A stretch of 64,000 nt of DNA from a virus: positions 5,110-69,109 of IMG/VR virus record IMGVR_UViG_3300029319_000025; one strand, written 5' to 3'. Both the position numbers and the translations under genes were made by a program. How positions within the stretch are numbered: the first letter of the stretch is position 1; every line of letters starts with the position of its first letter. Positions 1 through 64,000 of the stretch are shown one piece after another. The notes under the pieces are model-generated. The model worked only from the letters and a program-made list of their open reading frames with translations, was not told the DNA's origin and made no database searches.

Positions 1-1
1 T

Positions 2-442
2 GAATTATGTGTGAGTGAAGGAGATGATGTTTTAGAAATAGGATTTGGTATGGGTATATTATCTGATGCCATACAAGCTAGAAACCCTAAATCTCACACA
101 ATTATAGAATGTCACAAAGACATTATACCTAAATTGAAAGAGTGGGCAAGTGATAAAAGCAACGTAACAGTTGTAGAGGGTTTATGGGTGAATAAATTAA
201 TAGATATGCAAACTAAGTTTGACGCAATATTGCAAGATACTTATGGTGATGAATATTTACACTCACTACCTTTTCATATAGAATTTGTTCGTAAACCACA
301 GTGCAAGTTTACATACTGGAACGCTCCTACTGATTTAGGTTGTGATAATGTAGAATATCACGAGGTAGATATAAATCCACCTAGCAATAAATATTATAGT
401 TCAAATAAGTATAACATACCAATAGTAAATTATCTATCATGA
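2..442 (+). CDS. Class I SAM-dependent methyltransferase, GAMT/Rmt2-like (5'-truncated by window)
   Basis: Motif I DVLEIGFGMG, acidic strand-2 HTIIECH, FDAILQDTY; frame is open to the window start. Confidence 0.75.
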   Translation, partial: ELCVSEGDDVLEIGFGMGILSDAIQARNPKSHTIIECHKDIIPKLKEWASDKSNVTVVEGLWVNKLIDMQTKFDAILQDTYGDEYLHSLPFHIEFVRKPQCKFTYWNAPTDLGCDNVEYHEVDINPPSNKYYSSNKYNIPIVNYLS

Positions 443-1008
443 CAATGCAAGCAAGTGGACAAATAAGTCTACAAGACATACGAGATGAAATAGATAACGA
501 CGAAGATGATTTTTCGTTGGCTGACGCTAATACTGGTCAGTACGAAACTATAAACATTAGTAATTTAAATGCCAACAAACCTGATAATTCTACACCTCAC
601 GCTTTGAGTGAGTGGTATAAATACCAACACTCGCCAACTTCGGTTAGTACAAGTCCAGGTTCTAATTTAAATATAAGTGCTAATGGTGCTAGTAACCAAT
701 CAATATCTGTTACACATAGACAATACTCTACTTGGTATGTGTCATCAAAGCCAAGTTGGATTACTATAACATCAGGTAATTATGGTAGTAGTAACGCTGA
801 TACAGGTAGTGGAACTGTAACATATAATGTTAGTTCTAATAGTGGTAGCTCAAGAAGTGGAACTATTACAGTAACATTAAATGTAGGTACCACCAACGGT
901 ACTCATCCTAGTGGTACAAATAGTACTACAACAAGAAATACAAGTGTTTCTCAAGCTAGTGGTGAAGGCGGCGGAGGCGGCGGCGGAGGCGGTCGTGGTG
1001 AACCATAG
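439..1008 (+). CDS. Virion/tail-associated protein with BACON-like Ig domain
   Basis: N-terminal SGQISLQDI motif common in phage tail-tip proteins; W..SSKPSWITI...GSGTVTYNV..N....RSGTITV is BACON-like; Gly-rich tail. Confidence 0.6.
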   Translation: MTMQASGQISLQDIRDEIDNDEDDFSLADANTGQYETINISNLNANKPDNSTPHALSEWYKYQHSPTSVSTSPGSNLNISANGASNQSISVTHRQYSTWYVSSKPSWITITSGNYGSSNADTGSGTVTYNVSSNSGSSRSGTITVTLNVGTTNGTHPSGTNSTTTRNTSVSQASGEGGGGGGGGGRGEP

Positions 1009-1009
1009 G

Positions 1010-1037
1010 TAAAAAATGTGAAAATAGCGTAATAATA
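1010..1037 (+). promoter_or_regulatory. Putative middle/late phage promoter TAAAW-N14-GTAATWNTA
   Basis: TAAAA-N14-GTAATAATA; same spacing at 28089 and 54176, N15 at 45479 (- strand). Confidence 0.45.
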
Positions 1038-1042
1038 TAATC

Positions 1043-1372
1043 ATGGCAATAACATACAAATATACAATAGACAGAATAAGAACAGCTCCCGCGTTATACG
1101 ATTTAACAAACGTTGTAACGGAGGTAGACTATACTTACGAAGCTAGTGAAGGAACAGGTAGTGACAAAGTAACAGCTGACATGAGTGGTGTAGCTGTGTT
1201 AGGACAACCAGATTCTGAAAACTTTATAGCTTTAGAAAGTTTAACTGAAGCTAACGTAAGAGAGTTTGTTAAAGCTGTAGCTGATGTAGACGGAAATAAA
1301 AAAAGACTACAGAGAATGCTAGAAGAAAAGAAAGTCCCAAAGGCTGTTAAAACAGATCTACCTTGGGCATAA
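1043..1372 (+). CDS. Phage protein, possible tail-fibre assembly/chaperone-type
   Basis: MAITY...LPW pattern typical of small proteins following tail fibres in marine phages. Confidence 0.5.
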   Translation: MAITYKYTIDRIRTAPALYDLTNVVTEVDYTYEASEGTGSDKVTADMSGVAVLGQPDSENFIALESLTEANVREFVKAVADVDGNKKRLQRMLEEKKVPKAVKTDLPWA

Positions 1373-1403
1373 ATTAAGTTTAATTAAATAAATAATAAAT
1401 ATT

Positions 1404-1667
1404 ATGGCAAAAGACGTAAAAAAAATCAAAGACGAGCAATTAGAAGAGTTACAAGGTAAACTCAAAATGATTGACGGTATTAGACTACAAGTAGGTACTT
1501 TAGAAAATCAAAAGTTTGCATACTTAAACCAAATGGCTGCGGTACAACAAGAGTTGAACCAAATGCAAAATGATTTACAAGATGAGTACGGAAAAGTTAG
1601 TATCAATGTTACCGATGGTACTATTACTGAGATACCTGAAGAAGATGAAGCTGATAAGAAAGATTAG
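1404..1667 (+). CDS. Coiled-coil hypothetical protein
   Basis: 87-aa ORF with AT-rich start context and heptad-rich sequence. Confidence 0.7.
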   Translation: MAKDVKKIKDEQLEELQGKLKMIDGIRLQVGTLENQKFAYLNQMAAVQQELNQMQNDLQDEYGKVSINVTDGTITEIPEEDEADKKD

Positions 1668-1863
1668 TATCGGTAAAGATTATAAAAATGAAGCTATGCA
1701 TTACTCCGTGGGTCAAGAGGTCTACGGAGGGCATACTATTAATGCAATAGTTGAAGATGAAGATAAATACAGTATTTTTATTGAAAAAGGTAATGATATA
1801 ATTCCTTGGAAAGATTTTAATAAAAATATGGCAATAGCAATAGAATATAATTTAGAATATTAA
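1645..1863 (+). CDS. Hypothetical phage protein (start revised to MKLIRK)
   Basis: ATG at 1645 overlaps the end of the previous gene; stop overlaps the next ATG (TAATG). Confidence 0.65.
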   Translation: MKLIRKISIGKDYKNEAMHYSVGQEVYGGHTINAIVEDEDKYSIFIEKGNDIIPWKDFNKNMAIAIEYNLEY

Positions 1864-2453
1864 TGCATGGTTTGTTTGATTTTATTATAAAGCCTGTCGG
1901 TAATAGATACAATAATACAAAAAAAATAGGCGACAAGGAATTAATAATAAATACTCGTATTGAAGAGCATAAGAATATAAATAGAACTGCTGTTGTGTTA
2001 GCTGTTCCAAAACATTATAAAACCAGTGTTAAAGTTGGTGATGAAATAATCGTACATCATAATATTTTTAGAAAATCATATGACGTTCGAGGAAAAGCGC
2101 AGAACAGTAGATTCTATATAAATGAAGAAATGTACGCTTGTCCTGTAGACTGTGTGTTTTTATATAAAAGAAATAATAAATGGAAACCTATTGATGGTTA
2201 TTCTTTTATAAAACCACTAGTAAACGACAATGTGTATAGCACAAACGCTGAAAAATATTGTGTTGGTATTATAAAATATTGTAGTGATTTGCATGAGCCC
2301 GGAGATGTTATAGGCTTCAGGAACAATATTGAGCATGAGTTTGTTATAGACGGTGAGCTTCTTTATAAAATAAAATCTAATTTAATACAAATAAAGTATG
2401 AGCGTAAAGGAAACGAAAAAGAATATAATCCAAGCTGGGCACAAAGCGGTTGA
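1863..2453 (+). CDS. GroES-like (co-chaperonin fold, apparently tandem) protein
   Basis: FIIKP...AVVLAVP...VKVGDEIIV and a second FIKP...GIIKY...PGDVIGF repeat. Confidence 0.55.
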   Translation: MHGLFDFIIKPVGNRYNNTKKIGDKELIINTRIEEHKNINRTAVVLAVPKHYKTSVKVGDEIIVHHNIFRKSYDVRGKAQNSRFYINEEMYACPVDCVFLYKRNNKWKPIDGYSFIKPLVNDNVYSTNAEKYCVGIIKYCSDLHEPGDVIGFRNNIEHEFVIDGELLYKIKSNLIQIKYERKGNEKEYNPSWAQSG

Positions 2454-2676
2454 AGAATTAATAAAAGTAGCTAAAGAAGCTATTGTTGATAGTGAAGACG
2501 ATATTAGTGCTGATAGATTAAAAAATGCAGCCGCTACAAAAAAGCTAGCTATATTTGATGCTTTTGAAATATTAAATAGAATACAAGAAGAGCAAGACAT
2601 GCTTGATGGTAAAACAAAAGAAGAGGATAAAAAAGATAATACTTTTTCTGGTTTTGCTGAAAAAAGATCTAAGTAA
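2398..2676 (+). CDS. Putative terminase small subunit
   Basis: Small helical protein translationally coupled to TerL. Confidence 0.45.
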   Translation: MSVKETKKNIIQAGHKAVEELIKVAKEAIVDSEDDISADRLKNAAATKKLAIFDAFEILNRIQEEQDMLDGKTKEEDKKDNTFSGFAEKRSK

Positions 2677-4892
2677 TGTACAAGCAAACTTTATATAAGG
2701 TTGTAGAACCTATAAAAATAAATACCATTAAAAGATTAAATAAATCTAAAAAATGGGAGTATGGATATAATCAAGAGCACGATGTTGTTGTTATATCTAA
2801 AACAGGTATGATAGGTGAAATATATGAGATACAAAACCTCAAAATAGCTTTACCACAACAACCTAAACAAATACATAAGTTTAAAAGTAATAAATGGGAG
2901 GTAACAGAATATCCCAAAGAGTTAAATAGAATTAAAACAATATTTGACTGGAAAGAGTACCCAAAAGAATTTAAAAGTAAGTACATAGATTATATAGAAA
3001 ATGAGTTTAAAAAAAGAGAAGAAGGTTTTTGGTATTATAATAAAAGCAAGCCTACTTATATTACTGGCACTCATTATATGTACTTGCAGTGGAGTAAGAT
3101 TGACGTCGGGAAACCAGACTTTCGTGAAGCAAATAGATTATTCTACATTTTCTGGGAAGCTTGCAAAGCAGACAGAAGGAGTTATGGAATGTGCTATCTT
3201 AAAAACCGTAGATCGGGATTCTCGTTTATGGCCAGTGGAGAAACAGTTAATATGGCTACAATTAGTTCCGATTCACGATTCGGCATATTGTCCAAATCTG
3301 GTCCCGATGCCAAGAAAATGTTCACAGATAAAGTCGTCCCAATATCGGTCAATTATCCGTTCTTTTTTAAACCGATACAGGACGGTATGGACCGTCCCAA
3401 GACCGAGCTCGCATATAGAGTACCCGCAAGTAAGCTCACAAGACGGAACATTACAAATACCACCGATCGTCCAGAAGCCCTCGAAGGACTCGATACAACG
3501 ATCGATTGGAAGAATACCGGTGATAACTCCTATGATGGAGAGAAACTTAAACTTCTCGTCCACGACGAATCAGGGAAATGGGAAAGGCCGAACAACATCC
3601 TCAACAACTGGAGGGTCACAAAAACGACACTACGATTAGGTAGTAGAATTATTGGTAAATGTATGATGGGGTCAACGAGTAACGCTCTTGACAAAGGAGG
3701 TGATAACTTTAAAAAACTATATGATGCTTCAGATGTCACAAAGCGAAACAGAAACGGCCAGACAAAATCTGGGTTATATTCTTTTTTTATCCCAATGGAG
3801 TGGAACTACGAAGGATTTATTGACGAGTACGGCATTCCAGTATTTGATAGTCCAGACAATGATGTCATCGGACCAGATGGGGAACTAATAGATATAGGTG
3901 TTATAGATCATTGGCAAAATGAAGTTGATGGTTTGAAAAATGATCAAGACGCTTTAAATGAATTTTATAGACAGTTTCCAAGAAGTGAAGATCATGCATT
4001 TAGAGATGAAACTAAAAACAGTATATTTAATTTAGTAAAAATATACGAACAAATAGATTATATAAACGACAGCACTAAAACACATTTAGTTACTCAAGGT
4101 AGTTTTCAATGGGTTAACGGTGTAAAAGACACTAGAGTATTTTTTGCACCAAACCAAAATGGTAGGTTTTATGTTAGTTGGGTTCCTGATAATAACATGC
4201 AAAACAATGTTGTTGTTCGTAATGGTAAAAAATACCCTGGCAACGAGCACGTAGGTGCTTTTGGTTGCGATAGTTATGACATATCAGGTACTGTAGATAA
4301 TAAAGGATCAAAAGGATCTTTACATGGACTTACTAAGTTTAGTATGGAAAATGTACCACCAAACCATTTTTTCTTAGAGTATATAGCTAGACCACAAACC
4401 GCTGAAATGTTTTTTGAAGACGTTTTAATGGCTTGTGTTTTTTACGGTATGCCAATACTTGCAGAAAACAATAAACCAAGATTATTATATTATTTTAAAC
4501 GTAGAGGTTATAGAAACTTTAGTATGAACAGACCTGATAAAGTTTGGAATAAATTATCAACAGCTGAAAAAGAAATAGGTGGTATACCTAATTCTAGTGA
4601 AGACATAAGGCAAGCACATGCCGCAGCTATAGAAACTTATATACAAAAATATATAGGTTTAAAAGAAGACCACACTTATGGTGATATGTATTTTAATAGA
4701 ACTTTAACTGATTGGTCTGGATTTGATATTAATAATAGAACAAAATATGATGCAACAATTAGCTCAGGGTTAGCTATAATGGCTTGTAATAGAAACTTAT
4801 ACAAACCAGTTGCTGATAAAAAAAGTATAAAAATTTCTTTTGGATTATCTAAGTATAATAACAAAGGAGTAACGTCGAAAATAATAGAATAA
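2676..4892 (+). CDS. Terminase large subunit
   Basis: Walker A-like LKNRRSGFS, Walker B LLVHDESGK, coupling motif GST, nuclease GCDSYD; upstream of portal. Confidence 0.9.
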   Translation: MYKQTLYKVVEPIKINTIKRLNKSKKWEYGYNQEHDVVVISKTGMIGEIYEIQNLKIALPQQPKQIHKFKSNKWEVTEYPKELNRIKTIFDWKEYPKEFKSKYIDYIENEFKKREEGFWYYNKSKPTYITGTHYMYLQWSKIDVGKPDFREANRLFYIFWEACKADRRSYGMCYLKNRRSGFSFMASGETVNMATISSDSRFGILSKSGPDAKKMFTDKVVPISVNYPFFFKPIQDGMDRPKTELAYRVPASKLTRRNITNTTDRPEALEGLDTTIDWKNTGDNSYDGEKLKLLVHDESGKWERPNNILNNWRVTKTTLRLGSRIIGKCMMGSTSNALDKGGDNFKKLYDASDVTKRNRNGQTKSGLYSFFIPMEWNYEGFIDEYGIPVFDSPDNDVIGPDGELIDIGVIDHWQNEVDGLKNDQDALNEFYRQFPRSEDHAFRDETKNSIFNLVKIYEQIDYINDSTKTHLVTQGSFQWVNGVKDTRVFFAPNQNGRFYVSWVPDNNMQNNVVVRNGKKYPGNEHVGAFGCDSYDISGTVDNKGSKGSLHGLTKFSMENVPPNHFFLEYIARPQTAEMFFEDVLMACVFYGMPILAENNKPRLLYYFKRRGYRNFSMNRPDKVWNKLSTAEKEIGGIPNSSEDIRQAHAAAIETYIQKYIGLKEDHTYGDMYFNRTLTDWSGFDINNRTKYDATISSGLAIMACNRNLYKPVADKKSIKISFGLSKYNNKGVTSKIIE

Positions 4893-7304
4893 ATGGCAAT
4901 TACTACACAAAAAAATCATAGTTTTCCAAGTAACGCGGTCTCAGATGCTGAGAAAGCAAGCATGGAATATGGCAAGCGAGTCGCTTTAGCTATAGAACAC
5001 GAGTGGTTTAAAAATGACGCTGGTACAAATAAGTACATACACTCTAAGCAAAGATATAATGATTTAAAGTTATATGCTAGAGGAGAACAGTCTGTACAAA
5101 AATATAAAGATGAGTTATCTATAAATGGTGATTTATCTTATCTTAATTTAGACTGGAGACCAGTACCTATTATACCTAAGTTTGTAGATATAGTAGTAAA
5201 CGGTATATCAGACAGATCTTATGAATTAAAAGCTTACTCACAAGATCCAGTTGCTGCGGCAAAAAGAACTAAGTATATTGAAGATATTGTAAAAGATATG
5301 GAAAACAAGGAGTTTTATACTGATGCAGAAGCTCAGTTAAATGTTCCTATGTTTAAATCTGAAAACTTAAACCCGGATGAGTTACCAGAAAATAACGAAG
5401 AGCTATCTTTGCATATGCAGTTAAATTATAAACAAAGTATTGAAATAGCCGAAGAAGAGGCTATAAACAACTTGTTTGATTTAAATGATTATGATTTAAT
5501 AAAGAAAAGATTAGATTATGATTTAACTGTATTAGGTATAGCTTGTGTTAAAAACTACTTTAATGTTTCTGATGGAGTTAAGTTAAAGTATGTTGACCCT
5601 GTTGATATAGTTTACTCTTATACTGAGTCACCTTATTTTGATGACTTGTATTATGTTGGTGAAGTTGAAAGAGTAGCTGTTTCTGATTTAGCTAAAAGAT
5701 TTCCAAACTTAACTAACGAAGAGTTAAAAGAAATAGAAGATGGTTCTCCTGGTGATTTTTATAGAACAGCAAGAACTGACGATAACTTTGTACACGTATT
5801 AAACTTTGAATATAAGACTTACAAAAAACAAGTATATAAAATTAAAAAAGGAGCTAGTGGTAATGACAAAGCATTAGAAAAAGATGATACTTTTAACCCA
5901 CCAAAAGATGATAGATCAAGATTTAAAAAATTAGACAGATCTATAGAAGTTATTTATTGCGGTACTAAAATAATTGGTTATGACAAAATGTTAGACTGGG
6001 GTATGGCAGAAAATATGACAAGACCAAAAGCTGATTTAACAAAAGTTAAAATGTCTTATCAAATATGTGCTCCAAGACTATATAAAGGTAGACCTGAGTC
6101 TTTAGTTAGTAGAATGACTAGCTTTGCTGACATGATACAAATAACACATTTAAAACTTCAACAAGTTTTATCAAGACTAGTACCAGATGGTGTTTATATG
6201 GATGCTGATGGTATTGCTGAAATAGATTTAGGTAACGGCACAAACTATAATCCACAAGAAGCATTAAACATGTACTTCCAAACCGGTAGTGTTATTGGTA
6301 GATCAATGACACAAGATGGTGACTTTAACCAAGGTAAAGTTCCAATACAAGAATTAAGGTCTAGTGGTGGTAATCAAAAAATAGCTAGTTTAATACAAAC
6401 TTATAATTACTACATGCAGATGATGCGTGATGTAACCGGATTAAACGAAGCAAGAGATGGTAGTATGCCTGATAGTAATTCTTTAGTGGGTATACAAAAA
6501 ATGGCAGCTGCAAATAGTAACACAGCTACAAGACATATATTACAAGCTGGTTTATATTTAACTTTAAAAACAGCTGAGTGTTTATCGCTTAGAATATCTG
6601 ATGTATTAGAATATTCAAATACAAAACAACAGTTTTTAAATACATTAGGTAAGTTTAATGTTGCTACGTTAAGCGAAGTTAGCGAGCTTCATATGCATGA
6701 TTTTGGTGTTTATTTAGATTTAATGCCAGATGAAGAAGAAAAACAACTGTTAGAAAACAATATACAAATGGCAATACAGAAAGATCAAATAAATCTTGAA
6801 GATGCTATTGATATACGTGAAGTTAAAAACTTAAAACTAGCTAATCAACTTTTAAAACTTAGAAGAAAGAAAAAACAAGAGCTTGATAGACAGATGCAAA
6901 TGCAAAATATACAAGCTCAAACAGAGTCTAATGCTAAAGCTGCTGAAGCTGCTGCAGCTGCAGATATGCAAAAGCAACAAGCGCTTGCTCAAACTAAAAC
7001 TCAAATAGCACAAGCTCAAAGTCAATTTGATATTGCTAAAATGGAAAGAGAAGCTGCTATTAAAAAAGAGTTAATGGAATTTGAATTTAACCTAAATATG
7101 AGGTTAAAAACACAAGAAATGCAAGTGATTAAGAGTAGAGAGGACAATAAAGAAGATCGTAAAGACAAAAGAACACAAATGCAAGCTACTCAACAAAGTG
7201 AGTTGATAGAGCAGCGAAAAGGAAACACTGGCCCAAAAAACTTTGAATCTAAAGGTTTTGATAACCTAGATGGTTTTGGTTTAGAACAATTTGAGCCAAG
7301 GTAA
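4893..7304 (+). CDS. Portal protein
   Basis: 803 aa after TerL; VPIIPKFVDIVVNG motif; long C-terminal coiled coil (podoviral barrel). Confidence 0.85.
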   Translation: MAITTQKNHSFPSNAVSDAEKASMEYGKRVALAIEHEWFKNDAGTNKYIHSKQRYNDLKLYARGEQSVQKYKDELSINGDLSYLNLDWRPVPIIPKFVDIVVNGISDRSYELKAYSQDPVAAAKRTKYIEDIVKDMENKEFYTDAEAQLNVPMFKSENLNPDELPENNEELSLHMQLNYKQSIEIAEEEAINNLFDLNDYDLIKKRLDYDLTVLGIACVKNYFNVSDGVKLKYVDPVDIVYSYTESPYFDDLYYVGEVERVAVSDLAKRFPNLTNEELKEIEDGSPGDFYRTARTDDNFVHVLNFEYKTYKKQVYKIKKGASGNDKALEKDDTFNPPKDDRSRFKKLDRSIEVIYCGTKIIGYDKMLDWGMAENMTRPKADLTKVKMSYQICAPRLYKGRPESLVSRMTSFADMIQITHLKLQQVLSRLVPDGVYMDADGIAEIDLGNGTNYNPQEALNMYFQTGSVIGRSMTQDGDFNQGKVPIQELRSSGGNQKIASLIQTYNYYMQMMRDVTGLNEARDGSMPDSNSLVGIQKMAAANSNTATRHILQAGLYLTLKTAECLSLRISDVLEYSNTKQQFLNTLGKFNVATLSEVSELHMHDFGVYLDLMPDEEEKQLLENNIQMAIQKDQINLEDAIDIREVKNLKLANQLLKLRRKKKQELDRQMQMQNIQAQTESNAKAAEAAAAADMQKQQALAQTKTQIAQAQSQFDIAKMEREAAIKKELMEFEFNLNMRLKTQEMQVIKSREDNKEDRKDKRTQMQATQQSELIEQRKGNTGPKNFESKGFDNLDGFGLEQFEPR

Positions 7305-7305
7305 T

Positions 7306-7330
7306 TTTTAACTATTTAATTATATTATAT
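7306..7330 (+). repeat. 25-nt identical leader (copy 1; copy 2 at 10032-10056)
   Basis: TTTTAACTATTTAATTATATTATAT, 1 nt before ATGGAA in both genes. Confidence 0.75.
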
Positions 7331-7331
7331 T

Positions 7332-8507
7332 ATGGAAGAAAAAGAAAACGTAGTTGAAGAAACTACACAAGATACAGTTGAAGAAACTGTTGATAAGGTT
7401 GAGGAACCTAAAAAAGAAGAAAAACCTAAAACTCCTCTTAATGAGGACGGAGATTATAAAGTAGATTTGTCTAACCCTAAAATTAAAGAAGATGCCATAC
7501 GGGAAAACGAAAAGCAAGATGACGAAAAAAGTAGTCAAGAAAAGCAAGAAAAAAATGAAGAAAAGCAAGAAGTAATTCTTGAAGAAATTACAGATGAAGA
7601 ACCAAAGCCTGTAAAAGAAGAAGAAGAGGTTGAGGTTGAAGAACCTGTGCAAAAAGAACAAACTCCAGGAATGGAACTACCAGAAAATGTTGAAAAACTC
7701 GTGCAGTTTATGAACGAGACTGGTGGAACTATTGAGGACTACGTCAAACTCAATAAGGATTATTCAAATTTTGATGATAACAACTTATTAAGAGAATATT
7801 ATCAAAAAACAAAGCCACATTTAACTTTAGAAGAAATATCTTTTTTAATGGAAGATAAATTTTCATTTGATGAAGAGATAGATGAGGCACGTGACGTAAA
7901 ACGTAAAAAGCTTGCTTATAAAGAAGCGGTTGCAGAAGCTAAACAGCATCTGGAAGGTTTGAAAGGTAAATATTACGAAGATCTTAAGTTAGGGTCTAAG
8001 TTAACCAAAGAACAACAGAAAGCTATTAACTTCTTTAATCGTTATAATAAAGAGCAGGAACAAGCAAACGAACTACAACAACAAGCAAAAAAAATATTTA
8101 ACAAGCAGACTGATAAAGTTTTTAATGAAGACTTCAAAGGTTTTGATTTTAAAGTTGGAGACAAGAAATATCGCTACAATGTTAAAGACGTGCAAGGTGT
8201 TAAGGAAGATCAAAGTGAGTTTGTAAAATGGTTATCTCCATATATAGATAGAGATAAAAACGTTTTAATAAACGCTAGTGATTACCATAAAACACTATTT
8301 GCAGGTAAAAACGCAGATGCTATTGCAACGCATTTTTATGAGCAAGGTAAAGCAGACGCTATTAAAGACATGACTAGTAAAGCCAAAAATATTAATATGG
8401 ATGCTAGAAAAACTGATAGTGGTGTTGTTGATACTGGAGGTATAAAAGTCAGAGCGATTAGCGGTGACGATAGTTCTAAGCTTAAATTTAAACTTAAAAA
8501 TTATTAA
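7332..8507 (+). CDS. Putative capsid scaffolding protein
   Basis: Highly acidic N-terminus, coiled coils, lies between portal and MCP. Confidence 0.7.
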   Translation: MEEKENVVEETTQDTVEETVDKVEEPKKEEKPKTPLNEDGDYKVDLSNPKIKEDAIRENEKQDDEKSSQEKQEKNEEKQEVILEEITDEEPKPVKEEEEVEVEEPVQKEQTPGMELPENVEKLVQFMNETGGTIEDYVKLNKDYSNFDDNNLLREYYQKTKPHLTLEEISFLMEDKFSFDEEIDEARDVKRKKLAYKEAVAEAKQHLEGLKGKYYEDLKLGSKLTKEQQKAINFFNRYNKEQEQANELQQQAKKIFNKQTDKVFNEDFKGFDFKVGDKKYRYNVKDVQGVKEDQSEFVKWLSPYIDRDKNVLINASDYHKTLFAGKNADAIATHFYEQGKADAIKDMTSKAKNINMDARKTDSGVVDTGGIKVRAISGDDSSKLKFKLKNY

Positions 8508-8530
8508 TTAAACTTTAAACATTAAATAAA

Positions 8531-9988
8531 ATGGCAGGAGTAAATTTTTCAGGGCCAGGTGCAGCGGGATTAGTCTCGCCGGCTCAAAGTAAGATAACAC
8601 TTGATAGTGCTTATCTAGACATCCGTAACAGCGGATGGGCACAACAATATCTGCCTGACCTATACGAAGCTGAAATTGAAAGATATGGAGACAGATCTAT
8701 CGGTGGATTCTTAGCAATGGTTGGTGCAGAAATGCCTATGTCTTCTGATCAAGTAATTTGGTCTGAGCAAGGTAGATTACATTTAGCTTACCACGCAACA
8801 GTTAATACAACTACGGGTGCAGTTTCAAATCCTAAGGATATTGACAACCCTGGTGGTGCTGATATTGCAATGAGTGTAAGAGTAGGACAAACTGTAGTAT
8901 GTCAAGTAACAGACGGTACTGTAAAGCACGTATTTAAAGGACAAATTACTGTAGCTGCAGCTGATGGAGCAACTTGTACTATTAAGCCTTATGATGTTGC
9001 TAACATTAGCAACTTTGCAAACGTAAGTGGTACTGCAAAACCTATTAAGTTCTTCGTTTATGGTTCTGATTTCAAAAAAGGAACTGGCGGACTTGGTGGC
9101 GGAGTAGAAGCTGAGTTTAAATCTTTCAAAAACAAGCCAATGATTATTAAAGACGAGTTCCAGATCAATGGATCTGACGCGGCTGCAATTGGTTGGGTTG
9201 AAGTTTCTGGTGAAGCTGGACAATCAGGTTACTTATGGTACCTAAAGTCTTCAGGTGATACAGAAAAAAGATTTGAAGATTATTTAGAGATGACAATGAT
9301 GGAAGCTGTTGAAGTTGATTCTACCTCTACAGCAACAGGAACTGGATCGCAAGGTCTATTTGCTGCTTTAGAAGAAAGAGGTCTTATCGGTGATTCAGGT
9401 ATGTTTGACGGTGGTGCAGGTAACTCGCCAGCTTCAAATGACGATCTTGAAGACTTTGACGTTCTTTTACAAGAGTTAGACAAGCAAGGTGGTATTCAAG
9501 AGAACATGATGTTCTTAAACAGAGAAGCTGCTTTAGCTGTAGATGATTTATTAGCTGGTGTAAATTCACACTATGCTGGTGGTGTAAACTACGGTGTGTT
9601 TAACAACTCTGAGGATATGGCGTTAAATTTAGGTTTCAATGGTTTTAGAAGAGCATCTTATGACTTCTACAAAACTGACTGGAAATATCTAAATAATAAG
9701 TCAACTAGATTCTTAGTAAACGATGGTGCTACTGTTGGTAAAATCGAAGGTATGTTAGTTCCAGCTGGAACAACTAGTGTCTACGATGAAAACCTTGGTA
9801 AAAACATCAGACGTCCTTTCTTACATGTAAGATATAGAGCGTCTCAAGCAGATGATAGAAAACTTAAAAAATGGACAACTGGATCTGTAGGTGCTGCGAC
9901 ATCTGATCTTGATGCTATGAAAGTACACTATCTATCTGAAAGATGTATCGTTGCTCAAGGAGCGAATAACTTCGTATTATTCAGATAA
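8531..9988 (+). CDS. Major capsid protein
   Basis: 485 aa after the scaffold, followed by a strong terminator; high-expression codon usage (TTC/AAC/ATC). Confidence 0.85.
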   Translation: MAGVNFSGPGAAGLVSPAQSKITLDSAYLDIRNSGWAQQYLPDLYEAEIERYGDRSIGGFLAMVGAEMPMSSDQVIWSEQGRLHLAYHATVNTTTGAVSNPKDIDNPGGADIAMSVRVGQTVVCQVTDGTVKHVFKGQITVAAADGATCTIKPYDVANISNFANVSGTAKPIKFFVYGSDFKKGTGGLGGGVEAEFKSFKNKPMIIKDEFQINGSDAAAIGWVEVSGEAGQSGYLWYLKSSGDTEKRFEDYLEMTMMEAVEVDSTSTATGTGSQGLFAALEERGLIGDSGMFDGGAGNSPASNDDLEDFDVLLQELDKQGGIQENMMFLNREAALAVDDLLAGVNSHYAGGVNYGVFNNSEDMALNLGFNGFRRASYDFYKTDWKYLNNKSTRFLVNDGATVGKIEGMLVPAGTTSVYDENLGKNIRRPFLHVRYRASQADDRKLKKWTTGSVGAATSDLDAMKVHYLSERCIVAQGANNFVLFR

Positions 9989-10000
9989 TCATTTTTTTAA

Positions 10001-10036
10001 AGAGTTAGGCGCTTCGGCGCCTAGCCCTTTATTTTA
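10001..10036 (+). terminator. Intrinsic terminator after MCP
   Basis: TAGGCGC-TTCG-GCGCCTA hairpin followed by T-rich run. Confidence 0.85.
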
Positions 10037-10056
10037 ACTATTTAATTATATTATAT
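10032..10056 (+). repeat. 25-nt identical leader (copy 2)
   Basis: Identical to 7306-7330. Confidence 0.75.
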
Positions 10057-10057
10057 C

Positions 10058-10804
10058 ATGGAAAATAAAACAAAAAAATCTCCTAAATGGGAGATAAAAG
10101 ATAGGATGTATGAGCTTACTGGAAGCCACAGACCTATCGTAAGAATAATGAAAAGAAAAAACCTTTATTGGTTTGATGAGGAAAAAGGTTATCAAAGAGA
10201 GATGGCGTATGCTATTAATCAAAAAACACCTTTTGTAGATGAGTTTAAAGGAAGAGTAAGACCTGGACATATTATATTTAGAGACGGGATCTTATTTGTT
10301 GAAAAAGAAAACACAGTTCTACAACAATTACTGTCTATATATCACCCTGACAAAGACTTAATTTATAGAGAAGTAGATAATGAGGTTGATGCAGAAGCTG
10401 ATTTAGATGTATTTGAATTAGAAATAGATGCTTTAAATGCAGCTGCAGAGATGGAAGTTGAGCAAATGGAAGCTATAATGCGTGCAGAGATCGGTTCTAA
10501 CGTTAATAAGATGAAATCTAAGGAGCTTAGAAGAGATACTTTAATATTTGCTAGAGAAAATCCAGAATTATTCTTAAAACTAGCTAAAGATGAAGATGTT
10601 ACTCTTAGAAATTTAGGTATAAAAGCTGTTGAAGCTGGTATATTAGAATTATCTCAAGATAATAGAACGTTTACAGCTGGTAAAGAAAAAAGAAAACTAT
10701 TTGAAGTACCTTTTGATGAACACCCTTATTCTGCTTTAGCCGCTTGGTTTAAAACAGACGAAGGATTAAAAGTGTTAAAATCAGTAGAGAAAAAATTAAA
10801 ATAA
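10058..10804 (+). CDS. Conserved phage protein downstream of MCP
   Basis: 248-aa ORF in the structural operon. Confidence 0.8.
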   Translation: MENKTKKSPKWEIKDRMYELTGSHRPIVRIMKRKNLYWFDEEKGYQREMAYAINQKTPFVDEFKGRVRPGHIIFRDGILFVEKENTVLQQLLSIYHPDKDLIYREVDNEVDAEADLDVFELEIDALNAAAEMEVEQMEAIMRAEIGSNVNKMKSKELRRDTLIFARENPELFLKLAKDEDVTLRNLGIKAVEAGILELSQDNRTFTAGKEKRKLFEVPFDEHPYSALAAWFKTDEGLKVLKSVEKKLK

Positions 10805-10809
10805 ATCAT

Positions 10810-10850
10810 TTTATAGAGTGGTCATCTCTATAAGGTGACCACTTTATAAA
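10810..10850 (+). terminator. Hairpin/terminator
   Basis: TTTATAGAGTGGTCATCT-CTATA-AGGTGACCACTTTATAAA inverted repeat. Confidence 0.65.
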
Positions 10851-10862
10851 TAAAAAGAAATT

Positions 10863-11609
10863 ATGATAAACGTAAATACAGTATATAAATCAGTTTTATC
10901 AATACTAAACAAAGAGCAAAGAGGTTTTTTAACGCCTGATGAATTTAATAAACTAGCTAAACAAGCTCAATTAAATTTATTAGAAGTGGCTTTTGCAGAG
11001 TATAATAGATTTTTAGTGGCAGATAATGTTAATAGAATAAATGCTGGATATGCTGATTTACCAGAAAAAACTAAAGAAAAAATAGAAGCATTTTATGCAA
11101 CGTCTACTTTATCTGGCCCACCTTATTCGTTACCTAGCAATGTGTTTAAGTTGATAGAAGTAAATATGCTAAACAAAACACTTTCACTAGAAGAAATAGA
11201 TAAAAATGAGCTTTCATATATATTATCTTCACCTTTAACAAAACCATCAAAAGACTTTCCTGTATATTACAAAACAACAACAGCTACTACAGGCGCTACA
11301 ACTATAATAGTAGAGCCAAGTACTACAGACACTATAACCGTAGATTATATTAGAATACCTACAGAACCTAGGTTTGGATATACAGTAAACTCAACATATG
11401 GAACTAACGTTTACGACGCAACAACCTACGATGCTAATACACACGCAGGAACAACGCAAGGTTCAACAAATTTTGAATTACATCCATCAGAGGAGTCTAT
11501 GCTTATTATGGCAATTTTAGCTCAAGCTGGTATTGTAATAAAATCACAAGATATATCATCATATACTGCTAGAGCCATGCAAGGAATAGCAGCACTTAAA
11601 GCACAATAA
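10863..11609 (+). CDS. Virion structural protein (tail ring/adaptor-like)
   Basis: Position after the capsid block; LNKEQRGFLTPDEFN N-terminus, VDYIRIP...FELHPSEE C-terminus. Confidence 0.65.
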   Translation: MINVNTVYKSVLSILNKEQRGFLTPDEFNKLAKQAQLNLLEVAFAEYNRFLVADNVNRINAGYADLPEKTKEKIEAFYATSTLSGPPYSLPSNVFKLIEVNMLNKTLSLEEIDKNELSYILSSPLTKPSKDFPVYYKTTTATTGATTIIVEPSTTDTITVDYIRIPTEPRFGYTVNSTYGTNVYDATTYDANTHAGTTQGSTNFELHPSEESMLIMAILAQAGIVIKSQDISSYTARAMQGIAALKAQ

Positions 11610-11611
11610 AC

Positions 11612-12817
11612 ATGTCATTACTAAACGCAACACCTTTACAATATTTTAAAAGCAAGTATCAATGGGACGGATCAGATGGTGCTACTCATAACTACACAGG
11701 TTCAAATGGATTAAACTATAGTATAAATAATGCTATTTTTACTATATCGTCTAGCTTTCCATATACGCCTGACTCAATAAATGATTTTACTGTAACCATA
11801 AACGGTGAAACTCAAGTACAAAGTAATTACACTTACGCTATAGTAAATGGAGTGGCTACATTAACTTTTAATGCTATAACATCTAATTTTAACACAACAG
11901 CTTTAACAAACGCTAGTGGTATACCTAGTAATGCTATAATAGATTTAATATTAAATAATCAAGTATTAGGAGATTATAGATATATATCGCTAAAAGATAT
12001 AGTTGGAAACTTTATGATAGGGTATGTAGGTGATGGTAAACTAGTAAACACAGCAAAAAGATCTGAAGTTTTATTTCAAGCAAAAAGATGTATACAAGAG
12101 TTTGCTTATGATATTTCAAGAGTAGAAAAAATACAAGAATTAGAAATACCACCAAGCCTAAGTATACCAATGCCTCAAGATTATGTTAATTATGTTAGAT
12201 TGTCTTGGGTTGATAATGCTGGTATAGAACATATAATATATCCTTCAAGAGACACATCAATACCAACCCAAGCAATATTACAAGACTCTGATTATGATTA
12301 CTTGTATGACGTTAATGAAAATTTATTAGTTGGTAGTGCTTTAACAAACGAAAGGTTTAGAGATTTTGATGCTACTAATCTTTCAGGAACTCTAGAGTCT
12401 AATGATTATTTTTATCACACTAATTACCATACAGAAAAAATAGGTAACATTGGTCAAAGATATGGCGGTAATCCTGAAAATATGCAGGAAAACGGTTTAT
12501 TCATAATAGATGAAGCAAACGGTAAAATATCTTTTAGCAGTAATTTAAAAGATAAACTAATTACATTTAAATATATTTCAGATGGTTTAGCAACTGATAA
12601 TGAAATGAAAATACATAAATTTGCAGAAGACGCTATGTATCAAAGTATTTTATTTAATTTATTAAGCACTAGAATAGGTATTCCAGAGTTTATAATTAAT
12701 AGATATAGAAGATCAAGAAGAGCTGCAATGCGTAACGCTAAAATTAGATTATCTAATTTAAAAGTAGGAGAGCTTACACAAGTTATGAGAGGTAAGTCTA
12801 AACATATAAAACACTAA
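11612..12817 (+). CDS. Virion structural protein (tail ring-like)
   Basis: MPQDYVNYVRLSWVD core; structural operon context. Confidence 0.65.
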   Translation: MSLLNATPLQYFKSKYQWDGSDGATHNYTGSNGLNYSINNAIFTISSSFPYTPDSINDFTVTINGETQVQSNYTYAIVNGVATLTFNAITSNFNTTALTNASGIPSNAIIDLILNNQVLGDYRYISLKDIVGNFMIGYVGDGKLVNTAKRSEVLFQAKRCIQEFAYDISRVEKIQELEIPPSLSIPMPQDYVNYVRLSWVDNAGIEHIIYPSRDTSIPTQAILQDSDYDYLYDVNENLLVGSALTNERFRDFDATNLSGTLESNDYFYHTNYHTEKIGNIGQRYGGNPENMQENGLFIIDEANGKISFSSNLKDKLITFKYISDGLATDNEMKIHKFAEDAMYQSILFNLLSTRIGIPEFIINRYRRSRRAAMRNAKIRLSNLKVGELTQVMRGKSKHIKH

Positions 12818-12821
12818 TTAA

Positions 12822-15800
12822 ATGGCGCAACTAAAGAACATGTTTATCAAGGGTAAAATGAATTTAGACCTTGATGAAAGAATTATACCTAAAGGTGAAT
12901 ATAGAAAAGCACAAAACATACTTGTAACAAACAGTGAAGATTCTGACGTTGGAGCTATTGAAAACGTTAGAGGTAATGAGCTTGTTGGTGATACTTCATT
13001 AAATTTAGGTAATGGTATAGAAGATACTGGTGTTTGTATAGGTTCTTATGTTGACGTTTCTAAAGAAAGAATATTTTGGTTTATAACAAATTTTACATCT
13101 ACTCAACCAGAGTCTGGTATAAACAATGTTGATAGAGCTAGCAGTAGTCACAATGAAAACTGTAGAATAATAATGAGAGAAAAAACAGGATCTATTCATG
13201 TTTTAGTGGATGGTGTTTTTTTAAATCTTACAACTACTCACCATATAACAGGTGTAAATGTTGTAGGTAATTATCTATATTGGACAGACAATTATAATCA
13301 ACCTAGGTACATAGATATTGAGTTAGCTAAATCAGATGGTTCATATTATAACTGTGAAGATAAAATATCTGTTGCTAAAGTAGCTCCATTTATACCGCCA
13401 TTTCTACATAACTCAAATGAAGCTGGTTCTAACGCTAATTTAGGTGATGGTTATACTTTAAGAACAACTGATCCTACTTCTAGTTCTCAGCATACTAAGT
13501 CTGAGTACATGGAAGAAAAATTTATTAGGTTTGCTTATAGATACAAATACAGCGATAATACGTATTCTATTATATCACCATTTACACAAAACGTATTTAA
13601 ACCTTTAGCAAATGGTCAAATGAAGTTTGGTTCAACATCAAAAACAGGTAGTGGATCAGGTGATCTTGCTAACGAACCTGTAGTGAGTAATAGTATACAA
13701 TATATTTATACTCACAACGAAGTACCTATAATGAAAAACGCTTATGATAAGGTCGTAATGCGTATACCAATACCAACTTGTAGTGATAATGGAATTATTT
13801 CAGAACATAATACAGCTGGTAATCAAATAAGTAGCAACTCTTATCCTAATCTTTTAAAAATAGATAGTATTGAAATATTATTAAGAGAAGCTGGTACTAA
13901 TTCTATACAAATAGTTGATACTATAGACTTAATCAACACAGCTGGTTTAAATTTTGGAAGATATAAACAAAAAATAGCTACAAGTGGTGGTTTTTACTAC
14001 AGACAAACCGTAGAATATACTTATATAGCTAGAGACCCTTTTAAAGTTTTACCAGAAAAACAATTAATAAGAGTTGGTGACAATGCTCCTGTTAGAGCTA
14101 AAGCACAAGAAGTTGTAGGTAGTAGACTTGTTTATGGAAACATAACTTTAGGTTATGATTTACCTAGAGACGAAGACAACAAAAGAGGAATTAAGTTTTT
14201 TGTAACTAGTGGTCCTAAAGGTAAAAACGAACAAGGTTACACAGCTAATTCTATTGGTCATTATTTTCACAATCATGAGCAATATAAGTTTCATAATATA
14301 AAACAAAGAAGAACTTATCAAGTTGGTATTGTTTTAGTTGATAGATACGGAAGAACATCACCAGTAATACCATCTACTTACAAAACAACAAATTTAGGTG
14401 ACACTCATACTGTTGACGCGGTAACAGCTGATTTATCTGTAAATTTTAACAATGGAAATGCAGATGTTTATAGTTGGAGCGACACTGGGCTTGCTTATGG
14501 TCAAGCTTTATCTGTAGAGTTTCCAGACTCAAGAATAGTAGAAACAAATAGAACTTATAATAGAACAGATAGACCAAACGGTTGGTATTCTTGGAGAATA
14601 GTTGTAAAGCAAGTTGAACAAGATTATTACAATGTATACACAGAGCATCCCATGAACAACTGGACTGTTGAAGATGCTACAACAACTTCTTTTACTGGTT
14701 ATAGAGATCAACACATAAAAGGTAAGTTTAGTACTGCTCCAGGAAGCAAAAGTTGGTTTACATTATCAAATGACAATATTAATAAAGTTCCTAGATCTAT
14801 TAAAAACTTTAATGATGATGGTAGAGATTTTGGTGTAAATAGAGATGGTTTTGGTAGATTAATTAGTAGTTCAAACGAAGGTCTTTCTGGATCTGAAGAA
14901 AAATTATATCCTAAAGTTGTACAAAAAAGTAGTACAATAGCTGGTAGATATTTTGATTCTCAAATGGGTGATCCTCAACAAGATTATATAAATGTACTTA
15001 GTATTGGTTCTGCTATAGATCAAGGTTTGTCTAGTTTGTCAAACGCAAAAAGAGATGATGGTCAAAACAACGCAAACAGTGTTCAAGACTCTTTATACGA
15101 AGACAGACCTAGGCCTTATAGTTTTTTAGCTGATAATCACAAAAACCCTTTAGTTGCAGAAATACCAAACTTATATTTAGAACCAGTTGCTGTTAGTGGC
15201 GAGTTTAATGTAAATGGTAGTGATGTTATAAGAACAAGTAATAACAACCTTTCTAATATGCCTTTCGGTTATCCAAAAGGTAAAGATAGAGGATTAACTG
15301 TTTTTGAAACAAAGCCGTTTGAATCAAATATAGATATATATTATGAAACATCTAGTTGCGGTTTAGTTAGAGATTTAAATGAACATTGTGACTACGCAAA
15401 TCAAGGGCCTACAAATATAAGAATAACACCTACCTTTCAAGAAAGTAGTTTCACAGCTGGTTTAGCTGCTAATATATTAGAAGAAGCTAAATTTACATCT
15501 ACACCAGGCCAAAACCACGCTCAAGTAGGTGCATTAACTGCAACACCTTATAATGATGGAAGTAACCCAACAATAACAAGTTTTGAAATACTTGCTTGTA
15601 GTAATGGTTTTAATGATGGTAACGATTTATCTAAGTTTTCTATAGCTTTTGAAGATGATAAATCATTTGTTAAAATATCATCAGTTCAAAACACTCAAGC
15701 AGCTGCAGATAGCTTTAATCTATCAACAGGTGGCACTGTACTTAGGTTAGATTATAAAAATATAAGAAACTTAACAGCTACTTCAACAAACTTTGTTGAC

Positions 15801-16790
15801 GCAGCTCCAGATTTACCATCGGCTTTTGATACAGATGGTTTTTACAGAATTATTTCTTATCTAGGACATCATAGCTCAGCAAATAACAATGAAATGATAA
15901 AACAATGTATTGTTATTCAAGTAGCTAACAACCAAATAACAAACTTTTTTAGTTCTAATTTAAATAATACGCCTACTAATATAAACCAACAGTTTATGTT
16001 AAAAACAAATGATTTATTTGCTTTTCAAAACAATAACTCAAGAGACGTATTTAATATAACTTTAAGAGCAATACAAAGCAACCAAATAACTGGTACTGAA
16101 AATATAACTGTTACTGTAATAAACTCAAAACCAACAGCAAATACTCACGCTAGTATATTAATACCTAGCACTACAACAGCAGGTCCTGGTGGTGGTAAAA
16201 ACTTAGCAACACTAACAGCTGTTAATGGTTCTGCAGATCCTCTTAATAATACTTTTGGATTAACAAGTACTATAGGTGGAACAAATGCTAGTTCTTTTGA
16301 GCTAAATCAAAATCAATTTGCTCCAGGTAACTTTATTTTAGGCGCTAGTAGCACTTTTAATTTTAGTGCTTTATTTGGAACTCCTAACAACGGTGTTTAT
16401 CCTAACTCACCTTCAATAAATTGGCAAGTTGAAGATAATGGTGGTTTAAACTCTCTTTTAAACGGTAGTTTACCAACTACTATAAGTTTTATAGGTGTTC
16501 AAGTTGTAAACGTACAAGGTTTTCACTCTTCAGTAAGTGGTGCAGAAGCGTGTACTGGTGTTCAAACTCAAACTTTAACTAGCTACGCTGTAACAAAAGG
16601 ATCTGCTAATACAATGTACACACAAGCAGGTGGATTACAGGTTGGTAACAAAGTATACACTAATAATAATTTAACACAAACTCCTGGCGCTGGTTTTATA
16701 GCAATAGCAGTTGGATCAGGCCACAAGTCTTATCCAATAAATGCTTCAGGAGCAATAACAGGCGCGGGAACTACGTGCGTAATAGTATAA
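12822..16790 (+). CDS. Tail stabilisation/nozzle protein, N-terminal part (P22 gp10/muzzle-like) with C-terminal extension
   Basis: GKMNLDLDERIIPKGEYRKAQN start, LYWTDNYNQPRYI propeller motif, RFAYRYKY, YQVGIVLVDRYGR. Confidence 0.7.
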   Translation: MAQLKNMFIKGKMNLDLDERIIPKGEYRKAQNILVTNSEDSDVGAIENVRGNELVGDTSLNLGNGIEDTGVCIGSYVDVSKERIFWFITNFTSTQPESGINNVDRASSSHNENCRIIMREKTGSIHVLVDGVFLNLTTTHHITGVNVVGNYLYWTDNYNQPRYIDIELAKSDGSYYNCEDKISVAKVAPFIPPFLHNSNEAGSNANLGDGYTLRTTDPTSSSQHTKSEYMEEKFIRFAYRYKYSDNTYSIISPFTQNVFKPLANGQMKFGSTSKTGSGSGDLANEPVVSNSIQYIYTHNEVPIMKNAYDKVVMRIPIPTCSDNGIISEHNTAGNQISSNSYPNLLKIDSIEILLREAGTNSIQIVDTIDLINTAGLNFGRYKQKIATSGGFYYRQTVEYTYIARDPFKVLPEKQLIRVGDNAPVRAKAQEVVGSRLVYGNITLGYDLPRDEDNKRGIKFFVTSGPKGKNEQGYTANSIGHYFHNHEQYKFHNIKQRRTYQVGIVLVDRYGRTSPVIPSTYKTTNLGDTHTVDAVTADLSVNFNNGNADVYSWSDTGLAYGQALSVEFPDSRIVETNRTYNRTDRPNGWYSWRIVVKQVEQDYYNVYTEHPMNNWTVEDATTTSFTGYRDQHIKGKFSTAPGSKSWFTLSNDNINKVPRSIKNFNDDGRDFGVNRDGFGRLISSSNEGLSGSEEKLYPKVVQKSSTIAGRYFDSQMGDPQQDYINVLSIGSAIDQGLSSLSNAKRDDGQNNANSVQDSLYEDRPRPYSFLADNHKNPLVAEIPNLYLEPVAVSGEFNVNGSDVIRTSNNNLSNMPFGYPKGKDRGLTVFETKPFESNIDIYYETSSCGLVRDLNEHCDYANQGPTNIRITPTFQESSFTAGLAANILEEAKFTSTPGQNHAQVGALTATPYNDGSNPTITSFEILACSNGFNDGNDLSKFSIAFEDDKSFVKISSVQNTQAAADSFNLSTGGTVLRLDYKNIRNLTATSTNFVDAAPDLPSAFDTDGFYRIISYLGHHSSANNNEMIKQCIVIQVANNQITNFFSSNLNNTPTNINQQFMLKTNDLFAFQNNNSRDVFNITLRAIQSNQITGTENITVTVINSKPTANTHASILIPSTTTAGPGGGKNLATLTAVNGSADPLNNTFGLTSTIGGTNASSFELNQNQFAPGNFILGASSTFNFSALFGTPNNGVYPNSPSINWQVEDNGGLNSLLNGSLPTTISFIGVQVVNVQGFHSSVSGAEACTGVQTQTLTSYAVTKGSANTMYTQAGGLQVGNKVYTNNNLTQTPGAGFIAIAVGSGHKSYPINASGAITGAGTTCVIV

Positions 16791-16792
16791 AT

Positions 16793-18136
16793 ATGGGAGC
16801 AATATTAGAAATATCTTATTTTAACTCTATAGTTTTATCAGGCGGTAGAAACAGTTCCGCTCAAGAAGCAACTGGTGTATATCACGTAGAAGAGTCTAGA
16901 ATAAAAGGTGAATTTAATGGTAAACAAATGGACTACGGTGTTAAAGCACATATTACAGATGAAGAGTATGGTTCAAAAGTTAGAAAAAATGCTATGATTT
17001 ACTCTGGTATATTTAATTCAAGAACAAGTGTTAATGAATTAAATCAGTTTCCTAGTGGTGAAGATATAACTAGAGCTGTAGATATTGCAGAAGGTAGTAT
17101 ACAAAAACTACACGCTGAAGATACTAATTTAAATATATTTCAAGAAAACAAAGTAAATAGAGCTTTAATTGACAAAGACGCTATATTTACAGCTGAAGGT
17201 CAACCTTTAACAGCATCAGGAAAAATTGTTATAGGTCAAATAACTCCTTATTCTGGTGAATACGGTATAAGTGATAATCCTGAAAGCTTTGCTGTTTATG
17301 GTAATAGAAAATATTTTGCAGATAGAAGAAGAGGAGCTATATTAAGATTATCAAGAGACGGTTTAACACCTATATCAGATTCTGGTATGAAAGACTGGTT
17401 TAAAGATAACTTAAAAACATGTGATACTATATATGGAGCTTATGACGAGCAAAAAGGCACTTATTGTATAACTCTTGAAACTAATGATACTGTTAATAGA
17501 CCTATAAAAAATGGTATGGTTTTAGTTAATCCGTTTGGATTAGACACTAATATATTAGATTATGCTACAATTTGTTATTCTGAAAGAGTAAAAGGTTGGA
17601 CTTCTTTTTATACTTATAGAGTTAGACACGGTTTAAGTATGAATAACGATTTTTACACTTTTAGAGGTAATGATTTATGGTTACAACACAGTGAAAATGT
17701 AGCTAGAGGTAATTTTTATAACGCATTATATCCGTCTGATGTTGATTTTGTGTTTAATGACAAACCTGAAATAGTTAAAACTTTTTTAACTATAAACTAC
17801 GAAGGTACTACTGGTTGGTCTATGAAAACTTTTGAAACAGGTGGAAATACTATAAGTGGTTATAATACATACGATGATATGAACACTTGTTTTGAAATTC
17901 CCAGCGAAGGAACTCAACTAGGAGGTCAAACAATAGGTTTTGTTAAAAAAGAAGGCTTTTATTTTAGTGAGTTAAAAAACAAAGCTTTAGACTTTTTTCA
18001 AGACAACTCACATTTTAACACGACTGGTGTAAAAGGTTATTTTGCAGACGTTAAAATTAGATATTATAATACTGCAGAAACATCGTCATCAAGCAAAGCA
18101 GAATTATTTTCTGTAAACAGTGAAGTAATAGTTTAA
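16793..18136 (+). CDS. Tail stabilisation/nozzle protein, C-terminal part
   Basis: YGISDNPESFA, YFADRRRGAILRLSRDGLT, GWTSFY, FLTINYEG motifs; start revised to MGAILE. Confidence 0.7.
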   Translation: MGAILEISYFNSIVLSGGRNSSAQEATGVYHVEESRIKGEFNGKQMDYGVKAHITDEEYGSKVRKNAMIYSGIFNSRTSVNELNQFPSGEDITRAVDIAEGSIQKLHAEDTNLNIFQENKVNRALIDKDAIFTAEGQPLTASGKIVIGQITPYSGEYGISDNPESFAVYGNRKYFADRRRGAILRLSRDGLTPISDSGMKDWFKDNLKTCDTIYGAYDEQKGTYCITLETNDTVNRPIKNGMVLVNPFGLDTNILDYATICYSERVKGWTSFYTYRVRHGLSMNNDFYTFRGNDLWLQHSENVARGNFYNALYPSDVDFVFNDKPEIVKTFLTINYEGTTGWSMKTFETGGNTISGYNTYDDMNTCFEIPSEGTQLGGQTIGFVKKEGFYFSELKNKALDFFQDNSHFNTTGVKGYFADVKIRYYNTAETSSSSKAELFSVNSEVIV

Positions 18137-18140
18137 TTAT

Positions 18141-18596
18141 ATGAAATTACAAAATAAAGTTGATTACAGAAACAATGTAATGCAGCTAGAAGAAAAATTT
18201 AAAAACACAGAAGGCGCTTTAGTAGGTGAAGAGCTTGATAAATATAATCCTTTAAAACACATGTTTTGTGAAGGTTTTTATTTAAGAGAAGTAAATGCTC
18301 CTGCTGGTCAATTTTTAATTTCAAAAATACACAAGTTTGATCACCCTTATTTTTTAATGGAGGGTGAATGTTGTGTTTTAACCGAAGAAGGACCAATAAG
18401 AATAAAAGCACCTTATTATGGTATAACAAAAGCAGGTACTAAAAGAATTGTTTATGTTAACTCTAATATTAAGTGGGTTACAGTACACGCTACAGATAGT
18501 ACTAATTTAGAAAAAATAGAAGAAGAAATTATAGCAAAAGATTTTAATGATCCTGCTATAGATATAAAAATTTTGAAACAATTAAAAAACAAATAA
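18141..18596 (+). CDS. Cupin-fold protein
   Basis: H.F..G.Y.RE...KIH...H...L..G...GTKR...WVTVH pattern. Confidence 0.6.
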   Translation: MKLQNKVDYRNNVMQLEEKFKNTEGALVGEELDKYNPLKHMFCEGFYLREVNAPAGQFLISKIHKFDHPYFLMEGECCVLTEEGPIRIKAPYYGITKAGTKRIVYVNSNIKWVTVHATDSTNLEKIEEEIIAKDFNDPAIDIKILKQLKNK

Positions 18597-18597
18597 T

Positions 18598-19266
18598 ATG
18601 GCATGGATAGCAGTAGGTATTGGCGTCGCAAGTTTAGCAACATCGGCGTATAGTGCTCATAAGTCAAATCAACAAGCTAAAAGATCTGGTAAAAGAGCTG
18701 ACAGGCTTGAAGGTAAAATGGATGATTTAGAAGCTAACAGACAAGAAATTATAAACCCGTTTAGCGGTATGAGAAACCTGTCTGATATGGTGAGCAATCC
18801 ATTTGCTAATTTACAAGTAGCAACAGAAGCAGCTGAGTTTCAAGCTGAAGAAGCTGATATAGCTTTAGCCAACATGGTAGATACACTACAAGCTACTGGT
18901 CAAGGCGCTGGTGGTGCTACTGCTTTAGCACAAGCTGCTTTGAGAAGTAAAAGAGGCATATCTGCAGATTTAGCAAAACAAGAAGCTGAAAATGAAATGG
19001 CTAGAGCGCAAGGTGAGTTTAATGCTCAAACAATGAGGTTTAACGAAGCTAGACGTATGCAAGCAATGCAAGCGCAAGGTAGACAATACGTGTTTGAAAC
19101 TCAAGAAAACAGAGATATTGCACAATTAGATAGATTAGCTGGTTTAATAACTGGTAACAGATCTAACGAAGCTAAAGCAAGAGGACAAGCCTCATCAATA
19201 ATAGGAAGTGCTTTACCAAATGCTGTTTCCGCTGGACTTGGAGCTCATAACGCAATGAACTCTTAA
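18598..19266 (+). CDS. Putative internal virion/DNA-ejection protein
   Basis: Hydrophobic Gly/Ala N-terminus, GAGGATALAQAA, Ala/Gln-rich helices. Confidence 0.6.
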   Translation: MAWIAVGIGVASLATSAYSAHKSNQQAKRSGKRADRLEGKMDDLEANRQEIINPFSGMRNLSDMVSNPFANLQVATEAAEFQAEEADIALANMVDTLQATGQGAGGATALAQAALRSKRGISADLAKQEAENEMARAQGEFNAQTMRFNEARRMQAMQAQGRQYVFETQENRDIAQLDRLAGLITGNRSNEAKARGQASSIIGSALPNAVSAGLGAHNAMNS

Positions 19267-19279
19267 ATAAAATAATAAT

Positions 19280-21190
19280 ATGGCAACAAAAACAGGAATA
19301 CCAAGAGTTGGTGTAGAAACATACGGCACAAATATAAAAGCACCTGGAATTAATAAGCATACTACTTATACTAAAGGAGAAGTAGCAGAAATAACTGATT
19401 ATGATAAAGTTAACAGGGATATACAAAAATCTATAGCAACTATGGGTGAGGAGCTAGGAGAGTTTCTTGGTAAAGAAAGAGAAAGAAAAACTCTTGATCC
19501 AGATGTAGCTGCAGAATTAGGACTAGATCCTGAAAGCACATATAGTAGAGCTGATTTTATAGCTAATCAAATGAAAGATAATCCAGACATGACTCGTAAA
19601 GAGGCTAGACAAGCCTGGAGAAGAGCTAAAAAAGGTTCAGAGCCTGCTGATATTGATGATACTAGTATAGAAGAGAAAAAACAAATAGTTAATGAAGTTG
19701 CTGATGAAATAGGTGAAAAATCTGATAACGCGTTTACAAATGCCGCTGAAGATATATTAGGTGGTAGAAACTTTAATCAGCTAAATAGAAGGCAAAAGAT
19801 TTTAGCTAAAAAACAATTAGGAAAGTTGGCTCAAACAAAGCAAAGTATGGCTACACTTATGACAGAGTGGGCTGGTGCAGATCCTAATGATATTTCTTGG
19901 AAAAAATATGGTGCACATCCAGACGTTGCTGATTTTATGCAATATATAATAAGTGGCGATGGTGCTAAAAAAGATGGGTTACCTTATACTTTTAGTAGTG
20001 AAAACGGTGGTACTATATTATATGGTGATAATAAAAAACTTTTGATGAGAGATTTAGAGGCTGGTAAACATATTTATGCTACGGCTGATAATAAACAACT
20101 GAAGAAAGATGTAGCTGAAACAACTAAAAACAATGTTGCTGTTTTATTAAAAGCTGAAGATAAAATTATTAAAGCGTTAAACGATCAAAGCACTACACCA
20201 GAAGATCCAGCTTATAGCTATAATAGAGAGCAAAATATTAGAGACATGGTAAGAGCTGAATACAACCAAGGTATGTATGAAGATGTCTGGAACGCTGAGA
20301 TGAGAAACCGCTTTGAAAATGGTAGATATGTAAACTACAGCCCTGAAAAACATCAACAACTTGTTGAAGATTATTTATACGAACAGTATAATGAAAAAAT
20401 GGGTGAACAAAGTCCTTTGTTAGTAACTGACGAAGAAAATATTCAAGTAAATACTCGTAAAGTTGACCCTGTTACAGGTGGTAAAGTTAGAGTACAAAGT
20501 AGAAGTGGTGGTTATAAAGATGTAGACGCTGCTTTATATAATAGAGTAAAAACTAAAATCATGCCTGTTTTTGCTGAAATGGCTAAAGATCCACAAGGTA
20601 TAGTTTACACTGCTGGAGATGAAGACAACCCTATGCCTGAATTTGATGGAACTTTTGACGATATAAGAAAAGGTACAAAACCTACTTCAGAAGCACTAGA
20701 TCAAGCTATGGAGCAATATGTAGGTCAAGATTATTTTAGACCTAGATGGGCTGTAAACTTTAAATCTTCATTAAATGGCGTTATAAATAAATTCAATGAA
20801 GGAGAGACTTTAACTGAAAACGAAGAACAAGTTATTAAAGCTTATAAGGCTCATATAGGAGCTTTTGATGAAACAATGGATTTAACTTCTTTGTTTGACA
20901 AGCAGACAGGTGTTAAAGATCCTGTGTTTAATAGAGTTAGTAAAATAGTTACTTTAGATATAAAACAAGGTAAAGATGAGGTAGAAGAAAAAGAATACGA
21001 TTTAAAAATACCAGCTGAACTCGAAGAGTTTCAATCTTTAATTGTAGAACGAAGTGGAGATGATATGACTGATGCAACCTTTATAATGGATCAATTATTT
21101 GGAGACTTTAAATACACTGAATATAAAGCACCTCCACCTGTTTTCAAAAAAGCTACAACTGAAGAAGAGGAACAAGAAACAACTGAATAA
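19280..21190 (+). CDS. Putative internal virion protein
   Basis: 636 aa, between the ejection-like protein and the giant protein. Confidence 0.55.
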   Translation: MATKTGIPRVGVETYGTNIKAPGINKHTTYTKGEVAEITDYDKVNRDIQKSIATMGEELGEFLGKERERKTLDPDVAAELGLDPESTYSRADFIANQMKDNPDMTRKEARQAWRRAKKGSEPADIDDTSIEEKKQIVNEVADEIGEKSDNAFTNAAEDILGGRNFNQLNRRQKILAKKQLGKLAQTKQSMATLMTEWAGADPNDISWKKYGAHPDVADFMQYIISGDGAKKDGLPYTFSSENGGTILYGDNKKLLMRDLEAGKHIYATADNKQLKKDVAETTKNNVAVLLKAEDKIIKALNDQSTTPEDPAYSYNREQNIRDMVRAEYNQGMYEDVWNAEMRNRFENGRYVNYSPEKHQQLVEDYLYEQYNEKMGEQSPLLVTDEENIQVNTRKVDPVTGGKVRVQSRSGGYKDVDAALYNRVKTKIMPVFAEMAKDPQGIVYTAGDEDNPMPEFDGTFDDIRKGTKPTSEALDQAMEQYVGQDYFRPRWAVNFKSSLNGVINKFNEGETLTENEEQVIKAYKAHIGAFDETMDLTSLFDKQTGVKDPVFNRVSKIVTLDIKQGKDEVEEKEYDLKIPAELEEFQSLIVERSGDDMTDATFIMDQLFGDFKYTEYKAPPPVFKKATTEEEEQETTE

Positions 21191-21202
21191 AATACTATAT
21201 AC

Positions 21203-24200
21203 ATGTACGAATTAAACGGCACTACATATTCGCTAGAAGAAATAGAAAAAGCCGCTGAGCAAAGTGGTATGACTTTACAAGAGTACATTGCTGCTAGCGG
21301 TATGGGTTTTAGCGAGGAAGGTAAAAAACAAAGAGAAAAAATTAAAATTGATGACTTTGACGCTGGGGCTGAGTTAAGTACTGCAGGTAGTAAATTTTGG
21401 GCTACTATGAATGATGTAGGCGCTAATCTATCTGAGTTTCCTGCTTTTATGAATAGACTTAAGTTTTCAATAACTAGAGGTTTTTTATCAGACGAAATGA
21501 AAGAAACTATATCTAAAATGGATCCAGTTCAACAAGATGCTATTGCTCAGAGTCTCGGTGGTGTATTTGCTAGTACATATGGTATGGATCCGATTGGGAT
21601 GTTAGCTAAACCAGGCCAAGAAAAAGCTGCAGAGCTAAGGAAAAACGCTGAAAAACTAAGAGAAAACTTAATAAAATACGATACCGATATATATGATACT
21701 ATATTCAAAGAAGGTAATATAGGCGAAGGTGTTACTAGATTAGTAACAGAAGCAATAGGTACAGCTCCTACTATACTACAAGCTATGATACCATATGTTG
21801 GTATACCTTCTATTGTAGCAGGTTCTGCTGCTGAAGCCTCAAGAGAAGCTGTTTATGAAGAAGGTAAAGACATAAACATAAAACAGCAACTTTATTCTGC
21901 AGGTATAGGTATGTCTGAAGGACTACTTGAGCTTGTTACTAAGAGAATAGGCATGTCAGCTTTTAAAAACATAATAGGTCAGCCAAAAGAAGTTGTAAAG
22001 AAAACATTACTTGAAACCGCTGGTGGTATAGTTAAAGCTGGTGGTGCTGAAGGTTTATCTGAAACTGGTACTTTAGCTTTAAACAAGTTTTTAGAATCTA
22101 AGTATTACAATGAAAAAGGCTTGTTTGAAATGGACGTTACAAAATGGGAAGAGTTTTGGGACGAAGCTGGTGATACATTTTTAATAGGTATGGCAACAGG
22201 TAAAGGTATGTCAGGTACTGGCGCCGCTGCTTCATATACAAGAGACGCTATTGGTGGTAGATCTGTAAGAAAATCTCTAGACAAAACAAATGTTAGCGAG
22301 GTTTCAAGTGCTTTTTTAAACGAAAATGTAAATGAAGATGTTATAGAGCTAGGTAGAAACCAGTTTGCATCAAGAGCATTAGATATAGAACTTAATAAAA
22401 AAGTAAAATTCAACGAAATATCACAAGAAAAAGCTGACGAAATAAAGAAAAACTTTAACAATGCTAGACAGTCTATACAGTTAGCTGATAATTTAAAAAT
22501 AGGTGATAAACTTATAAATGAAACAGTAGGATTATTACAAGAAAGAAACAACCTTGCAGCTAGAATTAAACAAGCTGGAGAGAATAAAGCTCTTGTAAAA
22601 ACAGATATTGAAAGACTAAATGAAATAGACAATAGATTAGGTGATATTAGTGTTCAAAACCAATTAGATATTAGAAATCAAAAAGTAACTGATATACTAA
22701 CTGGTATTGAAAGTATAAATATAGAAATAGCAAACAATCAACAAGAAGCAGATCAAATAGCTAAAGATAAAAATTTAGATAAAAAAGCTTCTTCAGAAAG
22801 AGGTTTTATATTACAAAACACAGAAACAGGTGAACAAACTATAGTAATAAATAATGATGTTGCTCTTGCTGATAAAGACGTTAATGTTGCCGCTCATGAA
22901 TTATTACATGGTGTTTTATTTCAAACTGTAAAAAATAGCCCTGAAACAGCTCAAAACCTTGCTAACGCTTTAAATGAAGAAATAAATAAAATAGATACAG
23001 AAGCGTTAAAAGATAGTGATTTTAAAACTAGACTAGATCAATATAAAAACGAGCCTGCAGAAATACAAGCCGAAGAAACTTTGACATTGTTTGCCGATGC
23101 TATAGCTAACGGTGAAATAAAATATAACGAAACTGTTTTTACTAAAATAGGTGATGTTATTAGAAGATTACTTCAACAAGCAGGTTTATCAAATATTAAG
23201 TTTAATAATTCGCAAGATGTATTTAACTTTATAAAAGATTATAATAATAGCATAGTAAAAGGCGAGTTAACAAAAGCACAAAAACAACTTACAGAAAAAG
23301 CTGCAGAAGGTGGTTTAGTGTCAACACCTACAAATCAACAGGTTAACATTAAAAAATCATTAGCTACTAAAGTTGATAGTAAAAAAATAGAAGCTGATTT
23401 TAAATCTAGACTAGATCAATTTACTGGTACAGCTGAACAAAGAAAATACACAAGCGATGCAGAGTTTAAAAAATCAAATGATTTTGCTCAAGCAGCTTTA
23501 GCATTAGAAGAAGATCCAGCTGTACTTAAAAAAATAGAAAAAGAATTTTTAAGGTATAACGTAAATCCTACAACCCAAAATATAACAGACGCTTCAAGAA
23601 TATTATCAGATAAATTTATGACTACTTTTAATGTAGAAAAAAATAGTTTATTTGGTTGGGCTTTAGGTAAAACACCTGTATTAACAAAAGCTGTAAATAC
23701 TGTTATAGAAAAAGAAACTAGTAGACCTGATGCTGGCGCTGCTTCAATAGATCAAACTTTTGGTGAAGATCAAAGAGGTTTTGATGTTGTTGACGATACA
23801 GATATTAATGATATTATACAAAATAATATTGATGGCGACAAGTTAAGACCGAGATCAAAGGTTGGTCAAAAAACCATGCTAAATGGTGAAAAGTTATTTG
23901 ATGATAACATAGTAAAAGCTATGAAAGCAAAGGCTTTAGAGGTTTTAGGTAAAGACTATGATATAACTAGTGATGAGTTTATAAAATTTGTTACAGATGA
24001 GTTTAACACAACTATAAGGCCAGTATTACAAAAGAAAATAGGTAACGAAGCAGCTTATAGAAAATTTATAGAAGAAAACCACGAAACAGATGGTGATCCT
24101 TTTCAAGAAGGTAATATACCTTTAGCTGACATTGTTCAGATGGAAAAGATGGAAGATAACAAGGTATTTACTGAAGAAATACAAAGAAACTTAAAACCAA

Positions 24201-27200
24201 AAGCAGTAGACGCTGCTGTTAAAGCTAACAAGTTACCAAAAGGTACTAATAGATTATCTGGTCCTACGCTTTATAAATACGGTAAACCAACAGTAGACGA
24301 TAAAGTAAACTTTATATATGGTGTTAAAGGATCGAAAAGAGGTACCAGAAAAGATAGAACATTTTTAAATCTAGGTTTAAGAGCTATGTTTGACATGCTT
24401 GTAACTCAAGCAACGGAAACTAAAGTACCACAAAAACAAGTTACTAAATTAGCTGCAAAAGTAAATGTACCACAAAATATTAAATTTGCTAAATCTGTTA
24501 CAAAACAAGTGCAAGAGTACGGTGCTAGAACTAGAGCTCGTAATGAGTTTCAAACTATAAATGGTAAGAAACTAGCTAAAACAGATCCTGCTGTAAAAAA
24601 CAAAGCAAAAGAAGAAATAATACCTTCTCTTAAAAAACTATCAAAAGAAACAAGAGTGCTAATGCTTTATACTATGCAGGGTACTGGTAAAGATAAAATA
24701 GATGGTACGCTTGGTAGGTCTGGTATGATATTTCCAAACAAGCAAGCGGCCATGGACGCTTTAGGACTTACACAGCAAGATATTAAAAACACTGATATAA
24801 AAGACGCTCAGAACTATGCTGGTAAATCTGTATTAAGTACAAGTAAACTACCTATAGATTTAATTAAAAACTTATTAACAGACGGTAATTTACACTTAAC
24901 AATAGCTAGAGAAAATTTAGCTAAAGAAACTAAGTTAAAACAAATAGTAACTGAATTAGCTAATTTATCTGCTAAAAACCCTGATATAGCTGCTGGATTA
25001 AATCATATAATAGGTTTACAGTCAGATTATCAAGGACATTTTATTAGAAAGCTTGTAACGTTTCAGTCTTTTACAGATCCTAAGTTATTAAGTAAAGGAA
25101 TACACGATGAGCATTACTCTAAATCATTAAGAACAACTAGATTTGTACAGTCTATAATAGATAAAGCAGCTACAGAAGGTGAAGATTATTTAAGTCAAGA
25201 ATTAAACGATGATTTAGAAAACTTAGTACAAGGACAAGCTAGAGGTATTGTATCTAAAATAGAAGGTAATAAATTTGATGAGAAAAAAGGTATAGGCGAA
25301 CAAAACCACATAGCTCAAACACCGTTTGAAGAGGTTTATAAAAAAGTACAAAACCCTAAAAAACATTACATACTTCCTTATACTAGATTAAATCCTACTA
25401 GTGAAGTTAAAACATTACAAGAGGTAGCTGATAATAATTTTAAAAGAGTTAAAAACTTTAAATACCCTAACCAATTAGTAAAACTAAGTAAAAGCAGTAA
25501 TTCAGATAAAATACTAAACGATTTAAATAATTACGATAAAGCATTGCGTAATGCCAAAGATCTAAAAGCACCTAAAAAAGGTATTAGTGTATTTGATTTT
25601 GATGATACTTTAGCTACAACAAAAAGTAAGATTATTGTTACTATGGCCGATGGTAAAGTAAAAGAAATAACACCTGCTGAATTTGCAAAGCTACATAGTA
25701 AGTTAGAAAGTGAAGGAGCAACATTTGATTTTAGTCAATTTAACGAAGTTATAGATGGTAAACCAGGGCCTTTAGCTGCTAAGCTTAAAAAAGCAATAGA
25801 TAAGTTTGGTAACAAAGATGTATTTGTTTTAACAGCTAGACCAGCTGCTTCAGAACAAGCTATATATGAGTTTTTAAAAGGTATAGGTTTAGAAATACCA
25901 TTAGAAAATATAACAGGTTTAGAAAACGGTACACCTCAAGCAAAAGCAAACTGGGTTGTTGATAAAGCAGCACAAGGTTATAATGATTTTTACTTTACTG
26001 ATGATGCTTATAAAAATGTAAAAGCAGTGCAAGACGCTCTTGAAGTATTAGATGTTAAATCTAAATCAAGAGTAGCTTATGTTGATAGAGTATCAAAATT
26101 AGATAAAGATTTTAACGATATACTAGAAGCTAAAACAGGTATTGCTGCAGAAAAAGAATATAGTCCAGCTAAAGCTAAAGTAGTGGGTGCTAAAAAAGGT
26201 AGATTTACATTTTTTATACCACCATCAGCAGAAGATTTTGTAGGTTTATTATATAATACACTATCAAAAGGTAAGCTTGGTGATAATCAAATGGCTTGGT
26301 ATAAAAAGAACTTACTAGATCCCTTCGCAAGAGCTAACGCAAATATATCAAGAGAGCGTATAGCTTTGATGAATGATTATAAAGCTTTAAAAAATCAACT
26401 AAACATTGTTCCTAAAAACTTAAAAAAGACAATACCTGGTGACACATATACTAGAGAACAAGCTGTTAGAGTTTATATATGGGATAAACAAGGTATGACT
26501 GTTCCAGGGTTAAGTAAAGCAGATTTAAAAGATTTAGTTAAATACGTTAATGGTGATGCTGCTTTAAAAACATTTGGTGATCAGTTGATAAATATAAATA
26601 AAGATGATGGTTATGCAGCTCCTACTTCTGGTTGGCTAGCAGGAACAACTACAACGGATTTATTACAAAACATTGGAACAACAAAAAGAGCTAAACATTT
26701 AGCTGAATGGCAGCAAAACGTAGATATTATATTTTCTGAAAAGAATTTAAATAAAATGGAAGCTGCCTTTGGTAAAGCACATAGAATAGCTTTAGAAGGT
26801 ATATTAAAACGTATGAAAACTGGTAGAAACAGAAGTTTCCAAACAGATTCATTAACGGGTAAAGTTACAGATTGGTTGACAAATAGTATTGGTACTATTA
26901 TGTTCTTTAACACAAGATCAGCATTACTACAAACAATATCAGCTGTTAACTTTATTAACTTTAAAGATAATAATATATTTAAAGCTGGTAAAGCATATGC
27001 TAATCAAAAACAATATTGGTCAGACTTTATGACTTTAATGAACTCAGACTTTTTAGTTGATAGACGTAGAGGATTAAGAATAAATGTAAACGAAGCTGAT
27101 ATAGCTAACATGGCACAAGAAAGTGGACCAAGAGGTGTTATAAGTAAAATGCTTGAAATAGGGTTTTTACCAACACAAATAGCTGATAGTTTTGCTATCG

Positions 27201-28084
27201 CAAGTGGTGGCGCTACAATGTATAGGAATAGAATTAATACGTATAAAAAACAAGGATTTAGTCAAAAAGAAGCTGAAAAGAAAGCATTTAATGATTTTAG
27301 AGAAATAGCTGAAGAATCTCAACAGTCTAGTAGACCTGATAGAATATCCGCTCAACAAGCAGGACCATTAGGTAGAATAATACTAGCGTTTGGTAATACA
27401 CCTATGCAGTACGCTAGGTTAATTAAAAAAGCCGCTTCTGATCTTAAAAACAGAAGAGGTGACTGGAAAACAAATGTTTCTAAAATTATATACTATGGTG
27501 CTGTACAAAATTTAATATTCAATGCTTTACAGCAAGCTATATTTGCTATAGCGTTTGGCGATTCAGATGAAGATGAAGAAGAAAAAAAATATTTAAGTAT
27601 AGCTAATGGTATGGCAGACTCGTTATTAAGGGGTGTTGGTATTGCGGGCGCTTTTGTGTCTGTCGGTAAAAACGCTATAATAAGAATAATGAATGAGTCA
27701 GAAAAACCTAATCCTAAATATGAAAAAATAGGTTATGAGTTAACTAGAATATCACCACCAATATCATCAAAGTTATCAAGATTAAATCAAGCCGCTAGAT
27801 CTTTACAATGGGATAAAGAAGAAATGATGCAAAAAGGTTTATCATATGATAATCCAGCTTGGTTAGCAGGTGCAAACGTAACATCTGCTATAACAAATGT
27901 ACCTGTTGATAGATTAGTCAAGAAAACAACTAATGTAATTGATGCAACAAGTCAAGATCTTGAAATGTGGGAAAGACTAGCTTTATTAGGTGGTTGGCAA
28001 AAATGGGAACTAGATATGACTGATGATAGAAAAACTAAAAAATCTAAAAAGAAAAAATCATCAGGGCCTAAAAGAAGATTTTAA
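21203..28084 (+). CDS. Giant internal/ejected polyvalent protein with zincin HExxH and HAD-phosphatase domains
   Basis: AAHELLHG (22895-22909) with downstream AEE; HAD motifs VFDFDDTL (~25595), VLTAR, FTDD. Confidence 0.75.
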   Translation: MYELNGTTYSLEEIEKAAEQSGMTLQEYIAASGMGFSEEGKKQREKIKIDDFDAGAELSTAGSKFWATMNDVGANLSEFPAFMNRLKFSITRGFLSDEMKETISKMDPVQQDAIAQSLGGVFASTYGMDPIGMLAKPGQEKAAELRKNAEKLRENLIKYDTDIYDTIFKEGNIGEGVTRLVTEAIGTAPTILQAMIPYVGIPSIVAGSAAEASREAVYEEGKDINIKQQLYSAGIGMSEGLLELVTKRIGMSAFKNIIGQPKEVVKKTLLETAGGIVKAGGAEGLSETGTLALNKFLESKYYNEKGLFEMDVTKWEEFWDEAGDTFLIGMATGKGMSGTGAAASYTRDAIGGRSVRKSLDKTNVSEVSSAFLNENVNEDVIELGRNQFASRALDIELNKKVKFNEISQEKADEIKKNFNNARQSIQLADNLKIGDKLINETVGLLQERNNLAARIKQAGENKALVKTDIERLNEIDNRLGDISVQNQLDIRNQKVTDILTGIESINIEIANNQQEADQIAKDKNLDKKASSERGFILQNTETGEQTIVINNDVALADKDVNVAAHELLHGVLFQTVKNSPETAQNLANALNEEINKIDTEALKDSDFKTRLDQYKNEPAEIQAEETLTLFADAIANGEIKYNETVFTKIGDVIRRLLQQAGLSNIKFNNSQDVFNFIKDYNNSIVKGELTKAQKQLTEKAAEGGLVSTPTNQQVNIKKSLATKVDSKKIEADFKSRLDQFTGTAEQRKYTSDAEFKKSNDFAQAALALEEDPAVLKKIEKEFLRYNVNPTTQNITDASRILSDKFMTTFNVEKNSLFGWALGKTPVLTKAVNTVIEKETSRPDAGAASIDQTFGEDQRGFDVVDDTDINDIIQNNIDGDKLRPRSKVGQKTMLNGEKLFDDNIVKAMKAKALEVLGKDYDITSDEFIKFVTDEFNTTIRPVLQKKIGNEAAYRKFIEENHETDGDPFQEGNIPLADIVQMEKMEDNKVFTEEIQRNLKPKAVDAAVKANKLPKGTNRLSGPTLYKYGKPTVDDKVNFIYGVKGSKRGTRKDRTFLNLGLRAMFDMLVTQATETKVPQKQVTKLAAKVNVPQNIKFAKSVTKQVQEYGARTRARNEFQTINGKKLAKTDPAVKNKAKEEIIPSLKKLSKETRVLMLYTMQGTGKDKIDGTLGRSGMIFPNKQAAMDALGLTQQDIKNTDIKDAQNYAGKSVLSTSKLPIDLIKNLLTDGNLHLTIARENLAKETKLKQIVTELANLSAKNPDIAAGLNHIIGLQSDYQGHFIRKLVTFQSFTDPKLLSKGIHDEHYSKSLRTTRFVQSIIDKAATEGEDYLSQELNDDLENLVQGQARGIVSKIEGNKFDEKKGIGEQNHIAQTPFEEVYKKVQNPKKHYILPYTRLNPTSEVKTLQEVADNNFKRVKNFKYPNQLVKLSKSSNSDKILNDLNNYDKALRNAKDLKAPKKGISVFDFDDTLATTKSKIIVTMADGKVKEITPAEFAKLHSKLESEGATFDFSQFNEVIDGKPGPLAAKLKKAIDKFGNKDVFVLTARPAASEQAIYEFLKGIGLEIPLENITGLENGTPQAKANWVVDKAAQGYNDFYFTDDAYKNVKAVQDALEVLDVKSKSRVAYVDRVSKLDKDFNDILEAKTGIAAEKEYSPAKAKVVGAKKGRFTFFIPPSAEDFVGLLYNTLSKGKLGDNQMAWYKKNLLDPFARANANISRERIALMNDYKALKNQLNIVPKNLKKTIPGDTYTREQAVRVYIWDKQGMTVPGLSKADLKDLVKYVNGDAALKTFGDQLININKDDGYAAPTSGWLAGTTTTDLLQNIGTTKRAKHLAEWQQNVDIIFSEKNLNKMEAAFGKAHRIALEGILKRMKTGRNRSFQTDSLTGKVTDWLTNSIGTIMFFNTRSALLQTISAVNFINFKDNNIFKAGKAYANQKQYWSDFMTLMNSDFLVDRRRGLRINVNEADIANMAQESGPRGVISKMLEIGFLPTQIADSFAIASGGATMYRNRINTYKKQGFSQKEAEKKAFNDFREIAEESQQSSRPDRISAQQAGPLGRIILAFGNTPMQYARLIKKAASDLKNRRGDWKTNVSKIIYYGAVQNLIFNALQQAIFAIAFGDSDEDEEEKKYLSIANGMADSLLRGVGIAGAFVSVGKNAIIRIMNESEKPNPKYEKIGYELTRISPPISSKLSRLNQAARSLQWDKEEMMQKGLSYDNPAWLAGANVTSAITNVPVDRLVKKTTNVIDATSQDLEMWERLALLGGWQKWELDMTDDRKTKKSKKKKSSGPKRRF

Positions 28085-28088
28085 ACAT

Positions 28089-28116
28089 TAAAATAAACTA
28101 AAAACAAGTAATACTA
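28089..28116 (+). promoter_or_regulatory. Putative middle/late promoter
   Basis: TAAAA-N14-GTAATACTA. Confidence 0.4.
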
Positions 28117-28133
28117 AATAAAACAAGTGAACT

Positions 28134-29330
28134 ATGAGACAACTGCTAATTATAGTATTTTTACTATCAAATATTAACCTTTTTGCTCAAGAAAACAAAA
28201 AGAACTTATTTAAGTCTATTTATGAAGACTTTTTTAAGTATAGTACTTTTTATATAGCTGGCGATATAGAAAATCCAAAAGAAGAAGTTAAAGATTATTT
28301 TGTAAGAACAAACCCAGACGGTGGTTTATATGATATACCTGTTGTAGTAGACGGAACAGACTACTATGATTTTGACTATAGATATGGTTTTGGTGTACGT
28401 AAACTAGCTAGGTTTGATTATGAGTTTAAAGGTAAACATTACTATGATGGTACTGAAAGCAGTGTAGGTTTATCCGCGACTAATTCACCTGTAAAAGGTT
28501 TTGAATATTTATTTCACTGGGAAAAAGAAAGAGAAAGAGATGAAATGTTTGATAACCATAGATACTTTTTAAAACATAGTGGTAAGTATCATGTTGTTAA
28601 AATAGAAAGTAGAAAACAAGGTAAAGTTGATTTTAATTATAAATCAGCTGAATTAAAAGCTAAACTACCTATTGGTAACAAGTTTAGTATATCTGCAGGC
28701 GCAATATATCGTACACATGAAAGACCTTATGGATATAATCCTATTGAAATATGGTTAAATGAAACACAAATTATTAACGGTGAAGAATATCCTGTTAACT
28801 ATTGGTACGAGTTAGGATTTGAATATGGATATGATGATATATATTATTCACAAACAGATGAGTTTGGTAACGAAACATACGACTGGTATTGGATAGATCC
28901 AGATGGAAATATAGTTGCTGATAGTGATCTAGAGTTTCGTGATGGTGTATTTGCAGATCTTATGAATCAATATAATAATGAAATATTTGAAACCATTGAT
29001 GCATTCGGTGTAGTTTCACCAGTGGTCGGTTTTGACTTTTATCATTATAAAAATAATTTTTGGCTACATGCTTATGGTAACTATTTATTACCATATCACA
29101 AGTATGTTCAAGGTGACGAAGACTTTAGTTATTTAAATAGAAATAACTGGGGTAAAGGTGGACTAAGACAAGACTCTGAGCCAGAGCAGTGGGAAGATTA
29201 TCAAGCAGGCGTTGTATTTGGATGGAAACTAAGTAAATCAATTGGCTTGTTTGTAGAGGGTGAATATACTAAATTCTGGGATAGTAAAATCTATAACAGT
29301 TCTGTTGGATTAAATATAAGTTTAAGATAA
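28134..29330 (+). CDS. Secreted, probable outer-membrane beta-barrel protein
   Basis: Sec signal peptide (LFA/Q); aromatic-rich alternating strands, terminal GLFVEGEY...SVGLNISLR. Confidence 0.55.
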   Translation: MRQLLIIVFLLSNINLFAQENKKNLFKSIYEDFFKYSTFYIAGDIENPKEEVKDYFVRTNPDGGLYDIPVVVDGTDYYDFDYRYGFGVRKLARFDYEFKGKHYYDGTESSVGLSATNSPVKGFEYLFHWEKERERDEMFDNHRYFLKHSGKYHVVKIESRKQGKVDFNYKSAELKAKLPIGNKFSISAGAIYRTHERPYGYNPIEIWLNETQIINGEEYPVNYWYELGFEYGYDDIYYSQTDEFGNETYDWYWIDPDGNIVADSDLEFRDGVFADLMNQYNNEIFETIDAFGVVSPVVGFDFYHYKNNFWLHAYGNYLLPYHKYVQGDEDFSYLNRNNWGKGGLRQDSEPEQWEDYQAGVVFGWKLSKSIGLFVEGEYTKFWDSKIYNSSVGLNISLR

Positions 29331-29331
29331 A

Positions 29332-29616
29332 ATGGCTAAACAAATAGGTGAAGATACTAAAGTAACATTAGATTTAAAAACATTGGGAACTATAGCTGTT
29401 GGTATAGCGGCAATGGTTGGTATGTGGTTTGCATTACAAGCTGATATAGCTTTAGCAAAAGAATTACCAGAACCAGTTATAGATAGAATAGAGTATGATC
29501 TAAAAGATGAGTTAATTCGTCAAACCATATTAGATACTCAAGAAGATGTAGAATCAATGAAAGAGCAATTGGATAAAATTGACGAAAGATTATACGAAAT
29601 ACAAAAACAAAAATGA
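29332..29616 (+). CDS. Single-TM coiled-coil protein
   Basis: TM LGTIAVGIAAMVGMWFAL followed by heptads. Confidence 0.65.
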   Translation: MAKQIGEDTKVTLDLKTLGTIAVGIAAMVGMWFALQADIALAKELPEPVIDRIEYDLKDELIRQTILDTQEDVESMKEQLDKIDERLYEIQKQK

Positions 29617-30023
29617 AACATTTAATTTTACTTTTAATACCTTTTCTAACATTTGCTCAATCAGATGTGCCAGAAAAATATTGGATAGATGATAGTAATT
29701 TTGAAGAAAAAATAAATATAAAAGAAGCTTTTGGTGATGACAATAACAAACCTGTTGTTGTAGAATTTTGGGCTAAGTTTAATGAAGCAAATTGTTTTGC
29801 TGACTGGGATAAATTAGAAGATGTAGTTTATTATAGAGTTGATATAGCTAAAGCTCCAGAAGCTAAAAAGAAATATAAAGTACGTATGGCACCAACTTTA
29901 ATTATATATAAAGATGGTTTTAAAGAAGAGGTTTTTAAAGCTGGTTTAGATCTAACATTACCAGCTGATTTATCAGATGTACAAGAAGCAATTAATGAAG
30001 TTAATAACGCGAGTAAATTTTAA
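29613..30023 (+). CDS. Secreted thioredoxin-fold protein lacking CxxC
   Basis: Signal peptide; KPVVVEFWAKFN, YRVDI, cis-Pro-like MAPTLIIYKDG. Confidence 0.7.
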   Translation: MKHLILLLIPFLTFAQSDVPEKYWIDDSNFEEKINIKEAFGDDNNKPVVVEFWAKFNEANCFADWDKLEDVVYYRVDIAKAPEAKKKYKVRMAPTLIIYKDGFKEEVFKAGLDLTLPADLSDVQEAINEVNNASKF

Positions 30024-30026
30024 GAC

Positions 30027-30170
30027 ATGGGAAAAATAAGTGGGCCTTGTAAGGCTGCAGCAAAAAGAAAATTTAAAGTTTGGCCAAGTGCATATGCGTC
30101 TGGTTGGGGTGTAAGATGTACTAAAGCCGGTGGTCCCGCTAAATTTGGAGGCGGTAAAAAGAAAAAATAA
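30027..30170 (+). CDS. Small basic protein (47 aa, MGKISGPCKAAAKRKFKVWPSAYASG...)
   Basis: Translated by hand; not in ORF track. Confidence 0.7.
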   Translation: MGKISGPCKAAAKRKFKVWPSAYASGWGVRCTKAGGPAKFGGGKKKK

Positions 30171-30171
30171 A

Positions 30172-30429
30172 ATGCCTAGAAAAAAGCAAAAAGGAGGCGG
30201 TACTAGAAAAACTTGTTTACCAGCTGCTAAAATACGTAGCATGAGTAAAAAGCAAAGGCAACGTTTAGTTTCAGCTAAACAAAAAGCAGGTAAAGCTGGT
30301 AAATATAGAAGATCGTCAAAAACAAATGTTAAAGGTGCTAGAAAAAAAGGTGCCACGTTACGTGACTGGTTTCAAAAAGAAGACTGGAGACAAGTTAACA
30401 ACCCAAAGAAAAAGTGTGGTGAAAAATAA
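30172..30429 (+). CDS. Small Lys/Arg-rich protein
   Basis: MPRKKQK...CLPAAKI...LRDWFQKEDW; start revised. Confidence 0.7.
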   Translation: MPRKKQKGGGTRKTCLPAAKIRSMSKKQRQRLVSAKQKAGKAGKYRRSSKTNVKGARKKGATLRDWFQKEDWRQVNNPKKKCGEK

Positions 30430-30520
30430 AAAGAAAAAAGGTAGATGCTGGCCTGGTTACAAACCTGTTAAAGGTAAAAAACCATATTCGCCAGGAAGCT
30501 GTAAAAAAATAAAAAAATGA
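30419..30520 (+). CDS. Small basic protein with CWPGY..C motif
   Basis: GTG start; GRCWPGYKPVKGKKPYSPGSC. Confidence 0.55.
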   Translation: MKNKKKKGRCWPGYKPVKGKKPYSPGSCKKIKK

Positions 30521-30690
30521 AATCAAGAGGTTTAGGAGATAGTGTACATAAATTTACAAAAGCTACGGGTATTAAACGAGTAGTTGATAGAGTATCACAA
30601 GGTTTAAATATACCGTGTGGTTGTGAAGGTAGAAGACAAGCTTTAAATAATTTAGTACCTTACAACAAACAATTTAAATTAAAAAAATAA
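30517..30690 (+). CDS. Small protein (57 aa, MKSRGLGDS...CGC..R)
   Basis: ATGA and TAATG coupling on both sides. Confidence 0.7.
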   Translation: MKSRGLGDSVHKFTKATGIKRVVDRVSQGLNIPCGCEGRRQALNNLVPYNKQFKLKK

Positions 30691-30803
30691 TGGGATACGC
30701 AAGTGCAGCTCAACGTAAAGCAGTTTGGGCAAGTAAAAAAGATGGTGGTAAAGGTAATCCTAACCGTAAGAAAAAAAGAAAAGTTAAACGTAAAAAGAAA
30801 TAA
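30690..30803 (+). CDS. Small basic protein (37 aa, MGYASAAQRKAVWA...)
   Basis: TAATG coupling; poly-Lys/Arg tail. Confidence 0.65.
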   Translation: MGYASAAQRKAVWASKKDGGKGNPNRKKKRKVKRKKK

Positions 30804-30805
30804 CT

Positions 30806-30928
30806 ATGCCGGGAAAACATAAGAGGCTTACAGCTAAACAAATGAAAATAGCTAAAATGGCTCCACCTTATAATAAAATAACAGGTGCAGACTTTAAAAA
30901 ATTAAAATCTAAAAGAAGAAAGTACTAA
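30806..30928 (+). CDS. Small basic protein (40 aa, ...KITGADFKKL)
   Basis: Coupled to the next ORF by TAATG. Confidence 0.65.
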   Translation: MPGKHKRLTAKQMKIAKMAPPYNKITGADFKKLKSKRRKY

Positions 30929-31179
30929 TGGCTGAACCAAGAAAAACAACCAAAGGTAAAGGTCGTAATTTTAGAACTGTAAAAGAAGGTGCTGGTATGA
31001 CTAAAAAAGGTGTAGCAGCGTACAGGCGTAAAAACCCAGGCAGTAAACTAAAAACAGCGGTTACTGGTAAGGTAAAAAAAGGCAGCAAGGCTTGGAAAAG
31101 AAGAAAATCTTTTTGTGCAAGATCAAAACACTGGAAAGGTGAAAGAGGTAGAGCTGCTAGACGTAGATGGAAATGTTAA
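30928..31179 (+). CDS. Small basic protein (GMTKKG...RRKSFCARS...RRRWKC)
   Basis: ORF track; motif pattern typical of a widespread phage basic-protein family. Confidence 0.75.
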   Translation: MAEPRKTTKGKGRNFRTVKEGAGMTKKGVAAYRRKNPGSKLKTAVTGKVKKGSKAWKRRKSFCARSKHWKGERGRAARRRWKC

Positions 31180-31194
31180 TTAAAAATAACTAAT

Positions 31195-31251
31195 ATGAAT
31201 AGTGAAATGGAAACTTGCCCTATTTGCGGTGGCTATTGCGGCAACTGCTAA
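31195..31251 (+). CDS. Possible 18-aa Cys-rich peptide MNSEMETCPICGGYCGNC
   Basis: ATG with AT-rich leader; CxxC-x3-CxxC; overlaps the next ORF in another frame. Confidence 0.35.
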   Translation: MNSEMETCPICGGYCGNC

Positions 31252-31570
31252 TGCTCAACTATTAAAAGAGAAAGACAAACAACTACATTTTATATCTGGT
31301 AGCTTTGCTAGCAGTGTAGGCTATAGTTACGTTTGGAAAAAAACAAAGGACAAGAAAAAAGCATTACTTGCTGGTATAGGAACAGCGATACTAGCTGGTA
31401 CAGTAAAAGAACTAATAGACTCTTCAGAAAAAAATAATTATTTTGACGTAAGAGATCTAACCGCTACAACACTTGGCGGTATAACTGTAAGTGTTACAAT
31501 CAATTTATTTAACAATGATAAATCTAATAAAAAAGTTCGTAAAAGACGTTTGGGCGTATTTATGGAGTAA
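31202..31570 (+). CDS. Membrane protein, YfiM/VanZ-like
   Basis: DKQLHF...GTVKELID...DVRDLTATTLGG. Confidence 0.6.
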   Translation: MKWKLALFAVAIAATANAQLLKEKDKQLHFISGSFASSVGYSYVWKKTKDKKKALLAGIGTAILAGTVKELIDSSEKNNYFDVRDLTATTLGGITVSVTINLFNNDKSNKKVRKRRLGVFME

Positions 31571-31754
31571 AACAACAGTAGATGAAAAAGCAATTGCTAC
31601 TGTAAAAGAAATAAAGAAAAGATATAAGCTAACAGCAGAAGAACTTGCAGATGTAGCTAAAGCAATAAAAGAAGTTGGAAATCAAATAGGTGACATCGAT
31701 GACGCTATTGCTGGTAAAGCACGTAAAGGAAGAAAAAGTGGAAAGACTAAGTAA
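31515..31754 (+). CDS. Hypothetical protein in the lysis block
   Basis: Start revised to MINLIKK. Confidence 0.6.
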   Translation: MINLIKKFVKDVWAYLWSKTTVDEKAIATVKEIKKRYKLTAEELADVAKAIKEVGNQIGDIDDAIAGKARKGRKSGKTK

Positions 31755-32199
31755 ACACGTAAGCTATCGTGAAGGTGTGTATAGCAGAACAGCAGAAAGG
31801 CTTGGTTTAAAAAACGATCCCTCTGACGTTCATTTAGCCAACATGAGGCTTATATCAGAAAAAGTATTTGAACCTCTTAGAGAGTTTGTAGGAGGTCCTA
31901 TAAAGATAAATTCGTTTTATCGTGGACCTGAACTTAATAAAGCTATAGGTGGTTCTTCAAAATCACAGCATTGTAATGGTCAAGCAATGGATATTGATGA
32001 TACATTTGGATATAAAACAAATGCTCAAATGTATTATTTTATAAAAAGTGAATTAGATTTTGATCAAATGATTTGGGAGTTTGGGAATGATAGTAATCCT
32101 AACTGGGTACATGTAAGTTATGTATCACCTGAAGCTAACAGAAGAAGATGTTTGAAAGCATATAAAGAAAATGGTAAAACTAAATACATGGTGATATGA
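31738..32199 (+). CDS. Endolysin, peptidase M15 (Zn peptidase) family
   Basis: INSFYR...N...GGS..SQH..GQAMD...WVHVS. Confidence 0.85.
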   Translation: MERLSKHVSYREGVYSRTAERLGLKNDPSDVHLANMRLISEKVFEPLREFVGGPIKINSFYRGPELNKAIGGSSKSQHCNGQAMDIDDTFGYKTNAQMYYFIKSELDFDQMIWEFGNDSNPNWVHVSYVSPEANRRRCLKAYKENGKTKYMVI

Positions 32200-32330
32200 A
32201 ACATAAAAAATTTAAAAAGCATAAAATGTACTGTAAAGACGGTAGCGTTAAAAATGCTAACACACTACAAGATCATTTAAAATTTAAAAAAATGGGTTGT
32301 GGACACACTCCAATAAAAAATAAAAAATAA
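32196..32330 (+). CDS. Small basic His/Cys protein (44 aa)
   Basis: ATGA and TAATG coupling; MKHKKFKKHKMYC...HLKFKKMGCGH. Confidence 0.6.
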   Translation: MKHKKFKKHKMYCKDGSVKNANTLQDHLKFKKMGCGHTPIKNKK

Positions 32331-32560
32331 TGTGGTCACTATTTAAAGATAAAAACGAAATAAACGAAAAAAACATAGTAGGATTTGCTTCATTTGTAGT
32401 AATGGTATTATTTGCAGTAGCAGATCTTGTAACTAGTTTTTTATTTATAGATGGAAAATTAGTTATAAACGAGGTAATATACAACTCATTCGTGTGGGTA
32501 ACACTAGGTTGTTTTGGTATTAGCTCATTTGAAAAAGTAAAAACAACAGACAAAAAATAA
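32330..32560 (+). CDS. Two-TM holin-like membrane protein
   Basis: Two hydrophobic helices, near the endolysin. Confidence 0.55.
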   Translation: MWSLFKDKNEINEKNIVGFASFVVMVLFAVADLVTSFLFIDGKLVINEVIYNSFVWVTLGCFGISSFEKVKTTDKK

Positions 32561-32564
32561 TAAA

Positions 32565-35500
32565 ATGCCTAGAATACACACAATAACAACAGATACAGTC
32601 ATTACAGATAATGACATGATACTTGGAACTGATGGAGCAGTTGGCGCTAATAACGCTACTAAAAACTTTAGTTTCGGAGTATTTAAAAATTATCTATGGA
32701 CATCACCCACAATAACAGGTAACTTAACTGTTTCTGGCGGTGAAATTATATTAGATAATAATAGATACTTACAAGGAAAACTTACTAATGGTACAGCTAT
32801 AGATTTAATAGGTGTAAAAAATAACGATATAGTAACAATATCAGATGATGCTCAAGAAGTACACATTGGTCCATTAAGCGGAAATACAACAACACAATTA
32901 AACGGTTCTTTAATTTTAGTAGGTGCTGGTGTTTTCAGTGGGGATTTAAGTGTTGCTGGTAATACTACACTTGGTAATGCATTATCAGATACAGTTACAG
33001 TTGCTGGGGATGCTACTTTTAATCGTGATGTAACTATTACTCGTAACCTAACTGTAAACGGTACAATTAATCTAGGCGATGCCGATACAGATAATATTAT
33101 TTTTGGTGCAGATGTAGACTCACATATATTACCTGACGACGATGGTACATTTAATTTAGGTAGTTCATCAAAAAAATGGGACACTCTTTTTGCGTCACGT
33201 GTTGAACTTTCAAGTCACGCTGCTGTTGGAGGTAATTTAACTGTAACTGGAACTACTACTTTGAACGGTGATTCAACTTTTAATGCACCTGTTACAGTTG
33301 GTCAAGACGGGGATGGTCATGTTGTTAAGTTATATACTGATACTTCAAGTAGATATTTATCTTTTGATCCAACAAACGATACAGATGGTTTTTCTAAATT
33401 AATGTTTAGTGAAAACATAAAAGCTCAGTTTGGTACTAACACTGCTGATTTAGCAATATACAATAATGGTACTGATTCATTTATTGATGCTGGTACTGAA
33501 GCTGGTAAACTATATATAAGAAACAAAGGAGTTAATAGAGATATTGTTTTTCAAGCTTATGCTGGTTTGGCTGATACAACGCCTGAAACATATTTCTTAC
33601 TAGACGGTTCTTTAGCAGAAGATGGTTCTGGTAGTCAAACGGTAAATTATACTAGATGGCCAGAGTATGCTAGCATAGCAATGGGTGATGTAAGTAACAA
33701 CGGTATAGAAGGAGCTGTACTAAATACAGTTAATGGTCACTTCGCCATACAACATCACATTGGTACATCTACTTCAGAAAAAAATATTACTGTTTATAAT
33801 TATTCGCCAGATGGTGATATAGAGTTTTTTACAAATGGATCAACATCATACTTAAGATTAGATGGTGGACAAGAAAAAATATTTATAAATCAAGATGTTA
33901 ATCCTTATGCTATTAAAGGAGCAGATAATCAACCTGGTTATTTAGAATTAAAAGCTGATAACGGTGATAATAACTCTGATCATTGGAAACTTTCAGCTGA
34001 AACTGATAATGTTTTTGAAATACAAACAAGAGATGGTGGTAGTTATGCTCCTGTTGTAGAAATGGTTGCTAGTAATAAAAGCTCTCTTTTCAAAGGAGCT
34101 ATTAACGTTGCTGGTACAATATCAAATCAACACTTTACAATACCTAATGCTATTGGAACAGCTAGTCAGATATTAAAAGTTCCTTCTTCAGGTTCAATAT
34201 TAGAGTGGGGAGATCTTCCTGCTTCTGTTCCATTTATAGATGGTGGTGCTGAATTTACAGACAGTTTAGTAATAGGTCATAGTACTCTTACTAATAACCC
34301 TTCTTCTACACCAGCTCTTGCTGCTGCAGAAAGAAATGTAGGTGTTGGTAATACTGTTTTAGAAGATCTTACTACTGGTGATGATAACACTGTTTTAGGT
34401 CATGCTGCTGGTAAAGGATTAACAACTGGTTCAGATAATGTTTTAATAGGTTCTCTTGCTGGTTATAATATAGCAACAGCTGATGACGTTATAGCAATTG
34501 GCGCTAGAGCTATAGGTGGTTCTAATGGTAACAGCACAGGTCAACAAGTAGTTGCAATTGGTAACGATACTGTTAAAATGGGTTATGCATCAGGATCAAG
34601 CAATATTGCTGGTACAACAGCTATAGGTCACAGTGCTGGTGAAAGAAATCAATCGTTTGGTTCTACTTTTATAGGTTGGAACGCTGGATCAACAGTACAA
34701 AATTATGATAGTAGTGGTGATTATCATAATGAAGAATTACACTCTAACAATGCTGCTCGTTGTGTTATTATAGGTGGTAACGCTGGTACAAGTGCAGTAA
34801 GTGTTACAAATGAAATTGTAATAGGTTTTGGTGCTAAAGGTAAAGGAACTAATACTGTTGTTATAGGTAATAATGCTACAACATCTTGGTTACCTCACGA
34901 TGACAACGGTGTTGATTTAGGTTCTACTACTGAATCATTTAAAGATGCTTATATACAAAGTGCTTTAAAAATAGGTGATACAAGTGGATCTACATATTTC
35001 CAACTACCAAGTACTATAGGTACTGAAGCTCAAGTGTTAAAGGTTCCTGCTTCAGGAAATACTTTAGAGTGGGGTGCTGCTGATAGTATTCCTCATATTA
35101 GAGAAGGTGCTAACTTTGGTGGTTCATTATTAATTGGACACACAACAACAGGTACATTAAATAGCGCGCTTAGTAACACAGCAATAGGTATAGGTGTTTT
35201 AGCATCTATAACGGAAGGTGATAGTAACGTAGCTATAGGTAACGCTGCCGCAGATGCTTTAACTGAAGGTGATTATAACGTGGCAATAGGTGTAAATGCT
35301 TTAGGTGCAATAACAACACAAGGTGGTAACGTTGCTATAGGTTATGGAGCTGGAGATACTTTAACCGATGCTAGCCACGGAAGTAATAACGTATTTATTG
35401 GTTCTAATGCTGGTGGAGCAATAGCAAGTGGTCAAGGAAAGGCTGTATTTGTTGGAGGTAATGCTGGTGCAGACAATGTCAAAGGTCAAACAACTGGTAT

Positions 35501-36239
35501 TGGTTACAATGCTTTATCTAAAAACGAAGGAGCTGGTAATACAGCTCTTGGTTATGGTGCTGGTAAAAATAACACAACAGGTTCTGGTAATACATACATA
35601 GGTACATCTGCTGGTGAGTGGGCTGATCAAGGAACAACTAGCGATAATACACTTGTTGGTGCTTTTAGTGGTAAATCAACTAATTTTGAAGGAATAAATA
35701 ATACAACTTTAGGTGCTGACGCTGGTTACTTTATGGAAGAGTGTACTAATAACGTATTAATTGGTAGACACGCTGGTAGAGCTATAAAGAACGATAGTAG
35801 CAACGTAATAATAGGTAAAGACGCTGCAGCAGATAATGAGCATGTTGGTGAACAAAACGTAGCTATTGGTACAAACGCTTTAAATAACGCCGATACAGGT
35901 AACGCGGGTGTTGATACGCGTAACGTAGTTATTGGTTACTCAGCTGGTACTAGTATTATTCAAGGTACACAAAACGTTTTACTTGGTGCACTTACTCAAC
36001 CTAGCGGCGCTAACACTAGTAATGAAATTATAATAGGTTATGATGTTGATGGATTAGGAGCTAACAAAGCTGTTATTGGTAACGCATCTACAACTAACAT
36101 TGCACCTGGTACTGATGGTTCAGTTTCTTTAGGTGATGATACTCGTGGTTTTGAAGAGTTAATATTAACATCTCCTAACGGTACTAGGTATCGTATAAAA
36201 GTTTCTGATGCAGGTGCTTTAAGTGCAACGGCAGTATAA
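32565..36239 (+). CDS. Tail fibre/adhesin with YadA-like beta-roll repeats
   Basis: Many N.AIG..A repeats, GNLTVTG repeats, C-terminal LTSPNGTRYRIKVSDAG. Confidence 0.8.
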   Translation: MPRIHTITTDTVITDNDMILGTDGAVGANNATKNFSFGVFKNYLWTSPTITGNLTVSGGEIILDNNRYLQGKLTNGTAIDLIGVKNNDIVTISDDAQEVHIGPLSGNTTTQLNGSLILVGAGVFSGDLSVAGNTTLGNALSDTVTVAGDATFNRDVTITRNLTVNGTINLGDADTDNIIFGADVDSHILPDDDGTFNLGSSSKKWDTLFASRVELSSHAAVGGNLTVTGTTTLNGDSTFNAPVTVGQDGDGHVVKLYTDTSSRYLSFDPTNDTDGFSKLMFSENIKAQFGTNTADLAIYNNGTDSFIDAGTEAGKLYIRNKGVNRDIVFQAYAGLADTTPETYFLLDGSLAEDGSGSQTVNYTRWPEYASIAMGDVSNNGIEGAVLNTVNGHFAIQHHIGTSTSEKNITVYNYSPDGDIEFFTNGSTSYLRLDGGQEKIFINQDVNPYAIKGADNQPGYLELKADNGDNNSDHWKLSAETDNVFEIQTRDGGSYAPVVEMVASNKSSLFKGAINVAGTISNQHFTIPNAIGTASQILKVPSSGSILEWGDLPASVPFIDGGAEFTDSLVIGHSTLTNNPSSTPALAAAERNVGVGNTVLEDLTTGDDNTVLGHAAGKGLTTGSDNVLIGSLAGYNIATADDVIAIGARAIGGSNGNSTGQQVVAIGNDTVKMGYASGSSNIAGTTAIGHSAGERNQSFGSTFIGWNAGSTVQNYDSSGDYHNEELHSNNAARCVIIGGNAGTSAVSVTNEIVIGFGAKGKGTNTVVIGNNATTSWLPHDDNGVDLGSTTESFKDAYIQSALKIGDTSGSTYFQLPSTIGTEAQVLKVPASGNTLEWGAADSIPHIREGANFGGSLLIGHTTTGTLNSALSNTAIGIGVLASITEGDSNVAIGNAAADALTEGDYNVAIGVNALGAITTQGGNVAIGYGAGDTLTDASHGSNNVFIGSNAGGAIASGQGKAVFVGGNAGADNVKGQTTGIGYNALSKNEGAGNTALGYGAGKNNTTGSGNTYIGTSAGEWADQGTTSDNTLVGAFSGKSTNFEGINNTTLGADAGYFMEECTNNVLIGRHAGRAIKNDSSNVIIGKDAAADNEHVGEQNVAIGTNALNNADTGNAGVDTRNVVIGYSAGTSIIQGTQNVLLGALTQPSGANTSNEIIIGYDVDGLGANKAVIGNASTTNIAPGTDGSVSLGDDTRGFEELILTSPNGTRYRIKVSDAGALSATAV

Positions 36240-36271
36240 AAAAAAAGGGGATCTTTCGATCCCCAATTTTT
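36238..36271. terminator. Bidirectional intrinsic terminator at the convergence of the two arms
   Basis: A9-GGGGATC-TTTC-GATCCCC-AA-T5. Confidence 0.85.
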
Positions 36272-36285
36272 ACAAACTAACTAAA

Positions 36286-38007
36286 CTAACCGTCGCAGCT
36301 TAAACACTGCTCATTCATAGCACTTTCAGCTATGTCACCTCTGAGGACCGATTCGGTCCTCATGTAGTATAAGGTCTTTATTCCTTTTTTCCAAGCTTCT
36401 AAATGTATTTTATTAATCCACTTAGGTTCTGCTTGTGCAGGAAAAGCCAAGTTCAAACTAACAGACTGATCTATGTACTGTTGACGTATACCTGCCTGAT
36501 TAACTAATTCTAGTTGATTTATTTCCTTAAAAGTTTTATAAACCTCTTTTATAGGTATTTTATGCTCACCGACTGTAATTTTGTCAAGAGCTTTTATACC
36601 TTGTACAGAACCACCATCTTTCAATATTTGATCCCATATTTTTTCTTTATTTAAATTATTCTTTTTTAATTCTTCAACCAGCGTAGGGTTTTTACGTATG
36701 AACGTGCCTTTAGCAGACTGGTCTGTAAATATGTTAGCAGCCCATGGCTCAATTCCAGGACTAATATTCCCAGATAACTTACTATTACTAACAGTAGGAG
36801 CAATAGCTCTGAGATGTGTATTCCTAAACCCCGTACCAACGCACCACAGCGGTTCGCCAAACTCTTCAGCCAACGCCATGCTTGCTCTTTCTGATTCAAT
36901 TTTAATTTGTGAGAATATTCTTCTTGTTTCATATTGTGCTAATAATCCTTCGAAAGGTAAACCTTTTTGTTGTAAATAAGTATGCCAACCTAATACACCT
37001 AATCCTAATGCTCTACCCTTTTCTGCAGATCTTACAGAGTTTTCAAAACCTTTTCTATATTTAGCTTTTTGTATAAACTCTTCTAATACTCCGTCTAAAA
37101 ACCATATACTATCATATATTAAGTTAGAGTTTTTCCACTCATGATATTTAGCTAGATTTAAACTAGATAAACAACATACAAAACTATGGTTTTCATCTGT
37201 ATGTAATACTATTTCACTACATATATTTGTCATAAATACTTTTAAAGCATTATCTTTATATGCAGCAGGGTTATTCTTATTAACATTACCTTTAAACATT
37301 ATATAAGGTTCGCCTGTAGCTTTACGCTTTTGTAATAACTTACCCCATTTACGTCTTGCAACTTTATCACCAGCCATAAGCTTACGCATAAACTTATCAC
37401 CAATAATAGTGCACTGATGCATATTTAACGATTGTCTATTAACATCACCCTTAGGTTCTCTTATTTCTAACCAGTCTTCCCAATCTTTGTGTTCTATATT
37501 CAAGTTAACTGATGCAGCACCTCTACGGACAGCACCTTGGTTTGTTGCTAATATAGTTGAATCATATATTTTGCAAAAAGGTACTACTCCGTCTGATGTG
37601 CCGTTCATTGTTATCTCTGCACCTGCAGGCCTGATCTGGTTAATACCAATACCAACGCCACCTCCGTGCTTTGCGAGTAACATCATCTCTAAATTTTTAG
37701 TTCCAATATCAACTATGCTATCTGCAACGTCAATACCAAAACAACTGATCGGTAAACCCCTATCAGTTCCTGTATTAGAGAGTACAGGAGACGCTAAGCA
37801 TAACCAACCTTTCCATATATAATCAAAGAAAGTTTCAGCCATCTCAGGTCTTTTAATACGTTTAGCCACAGTTGTAGCTACACGCATATAAGCTTCTTTA
37901 GGTGTCTCACCGTTGTATAGGTAACCACCTTGTATTGTTTTTTTGTATACGTCAGCCTCTGCCCACTCTGGGTAGTCCTGACCTTTTATCCATCTATTGC
38001 TCCACAT
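36286..38007 (-). CDS. nrdA: Class I ribonucleotide reductase alpha subunit, short and lacking an ATP cone (class Id-like)
   Basis: PISCF, TNICSEI, LSSLNL, IAPTVS, KTLYY, C-terminal CLSC; start revised to MWSNRW. Confidence 0.92.
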   Translation of the reverse strand: MWSNRWIKGQDYPEWAEADVYKKTIQGGYLYNGETPKEAYMRVATTVAKRIKRPEMAETFFDYIWKGWLCLASPVLSNTGTDRGLPISCFGIDVADSIVDIGTKNLEMMLLAKHGGGVGIGINQIRPAGAEITMNGTSDGVVPFCKIYDSTILATNQGAVRRGAASVNLNIEHKDWEDWLEIREPKGDVNRQSLNMHQCTIIGDKFMRKLMAGDKVARRKWGKLLQKRKATGEPYIMFKGNVNKNNPAAYKDNALKVFMTNICSEIVLHTDENHSFVCCLSSLNLAKYHEWKNSNLIYDSIWFLDGVLEEFIQKAKYRKGFENSVRSAEKGRALGLGVLGWHTYLQQKGLPFEGLLAQYETRRIFSQIKIESERASMALAEEFGEPLWCVGTGFRNTHLRAIAPTVSNSKLSGNISPGIEPWAANIFTDQSAKGTFIRKNPTLVEELKKNNLNKEKIWDQILKDGGSVQGIKALDKITVGEHKIPIKEVYKTFKEINQLELVNQAGIRQQYIDQSVSLNLAFPAQAEPKWINKIHLEAWKKGIKTLYYMRTESVLRGDIAESAMNEQCLSCDG

Positions 38008-38258
38008 TATGTTATCAAGTGTTTTGTCCAAGCAACTAAACCGTTAATATTTAGTGCTACTAAGTTCCATTGTTTTCTAGCTGTAACCTGTACTAACACG
38101 CAGCAAAAACCAGCTATATATAATTTAGGTTCTAATGTCCAATGTGCTGCTAATAAACAGCCTGCACCAAAGTAACCTATTCTACTAGCTAGTTTTTCAC
38201 CAGGTGTTAATTTTTTATTACGTACTAGAAACTTCATTATTTTATATTTCGTTCCCAT
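38007..38258 (-). CDS. Small membrane protein between nrdB and nrdA
   Basis: Hydrophobic segments; stop overlaps the nrdA ATG. Confidence 0.6.
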   Translation of the reverse strand: MGTKYKIMKFLVRNKKLTPGEKLASRIGYFGAGCLLAAHWTLEPKLYIAGFCCVLVQVTARKQWNLVALNINGLVAWTKHLIT

Positions 38259-38324
38259 TATTTATATAAGTCGTTATAAATATCTTCTTCAGTTATATTA
38301 ATGTTGTTCATTATGTTTAGTCTA

Positions 38325-39284
38325 CTACCAAATATCTTCAAAGTCTTCGCCTTCGTTCGCTTTGCTATAGTCTGTTGGACGTATAGCGAAAAAATCAGTA
38401 TGGGTATGCCCACCGGTAAGATGGTAAAACCAATCAAGATTATTTGCTGCAGCCTCGTCATACTTGAATACTCCCTTGTAACCGAGCTCAACAAGTTTTT
38501 CATTTAATCGTTTTTTAATAAATTGTTTTAAATCGTTTGCTTTTAAATTCTCAATGTCACCCATTTCAAACATTTTATCAATATACTTCATTTCTGCGTC
38601 ATGCATTGCACTAGCAGCTTCGATAATAGCTTCTTTACAATCTTTTAAAAGATCTTTATCTTCTTCACACATGTGTCTAAATAATCTACAACCCATTTTA
38701 CTATGTAATGATTCGTCTCTTACAGACCATTTCATTTGTTGTCCAATTCCTTTGAGCATGTTTCGCATTTGAAAGCTATACAATACTGCAAAAGCGCTGT
38801 ATAAAGAAACACCTTCAGCAAACGCGGAGAATACCGCCAAGCTTTTTGCAATTTCTTTTTTATCATTTCCTTCATATCCTACTAAGTTATCGAAACGTTC
38901 CATTGTTGCTTCATCTTGCAGAAACGCTTCAAAGTTTTCTAATCCTAATGTTTCATTTAAGTAACTATAAGCTACGGCGTGGATCGTTTCTTGTGATCCA
39001 AACATCATAGCCATTTGTTGTATCTCATGTTTAGGAAACCATGATACAACTTTTTGTGTCCAGTAGTCAGATACTGCACATTCAGTCTGAGCAAAACCTA
39101 GTAGAATATTTCCTACTAAGTTTTTTTCAGCTGCGGTTAAATTTTCGTTCCAGTCTTTTACATCACCTGACATTGGTATTTCCGTGTGTAACCAAAACGC
39201 CTGAGCTTGTTTTAACCAACCTTCTGTGTAATACTCAGGGTACTCAAAAGGCTTATAAGGTATTCTTTGATCAAATAATCCCAT
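38325..39284 (-). CDS. nrdB: Ribonucleotide reductase beta subunit
   Basis: QTE, ETIH...Y, EGV, DESLH metal ligands; start revised to MGLFD. Confidence 0.92.
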   Translation of the reverse strand: MGLFDQRIPYKPFEYPEYYTEGWLKQAQAFWLHTEIPMSGDVKDWNENLTAAEKNLVGNILLGFAQTECAVSDYWTQKVVSWFPKHEIQQMAMMFGSQETIHAVAYSYLNETLGLENFEAFLQDEATMERFDNLVGYEGNDKKEIAKSLAVFSAFAEGVSLYSAFAVLYSFQMRNMLKGIGQQMKWSVRDESLHSKMGCRLFRHMCEEDKDLLKDCKEAIIEAASAMHDAEMKYIDKMFEMGDIENLKANDLKQFIKKRLNEKLVELGYKGVFKYDEAAANNLDWFYHLTGGHTHTDFFAIRPTDYSKANEGEDFEDIW

Positions 39285-39288
39285 TTTT

Positions 39289-39429
39289 TTAATAATATGT
39301 TGTGTAACAAATATCAAAGAAGCCTAAGTATAATACATAGTCTATCTTTGCGTTATCTACGTCCTCGTATTGTCTTATACCAAATAAAACTCCTGGTACT
39401 AAGCCAATGTTAATCTCCCATGCTTTCAT
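39289..39429 (-). CDS. Small hypothetical protein (46 aa)
   Basis: MKAWEINIGLVPGVLFGIR...; ATGA coupling. Confidence 0.55.
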   Translation of the reverse strand: MKAWEINIGLVPGVLFGIRQYEDVDNAKIDYVLYLGFFDICYTTYY

Positions 39430-39560
39430 CTTCCTTGTCCTTTATATAATTTAACATAATTTTTACTTCCTTTGCTTTTAGACGTTTTAGTTTTAGCATG
39501 AACGCCTGGTCTTTTTTTTCTTGCTGGTTTATATATTTGTATTATTGCTTTTCTTGCCAT
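39426..39560 (-). CDS. Small basic protein (44 aa, ...KRPGVHAK...YKGQGR)
   Basis: Translated by hand. Confidence 0.6.
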   Translation of the reverse strand: MARKAIIQIYKPARKKRPGVHAKTKTSKSKGSKNYVKLYKGQGR

Positions 39561-40002
39561 TTTGTAATATTAGTTTAACTGTTTCATCACACTCTTTTTG
39601 GTTTTGAGGTTTATATAATGTAAAAGGTCCTAATCTTCTTTCAGCTACTAACTTTTTAAATATCTTCCAACGTAATGGGAAAGATTCATTAGCTCTACCT
39701 TTACACTCTATAATCCAGCCTTTACCTATAAAATCTGGAGTGTATTTCATATTTAATATTTTCTTATTACCTCTGTCTTTATAATCACCTTTACCATTGC
39801 TACATCTTTCATAACATGCAAATGGAAAATCAAATGATTCTATAAGTTCAAAGGTTTGTCCTTCATATAAAGCATGTATCTTTGCTTTTTTTAATGCTTG
39901 ATACATATACTTTTCTAAACCAGAAGCAAAGGTTATCCCATCAAAAGTAATTTTCTTACTTCTGACAGGACCTTTCTTTTTTCTTCTATAGTTCTTTTTC
40001 AT
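39529..40002 (-). CDS. PD-(D/E)XK endonuclease, T7 endonuclease I/Holliday resolvase-like
   Basis: FASGLE, YTPDF, IIECKG. Confidence 0.75.
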   Translation of the reverse strand: MKKNYRRKKKGPVRSKKITFDGITFASGLEKYMYQALKKAKIHALYEGQTFELIESFDFPFACYERCSNGKGDYKDRGNKKILNMKYTPDFIGKGWIIECKGRANESFPLRWKIFKKLVAERRLGPFTLYKPQNQKECDETVKLILQNGKKSNNTNI

Positions 40003-40267
40003 CTTCTATATATTCTGGATAACCGTGTGAACTAGTTATCATAGCCTCTTCAATCTCATCTTTCAAACATCTTCTAGCGGCTTCAATATATAATAACGCA
40101 TCCATTATCTCTTCTTGTACATCGATTAAAAAATCGTTTAAGTCTTTCTTACCATCATTTATTTCATCTGTCATTGTAGATCCATATTTCTTCTGGCCTT
40201 CAAGACTACGATTATCCATTTTCTTTATTACTGCCTGTACAATAGCATCAGTTGTTTTAATCTTCAT
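39986..40267 (-). CDS. Small all-alpha nucleotide pyrophosphatase-like protein
   Basis: G.KKYG.T...QEE.MD..LY pattern. Confidence 0.5.
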   Translation of the reverse strand: MKIKTTDAIVQAVIKKMDNRSLEGQKKYGSTMTDEINDGKKDLNDFLIDVQEEIMDALLYIEAARRCLKDEIEEAMITSSHGYPEYIEDEKEL

Positions 40268-41048
40268 CTTTTACAAATGTTCCGTTAATCATTTTACCTG
40301 TTCTCTTACTTATTACGTTGTATGCTTGTGCTATACACGTTTCTATATGTACGCCTCGTAAATGTGCTAAGTTTGTTAATACAACAACCATATCACCGAT
40401 AGCGTCAACAACTTCTTCCTGATCATCTTTTAGCAATGCTTTTGCTAACTCACCAGCTTCTTCTTGTAATTTAACATATTGAGTGTTTGGATTACCTTTA
40501 TCGTAAAGACCTCGTTGCTCTGCCCAGTCTCTAATGTTTTGGAACATTTTTAAAGGTTTTTTAGAGCATTTAACTACTGGCTTAACATCTTCAAACATAT
40601 TTCTATTTTCATAAGCTCTAGCAAATGCTTTATTGTATACATAACATCTAGTATTATTATACATAGATGGTTTAACGTTGTCCATTATCCAAGATATAGT
40701 ATTCTTATTGATATGTAGTTCACCGTGTTCAGTAAGCCAAGTCATACCAATGTTGTCGAATAATCTACCTTTTAGTTTATCAACTGGACATGGAAAAGTA
40801 GTCGTTTGTTCAGTTACATTTATTTTCATTTTACTTTTTGGTTTAAGGTTTTTATATGGTACCATATCTACTCTGTAGCCATATTCTTTTTGTAATACTC
40901 TTTCTTTGTCTGATATATAATCTATATCTTCAGACTTTTCTAGTACTTCGTACTCATCAGGATTGTAACCTTGTTGAACTGTGACCCGGTTATTAAGATC
41001 ACAGGTAACACCGATTTTTTTACCTGGTATGTGATAAATATAATACAT
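40257..41048 (-). CDS. MazG-like NTP pyrophosphohydrolase with GIY-YIG-like N-terminus
   Basis: KLQEEAGEL...DAIGD C-terminal domain; MYYIYH...KIGVT..L..R N-terminus. Confidence 0.75.
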   Translation of the reverse strand: MYYIYHIPGKKIGVTCDLNNRVTVQQGYNPDEYEVLEKSEDIDYISDKERVLQKEYGYRVDMVPYKNLKPKSKMKINVTEQTTTFPCPVDKLKGRLFDNIGMTWLTEHGELHINKNTISWIMDNVKPSMYNNTRCYVYNKAFARAYENRNMFEDVKPVVKCSKKPLKMFQNIRDWAEQRGLYDKGNPNTQYVKLQEEAGELAKALLKDDQEEVVDAIGDMVVVLTNLAHLRGVHIETCIAQAYNVISKRTGKMINGTFVKDED

Positions 41049-41689
41049 TATAGTTTGTCTTCATATAAATGCATGTTATGTGCGTGATGGTAATACCATC
41101 CGATGTCCATATTTAATCTCTGTGCAACTAATTGTTGTAAAGATGCAAATTGGTATTGATCATTACAAAAACCGTACCAGAGGTCATTAGAACGCATATA
41201 AACAGACATATTTAATTTGTCATGTAGTATTGTAAATTGTACTGCATATGTACATGGAGTATCGAACTCATAAGTTCCGTGTTCTTTACCGTCGTATATA
41301 GATATTGCAGCATGTCTAGTTACTTTGTTTGACTTTAGCTTATTAATTACATAGTCTATTTGGTGATTACGTTGCCATTGCCAACCGTAGTTACTTCTTA
41401 CATTACCGTTCTCATCAGCCATACGTTTCCATATTGCTGGTATTTTTCCATAAAGCTCTCCTAGTTTTTTAATACTTGGATCACCCGATAGATACCACTG
41501 CCATTCAGCTTCAGCATATTCATGTTTCCAGTCTCTTTTTTTAGCTGTTATAAGTTTTTCAGCAGGTCGATCTAAATAAAAGCCACAATTAAATATAGCT
41601 CTTGTAGTCGCGAAGTCTTCACCGTAATCACGTATGTAGTGATACAGGTATTCAAAAGCTTCGTTTGCATTAAAAAAATTATTTCTCAT
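41048..41689 (-). CDS. Thymidylate-synthase-fold enzyme, dCMP hydroxymethylase/methylase-like
   Basis: Catalytic PCT, MRSND...GFCND (Asp at the specificity position), HLY. Confidence 0.8.
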   Translation of the reverse strand: MRNNFFNANEAFEYLYHYIRDYGEDFATTRAIFNCGFYLDRPAEKLITAKKRDWKHEYAEAEWQWYLSGDPSIKKLGELYGKIPAIWKRMADENGNVRSNYGWQWQRNHQIDYVINKLKSNKVTRHAAISIYDGKEHGTYEFDTPCTYAVQFTILHDKLNMSVYMRSNDLWYGFCNDQYQFASLQQLVAQRLNMDIGWYYHHAHNMHLYEDKL

Positions 41690-41951
41690 ATTTTTTATAA
41701 TAATAGTTATAATATTCGTACATCTTTTCCCAGACTTCAGTTGGTCCATAAGATTCAGGGCTTGTGTATATTCTACCGTTTATACTTATTTCTAACTTCC
41801 ATAGTCTGTGTCTAAAACCTGTTTCTACAGGAGTAATAAATATTTTATTTCTAAAACACCATAAATGAGCTTCTTGGTTTGCTGAATCAAAAGCAAACTT
41901 GTTTTCACCCATATATTTTTTCTTTTTGTTACTCCCAAGGAAGGCTGCCAT
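41679..41951 (-). CDS. Hypothetical protein
   Basis: ORF track; fills the gap between helicase and TS-fold genes; start uncertain. Confidence 0.55.
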   Translation of the reverse strand: MAAFLGSNKKKKYMGENKFAFDSANQEAHLWCFRNKIFITPVETGFRHRLWKLEISINGRIYTSPESYGPTEVWEKMYEYYNYYYKKYEK

Positions 41952-43653
41952 CGTCTACTATTTCATCTGTTATTTGTGGTACAAACGAACCAGATCTTGG
42001 TTCCCATGTAAAATAAGACTCGCCGCCGTTTTCACCTAGGTTTTGAAACTTAACTTTTAATACTTTAACTTTAGTATTTTTAGCTTCGTAATCTCTATGT
42101 ACTAATATACCGTGGTAACTAGCATCATACCATTCACCACCGCCTTTTATGTTATACATTGTTGGTTCTTGTATCTTGCCGTTTTGATCTCTCATCATTT
42201 TAGTTGGATGTGCTACAATAAACGTTAGAACGTCATACTTTTTACAAAATGATTCTATCTTTGATAGATAATCCATAGTATATCTGTTCACATCATCTGA
42301 TACAGCATTTGTATCTCTAACTTTATTATAAGGGTCTATAACTAAACATTTAATACCTTTACGTTTAACTAATTCAGCACCTTTACGTAGAACTGACTCT
42401 AAACTATATTTATCCATGTCTATAAAATAATAATTATCATTGACATGGTTTGCAACTTGTTTCCATTTATCACTACCAATATCAGATCTACTAGGCATGT
42501 CGCCCCAATGCTTACGCATTAGTTTATGTGCGTGTAGATATATTGGTTGATTTTCAGGACTTGCAAATGCAGTTTTCCAGCCGTAGTTATTATTATAACC
42601 TACAACCATTTGGTCAACAAAATCAGACTTACCGCTACTAGGTATGCCAGTAACAGTAATGAACTGACCAGTGTATGTACTGAATATTTTGTCAAAGTTT
42701 TGCAAACCGACTTGAAAGCCCGGTTTGAAACCGTGTTTAACAAAGTCTTTAAGGTCATTTTCTACAGTTTTTAAGGTTGATACATTTTCTAGCGGTACTT
42801 GCTGCGCATTGTGTATAGCATTTTTAAGTTCGTCTTTACCATACTTAATAAGATATTCATTAGCATCTTTACAGTCTGCAAAATCTACTATATAACAATT
42901 TTCAGCACCAAGCCTACGTACAAACTCTTGTTTTAACATAGTACCAGGTTCATCAGCATCGACTGCTAGAATTATTTTAGTTTTATCTTCAAAATAATCT
43001 ATACAATTATCGAGATAATCTAAGTTGTTGTGATTTAACGTTGCACCGTTAGGTACTGATATTACGTTAGGCACACCTGCCTCATGTAATGATAACGCAT
43101 CTATTTCACCCTCTACAATTATACAGCTTTCATGCCCTACAATACTGTTAATATTATAGAATACTTTTTCTGCTCCTTTGTACAGTTTAAAGTTTTTGCG
43201 GGCATCACGATATTTAATATTGATAAGTTGATTACCCATAAAGTAATTGAACTTGATCGTGTTCTCGTTCTTACCAGTTTGAGGCATAAACTCAAGACCT
43301 TCGGAAACATTTAATGCTTCTAAAGTATCTTGAGTTATTCCTCTAGACTTAAACCATTCTACAACTTTACTACTAGGAGCCTGATGTGTTTTTGTAGAAA
43401 AAACAGGACGTACGTATTCACGTTCGCTAGCTCCCTTACGTTGGTAAGTGTGTAGTTGAAAAGTTGAATTACAGTTGTGACAAGTACCGAGACCACGTTC
43501 CCAATCATAGCTAGCACATTTAAGCTTTCTATTTTTAGGTTTTCTTGTGTGAGAACACAGAGGACAAATCCCCTGTGTCTTACCCACTTCAAGACCGTGT
43601 TGATTGAACTCGTCAATCAAAAATCCATTGATCTCTTTATCTTCTACTTGCAT
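41929..43653 (-). CDS. Primase-helicase, T7 gp4/Twinkle-like
   Basis: Zn finger CPLC...CHNC, TOPRIM EGEID/DAD, Walker A GIPSSGKS, VIDPY, VAHP. Confidence 0.92.
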   Translation of the reverse strand: MQVEDKEINGFLIDEFNQHGLEVGKTQGICPLCSHTRKPKNRKLKCASYDWERGLGTCHNCNSTFQLHTYQRKGASEREYVRPVFSTKTHQAPSSKVVEWFKSRGITQDTLEALNVSEGLEFMPQTGKNENTIKFNYFMGNQLINIKYRDARKNFKLYKGAEKVFYNINSIVGHESCIIVEGEIDALSLHEAGVPNVISVPNGATLNHNNLDYLDNCIDYFEDKTKIILAVDADEPGTMLKQEFVRRLGAENCYIVDFADCKDANEYLIKYGKDELKNAIHNAQQVPLENVSTLKTVENDLKDFVKHGFKPGFQVGLQNFDKIFSTYTGQFITVTGIPSSGKSDFVDQMVVGYNNNYGWKTAFASPENQPIYLHAHKLMRKHWGDMPSRSDIGSDKWKQVANHVNDNYYFIDMDKYSLESVLRKGAELVKRKGIKCLVIDPYNKVRDTNAVSDDVNRYTMDYLSKIESFCKKYDVLTFIVAHPTKMMRDQNGKIQEPTMYNIKGGGEWYDASYHGILVHRDYEAKNTKVKVLKVKFQNLGENGGESYFTWEPRSGSFVPQITDEIVDDGSLPWE

Positions 43654-43665
43654 TATTTAATTATA

Positions 43666-43983
43666 TTAAAATGGTAAATCGTCTTCTACTTGTGCAGCTG
43701 GTTGCGGTGCTGCTGCCGCTTGAGGTTGTGCATCTCTTGGTGCTACCTCAACGTTTGTTCCATTAGTCCAAACTACTTTAACATTGCCTAGATAAACCTT
43801 TTCAGCTTTAGCATCTCTCTCTTCTTTTGATTGTTGCACAACCACCGGCCCATTATTGCCAAAGTTATCTAGCTCATCATTTAATGTAATAGTAATAGGA
43901 ATGTATTTACCTTTTTTACCATTGATAATTTTATCTTTAGGTATTTTAGTAAGGTCAATACTAGTTGCTATTATACTTGCCAT
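43666..43983 (-). CDS. Single-stranded DNA-binding protein
   Basis: OB-like core with acidic DDLPF C-terminus. Confidence 0.75.
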   Translation of the reverse strand: MASIIATSIDLTKIPKDKIINGKKGKYIPITITLNDELDNFGNNGPVVVQQSKEERDAKAEKVYLGNVKVVWTNGTNVEVAPRDAQPQAAAAPQPAAQVEDDLPF

Positions 43984-44162
43984 TATGCGTATTGATTTAT
44001 TTGGTTAAACATTCTTTGCATTTGCTCTTTTGTAGCATTTGAGTTTCTTCTCAAATTATCTACAGCTTTAACATGATTTTGGTTTTTATAGAAATTAGTT
44101 ACACTAGTTTCTAACCCTGTTACGCTACAGATTTTAGTTTGAGTTTTTCTTGTTCTTGCCAT
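43983..44162 (-). CDS. Small hypothetical protein (59 aa, MARTRKTQTKIC...)
   Basis: Translated by hand; TAATG coupling to SSB. Confidence 0.6.
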   Translation of the reverse strand: MARTRKTQTKICSVTGLETSVTNFYKNQNHVKAVDNLRRNSNATKEQMQRMFNQINQYA

Positions 44163-44173
44163 ATTATATTATA

Positions 44174-44905
44174 TTAAAGTGTTTTGCTTATGAAATACTG
44201 TTTTGGATTAAAATCCTTAGTCTTATAGAACAACTCATAAGCTTCCATTGCTCTATCGACTTTGTCTTTACCAGACGCGTAAAACTCAGGTGAACAGTCA
44301 AACATACCGATCTGATGTGTCGTTTTATCTATAACTATAAACAACATTTCATAACCAAATAACTTTTGGTAAATGTATGCTTGTGAGTCGTAGTTATAAC
44401 GATAAGCAGAACTTTTAAATTTATTAATATCTGCTGTAGTCTTCAGATCTACTACTAACTGTTCATTATGATTTACAATATCAGCTTTACCCTTCCACAT
44501 ATACTTACCTATTTTTGTAACTTCAGGTACTTCGTATTCTGTGTTTGAGTCTCTTATTATACCTTTACAAACATCGTTGTCTAATAATTTATCAGACATA
44601 ACTTCGATGTGATCGACTTCATGTTGTAATAAGCATAATTCGCCGCCTGACATTTCTTTGTAAACCTTAGTGTTTCTAGTTGACGAAGGTATTACTGTGT
44701 ACTTGTGCAGTTTATCTGGTTCAAGTATACACGTGTGAAAATATCCGCCAACTAAAAACGCTGAGGTTGGTTTACTTGGTTGCCCTAATGCTAGTGGGTT
44801 TTTTAGTAACGTACTAATATCAGAGTTACTCAAGTATTTCTTACCAAACTCACCGTAATAATGTTCATCATTACGTAGTTTGTCTAAGATCTGTTCTTTT
44901 TTCAT
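44174..44905 (-). CDS. PD-(D/E)XK exonuclease (RecE/DUF3799-like)
   Basis: LSNSDI, G.YFH..ILEP, KGKAD, DLKTT, Y..QAYIY. Confidence 0.8.
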   Translation of the reverse strand: MKKEQILDKLRNDEHYYGEFGKKYLSNSDISTLLKNPLALGQPSKPTSAFLVGGYFHTCILEPDKLHKYTVIPSSTRNTKVYKEMSGGELCLLQHEVDHIEVMSDKLLDNDVCKGIIRDSNTEYEVPEVTKIGKYMWKGKADIVNHNEQLVVDLKTTADINKFKSSAYRYNYDSQAYIYQKLFGYEMLFIVIDKTTHQIGMFDCSPEFYASGKDKVDRAMEAYELFYKTKDFNPKQYFISKTL

Positions 44906-44906
44906 T

Positions 44907-45428
44907 TTACAGTGTTGTTAATTCTTTCTCTTGTTGTGGTGTTAATTGATATTTCTTTTTAATAGCATCTAACTTACCACCGGACTGTATATAACTTTTA
45001 GCCTTCGCGAGGTCTTGTAGTTTATCCTTGCCGTGTTTGTTTGTAGCATCGCTATCTTGAGTATCATCAATTAAAAATAAATTCCCAAGAGCATACTTTT
45101 TACCGTATGAACTAGCACTACCAAACTGTTGTGGTACTTGCATACCTTTCTGATTTAAGTCTACTCCGACTATAGCTGAGGTAGACATTGTCATGCCTTT
45201 CTCATCATGTATAGTTGCTGTAGTTTTAATCACAGGTACAGGACCTTCAACGATTAATTCTTCGTCAACAGTTACGGTAATACCGTATTTCAATAAAAAG
45301 GGTTTGATTGCTTCGAGAATATCTTCGGCACTACGAAAGTAATACTTACCGAAGGAGTTAAATCTACTTTTCTTCGATTTAAACTCAGTCTGGACTTGTG
45401 CCAGCTTTTGTTGTAAAGTTAATTGCAT
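44907..45428 (-). CDS. Erf-family single-strand annealing protein
   Basis: Y.FRSAEDIL, Q.FGSASSYGKKYAL..LF.IDD..D.D. Confidence 0.85.
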   Translation of the reverse strand: MQLTLQQKLAQVQTEFKSKKSRFNSFGKYYFRSAEDILEAIKPFLLKYGITVTVDEELIVEGPVPVIKTTATIHDEKGMTMSTSAIVGVDLNQKGMQVPQQFGSASSYGKKYALGNLFLIDDTQDSDATNKHGKDKLQDLAKAKSYIQSGGKLDAIKKKYQLTPQQEKELTTL

Positions 45429-45450
45429 TTAATTTGATTTAGTCTATATA

Positions 45451-45479
45451 TATAATTACACATTAGTGTACAATATTTA
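45451..45479 (-). promoter_or_regulatory. Putative middle promoter upstream of the recombination/replication operon
   Basis: TAAAT-N15-GTAATTATA. Confidence 0.45.
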
Positions 45480-45499
45480 AATTTATTATTCACTATAAC

Positions 45500-46267
45500 T
45501 TAAAGATAATCAAGCACTTGCGAGTGATCAACATTCTCTATAAGCTTTTCTACAGCTTGCTTTTTTAACTGTGAAACACGTACGTAAGCACTGCTGCCTT
45601 CGATACCTAATTTAGCTGCAATTTGTTTTGCAGACTGCTTATCACAGTTCAAGCCGTAGCTCATAACCAATACATTATACTCTTTGTCGTTTAAATGTTT
45701 TCTTAACAAACCGTCAAGGTAAGCATTTAACAAGTGCATGTTATATGGTTCTGATTTATCTGGTATTTGTAATACCATATCTTCTTCTTGGTTGTTCTTA
45801 GGTTTTTCATCTATACTTAAAAATATAGAATTAAAGAACATTGCTACCATCTTTTTATCTTTACCAAAGTTTTTACGTATCTCATTTAGTTTGTGCTCAG
45901 GTATTCTCATGTCACCACGATTAATATCTATAGCTCTACGTATTGCACCTCGTATACGCTTTGATAAAAAGCTTTTCATTGTTTTTTCTTTGTCTTCTGA
46001 TTTATCAAATAATTCCCAGTCTATTCTGTCAACAGCTTTTGTTAAACCAGCATTACCCTCTTGTATGAGGTCCATGATAGTCATAACACCTGAAGCTTGT
46101 TGACTAGTTGAAAATTTTCTTGCTATGTTTTCAGACAAAGGTAAGAAGTTTGTAATTAACTGATCTCTTGTTAATTCTTTATATTCTTTGAATTTAGGCA
46201 AAGCCCAGATCAGTTCTTGTACTTGCTCCTTGTAAATAACATAGTTTCGTATATTATAACTCTTCAT
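45500..46267 (-). CDS. Phage RNA polymerase sigma-70-family factor
   Basis: Region 2 DLIQEGNAGLTKAVDR, IRGAIRRAI...MRIP; region 4 SYGL...IAAKLG...VSQLKKQAVEKL. Confidence 0.88.
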   Translation of the reverse strand: MKSYNIRNYVIYKEQVQELIWALPKFKEYKELTRDQLITNFLPLSENIARKFSTSQQASGVMTIMDLIQEGNAGLTKAVDRIDWELFDKSEDKEKTMKSFLSKRIRGAIRRAIDINRGDMRIPEHKLNEIRKNFGKDKKMVAMFFNSIFLSIDEKPKNNQEEDMVLQIPDKSEPYNMHLLNAYLDGLLRKHLNDKEYNVLVMSYGLNCDKQSAKQIAAKLGIEGSSAYVRVSQLKKQAVEKLIENVDHSQVLDYL

Positions 46268-46874
46268 TTAATTTTTGTTTTTCTTGTTTTAAAGTATCAC
46301 ACATGTGTCTATGTATGGTTCTTGCAGAACAATCAAGTAAACCAGCAATACGACTAATAGTGATTTTTTTACCCATGTCGTTTAAATCTAACATAGCATC
46401 ATATATCATCTCCTTGTCGATGCTAGATCTACCTATTAATTGTCCTACAATTTTTAATTTACCACTCAAGTCTAAACCTGAGTATGGTTTGAAAACTACT
46501 TTACGTAGTTTATTTGCAGGTGGATCACCACCCTGGTTTATAACATCTTCTATCATATCATCTAATAATCTAGATTTTATGAAGAACGTTACAAACCCAT
46601 TTTCTTTTTTAGCTATAAATCTACATATGTCGTAAAAGTAATCTGCATCATATATAGAATCTGCATTTAGATAATATAGTACAAGCATGTGCCACTTCAA
46701 CGATTTATATGTAGTTATTTTAGCTTTACTATTAAACAAATGATAGCATTGATACGTACCATTTTCGTAGTATCTATACTGATCTGTTTCAATAGTAGGT
46801 ACATCGGATATAGGATCTCTCCTGTAAACGATGCGTCTATTATTTAACCATTTTAAATTTCTTTCGTATGACAT
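46254..46874 (-). CDS. DNA-binding protein with C-terminal HTH (candidate replication initiator/regulator)
   Basis: KITISRIAGLLDCSARTIHRHM. Confidence 0.65.
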   Translation of the reverse strand: MSYERNLKWLNNRRIVYRRDPISDVPTIETDQYRYYENGTYQCYHLFNSKAKITTYKSLKWHMLVLYYLNADSIYDADYFYDICRFIAKKENGFVTFFIKSRLLDDMIEDVINQGGDPPANKLRKVVFKPYSGLDLSGKLKIVGQLIGRSSIDKEMIYDAMLDLNDMGKKITISRIAGLLDCSARTIHRHMCDTLKQEKQKLNEEL

Positions 46875-46911
46875 TTGCCTATTACTTATTTATTCTTAAT
46901 ACCTTTTGTCA
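46869..46911. promoter_or_regulatory. Operator-like site TGACA-N33-TGTCA overlapping the HTH gene start
   Basis: TGACATTTGCCTATTACT matches the reverse complement of 54081-54098 at 16/18. Confidence 0.55.
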
Positions 46912-46943
46912 CATTTGGTTTTAAGGTAAAAAAAATAATTTTA

Positions 46944-47459
46944 TTATTTTTCCTTATTCTGTTTCTTAATGTTATCTTCATAAAACTTCATTGTATATGG
47001 TGTTTCTGTTTTTGCGGCTATCTTCTTTTTATCATGCACGTAGTATTGCCAGTACGCGTGTATAGCACAATCGCGCTTATACTCGTCTGGCATAGCTTGT
47101 GGTGGTTGCGTAAACTCACCATCAGGTAAATATTTAGGTGGTGTACGTAGGAAGTCAGCACATTTAGTTATTGTTAAATGTGTTTTATTATTATAACGTT
47201 TATAGTATTGATAACCTAGTCCCCACATATGCATCCATAACCACATATAATTATCTCTACATTGTCTAGCCCATATTGTTGATGGGTGATTTAAATGCGC
47301 TTGTTTGTAAGGCACAAGTCTTTTTTGTTCATCATCACCATAAACATGATGAGCAGTACAAAGCATTTGAGCTGATTCTAATATCATCTTAACAACATGC
47401 TTGTTGTATTGATACCTTGCAGCCATGTACGGATTTTCATGTAAGTAAAATATATTCAT
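46944..47459 (-). CDS. Pyrimidine-dimer DNA glycosylase-like (DenV/Pyr_excise) protein
   Basis: MNIFYL...KHVVKMILESAQMLCTAH...HPSTIW...PPQAMP. Confidence 0.75.
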   Translation of the reverse strand: MNIFYLHENPYMAARYQYNKHVVKMILESAQMLCTAHHVYGDDEQKRLVPYKQAHLNHPSTIWARQCRDNYMWLWMHMWGLGYQYYKRYNNKTHLTITKCADFLRTPPKYLPDGEFTQPPQAMPDEYKRDCAIHAYWQYYVHDKKKIAAKTETPYTMKFYEDNIKKQNKEK

Positions 47460-47671
47460 TCTTTTTCGTTTGGTAGTATTTTGCCGAATATAATCAACTC
47501 TACATCTGATTGACTGTAGCAGTTTGATTCTGGCCAGTTAATATATCTGTTAGCAATATTAATATGCTCATCAAGAGGTTGTTTATAGCAATAAAACATT
47601 GCTGTAAATATACCTGCAAAATAAAACAAAGCTATTATACAGAATTTATCTATTAATTGTAGTTTATTCAT
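47456..47671 (-). CDS. Small TM hypothetical protein
   Basis: Start revised to MNKLQL; one hydrophobic helix. Confidence 0.5.
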   Translation of the reverse strand: MNKLQLIDKFCIIALFYFAGIFTAMFYCYKQPLDEHINIANRYINWPESNCYSQSDVELIIFGKILPNEKE

Positions 47672-48548
47672 AATCTCGTATAGTTTTAAATAGCGGGTGT
47701 CTGTATGAACCTGCTTGTGTTCGTTGAAAATAGGTAAAGGTAGCACGCTTGCCAATGTAGTCAGTGATATTGTTAAGTATCTCCGCTAAATCCTTGTAGC
47801 TGTAGCCTTTGCCCGGCGGACAACCGAACTGTACACCTTCGTCATCTAGCATAATGAACTTGCCAAGTGTGCCTGTCCTTTTGCCTTTACCCGCTTCATA
47901 ACCAATGATAGTTGCTTCAGTATCGCTGAAGTCTTTAAACTTCATTAGATCGTAAGACCTACCGTGTTTGTATAGACCATCTAGTCTAATGATAGAGCCT
48001 TCGTAGCCCTCACGAAGATATGTCGCATGAAGATCTCTAGCATAATTGTAGCTATCAACTAATTGTGCAGGTACGTTCTTTACACAATCACCGTATATAT
48101 CTATATCGCTGTTGTAAAGATTTTGCATACGAGCTTTGTAGTTGTCATATTTAACACCGTCAAAGTAATCATAGCAATGAAACTGTACAAGTTGTTTAGC
48201 TTCTAATCTATCATCTGCAGTAGGTTTTTGCTTACGAACTAATGATATAATTTTTTCAAAGTCATTTTTCAATTCGTGATTATATAACTCGCCATCGAGT
48301 ATTATATTAGGGTTTTTAAAGAAAAATGGTTTTAAGTTTTCTAATATATGTTTTATATTTTTAAATTCTTTACCTGTTCTTGAGTATGCTTTCACGCTGA
48401 ATGAAGCCAACTGTTCTTGGCCGGGAAAGTCTGATACTCTTTTGATTAGACAGCGAACGCCGTCGAGTTTAGGTTGTATGTACACAGGTTTAGACCAGTC
48501 AACTCTGTTGTTGTCGAACTTGTGTGCTAGCATTGGTTTTAATGTCAT
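47664..48548 (-). CDS. ATP-dependent DNA ligase
   Basis: KLDGVR, LDGELY, EGSIIR, KFKDF, RHP. Confidence 0.92.
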   Translation of the reverse strand: MTLKPMLAHKFDNNRVDWSKPVYIQPKLDGVRCLIKRVSDFPGQEQLASFSVKAYSRTGKEFKNIKHILENLKPFFFKNPNIILDGELYNHELKNDFEKIISLVRKQKPTADDRLEAKQLVQFHCYDYFDGVKYDNYKARMQNLYNSDIDIYGDCVKNVPAQLVDSYNYARDLHATYLREGYEGSIIRLDGLYKHGRSYDLMKFKDFSDTEATIIGYEAGKGKRTGTLGKFIMLDDEGVQFGCPPGKGYSYKDLAEILNNITDYIGKRATFTYFQRTQAGSYRHPLFKTIRDYE

Positions 48549-48826
48549 AGGTTATTAAGTTTATTTTGTATTATATCTAATTTTCTTTTTATTATTGCTG
48601 CTTTCATGTACTCTTCATTGCCTTCGTACATATGCATAAGTGTTGTTAGTCTAGCCATTTCGCCAACTAAAAACTCTTCTTCAGTTTCTTTAAATGGCAA
48701 TTGTCCCTTTATTAATTCACCGATTGTCATAGGTGTATTGTATTGATGCCATTTAGGACTAGCTGATCTTTCTATTAATATATCTAATACTTTATCAGCT
48801 AATATATTTAATTCATCTTCAGTCAT
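48545..48826 (-). CDS. Hypothetical protein with UVR-like C-terminus
   Basis: EEYMKAAIIK; start revised to MTEDE because the upstream ATG lies inside the promoter motif. Confidence 0.6.
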   Translation of the reverse strand: MTEDELNILADKVLDILIERSASPKWHQYNTPMTIGELIKGQLPFKETEEEFLVGEMARLTTLMHMYEGNEEYMKAAIIKRKLDIIQNKLNNL

Positions 48827-48830
48827 ATTA

Positions 48831-48864
48831 TTATTATCCGACTTCATTCGTATTTAGTTTGTAT
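48831..48864 (-). promoter_or_regulatory. Early promoter-like repeat, copy 1
   Basis: ATACAAACTAAATACGA-N9-GATAATAA. Confidence 0.75.
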
Positions 48865-49385
48865 TAATCTACTTTTTTATCCCACATAGCATTTATTTTT
48901 TGCTGCTCTTTTTTATCCCACATAGCATTTCTTTTTTGCTGCTGTTGCCATCTAGTTTCACCGTTTGTAAAATCAGTATATTCCATGTCGGTAATATATT
49001 TAGTTATAATTTTATGAGGAGGTAATACAAATACATTTCTATTTGAGTAGTTATCCCAACAACTTACCCATATATCTTTTTTACCTGTCCATATAATATA
49101 AGTATAATGGTGATCTATATTAATCCAGTTGTTATATAAGTAGCAACTGTCATAGTACATATCATGAACTAATTTTGCAGCAAGCCTAGCACCATCCATA
49201 GTATCATTTCCAGCTTGTAACCAATTAGCTATTTGTACTGCTTGCCACTCAGGATAACCATCATGGTGCATATACATATTTACCCTGCTATTGTCAGCAA
49301 AAGCTTCAGGTGAGTCAGCAAAACCTAGATCACTTTGTTCTGCATGTCGTCTATCGACAACCATAATCATATTTCTTGTAGCCAT
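48864..49385 (-). CDS. Conserved phage early protein (Y.H.DGYP motif)
   Basis: MATR...YMHHDGYPEW; duplicated NAMWDKK at the C-terminus. Confidence 0.7.
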   Translation of the reverse strand: MATRNMIMVVDRRHAEQSDLGFADSPEAFADNSRVNMYMHHDGYPEWQAVQIANWLQAGNDTMDGARLAAKLVHDMYYDSCYLYNNWINIDHHYTYIIWTGKKDIWVSCWDNYSNRNVFVLPPHKIITKYITDMEYTDFTNGETRWQQQQKRNAMWDKKEQQKINAMWDKKVD

Positions 49386-49386
49386 A

Positions 49387-49575
49387 TTATTTAGTTTCTA
49401 TGTAGCCCGCGTCAATTAAATCTTTTAGTGTACGCCCAAACCAACCTTGCAGGCCATTATAAAGTTTGTGGTCGTATATATATTGCCATGCAGCTAATAC
49501 TTCATCGCTGTCTTTTGGTTGTACAAAGCCTTCGGCTATGCCAACAGCTTCATAACTAGTCATTTTTCTTTTCAT
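49387..49575 (-). CDS. Hypothetical protein
   Basis: AWQY...LQGWFGR motif; coupled ORF. Confidence 0.7.
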   Translation of the reverse strand: MKRKMTSYEAVGIAEGFVQPKDSDEVLAAWQYIYDHKLYNGLQGWFGRTLKDLIDAGYIETK

Positions 49576-49886
49576 AATCTATCTCTTTCATTAAATAATG
49601 CGTAACCAAGTTTCGCGTAGTTTATTATATCACCGAACCTACTAATCATAGGCTCTGCTCTATTTAGATCGTGGTTGCTAACATGAGCAGCAACAGAACT
49701 AACTTGCTTATCAAAGTAAGCATACCATACTACCAACGGATCTACACCTAGCTTTTTAGCTGTAGACTTAAAGTTATTTAGTACGTCCTCGTCCTTCATA
49801 GTATATTCAGGACCTTTCTTTCTCATAGTATCTCTAGCATATTCATCTAGCTTACTTGCTAATATATCAAATTCTGTATCTTTCAT
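49572..49886 (-). CDS. Nucleotide-modification-associated (DUF1599/MazG-like) protein
   Basis: KKG.EY...NF...K...D.INYA pattern. Confidence 0.55.
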   Translation of the reverse strand: MKDTEFDILASKLDEYARDTMRKKGPEYTMKDEDVLNNFKSTAKKLGVDPLVVWYAYFDKQVSSVAAHVSNHDLNRAEPMISRFGDIINYAKLGYALFNERDRL

Positions 49887-50147
49887 TTAATCTAGTAATT
49901 TCATGTAGCCTTTCACATCAGTGGCTGCGAACCAGTCAAGACCTTTATGGAAGTCATTAATAACTTGTTCATCGGTGTTACCCATTTCAAAAGTCATTTG
50001 TGCACCCATTATAAAGTCATACATAGATAACTGTGCGGCTGTTAGTTCATACTCCTCTCCACTGAAAGGATTTGTAACGGTGTCGCCGTGTGTATAGCAT
50101 ACACCGCTAAACCATTTTGGTAGTGTGTTTTTGTCTTTTTTACTCAT
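49887..50147 (-). CDS. Hypothetical protein
   Basis: ORF track. Confidence 0.7.
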   Translation of the reverse strand: MSKKDKNTLPKWFSGVCYTHGDTVTNPFSGEEYELTAAQLSMYDFIMGAQMTFEMGNTDEQVINDFHKGLDWFAATDVKGYMKLLD

Positions 50148-50370
50148 CGCTTAAAAATTTACTACCATACATAATATCATGTGCGGTAAGTTGATATGTG
50201 TACAAGTCGGAATAAGAACATAGATCGCTAACATCTTGTATATGTAAGTCTGACCATATGTTATTAGCCATTAACTTGTACGATAGTCTTTGTGCTGTGC
50301 TATATTTTTTAGCATTAGCTTTCAGAGCTTTTTTAATCTCTGGTTTTAGTAATTCGTATAGGTTTTTCAT
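50140..50370 (-). CDS. Hypothetical protein
   Basis: ORF track; downstream of promoter copy 2. Confidence 0.7.
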   Translation of the reverse strand: MKNLYELLKPEIKKALKANAKKYSTAQRLSYKLMANNIWSDLHIQDVSDLCSYSDLYTYQLTAHDIMYGSKFLSDE

Positions 50371-50385
50371 ATTTATTATTTAATT

Positions 50386-50419
50386 ATATTATCCAACTTG
50401 TTTCGTATTTATGTTGTAT
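50386..50419 (-). promoter_or_regulatory. Early promoter-like repeat, copy 2
   Basis: ATACAACATAAATACGA-N9-GATAATAT. Confidence 0.75.
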
Positions 50420-50422
50420 TAG

Positions 50423-50527
50423 TGGACGTGGCAGGATTCGAACCTGCGTTAGTAGTCACGGTTTTCCATCCGATGGGAGTTACCTATGTTGTTATCTCCA
50501 TATCACTACTCTTACCATTTCACGCCC
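50423..50527 (-). ncRNA. Miniature tmRNA-like RNA (tRNA-like domain only, Ala identity)
   Basis: Acceptor GGGCGTG/CACGTCC with G3:U70, A73; stemless D-loop AAATGGTAAG; helix AGTAGT/ACTACT; AAC linker; T-arm GCAGG-TTCGAAT-CCTGC; 48-nt insert. Confidence 0.7.
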
Positions 50528-50531
50528 ATAA

Positions 50532-50626
50532 GGCAGCAGTTGCGGACTGGTAGTTACCTAGTATTGTCATTTATCCGCTCTTTCTGTTTCGGGTATGGAC
50601 CCTAACGTGACCAGTATGCCGCCGCC
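50532..50626 (-). ncRNA. Putative structured small RNA B
   Basis: Closing stem GGCGGCGG/CTGCTGCC, second stem ACTGGT/ACCAGT, inner hairpin GGGT-CCAT-ACCC; GC-rich and non-coding. Confidence 0.5.
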
Positions 50627-50630
50627 AAAT

Positions 50631-50702
50631 CGCCTCACATAATACACTTCCGTACGCTCGCTTATACCCGTCGGTAGTCGGCACCACATAATGTTTTTGG
50701 CG
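50631..50702 (-). ncRNA. Putative structured small RNA A
   Basis: CGCC/GGCG, ACATtATG/TATtATGT, CCG/CGG stems and TACC-GACG-GGTA hairpin. Confidence 0.4.
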
Positions 50703-50716
50703 TTGTAAATGTAAAT

Positions 50717-51016
50717 TTACATTGGTTTATCTGTTTCTATATGTTTATGTGTTGTAACCATCCACTCACAGTCGCTTACTTTGTGACCTGCGCCATATAA
50801 AAACGCTTCACAGGACTCTGAGTCAGGATTCCAACCATTTTCTTCGTTAGCTAATATGCTAATGTCATACCTGTACACATTACCATCTGTAAAATCTAGT
50901 ACAAATATATAACTTGCATTGTCTCTTGCTACATAGTTTGTAGGCTTGTTTTCTTCTTGCATTTCTGCATATGCTTTTTTTGAATCACTCATAAGTATAT
51001 CTATTATTCTATTCAT
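50717..51016 (-). CDS. Hypothetical early protein
   Basis: ORF track. Confidence 0.7.
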   Translation of the reverse strand: MNRIIDILMSDSKKAYAEMQEENKPTNYVARDNASYIFVLDFTDGNVYRYDISILANEENGWNPDSESCEAFLYGAGHKVSDCEWMVTTHKHIETDKPM

Positions 51017-51017
51017 A

Positions 51018-51230
51018 TTATCTTAGGCACGTGCCATAACCTCTGCGAGCGGTTAGCTTACGTATTCTAGCTGCTTGGGCCTTTGGCATGATTTGAATAG
51101 TATTGCCGGTTTTGTGGTATGTGATTGCCACACAGCCATAAGCTTCCGTACTGCTACAGTTAACACATTCAGTATAACCGAGTGCTAACCGCTGTGGAGG
51201 TATTATATTATTGCATTTACATTTTTTCAT
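51018..51230 (-). CDS. DksA/TraR-type C4 zinc-finger protein
   Basis: C.C...IP..RL......C..C. Confidence 0.6.
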   Translation of the reverse strand: MKKCKCNNIIPPQRLALGYTECVNCSSTEAYGCVAITYHKTGNTIQIMPKAQAARIRKLTARRGYGTCLR

Positions 51231-51236
51231 ATATAA

Positions 51237-51270
51237 TTATTATCCTACTGTTGTCGTAATTATATTGTAT
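51237..51270 (-). promoter_or_regulatory. Early promoter-like repeat, copy 3
   Basis: ATACAATATAATTACGA-N9-GATAATAA. Confidence 0.75.
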
Positions 51271-51734
51271 TATTTTTCTTCTTCTTCGTAGTAATCGCCT
51301 GAATCTAATAATTGTTCTTTCATTTCATCGAACTTTTCTTCGTAAACATCTGTCCACCAATTTGTTAATTCGTAGTTGAAATCATATTCCATACTATCAA
51401 ACAAGTGAGGTTCTATCCACACATCACAACCAGATACTAATTCTTGTATCGCTTGATCTGACCACTCTGTGTAATCTTCATAGTAATAACCATCTTGTGA
51501 TACATAGGGTCTTTCTTCGTGAGTACACCAATATATATCATAGCTATCAGCTGTTGATTCACTGTATATTTTTAACATGTGTCTACTATCGTTCCAGTCA
51601 GTAGTATTATCTAACTTACTACCATATTCTGTGTTGATATATTCTAGAAGCCAAGGTGCATCTGGTTCTTCCATGATACCATCTTGCTCTAATTGTTCTT
51701 TGACTATTTCGTCTGTTAATAAAGTTTTGCTCAT
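51270..51734 (-). CDS. Very acidic hypothetical protein
   Basis: ORF track; D/E and aromatic rich. Confidence 0.7.
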   Translation of the reverse strand: MSKTLLTDEIVKEQLEQDGIMEEPDAPWLLEYINTEYGSKLDNTTDWNDSRHMLKIYSESTADSYDIYWCTHEERPYVSQDGYYYEDYTEWSDQAIQELVSGCDVWIEPHLFDSMEYDFNYELTNWWTDVYEEKFDEMKEQLLDSGDYYEEEEK

Positions 51735-52138
51735 TTTGCATAGTTTTTAAGGTAATATTCTAACATATAGTTTAATCTAGCAAGACCTGACCATATTTTA
51801 GCTCTTGCATAGCTAATATATTCTTTGGTTTCTAAACCATCAGGTGTTAGCATTGTCCATCTAACATTTTGCTTGTATTGTTTATTTAGTTGATACGGTG
51901 TGTAGCAACCATTTTGTTTTCTTACGTAACCTGACTTAAAGCAAGCTAATCTTAGTCTTGCTGGCATTTCTAATAACTTGCCGTTATAAAATCTACTACC
52001 AGCTGATACAGGAAACTCAAATTCTCTTGTACCGTTTTTAGCTTGACGTTGTGTAGTCACTTCTTTAATATTATATTTAATAAGCAATTGTCTTACAAAA
52101 GCGTCTTCAAGTGCTTGTTTTTCTTGTTTCCAGTTCAT
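51731..52138 (-). CDS. Hypothetical early protein
   Basis: Start revised to MNWKQEK. Confidence 0.7.
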   Translation of the reverse strand: MNWKQEKQALEDAFVRQLLIKYNIKEVTTQRQAKNGTREFEFPVSAGSRFYNGKLLEMPARLRLACFKSGYVRKQNGCYTPYQLNKQYKQNVRWTMLTPDGLETKEYISYARAKIWSGLARLNYMLEYYLKNYAK

Positions 52139-52139
52139 A

Positions 52140-52349
52140 TTAGTATTGTTTAAGTAAATGTTCAGCGACTTTGGCAGCAGTGAGAGACACGAGGTAACTA
52201 TGAGCTTCGTTATATTCAAGAGGTGTAGAGTCAAGTAACTCGTTGATCTCGTCACCGCTGAGTGTCCAGTCGCATATTCTTATTAGTTCTTCTATTACTT
52301 GTTCTTTAGCATTTTCTGCTAGTCTATCAAATTCTTTAGTTTTACTCAT
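52140..52349 (-). CDS. Hypothetical early protein
   Basis: ORF track. Confidence 0.7.
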   Translation of the reverse strand: MSKTKEFDRLAENAKEQVIEELIRICDWTLSGDEINELLDSTPLEYNEAHSYLVSLTAAKVAEHLLKQY

Positions 52350-52371
52350 AGTTTTATTTGTTTTTACAATA

Positions 52372-52405
52372 TTATTATCTTACTATTATCGTATTTATAT
52401 TGTAT
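52372..52405 (-). promoter_or_regulatory. Early promoter-like repeat, copy 4
   Basis: ATACAATATAAATACGA-N9-GATAATAA. Confidence 0.75.
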
Positions 52406-52409
52406 GTAG

Positions 52410-52472
<63 letters not shown>

Positions 52473-52482
<10 letters not shown>

Positions 52483-52718
52483 ATTTTTACTAAATTCCAG
52501 TCAAGTTTGAAGCCGTCATCATCACCACCAGGTGCATATTTGTTATAAACTTCTACTAATTCTTTAGTCCATCCGCCTTGCTCTGCAAGTTTTGCTTGCC
52601 ATATTTCGCGTTGGCGTCTGCCTTTTTGCCATGCTCTGTGGTCATCTGCCATCATATGAGTATGGTCGTAATGCTCAAACATTTCTTCTAGTGTTAAATC
52701 TTCGTAGTATTCTGCCAT
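52473..52718 (-). CDS. Hypothetical early protein (stop codon lies inside the tRNA 5' end)
   Basis: ORF track. Confidence 0.7.
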
Positions 52719-52728
52719 AGTTTTAGTT

Positions 52729-52920
52729 TTAAGAGTATATTCTACCGTTTACTTTTACCCATTTTTTCATTGAGTAATACATTTTGTTTTCGCTATCATA
52801 GTATTTTGTGTGTGGTGAGAGAGTTAATAACTCTGATTTGCCATTTTTAGTTAACGTGATAGCTTGTGGCACAAAGAAATTACTTGCTTGCGCGCCATGA
52901 AATTTTATAGTATTAGTCAT
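52729..52920 (-). CDS. Hypothetical early protein
   Basis: ORF track; downstream of promoter copy 5. Confidence 0.65.
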   Translation of the reverse strand: MTNTIKFHGAQASNFFVPQAITLTKNGKSELLTLSPHTKYYDSENKMYYSMKKWVKVNGRIYS

Positions 52921-52938
52921 ATTTGTTATTTTATATAA

Positions 52939-52972
52939 TTATTATCTTGCTATGTTCGTATTTAAATTGTAT
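52939..52972 (-). promoter_or_regulatory. Early promoter-like repeat, copy 5
   Basis: ATACAATTTAAATACGA-N9-GATAATAA. Confidence 0.75.
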
Positions 52973-53091
52973 CTTCTATACCATTCATCTTCTTCAAACA
53001 TAAAAGCTTTCTTTGTTAATTTTATTTGCTTGTATTTTCTTGGTTTCGCTTTTGCTCTTGCTTTTGCGAATCTATATAAATCCTTCTTCAT
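52942..53091 (-). CDS. Small basic protein (49 aa, MKKDLYRFAKARAK...)
   Basis: Translated by hand. Confidence 0.5.
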   Translation of the reverse strand: MKKDLYRFAKARAKAKPRKYKQIKLTKKAFMFEEDEWYRRYNLNTNIAR

Positions 53092-53181
53092 ATTTCTTAT
53101 TTTAGCATGGACAGAATATCCATAGTGAAACGTAAAGTAGTGCGAATAAACACACTACAAATATAAAATCTATTATTGCTC

Positions 53182-53316
53182 TTACCATCCTCCAAATGTT
53201 ATAGTTGGATTGTTAAATGCTAAGTGAATAATAATCATTACTATTCCTGATAATGCTAATGTCATAAGTGAATATAATACTGCATTTATTGCGAAGTGTT
53301 GAAACTTTCTTTTCAT
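53182..53316 (-). CDS. Small single-TM protein (44 aa)
   Basis: MKRKFQHFAINAVLYSLMTLALSGIVMIIIHLAF... Confidence 0.55.
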   Translation of the reverse strand: MKRKFQHFAINAVLYSLMTLALSGIVMIIIHLAFNNPTITFGGW

Positions 53317-53338
53317 AGTTATTAAATTTAAGTGTTAG

Positions 53339-53379
53339 TTGCCATGAGTGGAATCGAACCACTATTAACCATTATGGCA
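53339..53379 (-). ncRNA. Anticodon-less tRNA-like minihelix (acceptor + T-arm)
   Basis: TGCCATA-ATGGTTAAT-AGTGG-TTCGATT-CCACT-CATGGCA-A, followed by CTA. Confidence 0.6.
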
Positions 53380-53381
53380 TT

Positions 53382-53417
53382 ACTGACATTTTTTATAAGT
53401 CGAGTCAGTTACGACTT
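53382..53417 (-). other. H-type RNA pseudoknot
   Basis: S1 AAGTCG/CGACTT, S2 ACTGAC/GTCAGT, L1 TA, L2 T, L3 ATAAAAAAT. Confidence 0.65.
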
Positions 53418-53422
53418 TAGCC

Positions 53423-53453
53423 ACCTCAGCTTACTCTGCACTTCGGCTGAGGT
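53423..53453 (-). other. 8-bp hairpin upstream of the pseudoknot
   Basis: ACCTCAGC-N15-GCTGAGGT. Confidence 0.6.
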
Positions 53454-53461
53454 ATTTTTGA

Positions 53462-53689
53462 CTAAACTAACTCTTTGCCTCTAAGTGCTAAAGGAATATT
53501 GTTAGTTGCAGTATAAGACTTATACTTTTCCCAGCAAGGTAAAGATGTAAGTGTTGACTTCATAATGTTGAATGCTTTGTCATGTGAGTAAACATACTTG
53601 TCACCTTTTTTGTTAGTGAATTCAATAGTTACATTTTTGCCGATTAGTGATTTTCTTAGTACAAATCTTTTTGAAATTAAATTGCTCAT
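53462..53689 (-). CDS. First early protein (hypothetical)
   Basis: ORF track; downstream of promoter copies 6 and 7. Confidence 0.75.
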   Translation of the reverse strand: MSNLISKRFVLRKSLIGKNVTIEFTNKKGDKYVYSHDKAFNIMKSTLTSLPCWEKYKSYTATNNIPLALRGKELV

Positions 53690-53725
53690 AGTAAATTGTT
53701 TTTAAATTAATTATTAGTTACATTA

Positions 53726-53759
53726 TTATTATCTATATGACTTCGTATTTATATTGTAT
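53726..53759 (-). promoter_or_regulatory. Early promoter-like repeat, copy 6
   Basis: ATACAATATAAATACGA-N9-GATAATAA. Confidence 0.75.
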
Positions 53760-53855
53760 AAAAGTATATTATTTGTTTAGTATGTAAATTGCTATTAGTA
53801 GTATTCCGCACACTCTCACAACTTCTATATTATTATAAGTATTTATCATATATTA

Positions 53856-53889
53856 TTATTATCTACTACACATCGTAACTATATTGTAT
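53856..53889 (-). promoter_or_regulatory. Early promoter-like repeat, copy 7
   Basis: ATACAATATAGTTACGA-N9-GATAATAA. Confidence 0.7.
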
Positions 53890-54175
53890 ATTAAATTAAA
53901 TAAAAAAAAATAATATATAGTAAAACGTGAAAAATCTATAGAAAAAACATGAAAAAGGGGGCCCGTGGCGTTAAAACAATGCATTTTACAATTTAACCAC
54001 GAAGCGTAGAGGAGGGGCGCAATGCTAAACCTCATCATATCTAAGCATTTTTTAGTGACAGTAGCCTGTAAATCTATACTAGTAATAGGCAGTTGTCACA
54101 CTTTCCCCCTTATAAGATTATACTAAGTATAATCTTTAGGATTAGTATAATTAATAATAGGCAAGTGTCATAGTG
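53890..54175. other. Divergent non-coding region: candidate origin or genome terminus with iteron-like sites and a palindrome
   Basis: Strand switch; TGACA-N3-GCCT sites at 54056(+), 54083-54098(-), 54155-54170(-); AAGATTATACT-A-AGTATAATCTT at 54114-54136. Confidence 0.5.
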
Positions 54176-54203
54176 TAAATTTTTATTTTACTATGTAATT
54201 ATA
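54176..54203 (+). promoter_or_regulatory. Putative late promoter at the head of the + strand arm
   Basis: TAAAT-N14-GTAATTATA. Confidence 0.5.
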
Positions 54204-54224
54204 AAACCATAGAAGAAATTAATT

Positions 54225-54458
54225 ATGCCTAAACAAAAACTAAGCTTAAAAGCTCGTATAGCGAAAAAGAAGAGAGATCTTAAGGCTGCTAACAGTCCTA
54301 GACGTAAGAAGATGCGTGCTGAAAACCAGCGTTTACGCAGGGCAGCAAAGAAGCGTGGTATGAAGTTAAAAGGCAAAGATTACGATCACAAAACCAAGAA
54401 ATTTACAAGTGTACGTGCTAACCGTGGAAACAGAGGACACGGTACACGTAATGAATAA
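54225..54458 (+). CDS. Small basic protein, HNH-like remnant
   Basis: GKDYDH...S..ANRG.R. Confidence 0.65.
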   Translation: MPKQKLSLKARIAKKKRDLKAANSPRRKKMRAENQRLRRAAKKRGMKLKGKDYDHKTKKFTSVRANRGNRGHGTRNE

Positions 54459-54490
54459 CCTATCCTCTGAAACCTTAAAATACCAAAATT

Positions 54491-54784
54491 ATGACGTATT
54501 TTTATTACAAGACTAATACGTGGCATAGTCAACCACAAATATCCGAAGAAACAGTAAACCTTTGGAAACACCTCGCAGAAAAAACAAACTGGAGGATAAC
54601 ACAATTACCTAATGGTTTCTATCAAACCGAATACCAAGGCATCGATAATGACGATACATGGTACGACGTTACTAGACGTGAAACTATAGAAGGTGCTGAG
54701 AAAGCTATAGACGGAAGCGTAGAACATTATGCTAAGAAAGTAGACTTCTTAAAAGGACCTAAAGTAGTTAAAACATTTAAGTAA
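54491..54784 (+). CDS. Hypothetical phage protein
   Basis: ORF track. Confidence 0.75.
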   Translation: MTYFYYKTNTWHSQPQISEETVNLWKHLAEKTNWRITQLPNGFYQTEYQGIDNDDTWYDVTRRETIEGAEKAIDGSVEHYAKKVDFLKGPKVVKTFK

Positions 54785-54808
54785 TAGTTTAATTTAAAAT
54801 TTAATTTA

Positions 54809-56374
54809 ATGGAATTTAATCAACCAAGCCAAATTGTAAAAGATTTGACTTTTGGCAATAAAGCCAATAGTAAGATCATGAAAGGTGTAGAACAACTAGC
54901 AGATGCTGTAAAATCTACACTAGGAGCTTCAGGAAAGTGCGTAATATACGAGGATGCCCTCGGAAAACCGGTGATTACAAAAGACGGAGTAACAGTTGCT
55001 GAATCTGTTGTCTTATATGATCCGGTTGAAAATATTGGCGCAACTTTAATAAAAGAAGCTGCAAAAAACACAGTGAAAGAAGCAGGTGACGGTACCACTA
55101 CGGCTACTGTCCTTGCTTACTCACTATTAAACGAAATGCAACAATATCAAGGAAATGATAGTGTAAGAGAGATAAATGCAGGTATAGACACATGTTTAAA
55201 TAAGATAACAGAGTATTTAGATGATATTAAAGTTGATGTATCTGGTAAAATGTTAGAACATGTTAGTACTATTTCTTGTAATAATGACGATATACTTGGT
55301 AAAATTATCTCAGAGGCTTATAGCAAAGTCGGTAAAGATAGTGTTGTATTGCTGGAAGAGTCGCAAACAGAAAAAACGTATGCGGATGTAGTGGACGGAG
55401 TACAACTTAAATGTCCAATAACATCAAACTATTTAATAACAGATAAAGCTAGAGAAGTTGCAGAGCTAGATAATCCATATATATTAATAGCTTTAACACC
55501 AATACAAAGTATAAGAAGTATACAACCAATACTAGAACATGTTATTAAAAAGAAAAGATCGCTATTAGTTATAGGTAGTCTAGAAGAACAACCTAAATCA
55601 GCACTATTAGCAAACAAAGTAAAAGGTAATATAAAAGTAAATATTATTGATTTACCTGGTTTTGGACCTACAAAAGAAGATACTGTTGAAGATCTAGCTA
55701 TTGTAACAGGTGCAAAAATAATAAATGAAAGTCTTGGAGATGACTTTGATCTTATAGATACTAGTTTTTTAGGCGAAGCTGTTAAATCGGTAACTGATAA
55801 TAAAAACACTGTATTAACTATTAACAAGTCAAATAAAGACTATACTGAAAGGATAAAAATAGTAAAAGATGCTATTAAAAAACAAAAAGATCCTTTTATG
55901 AAAAAGAAACTACAAGAACGATTAGCTATATTATCTGGTAATGTAGGTATTGTTAGAGTAGGTGCGAACTCACAAGTTGAGTTAAAAGAAAAGAAAGACA
56001 GAGTTGAAGATGCTATTTATGCTACTAAAGCCGCTTTGCAGGAAGGCATTGTACCAGGCGGTGGTATAGCTTTACTAAATGCCGCAACAAGCATTAAAGA
56101 AAATAGTGATGGAGAACTTATATTGACAAAATCAATAATAGCTCCATTTAAAACTATATTAAGCAATGCTGGTATAGATGCTGTACTACCAAAAAAAGAT
56201 GGTTATGGTATTGACGTTGTTACTGGTAAAGAAGTTGATATGATTAAAAACGGTATTATTGATCCGGTTTTGGTTACAAAAACGGCGCTCAAAAACGCAG
56301 TGAGCGTGGCAAAAACGATAATGTCTGCAGATTGTATAATAAGTAATAGAAGAGTGGAAAATGCAAGCAGTTAA
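54809..56374 (+). CDS. groEL: Chaperonin GroEL (phage-encoded)
   Basis: ITKDGVTVA, AGDGTTTATVLA, EKKDRVEDA, GIVPGGG, GIIDP; no GGM tail. Confidence 0.95.
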   Translation: MEFNQPSQIVKDLTFGNKANSKIMKGVEQLADAVKSTLGASGKCVIYEDALGKPVITKDGVTVAESVVLYDPVENIGATLIKEAAKNTVKEAGDGTTTATVLAYSLLNEMQQYQGNDSVREINAGIDTCLNKITEYLDDIKVDVSGKMLEHVSTISCNNDDILGKIISEAYSKVGKDSVVLLEESQTEKTYADVVDGVQLKCPITSNYLITDKAREVAELDNPYILIALTPIQSIRSIQPILEHVIKKKRSLLVIGSLEEQPKSALLANKVKGNIKVNIIDLPGFGPTKEDTVEDLAIVTGAKIINESLGDDFDLIDTSFLGEAVKSVTDNKNTVLTINKSNKDYTERIKIVKDAIKKQKDPFMKKKLQERLAILSGNVGIVRVGANSQVELKEKKDRVEDAIYATKAALQEGIVPGGGIALLNAATSIKENSDGELILTKSIIAPFKTILSNAGIDAVLPKKDGYGIDVVTGKEVDMIKNGIIDPVLVTKTALKNAVSVAKTIMSADCIISNRRVENASS

Positions 56375-56618
56375 TCATTATATAATCATAGAAAAAATAA
56401 AAGAAAAACCTAAGTCAACATCTGGTTTTGTGATGACAGAGTTGCAAAATACTGACATTAGGTACCTAAAAGGTAGGGTAGTAAGTGTTGGTGACCTAAT
56501 AACAGCGGTCAAGGAAGAAGATATAGTATGGTATGATAAACATGCTGGTAATTCTATTGAGTACGATGAAAAACTTTATCACGTTATTAGAAACGGCGAT
56601 ATTGTTATAGTAGAATGA
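56361..56618 (+). CDS. groES: Co-chaperonin GroES
   Basis: Mobile loop STSGFVM, GRVVSVG, VKEEDIVWY; follows groEL. Confidence 0.88.
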   Translation: MQAVNHYIIIEKIKEKPKSTSGFVMTELQNTDIRYLKGRVVSVGDLITAVKEEDIVWYDKHAGNSIEYDEKLYHVIRNGDIVIVE

Positions 56619-57055
56619 GACTAGAAGCTTCTGATATACGGGACTTACAAATATTTAAGTATTACAGGCTCGTTCGTAAATGGGCCTGTAAAACTTATAA
56701 TATAAAGGACGCAGACCTAGAGTTATTAATATATTTAGACTGTAAAGGTAGATTTACACGAAACGACTTTATAAACGGTACTTACACATACTCATGGGAT
56801 AAAAATCGATGGGAAAGACTTAGGCGTGATGGTTGGATAGAAGCTTGGAGGCATAGAAACAGAACTACTATAAAGTATACGATATATAAAACATCGTTTA
56901 AATGTAGTCAGTTAATAAGTAGAATATATAGAATCCTATTGTCACAAGAGGATCTACCAACATCCGAAAGAAATAAATTTTTTAACAATAAATCATATAC
57001 AGATAAAGTTTATAATAAAGCTATAGATGATATGATAAAAGACATAGACCGATGA
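56615..57055 (+). CDS. Hypothetical protein, possible winged helix
   Basis: DLELLIYL...RWERLRRDGWI. Confidence 0.6.
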   Translation: MRLEASDIRDLQIFKYYRLVRKWACKTYNIKDADLELLIYLDCKGRFTRNDFINGTYTYSWDKNRWERLRRDGWIEAWRHRNRTTIKYTIYKTSFKCSQLISRIYRILLSQEDLPTSERNKFFNNKSYTDKVYNKAIDDMIKDIDR

Positions 57056-57468
57056 GTAAAATATTATCAAAGATATTTGGTGGCGCAGGAAGTGTAGTTA
57101 TAGACAAACTAGCCGGCGTTGCTGATAAGTTCATTAGAACAAATGACGAGAAAGCTGCTTTTGAAAAAGAAATGACTGAAATATTGATAGAAGCTGAAGC
57201 AGCAATACAAAAAAATGTAACCGAAAGGTGGAAAGCAGATTTAGAGCACGGAAACTGGTTAACGCGTTCAGTTCGTCCTCTCGTACTAGTATTCTTAATA
57301 GTGGCGACCGTGCTCATGATATTTATAGACAGTGGATCTATAGATTTTAAAGTAGATGAAAAGTGGACAGATTTACTTCAATTAGTACTAATGACAACGA
57401 TAGGTGCGTATTTTGGCGGACGATCAGTCGAAAAATACAACAAAATAAAAAATGGCAAGGATAAATAA
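57052..57468 (+). CDS. Holin-like protein (GTA 3TM-holin type)
   Basis: RW.AD...WL.RSVRP TM...GAYFGGRS.EK. Confidence 0.75.
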   Translation: MSKILSKIFGGAGSVVIDKLAGVADKFIRTNDEKAAFEKEMTEILIEAEAAIQKNVTERWKADLEHGNWLTRSVRPLVLVFLIVATVLMIFIDSGSIDFKVDEKWTDLLQLVLMTTIGAYFGGRSVEKYNKIKNGKDK

Positions 57469-58180
57469 ATACGCTCAAGACTCTACACCAGACAAAAACG
57501 ATAAATTAATAGGTACTGACTCTAGTGGTGGAACAAGAAATTATTCACTAGAAAACGTAGGTGCTTTTTTATCACAAACAAATGTTTTAGGTGTACACTC
57601 TAATATACCATATAAATATTCTCATGGTGATTTGTCGTCTGGTAATATAAAAGATAATAACAACGACACTGTTGTTGGTGCTTTTCCAACATCAAACGTT
57701 TCTATACGTGTTAGTGCTTATCCAAATAACAGTAGTAAAAGTGCTTTAACAGTATTAAACACTTTTTTAAAAAAAGAAATAGTAATAAGTCAAATACAAG
57801 ATCAGAACATATTTGCTGTTTATAAGGTGAATAGTATATCACAAGTTGGTAGTACTGATTTTTACAACTTAGGTCTAACTCATCTTAACAGTAATAATGA
57901 TTCTGATGGGTATGGTTTTGTGACAGGTGTTTATTATAATGTAACATTATACACTGGTGCACAAGACAAAGAGTATGAGCAGGCTTTTGCAACAAGTGAT
58001 TTGTCTTTAGTTAATGGACAATACGAGTTAGCAATTCCTCATAATTTAGGTAAATTTCCAACAATTTCTGTAAAACTAAGTACAGGGGATGTTGCAATTG
58101 TACCATACTCACATATAAATAAAAATAATTCAAAAGTATTCTTTTCAGCATTAAACTCTGGAACAGTATACGCAAACTAA
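57452..58180 (+). CDS. Virion structural/tail protein
   Basis: MARI..Y...DKLIGTD N-terminus similar to 32565; HNLGKFP C-terminus. Confidence 0.65.
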   Translation: MARINKYAQDSTPDKNDKLIGTDSSGGTRNYSLENVGAFLSQTNVLGVHSNIPYKYSHGDLSSGNIKDNNNDTVVGAFPTSNVSIRVSAYPNNSSKSALTVLNTFLKKEIVISQIQDQNIFAVYKVNSISQVGSTDFYNLGLTHLNSNNDSDGYGFVTGVYYNVTLYTGAQDKEYEQAFATSDLSLVNGQYELAIPHNLGKFPTISVKLSTGDVAIVPYSHINKNNSKVFFSALNSGTVYAN

Positions 58181-58202
58181 CAAAAACTAAACAAAAAAGA
58201 AA

Positions 58203-59927
58203 ATGGCAATTAAATTTCTACACGACCTGGACCTCACGGGACAGGAATTACAAAATGTAAAACTGCATGTTACGAGCTCAGCTCCTACTGCAGCAGCTGG
58301 TGCGATATACTTTGATAGCGGAGCTAATGTAGTAAAAGTACACGATGGCACAAGCTTTAAAACGTTATCAACTGATACCGACGACGCATTAAATCAATAC
58401 TCAACTTCTGTTGTTTCTTCATCAGGTGTAAAATTAAGATTATCAGGATCAGGAACCTCTGGAAACACAACTGACGATGTTGAGTTTGCAGGATCTGGTA
58501 CAGTTTCTGTAGCTAGAACCAACGATAGTAAAATAACTATAACCGGTTCTGCACCAAGCGCAGGTAGTGCTTCATCACTTGGTACAATAAAACTATTTAG
58601 TGATACAACACAAACAGTAGCGGCTGAATCGGTATCAGCTACAAACGGTAGAACATACGGTTTACAAGTTGATAGCAATGGTAGAGGTGTTGTAAACATA
58701 CCTTGGACTGATACAGACACTAATACGCAAAGAGCTGCTGGTACTGGTTTATCACTAAGTGGTAATACTTTAAACGCAAATGTGGACGGCACAAATAGTG
58801 TTGCTGCAAATAGTTCGTCAAGTACCGCTAATAGAACATATAAAATACAAGTTGATAGTAGTGACAACCTTGTAGTTAACGTACCTTGGGCTAACACAGA
58901 CACAAACACAGATACGTTACAAACTATATCTGATTCAAATAGTTCGTCTGAACAATTTGTAACTTTTGTTGCTAACGCTACTGGTGCTCAACAAGGTTTA
59001 TCAGATCCAGGTATTAAATATATACCTAGCTCTGGTACATTAAAAGTAACAAACCTTATTGTTTCAGGTGATACTACAACAGCTAACGAAACTGTAAAAG
59101 TTATAGAAAACAACACATTACAGTTTGAAGGAGCTTCTGGCTCAGGCGCTGATGATGAGTTAAACTTAACAACTGCTGCATTAAGTGGTGATAGAACTGT
59201 AACTTTAGCAGATTTATCTGGTCACGTTGCTTTATTAGCTGCAGCTCCAGGTGGAACAATAACAGCTACTCCAGCTGAACTTAACGTTTTAGATGGCTTT
59301 GCTGGTGCAACCGCAGATTTAACATATGCTAAAGATTTAAGAGCAACTGGTGTTACAACTACTGAGTTTGATAAACTTGACGGTTTAACAGCTTCAACAT
59401 CTGAACTTAATATTTTAGACGGAGTAACAGCTACAACATCAGAAATAAATATTTTAGATGGTGTTACAGCTTCAACAACAGAAATAAACTTACTAGACGG
59501 TATTACAACTCTTAGTGGTAGTAACACTGGTGATGAACCAGATGCTGATACAGGTACAAAAGGTATTGTTGAATTAGCGACTAGTGCTGAAACTCAAACA
59601 GGTACTGATACAGGTAGAGCTGTAACACCAGATGGTTTAGCTTCTAGGTCTGTTCATGCTACTATAGATGTTTCTAACAGTACATTTGCAAGTGGTAACC
59701 AAGTAGCTGCAATACAGCATAATTTAGGTACTGAAGATGTTATAGTTCAATTATTTGACTCAAGCACAAAAGAAACTGTTTATGCTGTTGTTGAAAGAAA
59801 AACATTTGCTGGTAATGCAAGTACATCAACAATAAGAATTACGTTTAGCTCTGTTCCAGATAACGATGTTGAGGTTATGATTACTTCAATAAAAGGATCT
59901 ACAGCTAAAACACCTAGCTACTCATAG
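58203..59927 (+). CDS. Tail fibre protein
   Basis: Tandem TA.T.ELN.LDG repeats, GIVELAT.AE motif, HNLGT.DV C-terminus. Confidence 0.8.
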   Translation: MAIKFLHDLDLTGQELQNVKLHVTSSAPTAAAGAIYFDSGANVVKVHDGTSFKTLSTDTDDALNQYSTSVVSSSGVKLRLSGSGTSGNTTDDVEFAGSGTVSVARTNDSKITITGSAPSAGSASSLGTIKLFSDTTQTVAAESVSATNGRTYGLQVDSNGRGVVNIPWTDTDTNTQRAAGTGLSLSGNTLNANVDGTNSVAANSSSSTANRTYKIQVDSSDNLVVNVPWANTDTNTDTLQTISDSNSSSEQFVTFVANATGAQQGLSDPGIKYIPSSGTLKVTNLIVSGDTTTANETVKVIENNTLQFEGASGSGADDELNLTTAALSGDRTVTLADLSGHVALLAAAPGGTITATPAELNVLDGFAGATADLTYAKDLRATGVTTTEFDKLDGLTASTSELNILDGVTATTSEINILDGVTASTTEINLLDGITTLSGSNTGDEPDADTGTKGIVELATSAETQTGTDTGRAVTPDGLASRSVHATIDVSNSTFASGNQVAAIQHNLGTEDVIVQLFDSSTKETVYAVVERKTFAGNASTSTIRITFSSVPDNDVEVMITSIKGSTAKTPSYS

Positions 59928-59940
59928 TAAATAAAATTAA

Positions 59941-60135
59941 ATGATAATTAAAGTAGAATATGATAAATCAGATGCTACTTTAACGCTCACAAAAGATGAT
60001 GATATAGTTGCTGTTATCAATGATACAAGTATTGTTGATAATAGTGACTCACTATCATTTGAAATAGCGTTAGATGTATCTCAATATCAAGAACAATATA
60101 ACGAAGTAATAGTAGATGGCAACAATAACGAGTAA
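59941..60135 (+). CDS. Small hypothetical protein
   Basis: ORF track. Confidence 0.55.
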   Translation: MIIKVEYDKSDATLTLTKDDDIVAVINDTSIVDNSDSLSFEIALDVSQYQEQYNEVIVDGNNNE

Positions 60136-62914
60136 TTCATCGGGTAACTGGGCTACAGGCTCTACATGGGTAGGAGGATCAGTTCCTGCCGCTGATGATT
60201 TAGTAGTTATTGCACATGGCCACAAAGTTACTTTAAATACAAATATACAATCAACAAGAACTGGGGATGTTACTATAGACGGTAATTTACATTTTGCTAA
60301 TGGTGGTAAAATGCATTTACATGGTCGTATGACCGTAAATAATACTAGCAACTCGAACAATACTGCTGGAGAGTTTGTTGAGGGTACTAGCACATCTGGT
60401 TCTTTACTCAGTATGGTTGGTGGTACTGAAATAAAAATATCAGGCGATCAAGCCGCACAACATGGTATACAAATAAATAGCAGGAGATGGTGTGGTGTTC
60501 AGATAGATGGCAGCGAACCAACTTTAATAACAACTGTTAATGGTAATCAAGCACCAGACTCTACATATATATCAGTAGCAGACGCTTCAAATTTTGCGGC
60601 TAACGATAGAATATCACTTTACAAAAGAGAAGAAGATTTTTCACTTGTAAATGACGAGTGCTTTTTTGTTCATGACGTAGACACCACGAATGATAGAATT
60701 TATGTTAGAAGATATGTTGGTCCTGAAGCAACAATACAGTCTGTTAGTGGTTCTACAATAACAATATCTGAGGATGCAGAAATATTTAGAGTTGGTTATT
60801 ATTTAATATTTGGTACTGGTAGTAATAGAAACGTACTACGTGTCACAGATATAAGCAAAAATACCATAACCTTTGGTAGCTCTGTAGACAACGATCCCTC
60901 CTTAATTGGTGCAAAAGTATATCAAACCGGCACCGAAAAATATCACATAAATGGAAAATTCTGCAGAAGAATTGCAAGCGCTATAGCAACAGAATACGTA
61001 GGTGCTACTAATCTTAGGACTATTACACTTAATGATGTAACTGATTTTTCAACTGGCGACACAGTTTATATACACGCTAGTTTTGATAAACTTGGTGGCA
61101 ATCTTGTTAATGATTATTATTACAGCGCTAGCGGTTTTGGAAGCACTTCACTGGCCGCTAATGAGGGGCAATGGAGACTTAAAGCTGTGTACACAATAAC
61201 AAGTGTTGATTCTAGTGCTAAAACAATAACTGTTGATAGAGATATACTTTTTAACGGCGCGGTAGGTAATCCTGTTGTAAAAATGAAAAGAGATGTTGTT
61301 ATTAAAGCTTGTGATAGTAGTGGTAATGATATAGCTGATGGTGATAGAGATACGGCAAGAGTATTTTTTAACGTTAAATATTGGACAAGCAACAGTTGGA
61401 ATAACGCACCAACAAGAAGAGTTAAAATAAAATATGTAGAGTTTATAGGCTTAGGTAATAACACTAATGATAATACAAACTTTAGATCAGGTGTAAATAT
61501 AGCTGGTTATAATGGTTATTTCAGAAAATCTACAACAGGTAGTGCCGCAGACAATACAACAATACATAATAGTAACGGTATTACACAAACAGGTGAAAAC
61601 TATATAGATGGATGTAGTTTTACGGCATATAACCATGCTAGCAATGATGCTAGAGATGGTGAAAGTTATATTGGTATAACTGTAAGACACCCTTATGGCA
61701 TGATTAATAGAAATCATATAGTAGTTGGTGCAGGTAGAGGTATTTGGCATTGGAGTTCACAATACTTTATAAAATCACATGGCCATATAACAGCACATTG
61801 TAATTATTCTAACATGTCTTTTGAAGCCGCATATGAATATGCTAATGAAATTTCTTACATGCAAGCTTATAGCTCTGAAGACTATGGTTATTTATTTCAT
61901 AATCTTGGCAGACAAAACGACCAAACATTGGTTGCTTATTTAAGAAGTGAAAATCAACGTGGGTATGCTTTTTATTTTGGAGGAAGCACCGTAAGTCCTC
62001 ATTATAAAAGATTTTTTGCCGATAAATTTAGTCAAGCAACGTATATAGCTGATAGTCATAGTAATTTCCATGTATATGATTCTAAAATATATCCTAATTC
62101 TTGGGATGCAAGTTCTAGTATATATGGTACTGGTGTAGGTAGAAAATACGCTAATGTTGTTTTAAATCACGCAAGTGGTCATCAAGCTTTATATAGAGGC
62201 GGTACTGGTTGGAAAGCTGTTTGTTGTTTTAGTGAACAAGGATTTAAAGAAAGTGAAAAAGTATTTATATATTACAATATAACAAGATTTAAAAATTTAA
62301 AAGGCTACGCTCGTGATCTATACGCTACTTCATGGAGTGGTAATCCTAACTCTTTTGGTATAATTCAAGTACCAGCAAACTGTACTGTTAAAATAAAATC
62401 TGTAATTAAAATAAATGAAACAGAGTGGGACGGAACAAGTAGAGGGCTTGACTCATCTTCTCCACCTCATCTAATAGCAGCATATGCTTTTAACGCAAAA
62501 TATGGCGCTAATGAATATGATGTAAATTCTAATAATCATCTTTTTTATCAAGATAATCTAGATTTAAATGATTCAAACGAAACAGCAGATTTAAAAAATA
62601 GTACGCAAGCTCAAGGAAAACTATATAATGGCTTTATAGAATACGTGCAACACACTACAGATGCAGTTGGAGCTTTTGAAACAAAAATATTAACAGTACA
62701 GCCTCAATACACAAGTTACTATTTAAGATTTGGTTATCATTTTAACGACCATGATTTAGTTCATGAAGGCTTTGAAGCAGAAGATATACACGTAGCTATG
62801 TCAAAAGCACCGGCTAATGGATTACAAATGTGGCCAATGAATTTTGCAAAAGTAACAGTAAGACCATCAGCAGATTTTAATGCTGGTAAAAAAAGAATAT
62901 CAGGAAGAATTTAA
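60116..62914 (+). CDS. Tailspike-like protein with G8-like N-terminus and beta-helix
   Basis: SGNW....TW.GG.VP...D.V.I..GH.VT; repeated ITSVD...ITVD units. Confidence 0.65.
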   Translation: MATITSNSSGNWATGSTWVGGSVPAADDLVVIAHGHKVTLNTNIQSTRTGDVTIDGNLHFANGGKMHLHGRMTVNNTSNSNNTAGEFVEGTSTSGSLLSMVGGTEIKISGDQAAQHGIQINSRRWCGVQIDGSEPTLITTVNGNQAPDSTYISVADASNFAANDRISLYKREEDFSLVNDECFFVHDVDTTNDRIYVRRYVGPEATIQSVSGSTITISEDAEIFRVGYYLIFGTGSNRNVLRVTDISKNTITFGSSVDNDPSLIGAKVYQTGTEKYHINGKFCRRIASAIATEYVGATNLRTITLNDVTDFSTGDTVYIHASFDKLGGNLVNDYYYSASGFGSTSLAANEGQWRLKAVYTITSVDSSAKTITVDRDILFNGAVGNPVVKMKRDVVIKACDSSGNDIADGDRDTARVFFNVKYWTSNSWNNAPTRRVKIKYVEFIGLGNNTNDNTNFRSGVNIAGYNGYFRKSTTGSAADNTTIHNSNGITQTGENYIDGCSFTAYNHASNDARDGESYIGITVRHPYGMINRNHIVVGAGRGIWHWSSQYFIKSHGHITAHCNYSNMSFEAAYEYANEISYMQAYSSEDYGYLFHNLGRQNDQTLVAYLRSENQRGYAFYFGGSTVSPHYKRFFADKFSQATYIADSHSNFHVYDSKIYPNSWDASSSIYGTGVGRKYANVVLNHASGHQALYRGGTGWKAVCCFSEQGFKESEKVFIYYNITRFKNLKGYARDLYATSWSGNPNSFGIIQVPANCTVKIKSVIKINETEWDGTSRGLDSSSPPHLIAAYAFNAKYGANEYDVNSNNHLFYQDNLDLNDSNETADLKNSTQAQGKLYNGFIEYVQHTTDAVGAFETKILTVQPQYTSYYLRFGYHFNDHDLVHEGFEAEDIHVAMSKAPANGLQMWPMNFAKVTVRPSADFNAGKKRISGRI

Positions 62915-62924
62915 AATATAAAAT

Positions 62925-64000
62925 ATGGCAATACCGTTTTTAAGTGATATAATATTAAAAAAAGGAAATAAAATACAGTTTACAACTGACGCTGGAGCTA
63001 ACGCCGGTGCTATAGATATTGATAGTAGTGGTGATTTAGTTTTAAGTAATGCTGTTGGTGATATTATTATTGGTAACGGCAGTGACGATGTTTTTATTGG
63101 TGATGGAACAAATACTGTTGATATTAGATTTGAACAGAATATGGCTATATTTGCTGATTCTAGTTCAACAAGAACTTTAACATTAGGTGGTGCAAATACA
63201 AGTTTAGTGTTAGAAAGCCCAACTATTAGTGGTTCTTTAACACTAGGCGCTACAACAATAAATAATAAACTTACGTTTACATCAGCAAACGGTTATATAG
63301 TGTTTGACTATGAACCATCAACAGGTTCTAATGCTGAATACACAAATGAAGTTCCTTTATTAAAAGTTGATAAAGAAGGATCAGAAAGAACAATACTTTC
63401 TAGGTTATCAAACAATGGAGCTTTAGCTTTAGGTATTGACGATACAGTTGCAATTGTAGCTGGAGATACAAAATCTGTTATTGAAGATAATCATAATTAT
63501 GTAAATGAAAATATAGTGTTTGCCTCTGAAGGTGGCTTTACTGCTTATGGTTTTCCTGAAAACAATAATAGTTGGTCAAATAGAAACGTGTTTCAATTTT
63601 CTTCAACATCAGCAACTGCGTCAAACAATGGTTTATATTTAGGTGATGGTGGCGCTACTCAATTTATAGATATAAATAGAAACTTAGTAAATATTGGGAC
63701 AATAAATTCTAGTGGTAATGCAGACATAGGTGGTCAAGGAATATTTGGCGCAAAAGTTACAATAAACACAGGTTCGGATGATATTTTAACACTTAACCAA
63801 ACAAGTACAGATAATAAGTGGAATTATATAAACTTTAAAAATCAAGGTACTAGAGAGTGGTTTATAGGACAAGACAGTGATGGAAACTTTGATTTATATA
63901 ATGATAATATTGATGCTTATGCAATTACAGTAAGTCTTAGTGATAATAGTATTGTATTAAATGACAATGTTAATGTTCAGGGTAATTTAGTATTAAATAG
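62925..64000 (+). CDS. Tail fibre-like protein (3'-truncated by window)
   Basis: MAIPFLSDI start resembles MAIKFLHDL of 58203; appears open to the window end. Confidence 0.7.
   Translation, partial: MAIPFLSDIILKKGNKIQFTTDAGANAGAIDIDSSGDLVLSNAVGDIIIGNGSDDVFIGDGTNTVDIRFEQNMAIFADSSSTRTLTLGGANTSLVLESPTISGSLTLGATTINNKLTFTSANGYIVFDYEPSTGSNAEYTNEVPLLKVDKEGSERTILSRLSNNGALALGIDDTVAIVAGDTKSVIEDNHNYVNENIVFASEGGFTAYGFPENNNSWSNRNVFQFSSTSATASNNGLYLGDGGATQFIDINRNLVNIGTINSSGNADIGGQGIFGAKVTINTGSDDILTLNQTSTDNKWNYINFKNQGTREWFIGQDSDGNFDLYNDNIDAYAITVSLSDNSIVLNDNVNVQGNLVLN

What the first reader, a model, noticed from the sequence alone, without database searches (positions are those of the whole stretch)
50423..50527. 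Miniature tmRNA-like RNA: alanyl-tRNA mimic without an mRNA-like domain
Seen (- strand, 105 nt): 7-bp acceptor GGGCGTG/CACGTCC with a G3:U70 wobble and A discriminator, a stemless D-loop with GG, a 6-bp helix AGTAGT/ACTACT, a 3-nt AAC linker and a canonical T-arm. Established: G3:U70 is the AlaRS identity element. A stemless D-loop, helix 2a and a short GAC-type linker together define the SmpB-binding tRNA-like domain of tmRNA, and bacterial tmRNAs are about 350 nt. Here only 48 nt lie between the helix strands, with no pseudoknot ring and at most a 5-codon frame (ATG GAG ATA ACA ACA TAG). Inference: an early phage RNA that could titrate SmpB/EF-Tu, block host trans-translation, or rescue ribosomes without adding a proteolysis tag.
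Basis: partly seen in the sequence, partly recalled or inferred. Interest (0 to 1): 0.88.

Follow-up and report, generated by a model that had tools for sequence, protein, structure and literature searches.

The report
Phage mini-tmRNA lacking a tag template
A marine phage encodes a 105-base RNA that copies only the tRNA-like end of the bacterial ribosome-rescue RNA (tmRNA), a kind of molecule so far reported from one other phage, and relatives of it are common in uncultured marine phages.

Summary
Window 50423-50527 (- strand) holds a 7-bp acceptor stem with G3:U70 and discriminator A. It also has a stemless 10-nt D-loop with GG, a 6-bp helix closing 48 nt, an AAC linker and a standard T-arm.

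It is not chance. Relatives of 47-185 nt were found in more than 119 stretches of viral contigs and on 8 metagenome-bin contigs. Flanking proteins are only 35-70% identical, yet all three helices covary. G3:U70 holds in 89 of 91 distinct sequences, A73 in 91 of 91 and A8 in 86 of 91. The insert is variable and carries no conserved reading frame.

The layout matches the published "TLD only" tmRNA of mycobacteriophage DS6A, which I located at JN698994 28478-28560. A Balneola bin's tmRNA has the identical acceptor stem.

Best reading: a tag-less tmRNA mimic, alanylated and able to bind host SmpB, that disturbs host trans-translation. Charging, SmpB binding and expression are not shown. Rfam scores do not discriminate it from tRNAs.

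Verdict: a new, large family of a known but rare kind. Interest is moderate.

The parts
50423..50527 (-). TLD-only tmRNA-like RNA (105 nt before CCA addition). Sub-parts: acceptor stem 50521-50527 with 50424-50430 (G3:U70); D-loop 50511-50520; helix 2 50505-50510 with 50451-50456; variable insert 50457-50504; AAC linker 50448-50450; T-arm 50431-50447; discriminator A 50423.
   Evidence: for the sequence, fold and model scores. Family covariation. Family statistics.
50420..50422 (-). 3' trailer CTA in place of an encoded CCA. CTA or CAA follows nearly all family members, the other tRNA-like elements of these phages, the DS6A element and the Balneola tmRNA gene.
50532..50626 (-). Conserved structured module ('module U') directly 5' of the RNA. 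It has an outer helix, an inner helix and an apparent pseudoknot pairing, with compensatory changes seen by eye. Function is unknown, and it may share a precursor with the RNA.
   Evidence: blastn gives 80-98% identity over about 60 nt in many loci. It is present in 22 of 92 distinct upstream contexts.
50635..50693 (-). Hairpin module of about 55 nt. In other phages the same module sits inside the helix-2 loop of the family RNA (L038, L130) or beside other RNA genes (L082, L095, L121, L122).
50140..50370 (-). Conserved 76-aa gene of unknown function immediately downstream. It served as the syntenic anchor.
   Evidence: No Pfam or PHROG match.
51018..51230 (-). Conserved 70-aa four-cysteine (zinc-ribbon-like) gene upstream. 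It served as a second syntenic anchor.
   Evidence: No Pfam or PHROG match.

Best explanation
The RNA is a phage-encoded, tag-less miniature of tmRNA: the tRNA-like domain (TLD) closed by helix 2 and a variable hairpin domain.

Proposed mechanism, all steps inferred:
1. It is cut out of a - strand transcript of the small-gene region by RNase P at G1 and by 3' trimming.
2. It receives CCA from the host enzyme.
3. It is charged with alanine by host AlaRS through G3:U70 and A73.
4. It binds host SmpB, and then EF-Tu, as the tmRNA TLD does.

With no resume codon or tag frame it cannot complete trans-translation. It would therefore compete with host tmRNA for SmpB and for stalled ribosomes. The outcome would be either blocked tagging or the addition of a single alanine without a degradation tag.

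Shown here: the anatomy, its conservation and covariation, the alanine-identity elements, and the likeness to tmRNA TLDs and to the DS6A element. Inferred: processing, charging, SmpB binding and the effect on the host.
For: - **Anatomy.** Acceptor with G3:U70 and A73, stemless D-loop with GG, helix 2, AAC linker and T-arm.
- **Distribution.** Family members lie at a syntenic slot in 30 of 50 loci anchored on the 76-aa gene and 22 of 80 anchored on the zinc-ribbon gene, at E <= 1e-6. 70 matches came from the 75 of those stretches that I searched.
- **Covariation.** It is seen in all three helices. Pairs 4:69 and 6:67 change on both sides while 3:70 stays G:U in 46 of 48 sequences. Pooled, G:U holds in 89 of 91, A73 in 91 of 91, and AAC or GAC precedes the T-stem in 87 of 91. 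A8 holds in 86 of 91.
- **Fold of the middle part.** Folded alone, it gives a 9-12-nt single-stranded D-loop, one enclosing helix and a 3-4-nt linker in 38 of 48 sequences.
- **No tRNA or tmRNA call.** ARAGORN calls none in 88 of 91.
- **tmRNA-type D-loops in the same slot.** L032, L034 and L040 carry a D-loop that nearly matches those of Bacteroidetes tmRNAs from bins G002 and G003. A graded series leads from these to the window's form.
- **Identical ends in a bona fide tmRNA.** A Balneola-bin tmRNA (ARAGORN call with a tag peptide) has the identical acceptor stem, discriminator and CTA trailer.
- **Same architecture in DS6A.** The element at JN698994 28478-28560 has the same layout, scores 43.2 bits with RF00023 and also has a CTA trailer.
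[quoted passage not shown] A truncated tmRNA with only the TLD is discussed as a substrate for peptidyl transfer in vitro, a reaction that kirromycin blocked (PMC3895274, one passage).
- **Not an attachment site.** The genome, estimated 100% complete, has no tyrosine integrase.
Against: - RF00023 scores the window RNA at 31.2 bits, below the gathering score of 47. Ordinary matches of about 76 nt in five bacterial bins (tRNA-sized; not checked with a tRNA caller) reach 27-40 bits, so this score says nothing. The tRNA model scores 26.9, nearly as well. The mt-tmRNA model finds nothing.
- At the 5' junction the window's variant has GAG where tmRNAs, DS6A and several relatives have GAC.
- The phage encodes no SmpB. 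The host is only inferred to be Bacteroidota.
- The same phages carry other tRNA-like RNAs and 41-47-nt minihelices without alanine identity but with the same trailer. That pattern would also fit a generic tRNA-like role such as transcript processing.
- Exceptions to G3:U70 exist: A3:U70 in L028 (first copy), L042 and L043, and U3:A70 in L036.
- Statistics on 3:70 are biased. The patterns fix U70, and model R1 was built from sequences with one acceptor stem. The sequences are also related by descent.
- No discrete transcript, CCA addition, charging or SmpB binding was shown.
Confidence: 0.6

Rival explanations
1. It is a generic tRNA-like element, either a degenerate tRNA-Ala or one of several tRNA-shaped signals in this region. 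On this reading its job is to be recognised by RNase P, 3' processing enzymes and the CCA enzyme, so that the polycistronic transcript is cut or stabilised. SmpB and trans-translation play no part.
For: - The tRNA model aligns it end to end at 26.9 bits.
- The window holds two more tRNA-shaped elements on the same strand: tRNA-Met at 52409-52482 and a minihelix at 53340-53378.
- Related phages carry several classes of tRNA-like RNAs and minihelices with different acceptor stems, all followed by the same CTA-type trailer.
- A Chloroflexota tRNA-Ala has the identical acceptor stem.
- No terminator was found nearby, and the next gene starts 52 nt downstream.
Against: - A pure processing signal would not need G3:U70 kept in 89 of 91 sequences while neighbouring pairs covary. 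Nor would it need A73 in 91 of 91, or a conserved stemless D-loop with A8 and GG.
- No D-stem or anticodon loop exists in any member.
- D-loops of tmRNA type occur in the same slot.
Confidence: 0.22
2. It is an alanine carrier for a reaction off the ribosome. The charged mini-RNA would deliver alanine to a transferase that depends on aminoacyl-tRNA, from the phage or the host, while escaping use in translation.
For: Alanine identity elements are conserved and there is no anticodon. Neighbouring conserved small proteins have no known family and so could hide such an activity.
Against: None of the 10 neighbouring proteins scanned matches an aminoacyl-tRNA-dependent transferase family. The D-loop and linker likeness to tmRNA is not explained.
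Confidence: 0.05
3. It is a decoy or spare part against a host defence that attacks the acceptor and T-arm end of tRNAs or tmRNA. It would soak up a nuclease or a modifying toxin.
For: There are many tRNA-shaped RNAs per phage, with extreme conservation of the acceptor and T-arm at the nucleotide level.
Against: Nothing here points to a specific defence system. A decoy for acceptor-end attack would not need G3:U70 in particular.
Confidence: 0.05
4. It is a phage attachment site carrying part of the host tmRNA or tRNA gene, not an RNA gene.
For: The 3' 30 nt match the 3' end of the Balneola-bin tmRNA at 27 of 30 positions. tmRNA genes are common integration sites (PMC11915505, abstract passage).
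Against: The genome is estimated complete and has no tyrosine integrase. The 5' acceptor strand, D-loop and a covarying helix 2 are also conserved, which an attachment site does not need.
Confidence: 0.02

Closest known systems
'TLD only' tmRNA of Mycobacterium phage DS6A (tmRNA Website entry; Hudson et al. 2014, PMC4131195; Nawrocki et al. 2025, PMC11915505; Mao et al. 2009, not held)
   Same: Both are phage-encoded. Both have a 7-bp acceptor stem with G3:U70 and A73, a stemless D-loop with GG, one helix closing a short hairpin domain, a 3-nt linker ending in AC, a T-arm, no tag frame and a CTA trailer instead of CCA. I located the DS6A element at JN698994 28478-28560 (83 nt matched; 80 nt to A73 by eye).
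   Different: The phage lineage and host are unrelated: an actinobacterial temperate phage with an integrase, against marine Bacteroidota-type podovirus-like phages without one. Here the RNA is a large, diversified family of 47-185 nt, whose helix-2 loop accepts mobile RNA modules. The window's variant has GAG rather than GAC at the 5' junction. DS6A scores higher with RF00023 (43.2 against 31.2 bits).
Standard one-piece bacterial tmRNA (Rfam RF00023), for example the Balneola sp. bin tmRNA in L145
   Same: The TLD features are shared. The Balneola tmRNA has the identical acceptor stem, discriminator and CTA trailer, and a 27/30 match over linker, T-arm and acceptor 3' strand. D-loops of L032-type family members nearly equal those of Bacteroidetes tmRNAs.
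   Different: There is no resume codon, no conserved tag frame and no ring of four pseudoknots. The RNA is 105 nt against 308-400 nt. It falls below the Rfam gathering score.
CDS-less organellar tmRNAs (jakobid and oomycete mitochondria, Rfam RF02544; Mallomonadaceae plastids of about 65 bp)
   Same: They are reduced to roughly the TLD with no tag reading frame, and may be unable to complete trans-translation (PMC11915505, passage).
   Different: Mitochondrial genes are usually circularly permuted. RF02544 finds nothing in this phage. Organellar forms co-occur with a dedicated SmpB, whereas the phage has none.
tRNA-Ala and the alanine minihelix (AlaRS substrates defined by G3:U70; recalled from the literature, not from a call)
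   Same: They share the acceptor stem with G3:U70 and A73, and the T-arm. A Chloroflexota tRNA-Ala has the identical acceptor stem. The 47-nt family member L018 is essentially a minihelix plus a loop.
   Different: There is no D-stem and no anticodon arm. A8 replaces the near-universal U8 of tRNAs in 86 of 91 sequences. It falls below the tRNA gathering score, and ARAGORN makes no call.

Membership tests
tmRNA (standard, RF00023) | TLD acceptor stem of 7 bp with G3:U70 and discriminator A | tested here: met
   Present in the window. G:U in 89 of 91 and A73 in 91 of 91 family sequences. Neighbouring pairs covary.
tmRNA (standard, RF00023) | D-loop without a D-stem, carrying GG, followed by helix 2a; short linker ending in AC before the T-arm | tested here: met
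   The layout is recovered in 38 of 48 free folds of the middle part. GG starts at position 12 in 76 of 91. AAC or GAC in 87 of 91. Helix 2 shows changes on both sides at all 4 modelled pairs. The window has GAG where tmRNAs have GAC.
tmRNA (standard, RF00023) | mRNA-like domain: resume codon and conserved tag reading frame ending in a stop | tested here: not met
   The insert is 48 nt here and spans 23-139 nt in relatives, with unrelated sequences. ARAGORN finds no tmRNA in the window and none in 88 of 91 members. Its single tmRNA call (L130) puts the tag in a mobile hairpin module whose frame is not kept in L038.
tmRNA (standard, RF00023) | Ring of pseudoknots (PK1-PK4) | tested here: not met
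   The insert is too short and folds as simple hairpins. No pseudoknot predictor was available. A possibly pseudoknotted module lies outside the RNA, 5' of G1.
tmRNA (standard, RF00023) | Score at or above Rfam's gathering threshold | tested here: not met
   31.2 bits against 47. Matches of about 76 nt (tRNA-sized) in bacterial bins reach 27-40 bits with the same model.
tmRNA (standard, RF00023) | Alanylation by AlaRS; binding of SmpB and EF-Tu | not testable with these tools
   No tool folds or docks RNA with protein. This needs bench work.
TLD-only (CDS-less) tmRNA, as in phage DS6A | Complete TLD closed by helix 2 plus a short hairpin, no tag frame, standard (not permuted) order | tested here: met
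   Compared side by side with the DS6A element and with the family layout.
TLD-only (CDS-less) tmRNA, as in phage DS6A | Closer to tmRNA TLDs than to tRNAs | tested here: inconclusive
   In favour: A8, no D-stem, the AC-ending linker, tmRNA-type D-loops in L032, L034 and L040, and identical ends in the Balneola tmRNA. Against: model scores do not separate the two, and a tRNA-Ala shares the acceptor stem.
tRNA (RF00005) | Cloverleaf with D-arm and anticodon arm; gathering score 29 | tested here: not met
   26.9 bits, with the D-stem unpaired and 48 nt inserted at the anticodon loop. ARAGORN makes no call.
mt-tmRNA (RF02544) | Match to the model | tested here: not met
   No match at E <= 10 in the phage genome.

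The most novel reading that the evidence does not exclude
The TLD RNA is one half of a new kind of split phage device aimed at ribosome rescue. On this reading the alanine-charged, SmpB-binding mini-tmRNA works together with the conserved, apparently pseudoknotted module that abuts its 5' end in the window and in about a quarter of the upstream contexts examined. That module, or one of the mobile modules found inside the helix-2 loop of some relatives, would supply in cis or in trans a function that the lost mRNA-like domain once had. Phages of marine Bacteroidota would then re-programme stalled host ribosomes rather than merely block them.
Probability: 0.08. Interest if true: 0.85.

Novelty: new member of a known kind. 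Interest (0 to 1): 0.55.

Why it matters
Tag-less, TLD-only tmRNAs have been curiosities: one phage sequence (DS6A), a few organellar genes, and one indirect experiment. This work turns the kind into a family, with at least 119 viral-contig stretches and 91 distinct sequences examined. There is enough variation to show selection on the alanine identity pair and on the TLD layout.

That selection argues that charging matters, not only SmpB binding. It also gives a ready set of natural variants of 47-185 nt for testing what the minimal requirements are for AlaRS, SmpB and ribosome entry.

The family also suggests that interference with host ribosome rescue is a common strategy of abundant marine phages. 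That can be tested in laboratory Bacteroidota or in E. coli.

If the RNA turns out not to bind SmpB, it would still be an unusually well-conserved phage tRNA mimic that needs a function.

Tried and rejected
**Searches that found nothing**
- Nucleotide searches of the locus against the 50,697 phage records found nothing in either near or distant mode. The zinc-ribbon neighbour also has no match there.
- Three phage records picked from the protein hits were searched with R1: MW202828, Flavobacterium phage elemoB_14-3B and Cellulophaga phage phi10:1. None has the RNA. The best hit, 29.6 bits, is a different 96-nt tRNA-like sequence.
- Rfam at gathering thresholds finds only the tRNA-Met. RF02544 finds nothing.

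**Readings rejected**
- I first read RF00023's 31.2 bits as support. I dropped that after the same model gave 27-40 bits to tRNA-sized (~76-nt) matches in bacterial bins.
- A phage SmpB is absent.
- The attachment-site reading is rejected: no integrase, and the 5' half is conserved.
- A tag frame in the insert or in the upstream module: I read frames by eye on the outputs. No frame or stop is kept across variants.
- The promoter and terminator scan gave 8 promoter-like sites against a mean of 5.1 in shuffles, and 0 terminators. It is not informative, and Bacteroidota promoters are not covered.

**Sequencing runs**
- 6 RNA-library runs held small shares, and I laid 4 of them (X15-X18), all as contigs.
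- Contigs at least 90% alike cover parts of 50371-50705 in all four runs, from three studies.
- One 110-nt contig (X16, depth 45.2) matches both ends of the RNA with 33 other letters in place of the middle, so it carries a relative with a shorter middle.
- Contigs in X15 and X18 carry the central 58 nt in another sequence context.
- Contigs cannot show ends, strand or level, and DNA may be present in such libraries. I therefore count this as no more than a weak hint of expression of relatives, and not as evidence about this RNA's ends.

**Possible trace of ancestry**
- A 13-nt word and a 12-nt word are shared with the Balneola tmRNA. They are adjacent there and about 75 nt apart upstream of the window RNA.
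- I noted this as a possible trace of ancestry. I could not take it further, and the local alignment finds only the 3' TLD.

**Tools and papers not available**
- Complex prediction, structure prediction and the large protein searches were not used. They do not take RNA, and the question did not turn on a protein.
- Mao et al. 2009 is not held. I know it only through passages in PMC4131195 and PMC11915505.
The tables of PMC10690425 (candidate structured RNAs from IMG/VR) and of PMC11915505 (tmRNA database) may already list relatives of this RNA.

**'Not in print'** rests on searches only.
Full report
**What is there**

It has a 7-bp acceptor stem whose third pair is G:U, and a discriminator A. 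A 10-nt loop with GG follows the stem and has no D-stem. A 6-bp helix closes 48 nt, and a 3-nt AAC linker leads into a 5-bp T-stem with a standard 7-nt T-loop. CCA is not encoded; CTA follows.

The free fold recovers acceptor, helix and T-arm at -29.9 kcal/mol (z = -2.18; 3 of 200 shuffles as good). ARAGORN and Rfam at gathering thresholds see only a tRNA-Met at 52409-52482. With relaxed thresholds the tRNA model aligns the RNA end to end at 26.9 bits, below its cut-off of 29. In that alignment the D-stem is unpaired and 48 nt are inserted at the anticodon loop.

**The genome**

The window is part of a 69,109-bp virus record estimated 100% complete. The record encodes a terminase, primase/helicase, ribonucleotide reductase, a GroEL-like chaperonin and a DNA ligase. 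Its terminase and primase are closest to podoviruses and other phages of Flavobacterium, Cellulophaga and Tenacibaculum, at 42-44% identity, with 63.5% to one uncultured record. A Bacteroidota host is therefore likely but not shown.

The RNA lies in a 346-nt gap between small - strand genes of unknown function. There is one copy per genome.

**It is a conserved RNA gene**

- A pattern made of the two acceptor strands and the T-loop found six other viral contigs. Their ends were identical, their inserts were different, and the helix closing the insert changed on both strands.
- The flanking proteins are only 35-70% identical between these contigs.
- I then fetched loci through the two conserved neighbours, without reference to the RNA, and searched them with a covariance model.
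- At E <= 1e-6 the RNA is present in 30 of 50 loci anchored on the downstream 76-aa gene and in 22 of 80 anchored on the upstream zinc-ribbon gene. It is always on the gene strand, and in the 50 loci anchored on the 76-aa gene it lies just upstream of that gene.
I searched 75 of those stretches and 70 matches came back.
- A scan of bacterial and archaeal genomes found 11 stretches. Eight are the same RNA on short or phage-like contigs of metagenome bins. One is a tRNA-Ala, one a tRNA-Ile and one a tmRNA.

**Covariation and conserved features**

On 48 distinct sequences:
- 97.7% of 745 pair cells are standard pairs, against 34.5-49.6% with slid partners.
- The covariation score is 0.392 against at most 0.037, and no shuffle of 500 reaches it.
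- All four modelled pairs of helix 2 change on both sides. Two pairs do so in the T-stem and two in the acceptor stem.
- Pair 3:70 is G:U in 46 sequences and A:U in 2.

Pooled over 91 distinct sequences:
- G3:U70 is kept in 89 and A73 in 91.
- AAC or GAC precedes the T-stem in 87.
- A is at position 8 in 86, and GG starts at position 12 in 76.
- Lengths run from 47 to 185 nt, with a median of 93.

The middle part, folded alone, gives a 9-12-nt single-stranded loop, one enclosing helix and a 3-4-nt linker in 38 of 48 sequences.

Three caveats apply. The alignments are fitted to my model. The patterns fix U70, and the model was trained on one acceptor stem. The sequences are related by descent.

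A structure-only finder run on the protein-anchored loci showed the exceptions (the L028 copy also). A3:U70 occurs in L028 (first of two tandem copies), L042 and L043. U3:A70 occurs in L036.

**tmRNA-like or merely tRNA-like?**

Model scores do not decide. RF00023 gives 31.2 bits against a cut-off of 47. The same model gives 27-40 bits to matches of about 76 nt in five bacterial bins (tRNA-sized; I did not run a tRNA caller on them), whose true tmRNAs score 81.9-174.2. RF02544 finds nothing.

The argument therefore rests on features.
1. No member has a D-stem or an anticodon loop.
2. Position 8 is A, as in three of the four bacterial tmRNAs read here. That tRNAs normally have U8 is recalled knowledge.
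3. The linker ends in AC, as in the four bacterial tmRNAs I read. In the one tRNA-Ala read here (L144) the three nucleotides before the T-stem are GTC.
4. At the same syntenic slot, L032, L034 and L040 carry a D-loop nearly identical to that of two Bacteroidetes-bin tmRNAs. A graded series leads from these through the L013, L103 and L130 types to the window's form, which has GAG where the others have GAC.
5. The tmRNA of a Balneola bin, called by ARAGORN with an 18-residue tag, has the identical acceptor stem, discriminator and CTA trailer. It matches 27 of 30 positions across linker, T-arm and acceptor 3' strand.

Against this, a Chloroflexota tRNA-Ala has the same acceptor stem.

**No mRNA-like part inside**

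Inserts are unrelated in sequence and span 23-139 nt. ARAGORN calls neither tRNA nor tmRNA in 88 of 91 members. Its one tmRNA call (L130) places the tag in a mobile hairpin module whose frame is not kept in L038.

**Precedent**

The tmRNA database papers list a 'TLD only' tmRNA in mycobacteriophage DS6A. They state that a similar molecule, chargeable or not, strongly inhibits tmRNA in E. coli, perhaps by titrating SmpB. They also list CDS-less tmRNAs in mitochondria and in two plastids (passages of PMC4131195 and PMC11915505). The primary paper, Mao et al. 2009, is not held.

I located the DS6A element at JN698994 28478-28560, where it scores 43.2 bits with RF00023. Its layout is the same as here, down to the CTA trailer.

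[quoted passage not shown] Full-length tmRNAs occur in about 2% of sequenced phages (PMC9004378, passages). One was noted in a Cellulophaga phage (PMC8776804, passage).

My five literature searches found no description of this marine family.

**Mechanism**

The most likely mechanism is that of a tag-less tmRNA mimic. Processing by RNase P and 3' trimming would be followed by CCA addition, alanylation through G3:U70 and A73, binding of host SmpB and EF-Tu, and competition with host tmRNA.

The strict retention of the alanine identity pair, while its neighbours covary, suggests that charging is selected. That points beyond simple SmpB titration to entry into stalled ribosomes. All these steps are inferred.

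The phage has no SmpB. It also has no tyrosine integrase, which together with the conserved 5' half rules out an attachment site.

The main rival is a generic tRNA-shaped processing or stability element. These phages carry several other tRNA-like RNAs and minihelices with other acceptor stems and the same trailer.

**Surroundings**

The RNA sits in a modular RNA island.
- **Upstream module.** Directly 5' of G1, at about 50532-50626, lies a module that is 80-98% identical over about 60 nt in many loci. It is present in 22 of 92 distinct upstream contexts. It has two nested helices and an apparent pseudoknot pairing, each with compensatory changes seen by eye.
- **Hairpin module.** Further upstream, at about 50635-50693, is a hairpin module of about 55 nt. 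In L038 and L130 the same module sits inside the helix-2 loop of the family RNA, and elsewhere it lies beside other RNA genes.
- **Reading frames.** I found no reading frame kept across variants of either module.

**Expression**

Only contigs of RNA libraries were available. Contigs at least 90% alike cover parts of 50371-50705 in four runs of three studies. They include a 110-nt contig carrying a shorter-insert relative. This is a weak hint at best.

**Verdict**

The functional claims are plausible and have a published precedent, but they are untested. This is a new and large family of a known, rare kind.

Noticed in passing
window 50532-50626 (-): A conserved structured RNA module directly abuts the 5' end of the TLD RNA. 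It is 80-98% identical over about 60 nt in many related phages. It shows two nested helices and an apparent pseudoknot pairing with compensatory changes, and no Rfam match. It is present in 22 of 92 distinct upstream contexts.
   Followed up: partly
window 50635-50693 (-); also L038 2352-2402, L130 2752-2802, L082, L095, L121, L122: A hairpin module of about 55 nt appears to be mobile. It stands alone in the window, lies inside the helix-2 loop of the family RNA in L038 and L130, and lies next to a tRNA-Met in L121. A spurious 40-aa ORF (50567-50689) runs through it.
   Followed up: partly
window about 50560-50685 (-) and L145 about 1899-1925: A 13-nt word and a 12-nt word of the window's upstream region occur side by side in the Balneola-bin tmRNA just after its tag stop codon. 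In the window they are about 75 nt apart. This may be a trace of common ancestry or chance.
   Followed up: partly
window 53340-53378 (-): A 39-nt tRNA-like minihelix: a 6-7-bp stem, a 9-nt loop with GG and a T-arm, followed by a CTA-type trailer. It has no alanine identity. The same class occurs in L026, L028 and L137.
   Followed up: partly
L029, L033, L040-L043, L146, L226 and others: A further class of tRNA-like RNAs of 93-189 nt in the same phages. It has its own acceptor stem, also with G3:U70 but with discriminator C, and often lies just upstream of the TLD RNA.
   Followed up: no
window 50452-50509: The central 58 nt of the window RNA's insert occur in RNA-library contigs of runs X15 and X18 (depths up to 84-145) flanked by other sequence. 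The insert itself may therefore be a shuffled module.
   Followed up: no
window 54809-56374 (+): A phage-encoded GroEL-like chaperonin of 521 aa (PHROG 5725, E = 8.4e-131).
   Followed up: no
window 21203-28084 (+): A very large ORF of 2293 aa, next to one of 1322 aa at 12822-16790. Neither was examined.
   Followed up: no
window 52409-52482 (-): A tRNA-Met (CAT), the only standard tRNA in the window. Related phages carry similar ones in the same region, several with a mismatched first pair.
   Followed up: no

What the first reader, a model, noticed from the sequence alone, without database searches (positions are those of the whole stretch)
53339..53453. Hairpin + H-type pseudoknot + anticodon-less tRNA minihelix after the first early gene
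Seen (- strand): an 8-bp hairpin, then a clean H-type pseudoknot (two 6-bp Watson-Crick stems, loops 2/1/9 nt, A-rich L3). Two nt later comes a 41-nt element with a 6-bp acceptor stem plus A:C, a 9-nt GG-containing connector (ATGGTTAAT), a T-arm AGTGG-TTCGATT-CCACT and an A discriminator. There is no D-stem and no anticodon arm. Established: acceptor+T minihelices are substrates of RNase P, RNase Z and the CCA enzyme. Inference: either a processing signal that cuts the early transcript and leaves a pseudoknot-protected 3' end (analogous to MALAT1/mascRNA), or a decoy RNA against tRNA-targeting defences. Type III antitoxin RNAs are also H-type pseudoknots, so antitoxin mimicry is another option.
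Basis: partly seen in the sequence, partly recalled or inferred. Interest (0 to 1): 0.82.

Follow-up and report, generated by a model that had tools for sequence, protein, structure and literature searches.

The report
Phage tRNA-top-half minihelix behind a pseudoknot
Just after an early gene, this uncultured marine phage carries a small RNA shaped like the top half of a tRNA, preceded by a knotted RNA fold; both are kept by evolution, and the tRNA-like piece belongs to a widespread, apparently undescribed phage RNA family that probably tells host tRNA-trimming enzymes where to cut the message.

Summary

**Minihelix is real.**
- It sits in the same slot in 17 of 32 evaluable relatives.
- 96.9% of cells pair, and 10 of 11 pairs show changes on both sides.
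- There is one copy per genome in 5 of 5 whole records.

**Pseudoknot is conserved.** Both stems are compensated, and it ends 2-4 nt before the minihelix in 11 of the 13 marine contexts in which the script found it.

**Wider family.** The GG connector motif plus T loop marks a phage-wide family. The model hits 65 of 116 viral stretches holding the pattern, against 0 of 120 cellular stretches. Rfam has no match, and four literature searches found no description.

**Best reading (about 0.45).** It is a tRNA-mimic processing cassette cut by host RNase P and RNase Z. This would leave a pseudoknot-capped upstream mRNA, like plant mitochondrial t-elements or MALAT1/mascRNA. No RNA ends could be mapped.

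**Rivals.** A trans-acting decoy, or a tRNA-like 3' cap that stays on the mRNA. Antitoxin and preQ1 memberships were tested and not met.

Earlier agents of this scan noted similar minihelices in other phages.

The parts
53727..53750 (-). Promoter-like motif (AAATACGA, 9 nt, GATAATA) ahead of gene 1.
   Evidence: Six copies with 0-1 mismatch, all on the minus strand within 48832-53750, against 0.58 expected. The same motif follows the minihelix in several relatives. Promoter function is inferred.
53462..53689 (-). Gene 1: a conserved 75-aa early protein of unknown function that always precedes the RNA module.
   Evidence: ORF listed. tblastn finds homologues in 38 of the 80 related loci, aligned in A5. 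No PHROG, Pfam or PADLOC match. AlphaFold2 mean pLDDT 77. No Foldseek PDB match at E <= 0.001.
53423..53453 (-). 8-bp hairpin with a 15-nt loop holding GAAGTGC.
   Evidence: Read and folded. The same loop motif sits on different, compensated stems in L057 and L033 only, so 3 of the 19 loci that have a tRNA-like element in this slot carry it.
53382..53417 (-). H-type pseudoknot. S1 is 53417-53412 with 53402-53397. S2 is 53409-53404 with 53387-53382. L3 (53396-53388) is A-rich.
   Evidence: Read. Scored. Both stems are replaced by other complementary sequences in relatives.
53339..53379 (-). tRNA top-half minihelix: 6-bp acceptor stem plus an A:C mismatch, a GG connector (AATGGTTAAT), a T arm with loop TTCGATT, and discriminator A.
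   Evidence: Read. Covariance model R1 gives 57.4 bits, though the window copy is in the seed. Covariation is shown. No Rfam hit at E <= 10. Not called by ARAGORN.
53317..53338 (-). 3' trailer beginning CTAA, followed by an A/T-rich 22-nt leader up to the next start codon in the context AACTATG.
   Evidence: Read. The trailer is C(T/A)A in 18 of 18 minihelices of this phage group, and begins with C in 53 of 59 contexts overall.
53182..53316 (-). Next gene: a 44-aa hydrophobic protein that would be the downstream product of the proposed cut.
   Evidence: ORF listed. A homologous ORF follows in L004. No Pfam match.

Best explanation
The 41-nt element is a mimic of the tRNA top half: acceptor stem, a D-loop-like GG connector that can dock on the T loop to form the tRNA 'elbow', and a T arm.

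**Proposed mechanism.**
- It is transcribed inside the first early operon.
- Host tRNA-maturation enzymes treat it as a pre-tRNA.
- RNase P cuts at its 5' end, between 53380 and 53379.
- RNase Z, or exonucleases followed by the CCA-adding enzyme, finish its 3' end after A53339.
- The upstream gene-1 mRNA is left ending 2 nt after a compact pseudoknot with an A-rich loop 3. Such a short tail would hinder 3'-to-5' exonucleases.
- The downstream mRNA starts a few nucleotides before the next start codon.

**Shown.**
- The structures exist and are under selection.
- Their position and spacing are fixed.
- The minihelix family was found only in viral stretches in the samples examined.

**Inferred.** Every enzymatic step, and the protective role of the knot.
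For: 1. **Selection on structure only.**
   - In the phage group, 96.9% of cells pair and 10 of 11 pairs change on both sides, against 25-58% paired in slid controls.
   - In the wider family, 97.6% pair, 166 cells change on both sides, and slid controls give 42-52%.
   - Acceptor sequences differ freely, so no aminoacylation identity is kept.
2. **What stays constant is what RNase P, RNase Z and the CCA enzyme read.** That is the helix geometry, the T loop TTCGATT, the GG connector and discriminator A. The enzyme requirements are established knowledge, recalled here.
3. **Same 3' trailer as real tRNAs.** It is C(T/A)A in 18 of 18 group minihelices. The phage tRNA-Met genes and the tmRNA-like domains have the same trailer.
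4. **Placement.**
   - It lies directly after gene 1 in 17 of 32 evaluable loci, with variant tRNA-like elements in 2 more.
   - There is one copy per genome in 5 of 5 whole records.
   - 55 of 59 contexts lie outside ORFs of 60 aa or more.
   - A same-strand ORF ends within 150 nt upstream in 44 of 58 contexts.
   - The next same-strand ORF starts within 35 nt in 25 of 51 contexts.
5. **Start codon close behind.** In L002 and L048 the ATG, in the usual AACTATG context, starts 2 nt after the discriminator. In L102 it starts 1 nt after. A folded minihelix there would block initiation unless it is cut off or unwound.
6. **Pseudoknot spacing.** The knot ends 2-4 nt before the minihelix in 11 of the 13 marine contexts where the script found it.
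7. **S2 covaries.** The pairs seen are ACTGAC/GTCAGT, ACTGTTC/GAACAGT, ACTATTC/GAATAGT and ACTTGTTT/GAACAAGT or GAATGAGT.
8. **Same layout in an unrelated phage.** In about 100-kb contigs the order is ORF, roughly 170 nt of non-coding RNA, minihelix, 15 nt, ATG.
9. **Precedent.** Plant mitochondrial t-elements direct RNase P and RNase Z cuts that form mRNA ends (PMC1920247, passages read). RNase P cleavage forms the MALAT1 3' end (PMC4824109, abstract from search listing).
Against: - **No RNA ends are known.** Only Logan contigs of metatranscriptomes could be laid.
- **An uncut contig exists.** One 151-nt RNA-library contig covers 53324-53457 with no mismatch, so it spans hairpin, knot and minihelix uncut. 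It could be precursor RNA or contaminating DNA.
- **The knot is not always there.** L004, L009 and L048 have the minihelix 17 nt after the stop codon with no knot. L040 and L073 have a similar fold without a minihelix.
- **A 2-4 nt linker may be too short.** A folded knot that close to the cut site is a poor leader for bacterial RNase P, which prefers a single-stranded leader (recalled).
- **The connector is unusually constant.** It is nearly invariant across very different phages. That is more than a mere cutting signal seems to need, since plant t-elements are loose in sequence.
- **Some copies sit among tRNA genes.** In L159 and L103 a cutting signal would be redundant.
- **Only one copy per genome.** It is therefore not general operon punctuation.
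Confidence: 0.45

Rival explanations
1. Trans-acting decoy. The released minihelix, probably with CCA added, is itself the product. It would be an abundant early RNA that mimics the tRNA acceptor/T-arm/elbow. It would soak up a host factor that reads this part of tRNA. Candidates are a defence toxin that modifies or cuts tRNA 3' ends, SmpB, RNase P or the CCA enzyme. Processing as in the best explanation would still be required.
For: - The connector and T loop are almost invariant across unrelated phages, while the stems vary.
- The family was found only in viral stretches in the samples examined: 65 of 116 viral against 0 of 120 cellular.
- It lies in the first early transcription unit, a typical place for counter-defence functions (general knowledge).
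- Some copies sit in tRNA arrays, where a cutting signal is not needed.
- The same phage encodes a tmRNA-like tRNA-like domain with G3:U70 on a near-identical connector.
- TLD-like RNAs inhibit tmRNA whether or not they can be charged (PMC4131195, passage read).
Against: - No target is known.
- No conserved acceptor sequence would mimic a particular tRNA.
- The minihelix lacks the helix next to the TLD that tmRNA has. That SmpB contacts this helix is recalled.
- Nothing shows that the RNA accumulates.
- The fixed partnership with the upstream knot in this phage group is not explained.
Confidence: 0.2
2. Retained tRNA-like 3' cap. Only the 3' side is cut. Knot plus minihelix stay on the gene-1 mRNA as a structured, CCA-repairable 3' end. 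The knot, abutting the acceptor stem, blocks RNase P. This would resemble the upstream-pseudoknot-domain plus tRNA-like-structure 3' ends of plant RNA viruses.
For: - The knot lies only 2-4 nt from the acceptor 5' end. That is awkward for RNase P (recalled).
- In several relatives a promoter-like motif follows the minihelix directly, so the minihelix ends the transcription unit (L003, L004, L018, L030).
- The RNA-library contig spans knot and minihelix uncut.
- The order 'knot then tRNA-like end' matches plant-virus 3' UTRs (recalled).
Against: - L004, L009 and L048 have the minihelix without a knot.
- In the window itself genes follow with no new promoter motif in between.
- The same minihelix occurs alone in many other phages.
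- Bacterial RNase P can cut substrates with very short leaders (recalled).
Confidence: 0.15
3. Uncleaved cis-regulatory fold. Hairpin, knot and minihelix act on the RNA in place. For example, they might occlude or time translation of the small membrane proteins downstream, or pause or terminate the early RNA polymerase.
For: - The element sits 22 nt (window) to 1-2 nt (L002, L048, L102) upstream of the next start codon.
- No intrinsic terminator-like site lies between gene 1 and the next gene.
Against: - A regulatory hairpin need not copy the T loop, the GG connector, the discriminator and the tRNA-type trailer so exactly across unrelated phages.
- No U-run follows it.
- No ligand-sensing family matches it.
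Confidence: 0.1
4. Decaying tRNA gene or remnant of a tRNA-targeted integration site, with no RNA-level function.
For: - The L005 copy keeps a cloverleaf-like form, with a small D-like hairpin and a long arm in place of the anticodon arm. This suggests descent from a tRNA or tRNA-like domain.
Against: - Compensatory changes occur in 10 of 11 pairs.
- The slot is conserved among relatives whose gene-1 proteins are only 44-80% identical to the window's.
- Both acceptor strands are present and vary together. An attachment site copied from a host tRNA would not do this.
Confidence: 0.03

Closest known systems
Plant mitochondrial t-elements (Forner et al. 2007, PMC1920247; passages read)
   Same: - tRNA-like folds without decoding function, embedded in mRNAs.
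- Their ends coincide with mRNA 5' and 3' ends.
- They are proposed, and partly shown, to direct RNase P and RNase Z cuts.
- They were found through the conserved T-loop motif.
- The released t-element can be a stable RNA.
   Different: - t-elements are degenerate cloverleaves of loose sequence in organelles.
- Here the element is a 40-44-nt armless minihelix with a nearly invariant GG connector, found in phages of bacteria.
- In this phage group it is coupled to an upstream pseudoknot.
- No cleavage has been shown here.
MALAT1 / mascRNA and its 3' triple helix (PMC4824109 and PMC4836648, abstracts from the search listing)
   Same: - A tRNA-like element directly follows a compact, A-rich, triple-strand-capable structure.
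- RNase P cleavage at the tRNA-like element creates the mature 3' end of the upstream RNA, and that structure then protects it.
   Different: - mascRNA is a eukaryotic nuclear cloverleaf-like RNA of about 61 nt (recalled).
- The protective structure there is a U-rich/A-rich triple helix, not an H-type pseudoknot.
- Whether loop 3 forms triples here was not tested.
TLD-only ('headless') tmRNA of mycobacteriophage DS6A (Hudson, Lau and Williams 2014, PMC4131195; passages read)
   Same: - Phage-encoded acceptor/T-arm RNA with a GG-bearing D-loop substitute and no anticodon arm.
- The window's own tmRNA-like domain (50420-50527) uses almost the same connector as the minihelix.
   Different: - The minihelix has C3:G70, not G3:U70.
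- It has no helix next to the connector, and its acceptor sequence is variable.
- It gives no Rfam tmRNA hit.
- It therefore fails the defining alanine-identity feature.
Upstream pseudoknot domain plus tRNA-like structure at the 3' end of plant RNA viruses such as TMV and TYMV (recalled, no call)
   Same: - The order is pseudoknot(s) and then a tRNA-like end.
- The tRNA-like part is a substrate of tRNA enzymes.
   Different: - Those are genomic RNA 3' ends of eukaryotic RNA viruses.
- They have a pseudoknotted acceptor arm and an anticodon-like arm, and they are aminoacylated.
- Here the element is internal to a DNA-phage operon and has a plain acceptor stem.

Membership tests
Canonical tRNA (Rfam RF00005) | Cloverleaf with D arm and anticodon arm; score at or above the gathering threshold of 29 bits. 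| tested here: not met
   No RF00005 hit on 53339-53379 at E <= 10, while tRNA-Met at 52410-52482 scores 56 bits. ARAGORN finds only tRNA-Met. A relative's minihelix (L131) reaches 22.2 bits, below the threshold.
Canonical tRNA (Rfam RF00005) | Acceptor stem stacked on a 5-bp T stem with a T loop of type TTCRANN, and an unpaired discriminator. | tested here: met
   Sequence read. Minimum-energy fold. Covariation.
tmRNA / TLD-only tmRNA (Rfam RF00023) | G3:U70 alanine identity pair in the acceptor stem. | tested here: not met
   The window has C3:G70. Pair 3 is U:A, A:U, G:C or C:G in the family and never G:U. The separate element at 50420-50527 does have G3:U70.
tmRNA / TLD-only tmRNA (Rfam RF00023) | Match to the tmRNA covariance model. 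| tested here: not met
   No RF00023 hit on the minihelix at E <= 10. The neighbouring element at 50420-50527 scores 31.2 bits, E 6.8e-11, below the gathering threshold of 47.
t-element / mascRNA-type processing element | tRNA-like fold without decoding function, embedded in a longer transcript between or after genes. | tested here: met
   The element is intergenic and co-oriented with flanking ORFs. RNA-library contigs cover the region, which is weak evidence of transcription.
t-element / mascRNA-type processing element | RNA ends at the borders of the fold, made by RNase P and RNase Z. | not testable with these tools
   Only assembled contigs of RNA runs were available, and they cannot show ends. 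No cultured relative was found in the phage collection.
preQ1-I riboswitch (H-type pseudoknot with A-rich tail) | Match to the Rfam model. | tested here: not met
   No preQ1 family listed at E <= 10 in the window or in six relatives. S2 is 5-9 bp (6 in the window), which should be stable without a ligand (inference).
Type III antitoxin RNAs (ToxI, CptI, TenpI) | Tandem array of pseudoknot repeats next to an endoribonuclease toxin gene. | tested here: not met
   No tandem repeat overlaps 53339-53453. No Rfam hit. The seven neighbouring ORFs match no PADLOC model, and nine neighbouring ORFs match no Pfam family.

The most novel reading that the evidence does not exclude
The GG-connector minihelix is a phage RNA weapon, seen here only in viral stretches. 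It would be a minimal tRNA 'elbow plus acceptor end', released from the first early transcript. It would act in trans as a decoy for host factors that read tRNA ends, such as acceptor-end-targeting defence toxins, SmpB, RNase P or the CCA enzyme. The same top-half scaffold also carries inserted RNA domains in related phages.
Probability: 0.2. Interest if true: 0.9.

Novelty: new variant of a known kind. Interest (0 to 1): 0.72.

Why it matters
**If host tRNA enzymes do cut here.** Phages of Bacteroidota-type hosts would use a portable 40-nt cassette to punctuate operons. It would make pseudoknot-capped and near-leaderless mRNAs. That would be a bacterial-virus counterpart of mitochondrial tRNA punctuation and of MALAT1/mascRNA.

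**The family itself.**
- It is large: 65 of 116 viral pattern hits.
- It has no Rfam match.
- Four literature searches found no description.
- It is easy to test in vitro with RNase P, RNase Z and the CCA enzyme.

**If it is a decoy instead.** It would point to host factors or defences that target tRNA ends.

**Practical use.** Annotation pipelines miss these elements, so a covariance model would improve phage genome annotation.

Tried and rejected
- **Direct DNA similarity.** blastn of the 701-nt region against 50,697 phage records gave no match.
- **Cultured relatives.**
  - GroEL and the 2293-aa ORF reach only distant phages.
  - The regions fetched from Maribacter phage Panino, Cellulophaga phage Calle_1 and phi14:2 gave no minihelix with model R1.
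  - The one weak hit (18 bits) is an ordinary tRNA-Tyr.
- **RNA ends.** Four RNA runs were laid. They are held as contigs only, so no ends can be seen. Cover of the early region is patchy, and one contig spans the element. Absence of cover elsewhere is not used as evidence.
- **Formal pair counting for the pseudoknot.**
  - The MAFFT alignment of 11 knots (A4) put S1 of different groups, and the window's S1, in different columns.
  - I therefore did not run the count of structure pairs on it.
  - I report stems per locus from my own scorer instead.
  - That scorer allows no bulges. It missed L152 and L102, and L002, where a 49-nt hairpin is inserted. It chose other registers for L063 and L069.
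- **A second knot type.** L008, L158, L073, L040 and L131 have a fold with S1 ACTCG/CGAGT. Its S2 is weak or absent in L131, and repeated TTGAA words suggest another reading. I make no claim for it.
- **Gene 1 function.** No PHROG, Pfam or PADLOC match. No Foldseek PDB match at E <= 0.001.
- **tRNA-processing genes in the phage.** None were seen among 36 distinct ORFs scanned against PHROGs, Pfam or PADLOC. Not every ORF of the window was scanned.
- **Stop-codon readthrough or frameshift signal.** The hairpin starts 8 nt after the TAG, but read-through would add only 11 codons, and relatives differ in stop codon and spacing. Rejected.
- **Attachment-site remnant.** Rejected because both acceptor strands covary.
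- **Earlier-findings look-ups.** Searches by place and by sequence returned nothing.
- **Supplementary files.** I did not open the supplements of the phi14:2 paper. They may hold transcript maps that bear on early non-coding RNAs.
Full report
**What is in the window**

The window is 64 kb of a 69,109-bp IMG/VR virus record rated complete.

- The genome is AT-rich.
- It encodes GroEL, a primase/helicase, ribonucleotide reductase, a ligase and a sigma factor.
- One protein has a crAss-type muzzle domain.
- Its nearest cultured relatives are distant phages of marine Bacteroidota.
- Genes from about 53.7 kb down to 36.3 kb run on the minus strand, divergent from GroEL at 54809.

| Feature | Coordinates | Detail |
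|---|---|---|
| Gene 1 | 53689-53462 | 75 aa |
| Hairpin | 53453-53423 | 8 bp |
| H-type pseudoknot | 53417-53382 | Two 6-bp stems, loops of 2, 1 and 9 nt |
| Spacer | 53381-53380 | 2 nt |
| Minihelix | 53379-53339 | 41 nt |
| Leader | 53338-53317 | 22 nt, A/T-rich |
| Next gene | 53316-53182 | 44 codons |

ARAGORN and Rfam see only the ordinary tRNA-Met at 52409-52482.

**The minihelix is a real, selected RNA**

I fetched 80 related loci through GroEL, at 63-84% amino-acid identity. A covariance model (R1) was built from eight copies.

- R1 found 18 full-length copies in the window plus 16 loci, all on the gene-1 strand.
- tblastn with gene 1 found homologues in 38 loci.
- Of 32 sources with enough downstream sequence, 17 have this minihelix directly after gene 1.
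- Two more (L033, L052) have a variant tRNA-like element there.
- Thirteen have none, and in 12 of these the gene-1 protein is at most 48% identical to the window's.
- Five whole genome records each hold exactly one full copy.

Pairing statistics for the group alignment:

- 96.9% of cells pair.
- 10 of 11 pairs change on both sides, in 52 cells.
- Slid controls pair at 25-58%.
- The alignment is fitted to the model and misplaces a gap in copies that lack the bulged C. The acceptor helix, where no gap problem arises, is 98.1% paired with all six pairs compensated.

Acceptor sequences differ widely (TGCCAT, TGTAGT, AGATAG, AGTGTG, ACTCGT and others). Several features hold:

- the T loop TTCGATT;
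- a GG in the connector;
- the discriminator A.

The connector comes in two types, AATGGTT and CTTGGAG. L005 carries a 65-nt form with a small D-like hairpin and a long extra arm ending in a 3-nt loop. It hints at descent from a tRNA or tRNA-like domain.

**The pseudoknot is conserved and tied to the minihelix**

The intergenic sequences show the same architecture in the window, L057, L033, L002, L050, L003, L046, L018, L063, L069 and L005. It also appears in further marine contigs: L138, L141, L148 and L152.

- S1 variants: AAGTCG/CGACTT, AGTCGT/ACGACT, CGAG/CTCG, CCAG/CTGG and ACTGT/ACAGT.
- S2 variants: ACTGAC/GTCAGT (window), ACTGTTC/GAACAGT, ACTATTC/GAATAGT, ACTTGTTT/GAACAAGT, and ACTTGTTT/GAATGAGT with two G:U pairs.
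- L3 is always A-rich.

A bulge-free scorer required S2 to end within 6 nt of the minihelix.

- It flagged 15 of 58 distinct contexts, 13 of them in this marine group.
- The gap is 2-4 nt in 11 of those 13.
- For the window alone, 0 of 100 shuffles reach its score under this constraint, and 2 of 200 without it.

I could not obtain a structure-consistent MAFFT alignment, so these are per-locus stems and not a formal pair count.

The knot is not obligatory. L004, L009 and L048 have the minihelix 17 nt after the stop codon with no knot.

The hairpin's loop motif (GAAGTGC) recurs on different stems only in L057 and L033.

**A phage-wide family**

I scanned IMG/VR for the connector plus T loop, leaving the stems free.

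| Collection | Stretches examined | With an R1 hit at E <= 0.01 |
|---|---|---|
| IMG/VR viral contigs | 116 new | 65 (70 hits, all full-length, 38-43 nt) |

- In the cellular genomes, 119 of the 120 pattern matches lie outside any tRNA or tmRNA call, and the 45 I printed show no T-stem pairing.
- In the first viral batch, 97.6% of cells pair and 166 cells change on both sides. Slid controls pair at 42-52%.
- The two free connector letters are almost always AA or TA.

The hosts look diverse:

- marine relatives of this phage;
- a set of roughly 64-104-kb contigs from one sample;
- contigs of 300 kb or more;
- tRNA arrays with 17-23 tRNAs;
- GC-rich contigs;
- one contig (L115) with three copies.

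Across 59 distinct contexts:

- 55 lie outside ORFs of 60 aa or more;
- a same-strand ORF ends within 150 nt upstream in 44 of 58;
- the next same-strand ORF starts within 35 nt in 25 of 51;
- the trailer starts with C in 53 of 59.

In L104, an unrelated phage, the layout is ORF, about 170 nt of non-coding RNA, minihelix, 15 nt, ATG.

**How it most likely works**

Everything that is conserved is what tRNA end-maturation enzymes read:

- helix geometry;
- T loop;
- a GG able to form the elbow with the T loop;
- discriminator.

Nothing that aminoacyl-tRNA synthetases read in the stem is kept.

The trailer C(T/A)A is shared with the phage's real tRNA-Met genes and with its tmRNA-like domains. These also sit at the ends of early transcription units, just before the repeated promoter-like motif.

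In L002 and L048 the next start codon, in the group's usual AACTATG context, begins 2 nt after the discriminator. In L102 it begins 1 nt after. The fold must be removed or melted for initiation there.

A knot ending 2-4 nt before the RNase P site would leave the upstream RNA with a 3' tail too short for 3' exonucleases to grip. That requirement is recalled, not tested.

This is the logic of two known systems:

- plant mitochondrial t-elements (PMC1920247, passages read);
- MALAT1/mascRNA (PMC4824109 and PMC4836648, abstracts from the search listing).

I put this reading at about 0.45. Against it:

- no ends are mapped;
- an RNA-library contig spans the element uncut;
- some relatives lack the knot;
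- the linker is short for bacterial RNase P;
- the connector is more constant than a mere cutting signal seems to need.

**Rivals**

- **Trans-acting decoy of the tRNA top half (0.2).** It fits the viral-only occurrence in these samples, the early position and the invariant connector. It also fits the report that TLD-like RNAs inhibit tmRNA whether or not they are chargeable (PMC4131195, passage read).
- **Retained tRNA-like 3' cap, with the knot blocking RNase P (0.15).** It fits loci where a promoter motif follows the minihelix directly.
- **Uncleaved regulatory fold (0.1).**
- **Remnant (0.03).** Covariation largely excludes it.

**Family memberships**

- **Not a tRNA.** It has no D or anticodon arm and falls below the Rfam threshold.
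- **Not a tmRNA TLD.** It has C3:G70 and no Rfam hit.
- **Not preQ1-I and not a type III antitoxin.** There are no Rfam hits, no tandem repeats and no toxin neighbour.
- **Shape and context of a t-element or mascRNA-type element.** The defining cleavage could not be tested.

**Novelty and literature**

- Rfam 15 has no match to the minihelix, the knot or the hairpin.
- Four full-text searches found no paper describing phage acceptor/T-arm minihelices.
- The phi14:2 study reports abundant, stable early non-coding RNAs of unknown function in a marine crAss-like phage (bioRxiv 10.1101/2020.03.07.982082, passages read).
- One of those intergenic regions holds a tmRNA.
- Earlier agents of this scan noted similar minihelices and headless tmRNAs in other phages. 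Those notes gave me the leads to the t-element and DS6A papers.

Noticed in passing
window 50420-50527 (-), with the GC-richer stretch 50530-50700 (-) upstream: A 'headless' tmRNA-like tRNA-like domain. It has acceptor GGGCGTG/CACGTCC with G3:U70, a connector almost identical to the minihelix's, a T arm, discriminator A and trailer CTAA. Only 45 nt stand where tmRNA has about 300. Rfam tmRNA gives 31.2 bits, E 6.8e-11, below the gathering threshold of 47. ARAGORN misses it. Homologues are at L005 2386-2459 and L009 2983-3056. About 170 nt of non-coding sequence precede it.
   Followed up: partly
L002 814-932, L003 770-860, L017 1210-1313, L048 3168-3246 (all -): Larger RNAs built on the same plan: acceptor stem, an ATGG-type connector, then a 40-90-nt inserted domain, a T arm and the acceptor strand. 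The minihelix looks like the empty version of a tRNA-top-half scaffold that these phages use to carry other RNA domains. Shuffled controls gave 5-9 candidates against 37 observed, so the weaker rows are noise.
   Followed up: partly
window 48832-53880 (-): A repeated promoter-like motif (AAATACGA, 9 nt, GATAATA). Six copies have 0-1 mismatch, at 53750, 52963, 52396, 51261, 50410 and 48855, and one has 2 mismatches at 53880. All are on the minus strand, against 0.58 expected. They split the early region into short units. Two of these units end in tRNA-Met and in the tmRNA-like domain.
   Followed up: partly
L047, L016, L076, L059, L032, L043, L010, L040 downstream of gene 1; window about 54060-54100 (-): More distant relatives carry other elements in the slot after gene 1: two or three repeats of TGTATAGCA, and an inverted repeat GTGACA...TGTCAC. 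The inverted repeat also occurs upstream of gene 1 in the window.
   Followed up: no
L082 (Cellulophaga phage phi14:2, NC_021806) 4031-4500 (+): An unannotated tmRNA. ARAGORN reads the tag peptide GSSVQKLAMVA, and Rfam gives 46 bits. It lies in the gene-free stretch between the CDSs at 2194-2904 and 4602-4901. This appears to be one of the intergenic regions reported as an abundant, stable early non-coding RNA.
   Followed up: partly
window 52473-52482 (-): The ORF 52718-52473 runs 10 nt into tRNA-Met (52482-52409), and its stop codon lies inside the tRNA. In L004 the homologous ORF stops right before the tRNA.
   Followed up: no
L083 (Maribacter phage Panino) 9238-9319 and 9356-9443 (+): ARAGORN calls a tRNA-Tyr and a second tRNA-Ser that the record's annotation does not list in this stretch.
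   Followed up: partly
L115 2961-3000, 3266-3305, 4502-4542 (-): Three minihelices lie within 1.6 kb of one viral contig. Each is followed after CAAT by a short palindromic hairpin.
   Followed up: no
window 21203-28084 (+), 12822-16790 (+), 45500-46267 (-): A 2293-aa ORF has no Pfam match and only a weak tblastn hit to phage Panino. Whether it is a virion RNA polymerase like phi14:2 gp66 was not tested. There is also a crAss-type muzzle-domain protein and a phage sigma factor.
   Followed up: no
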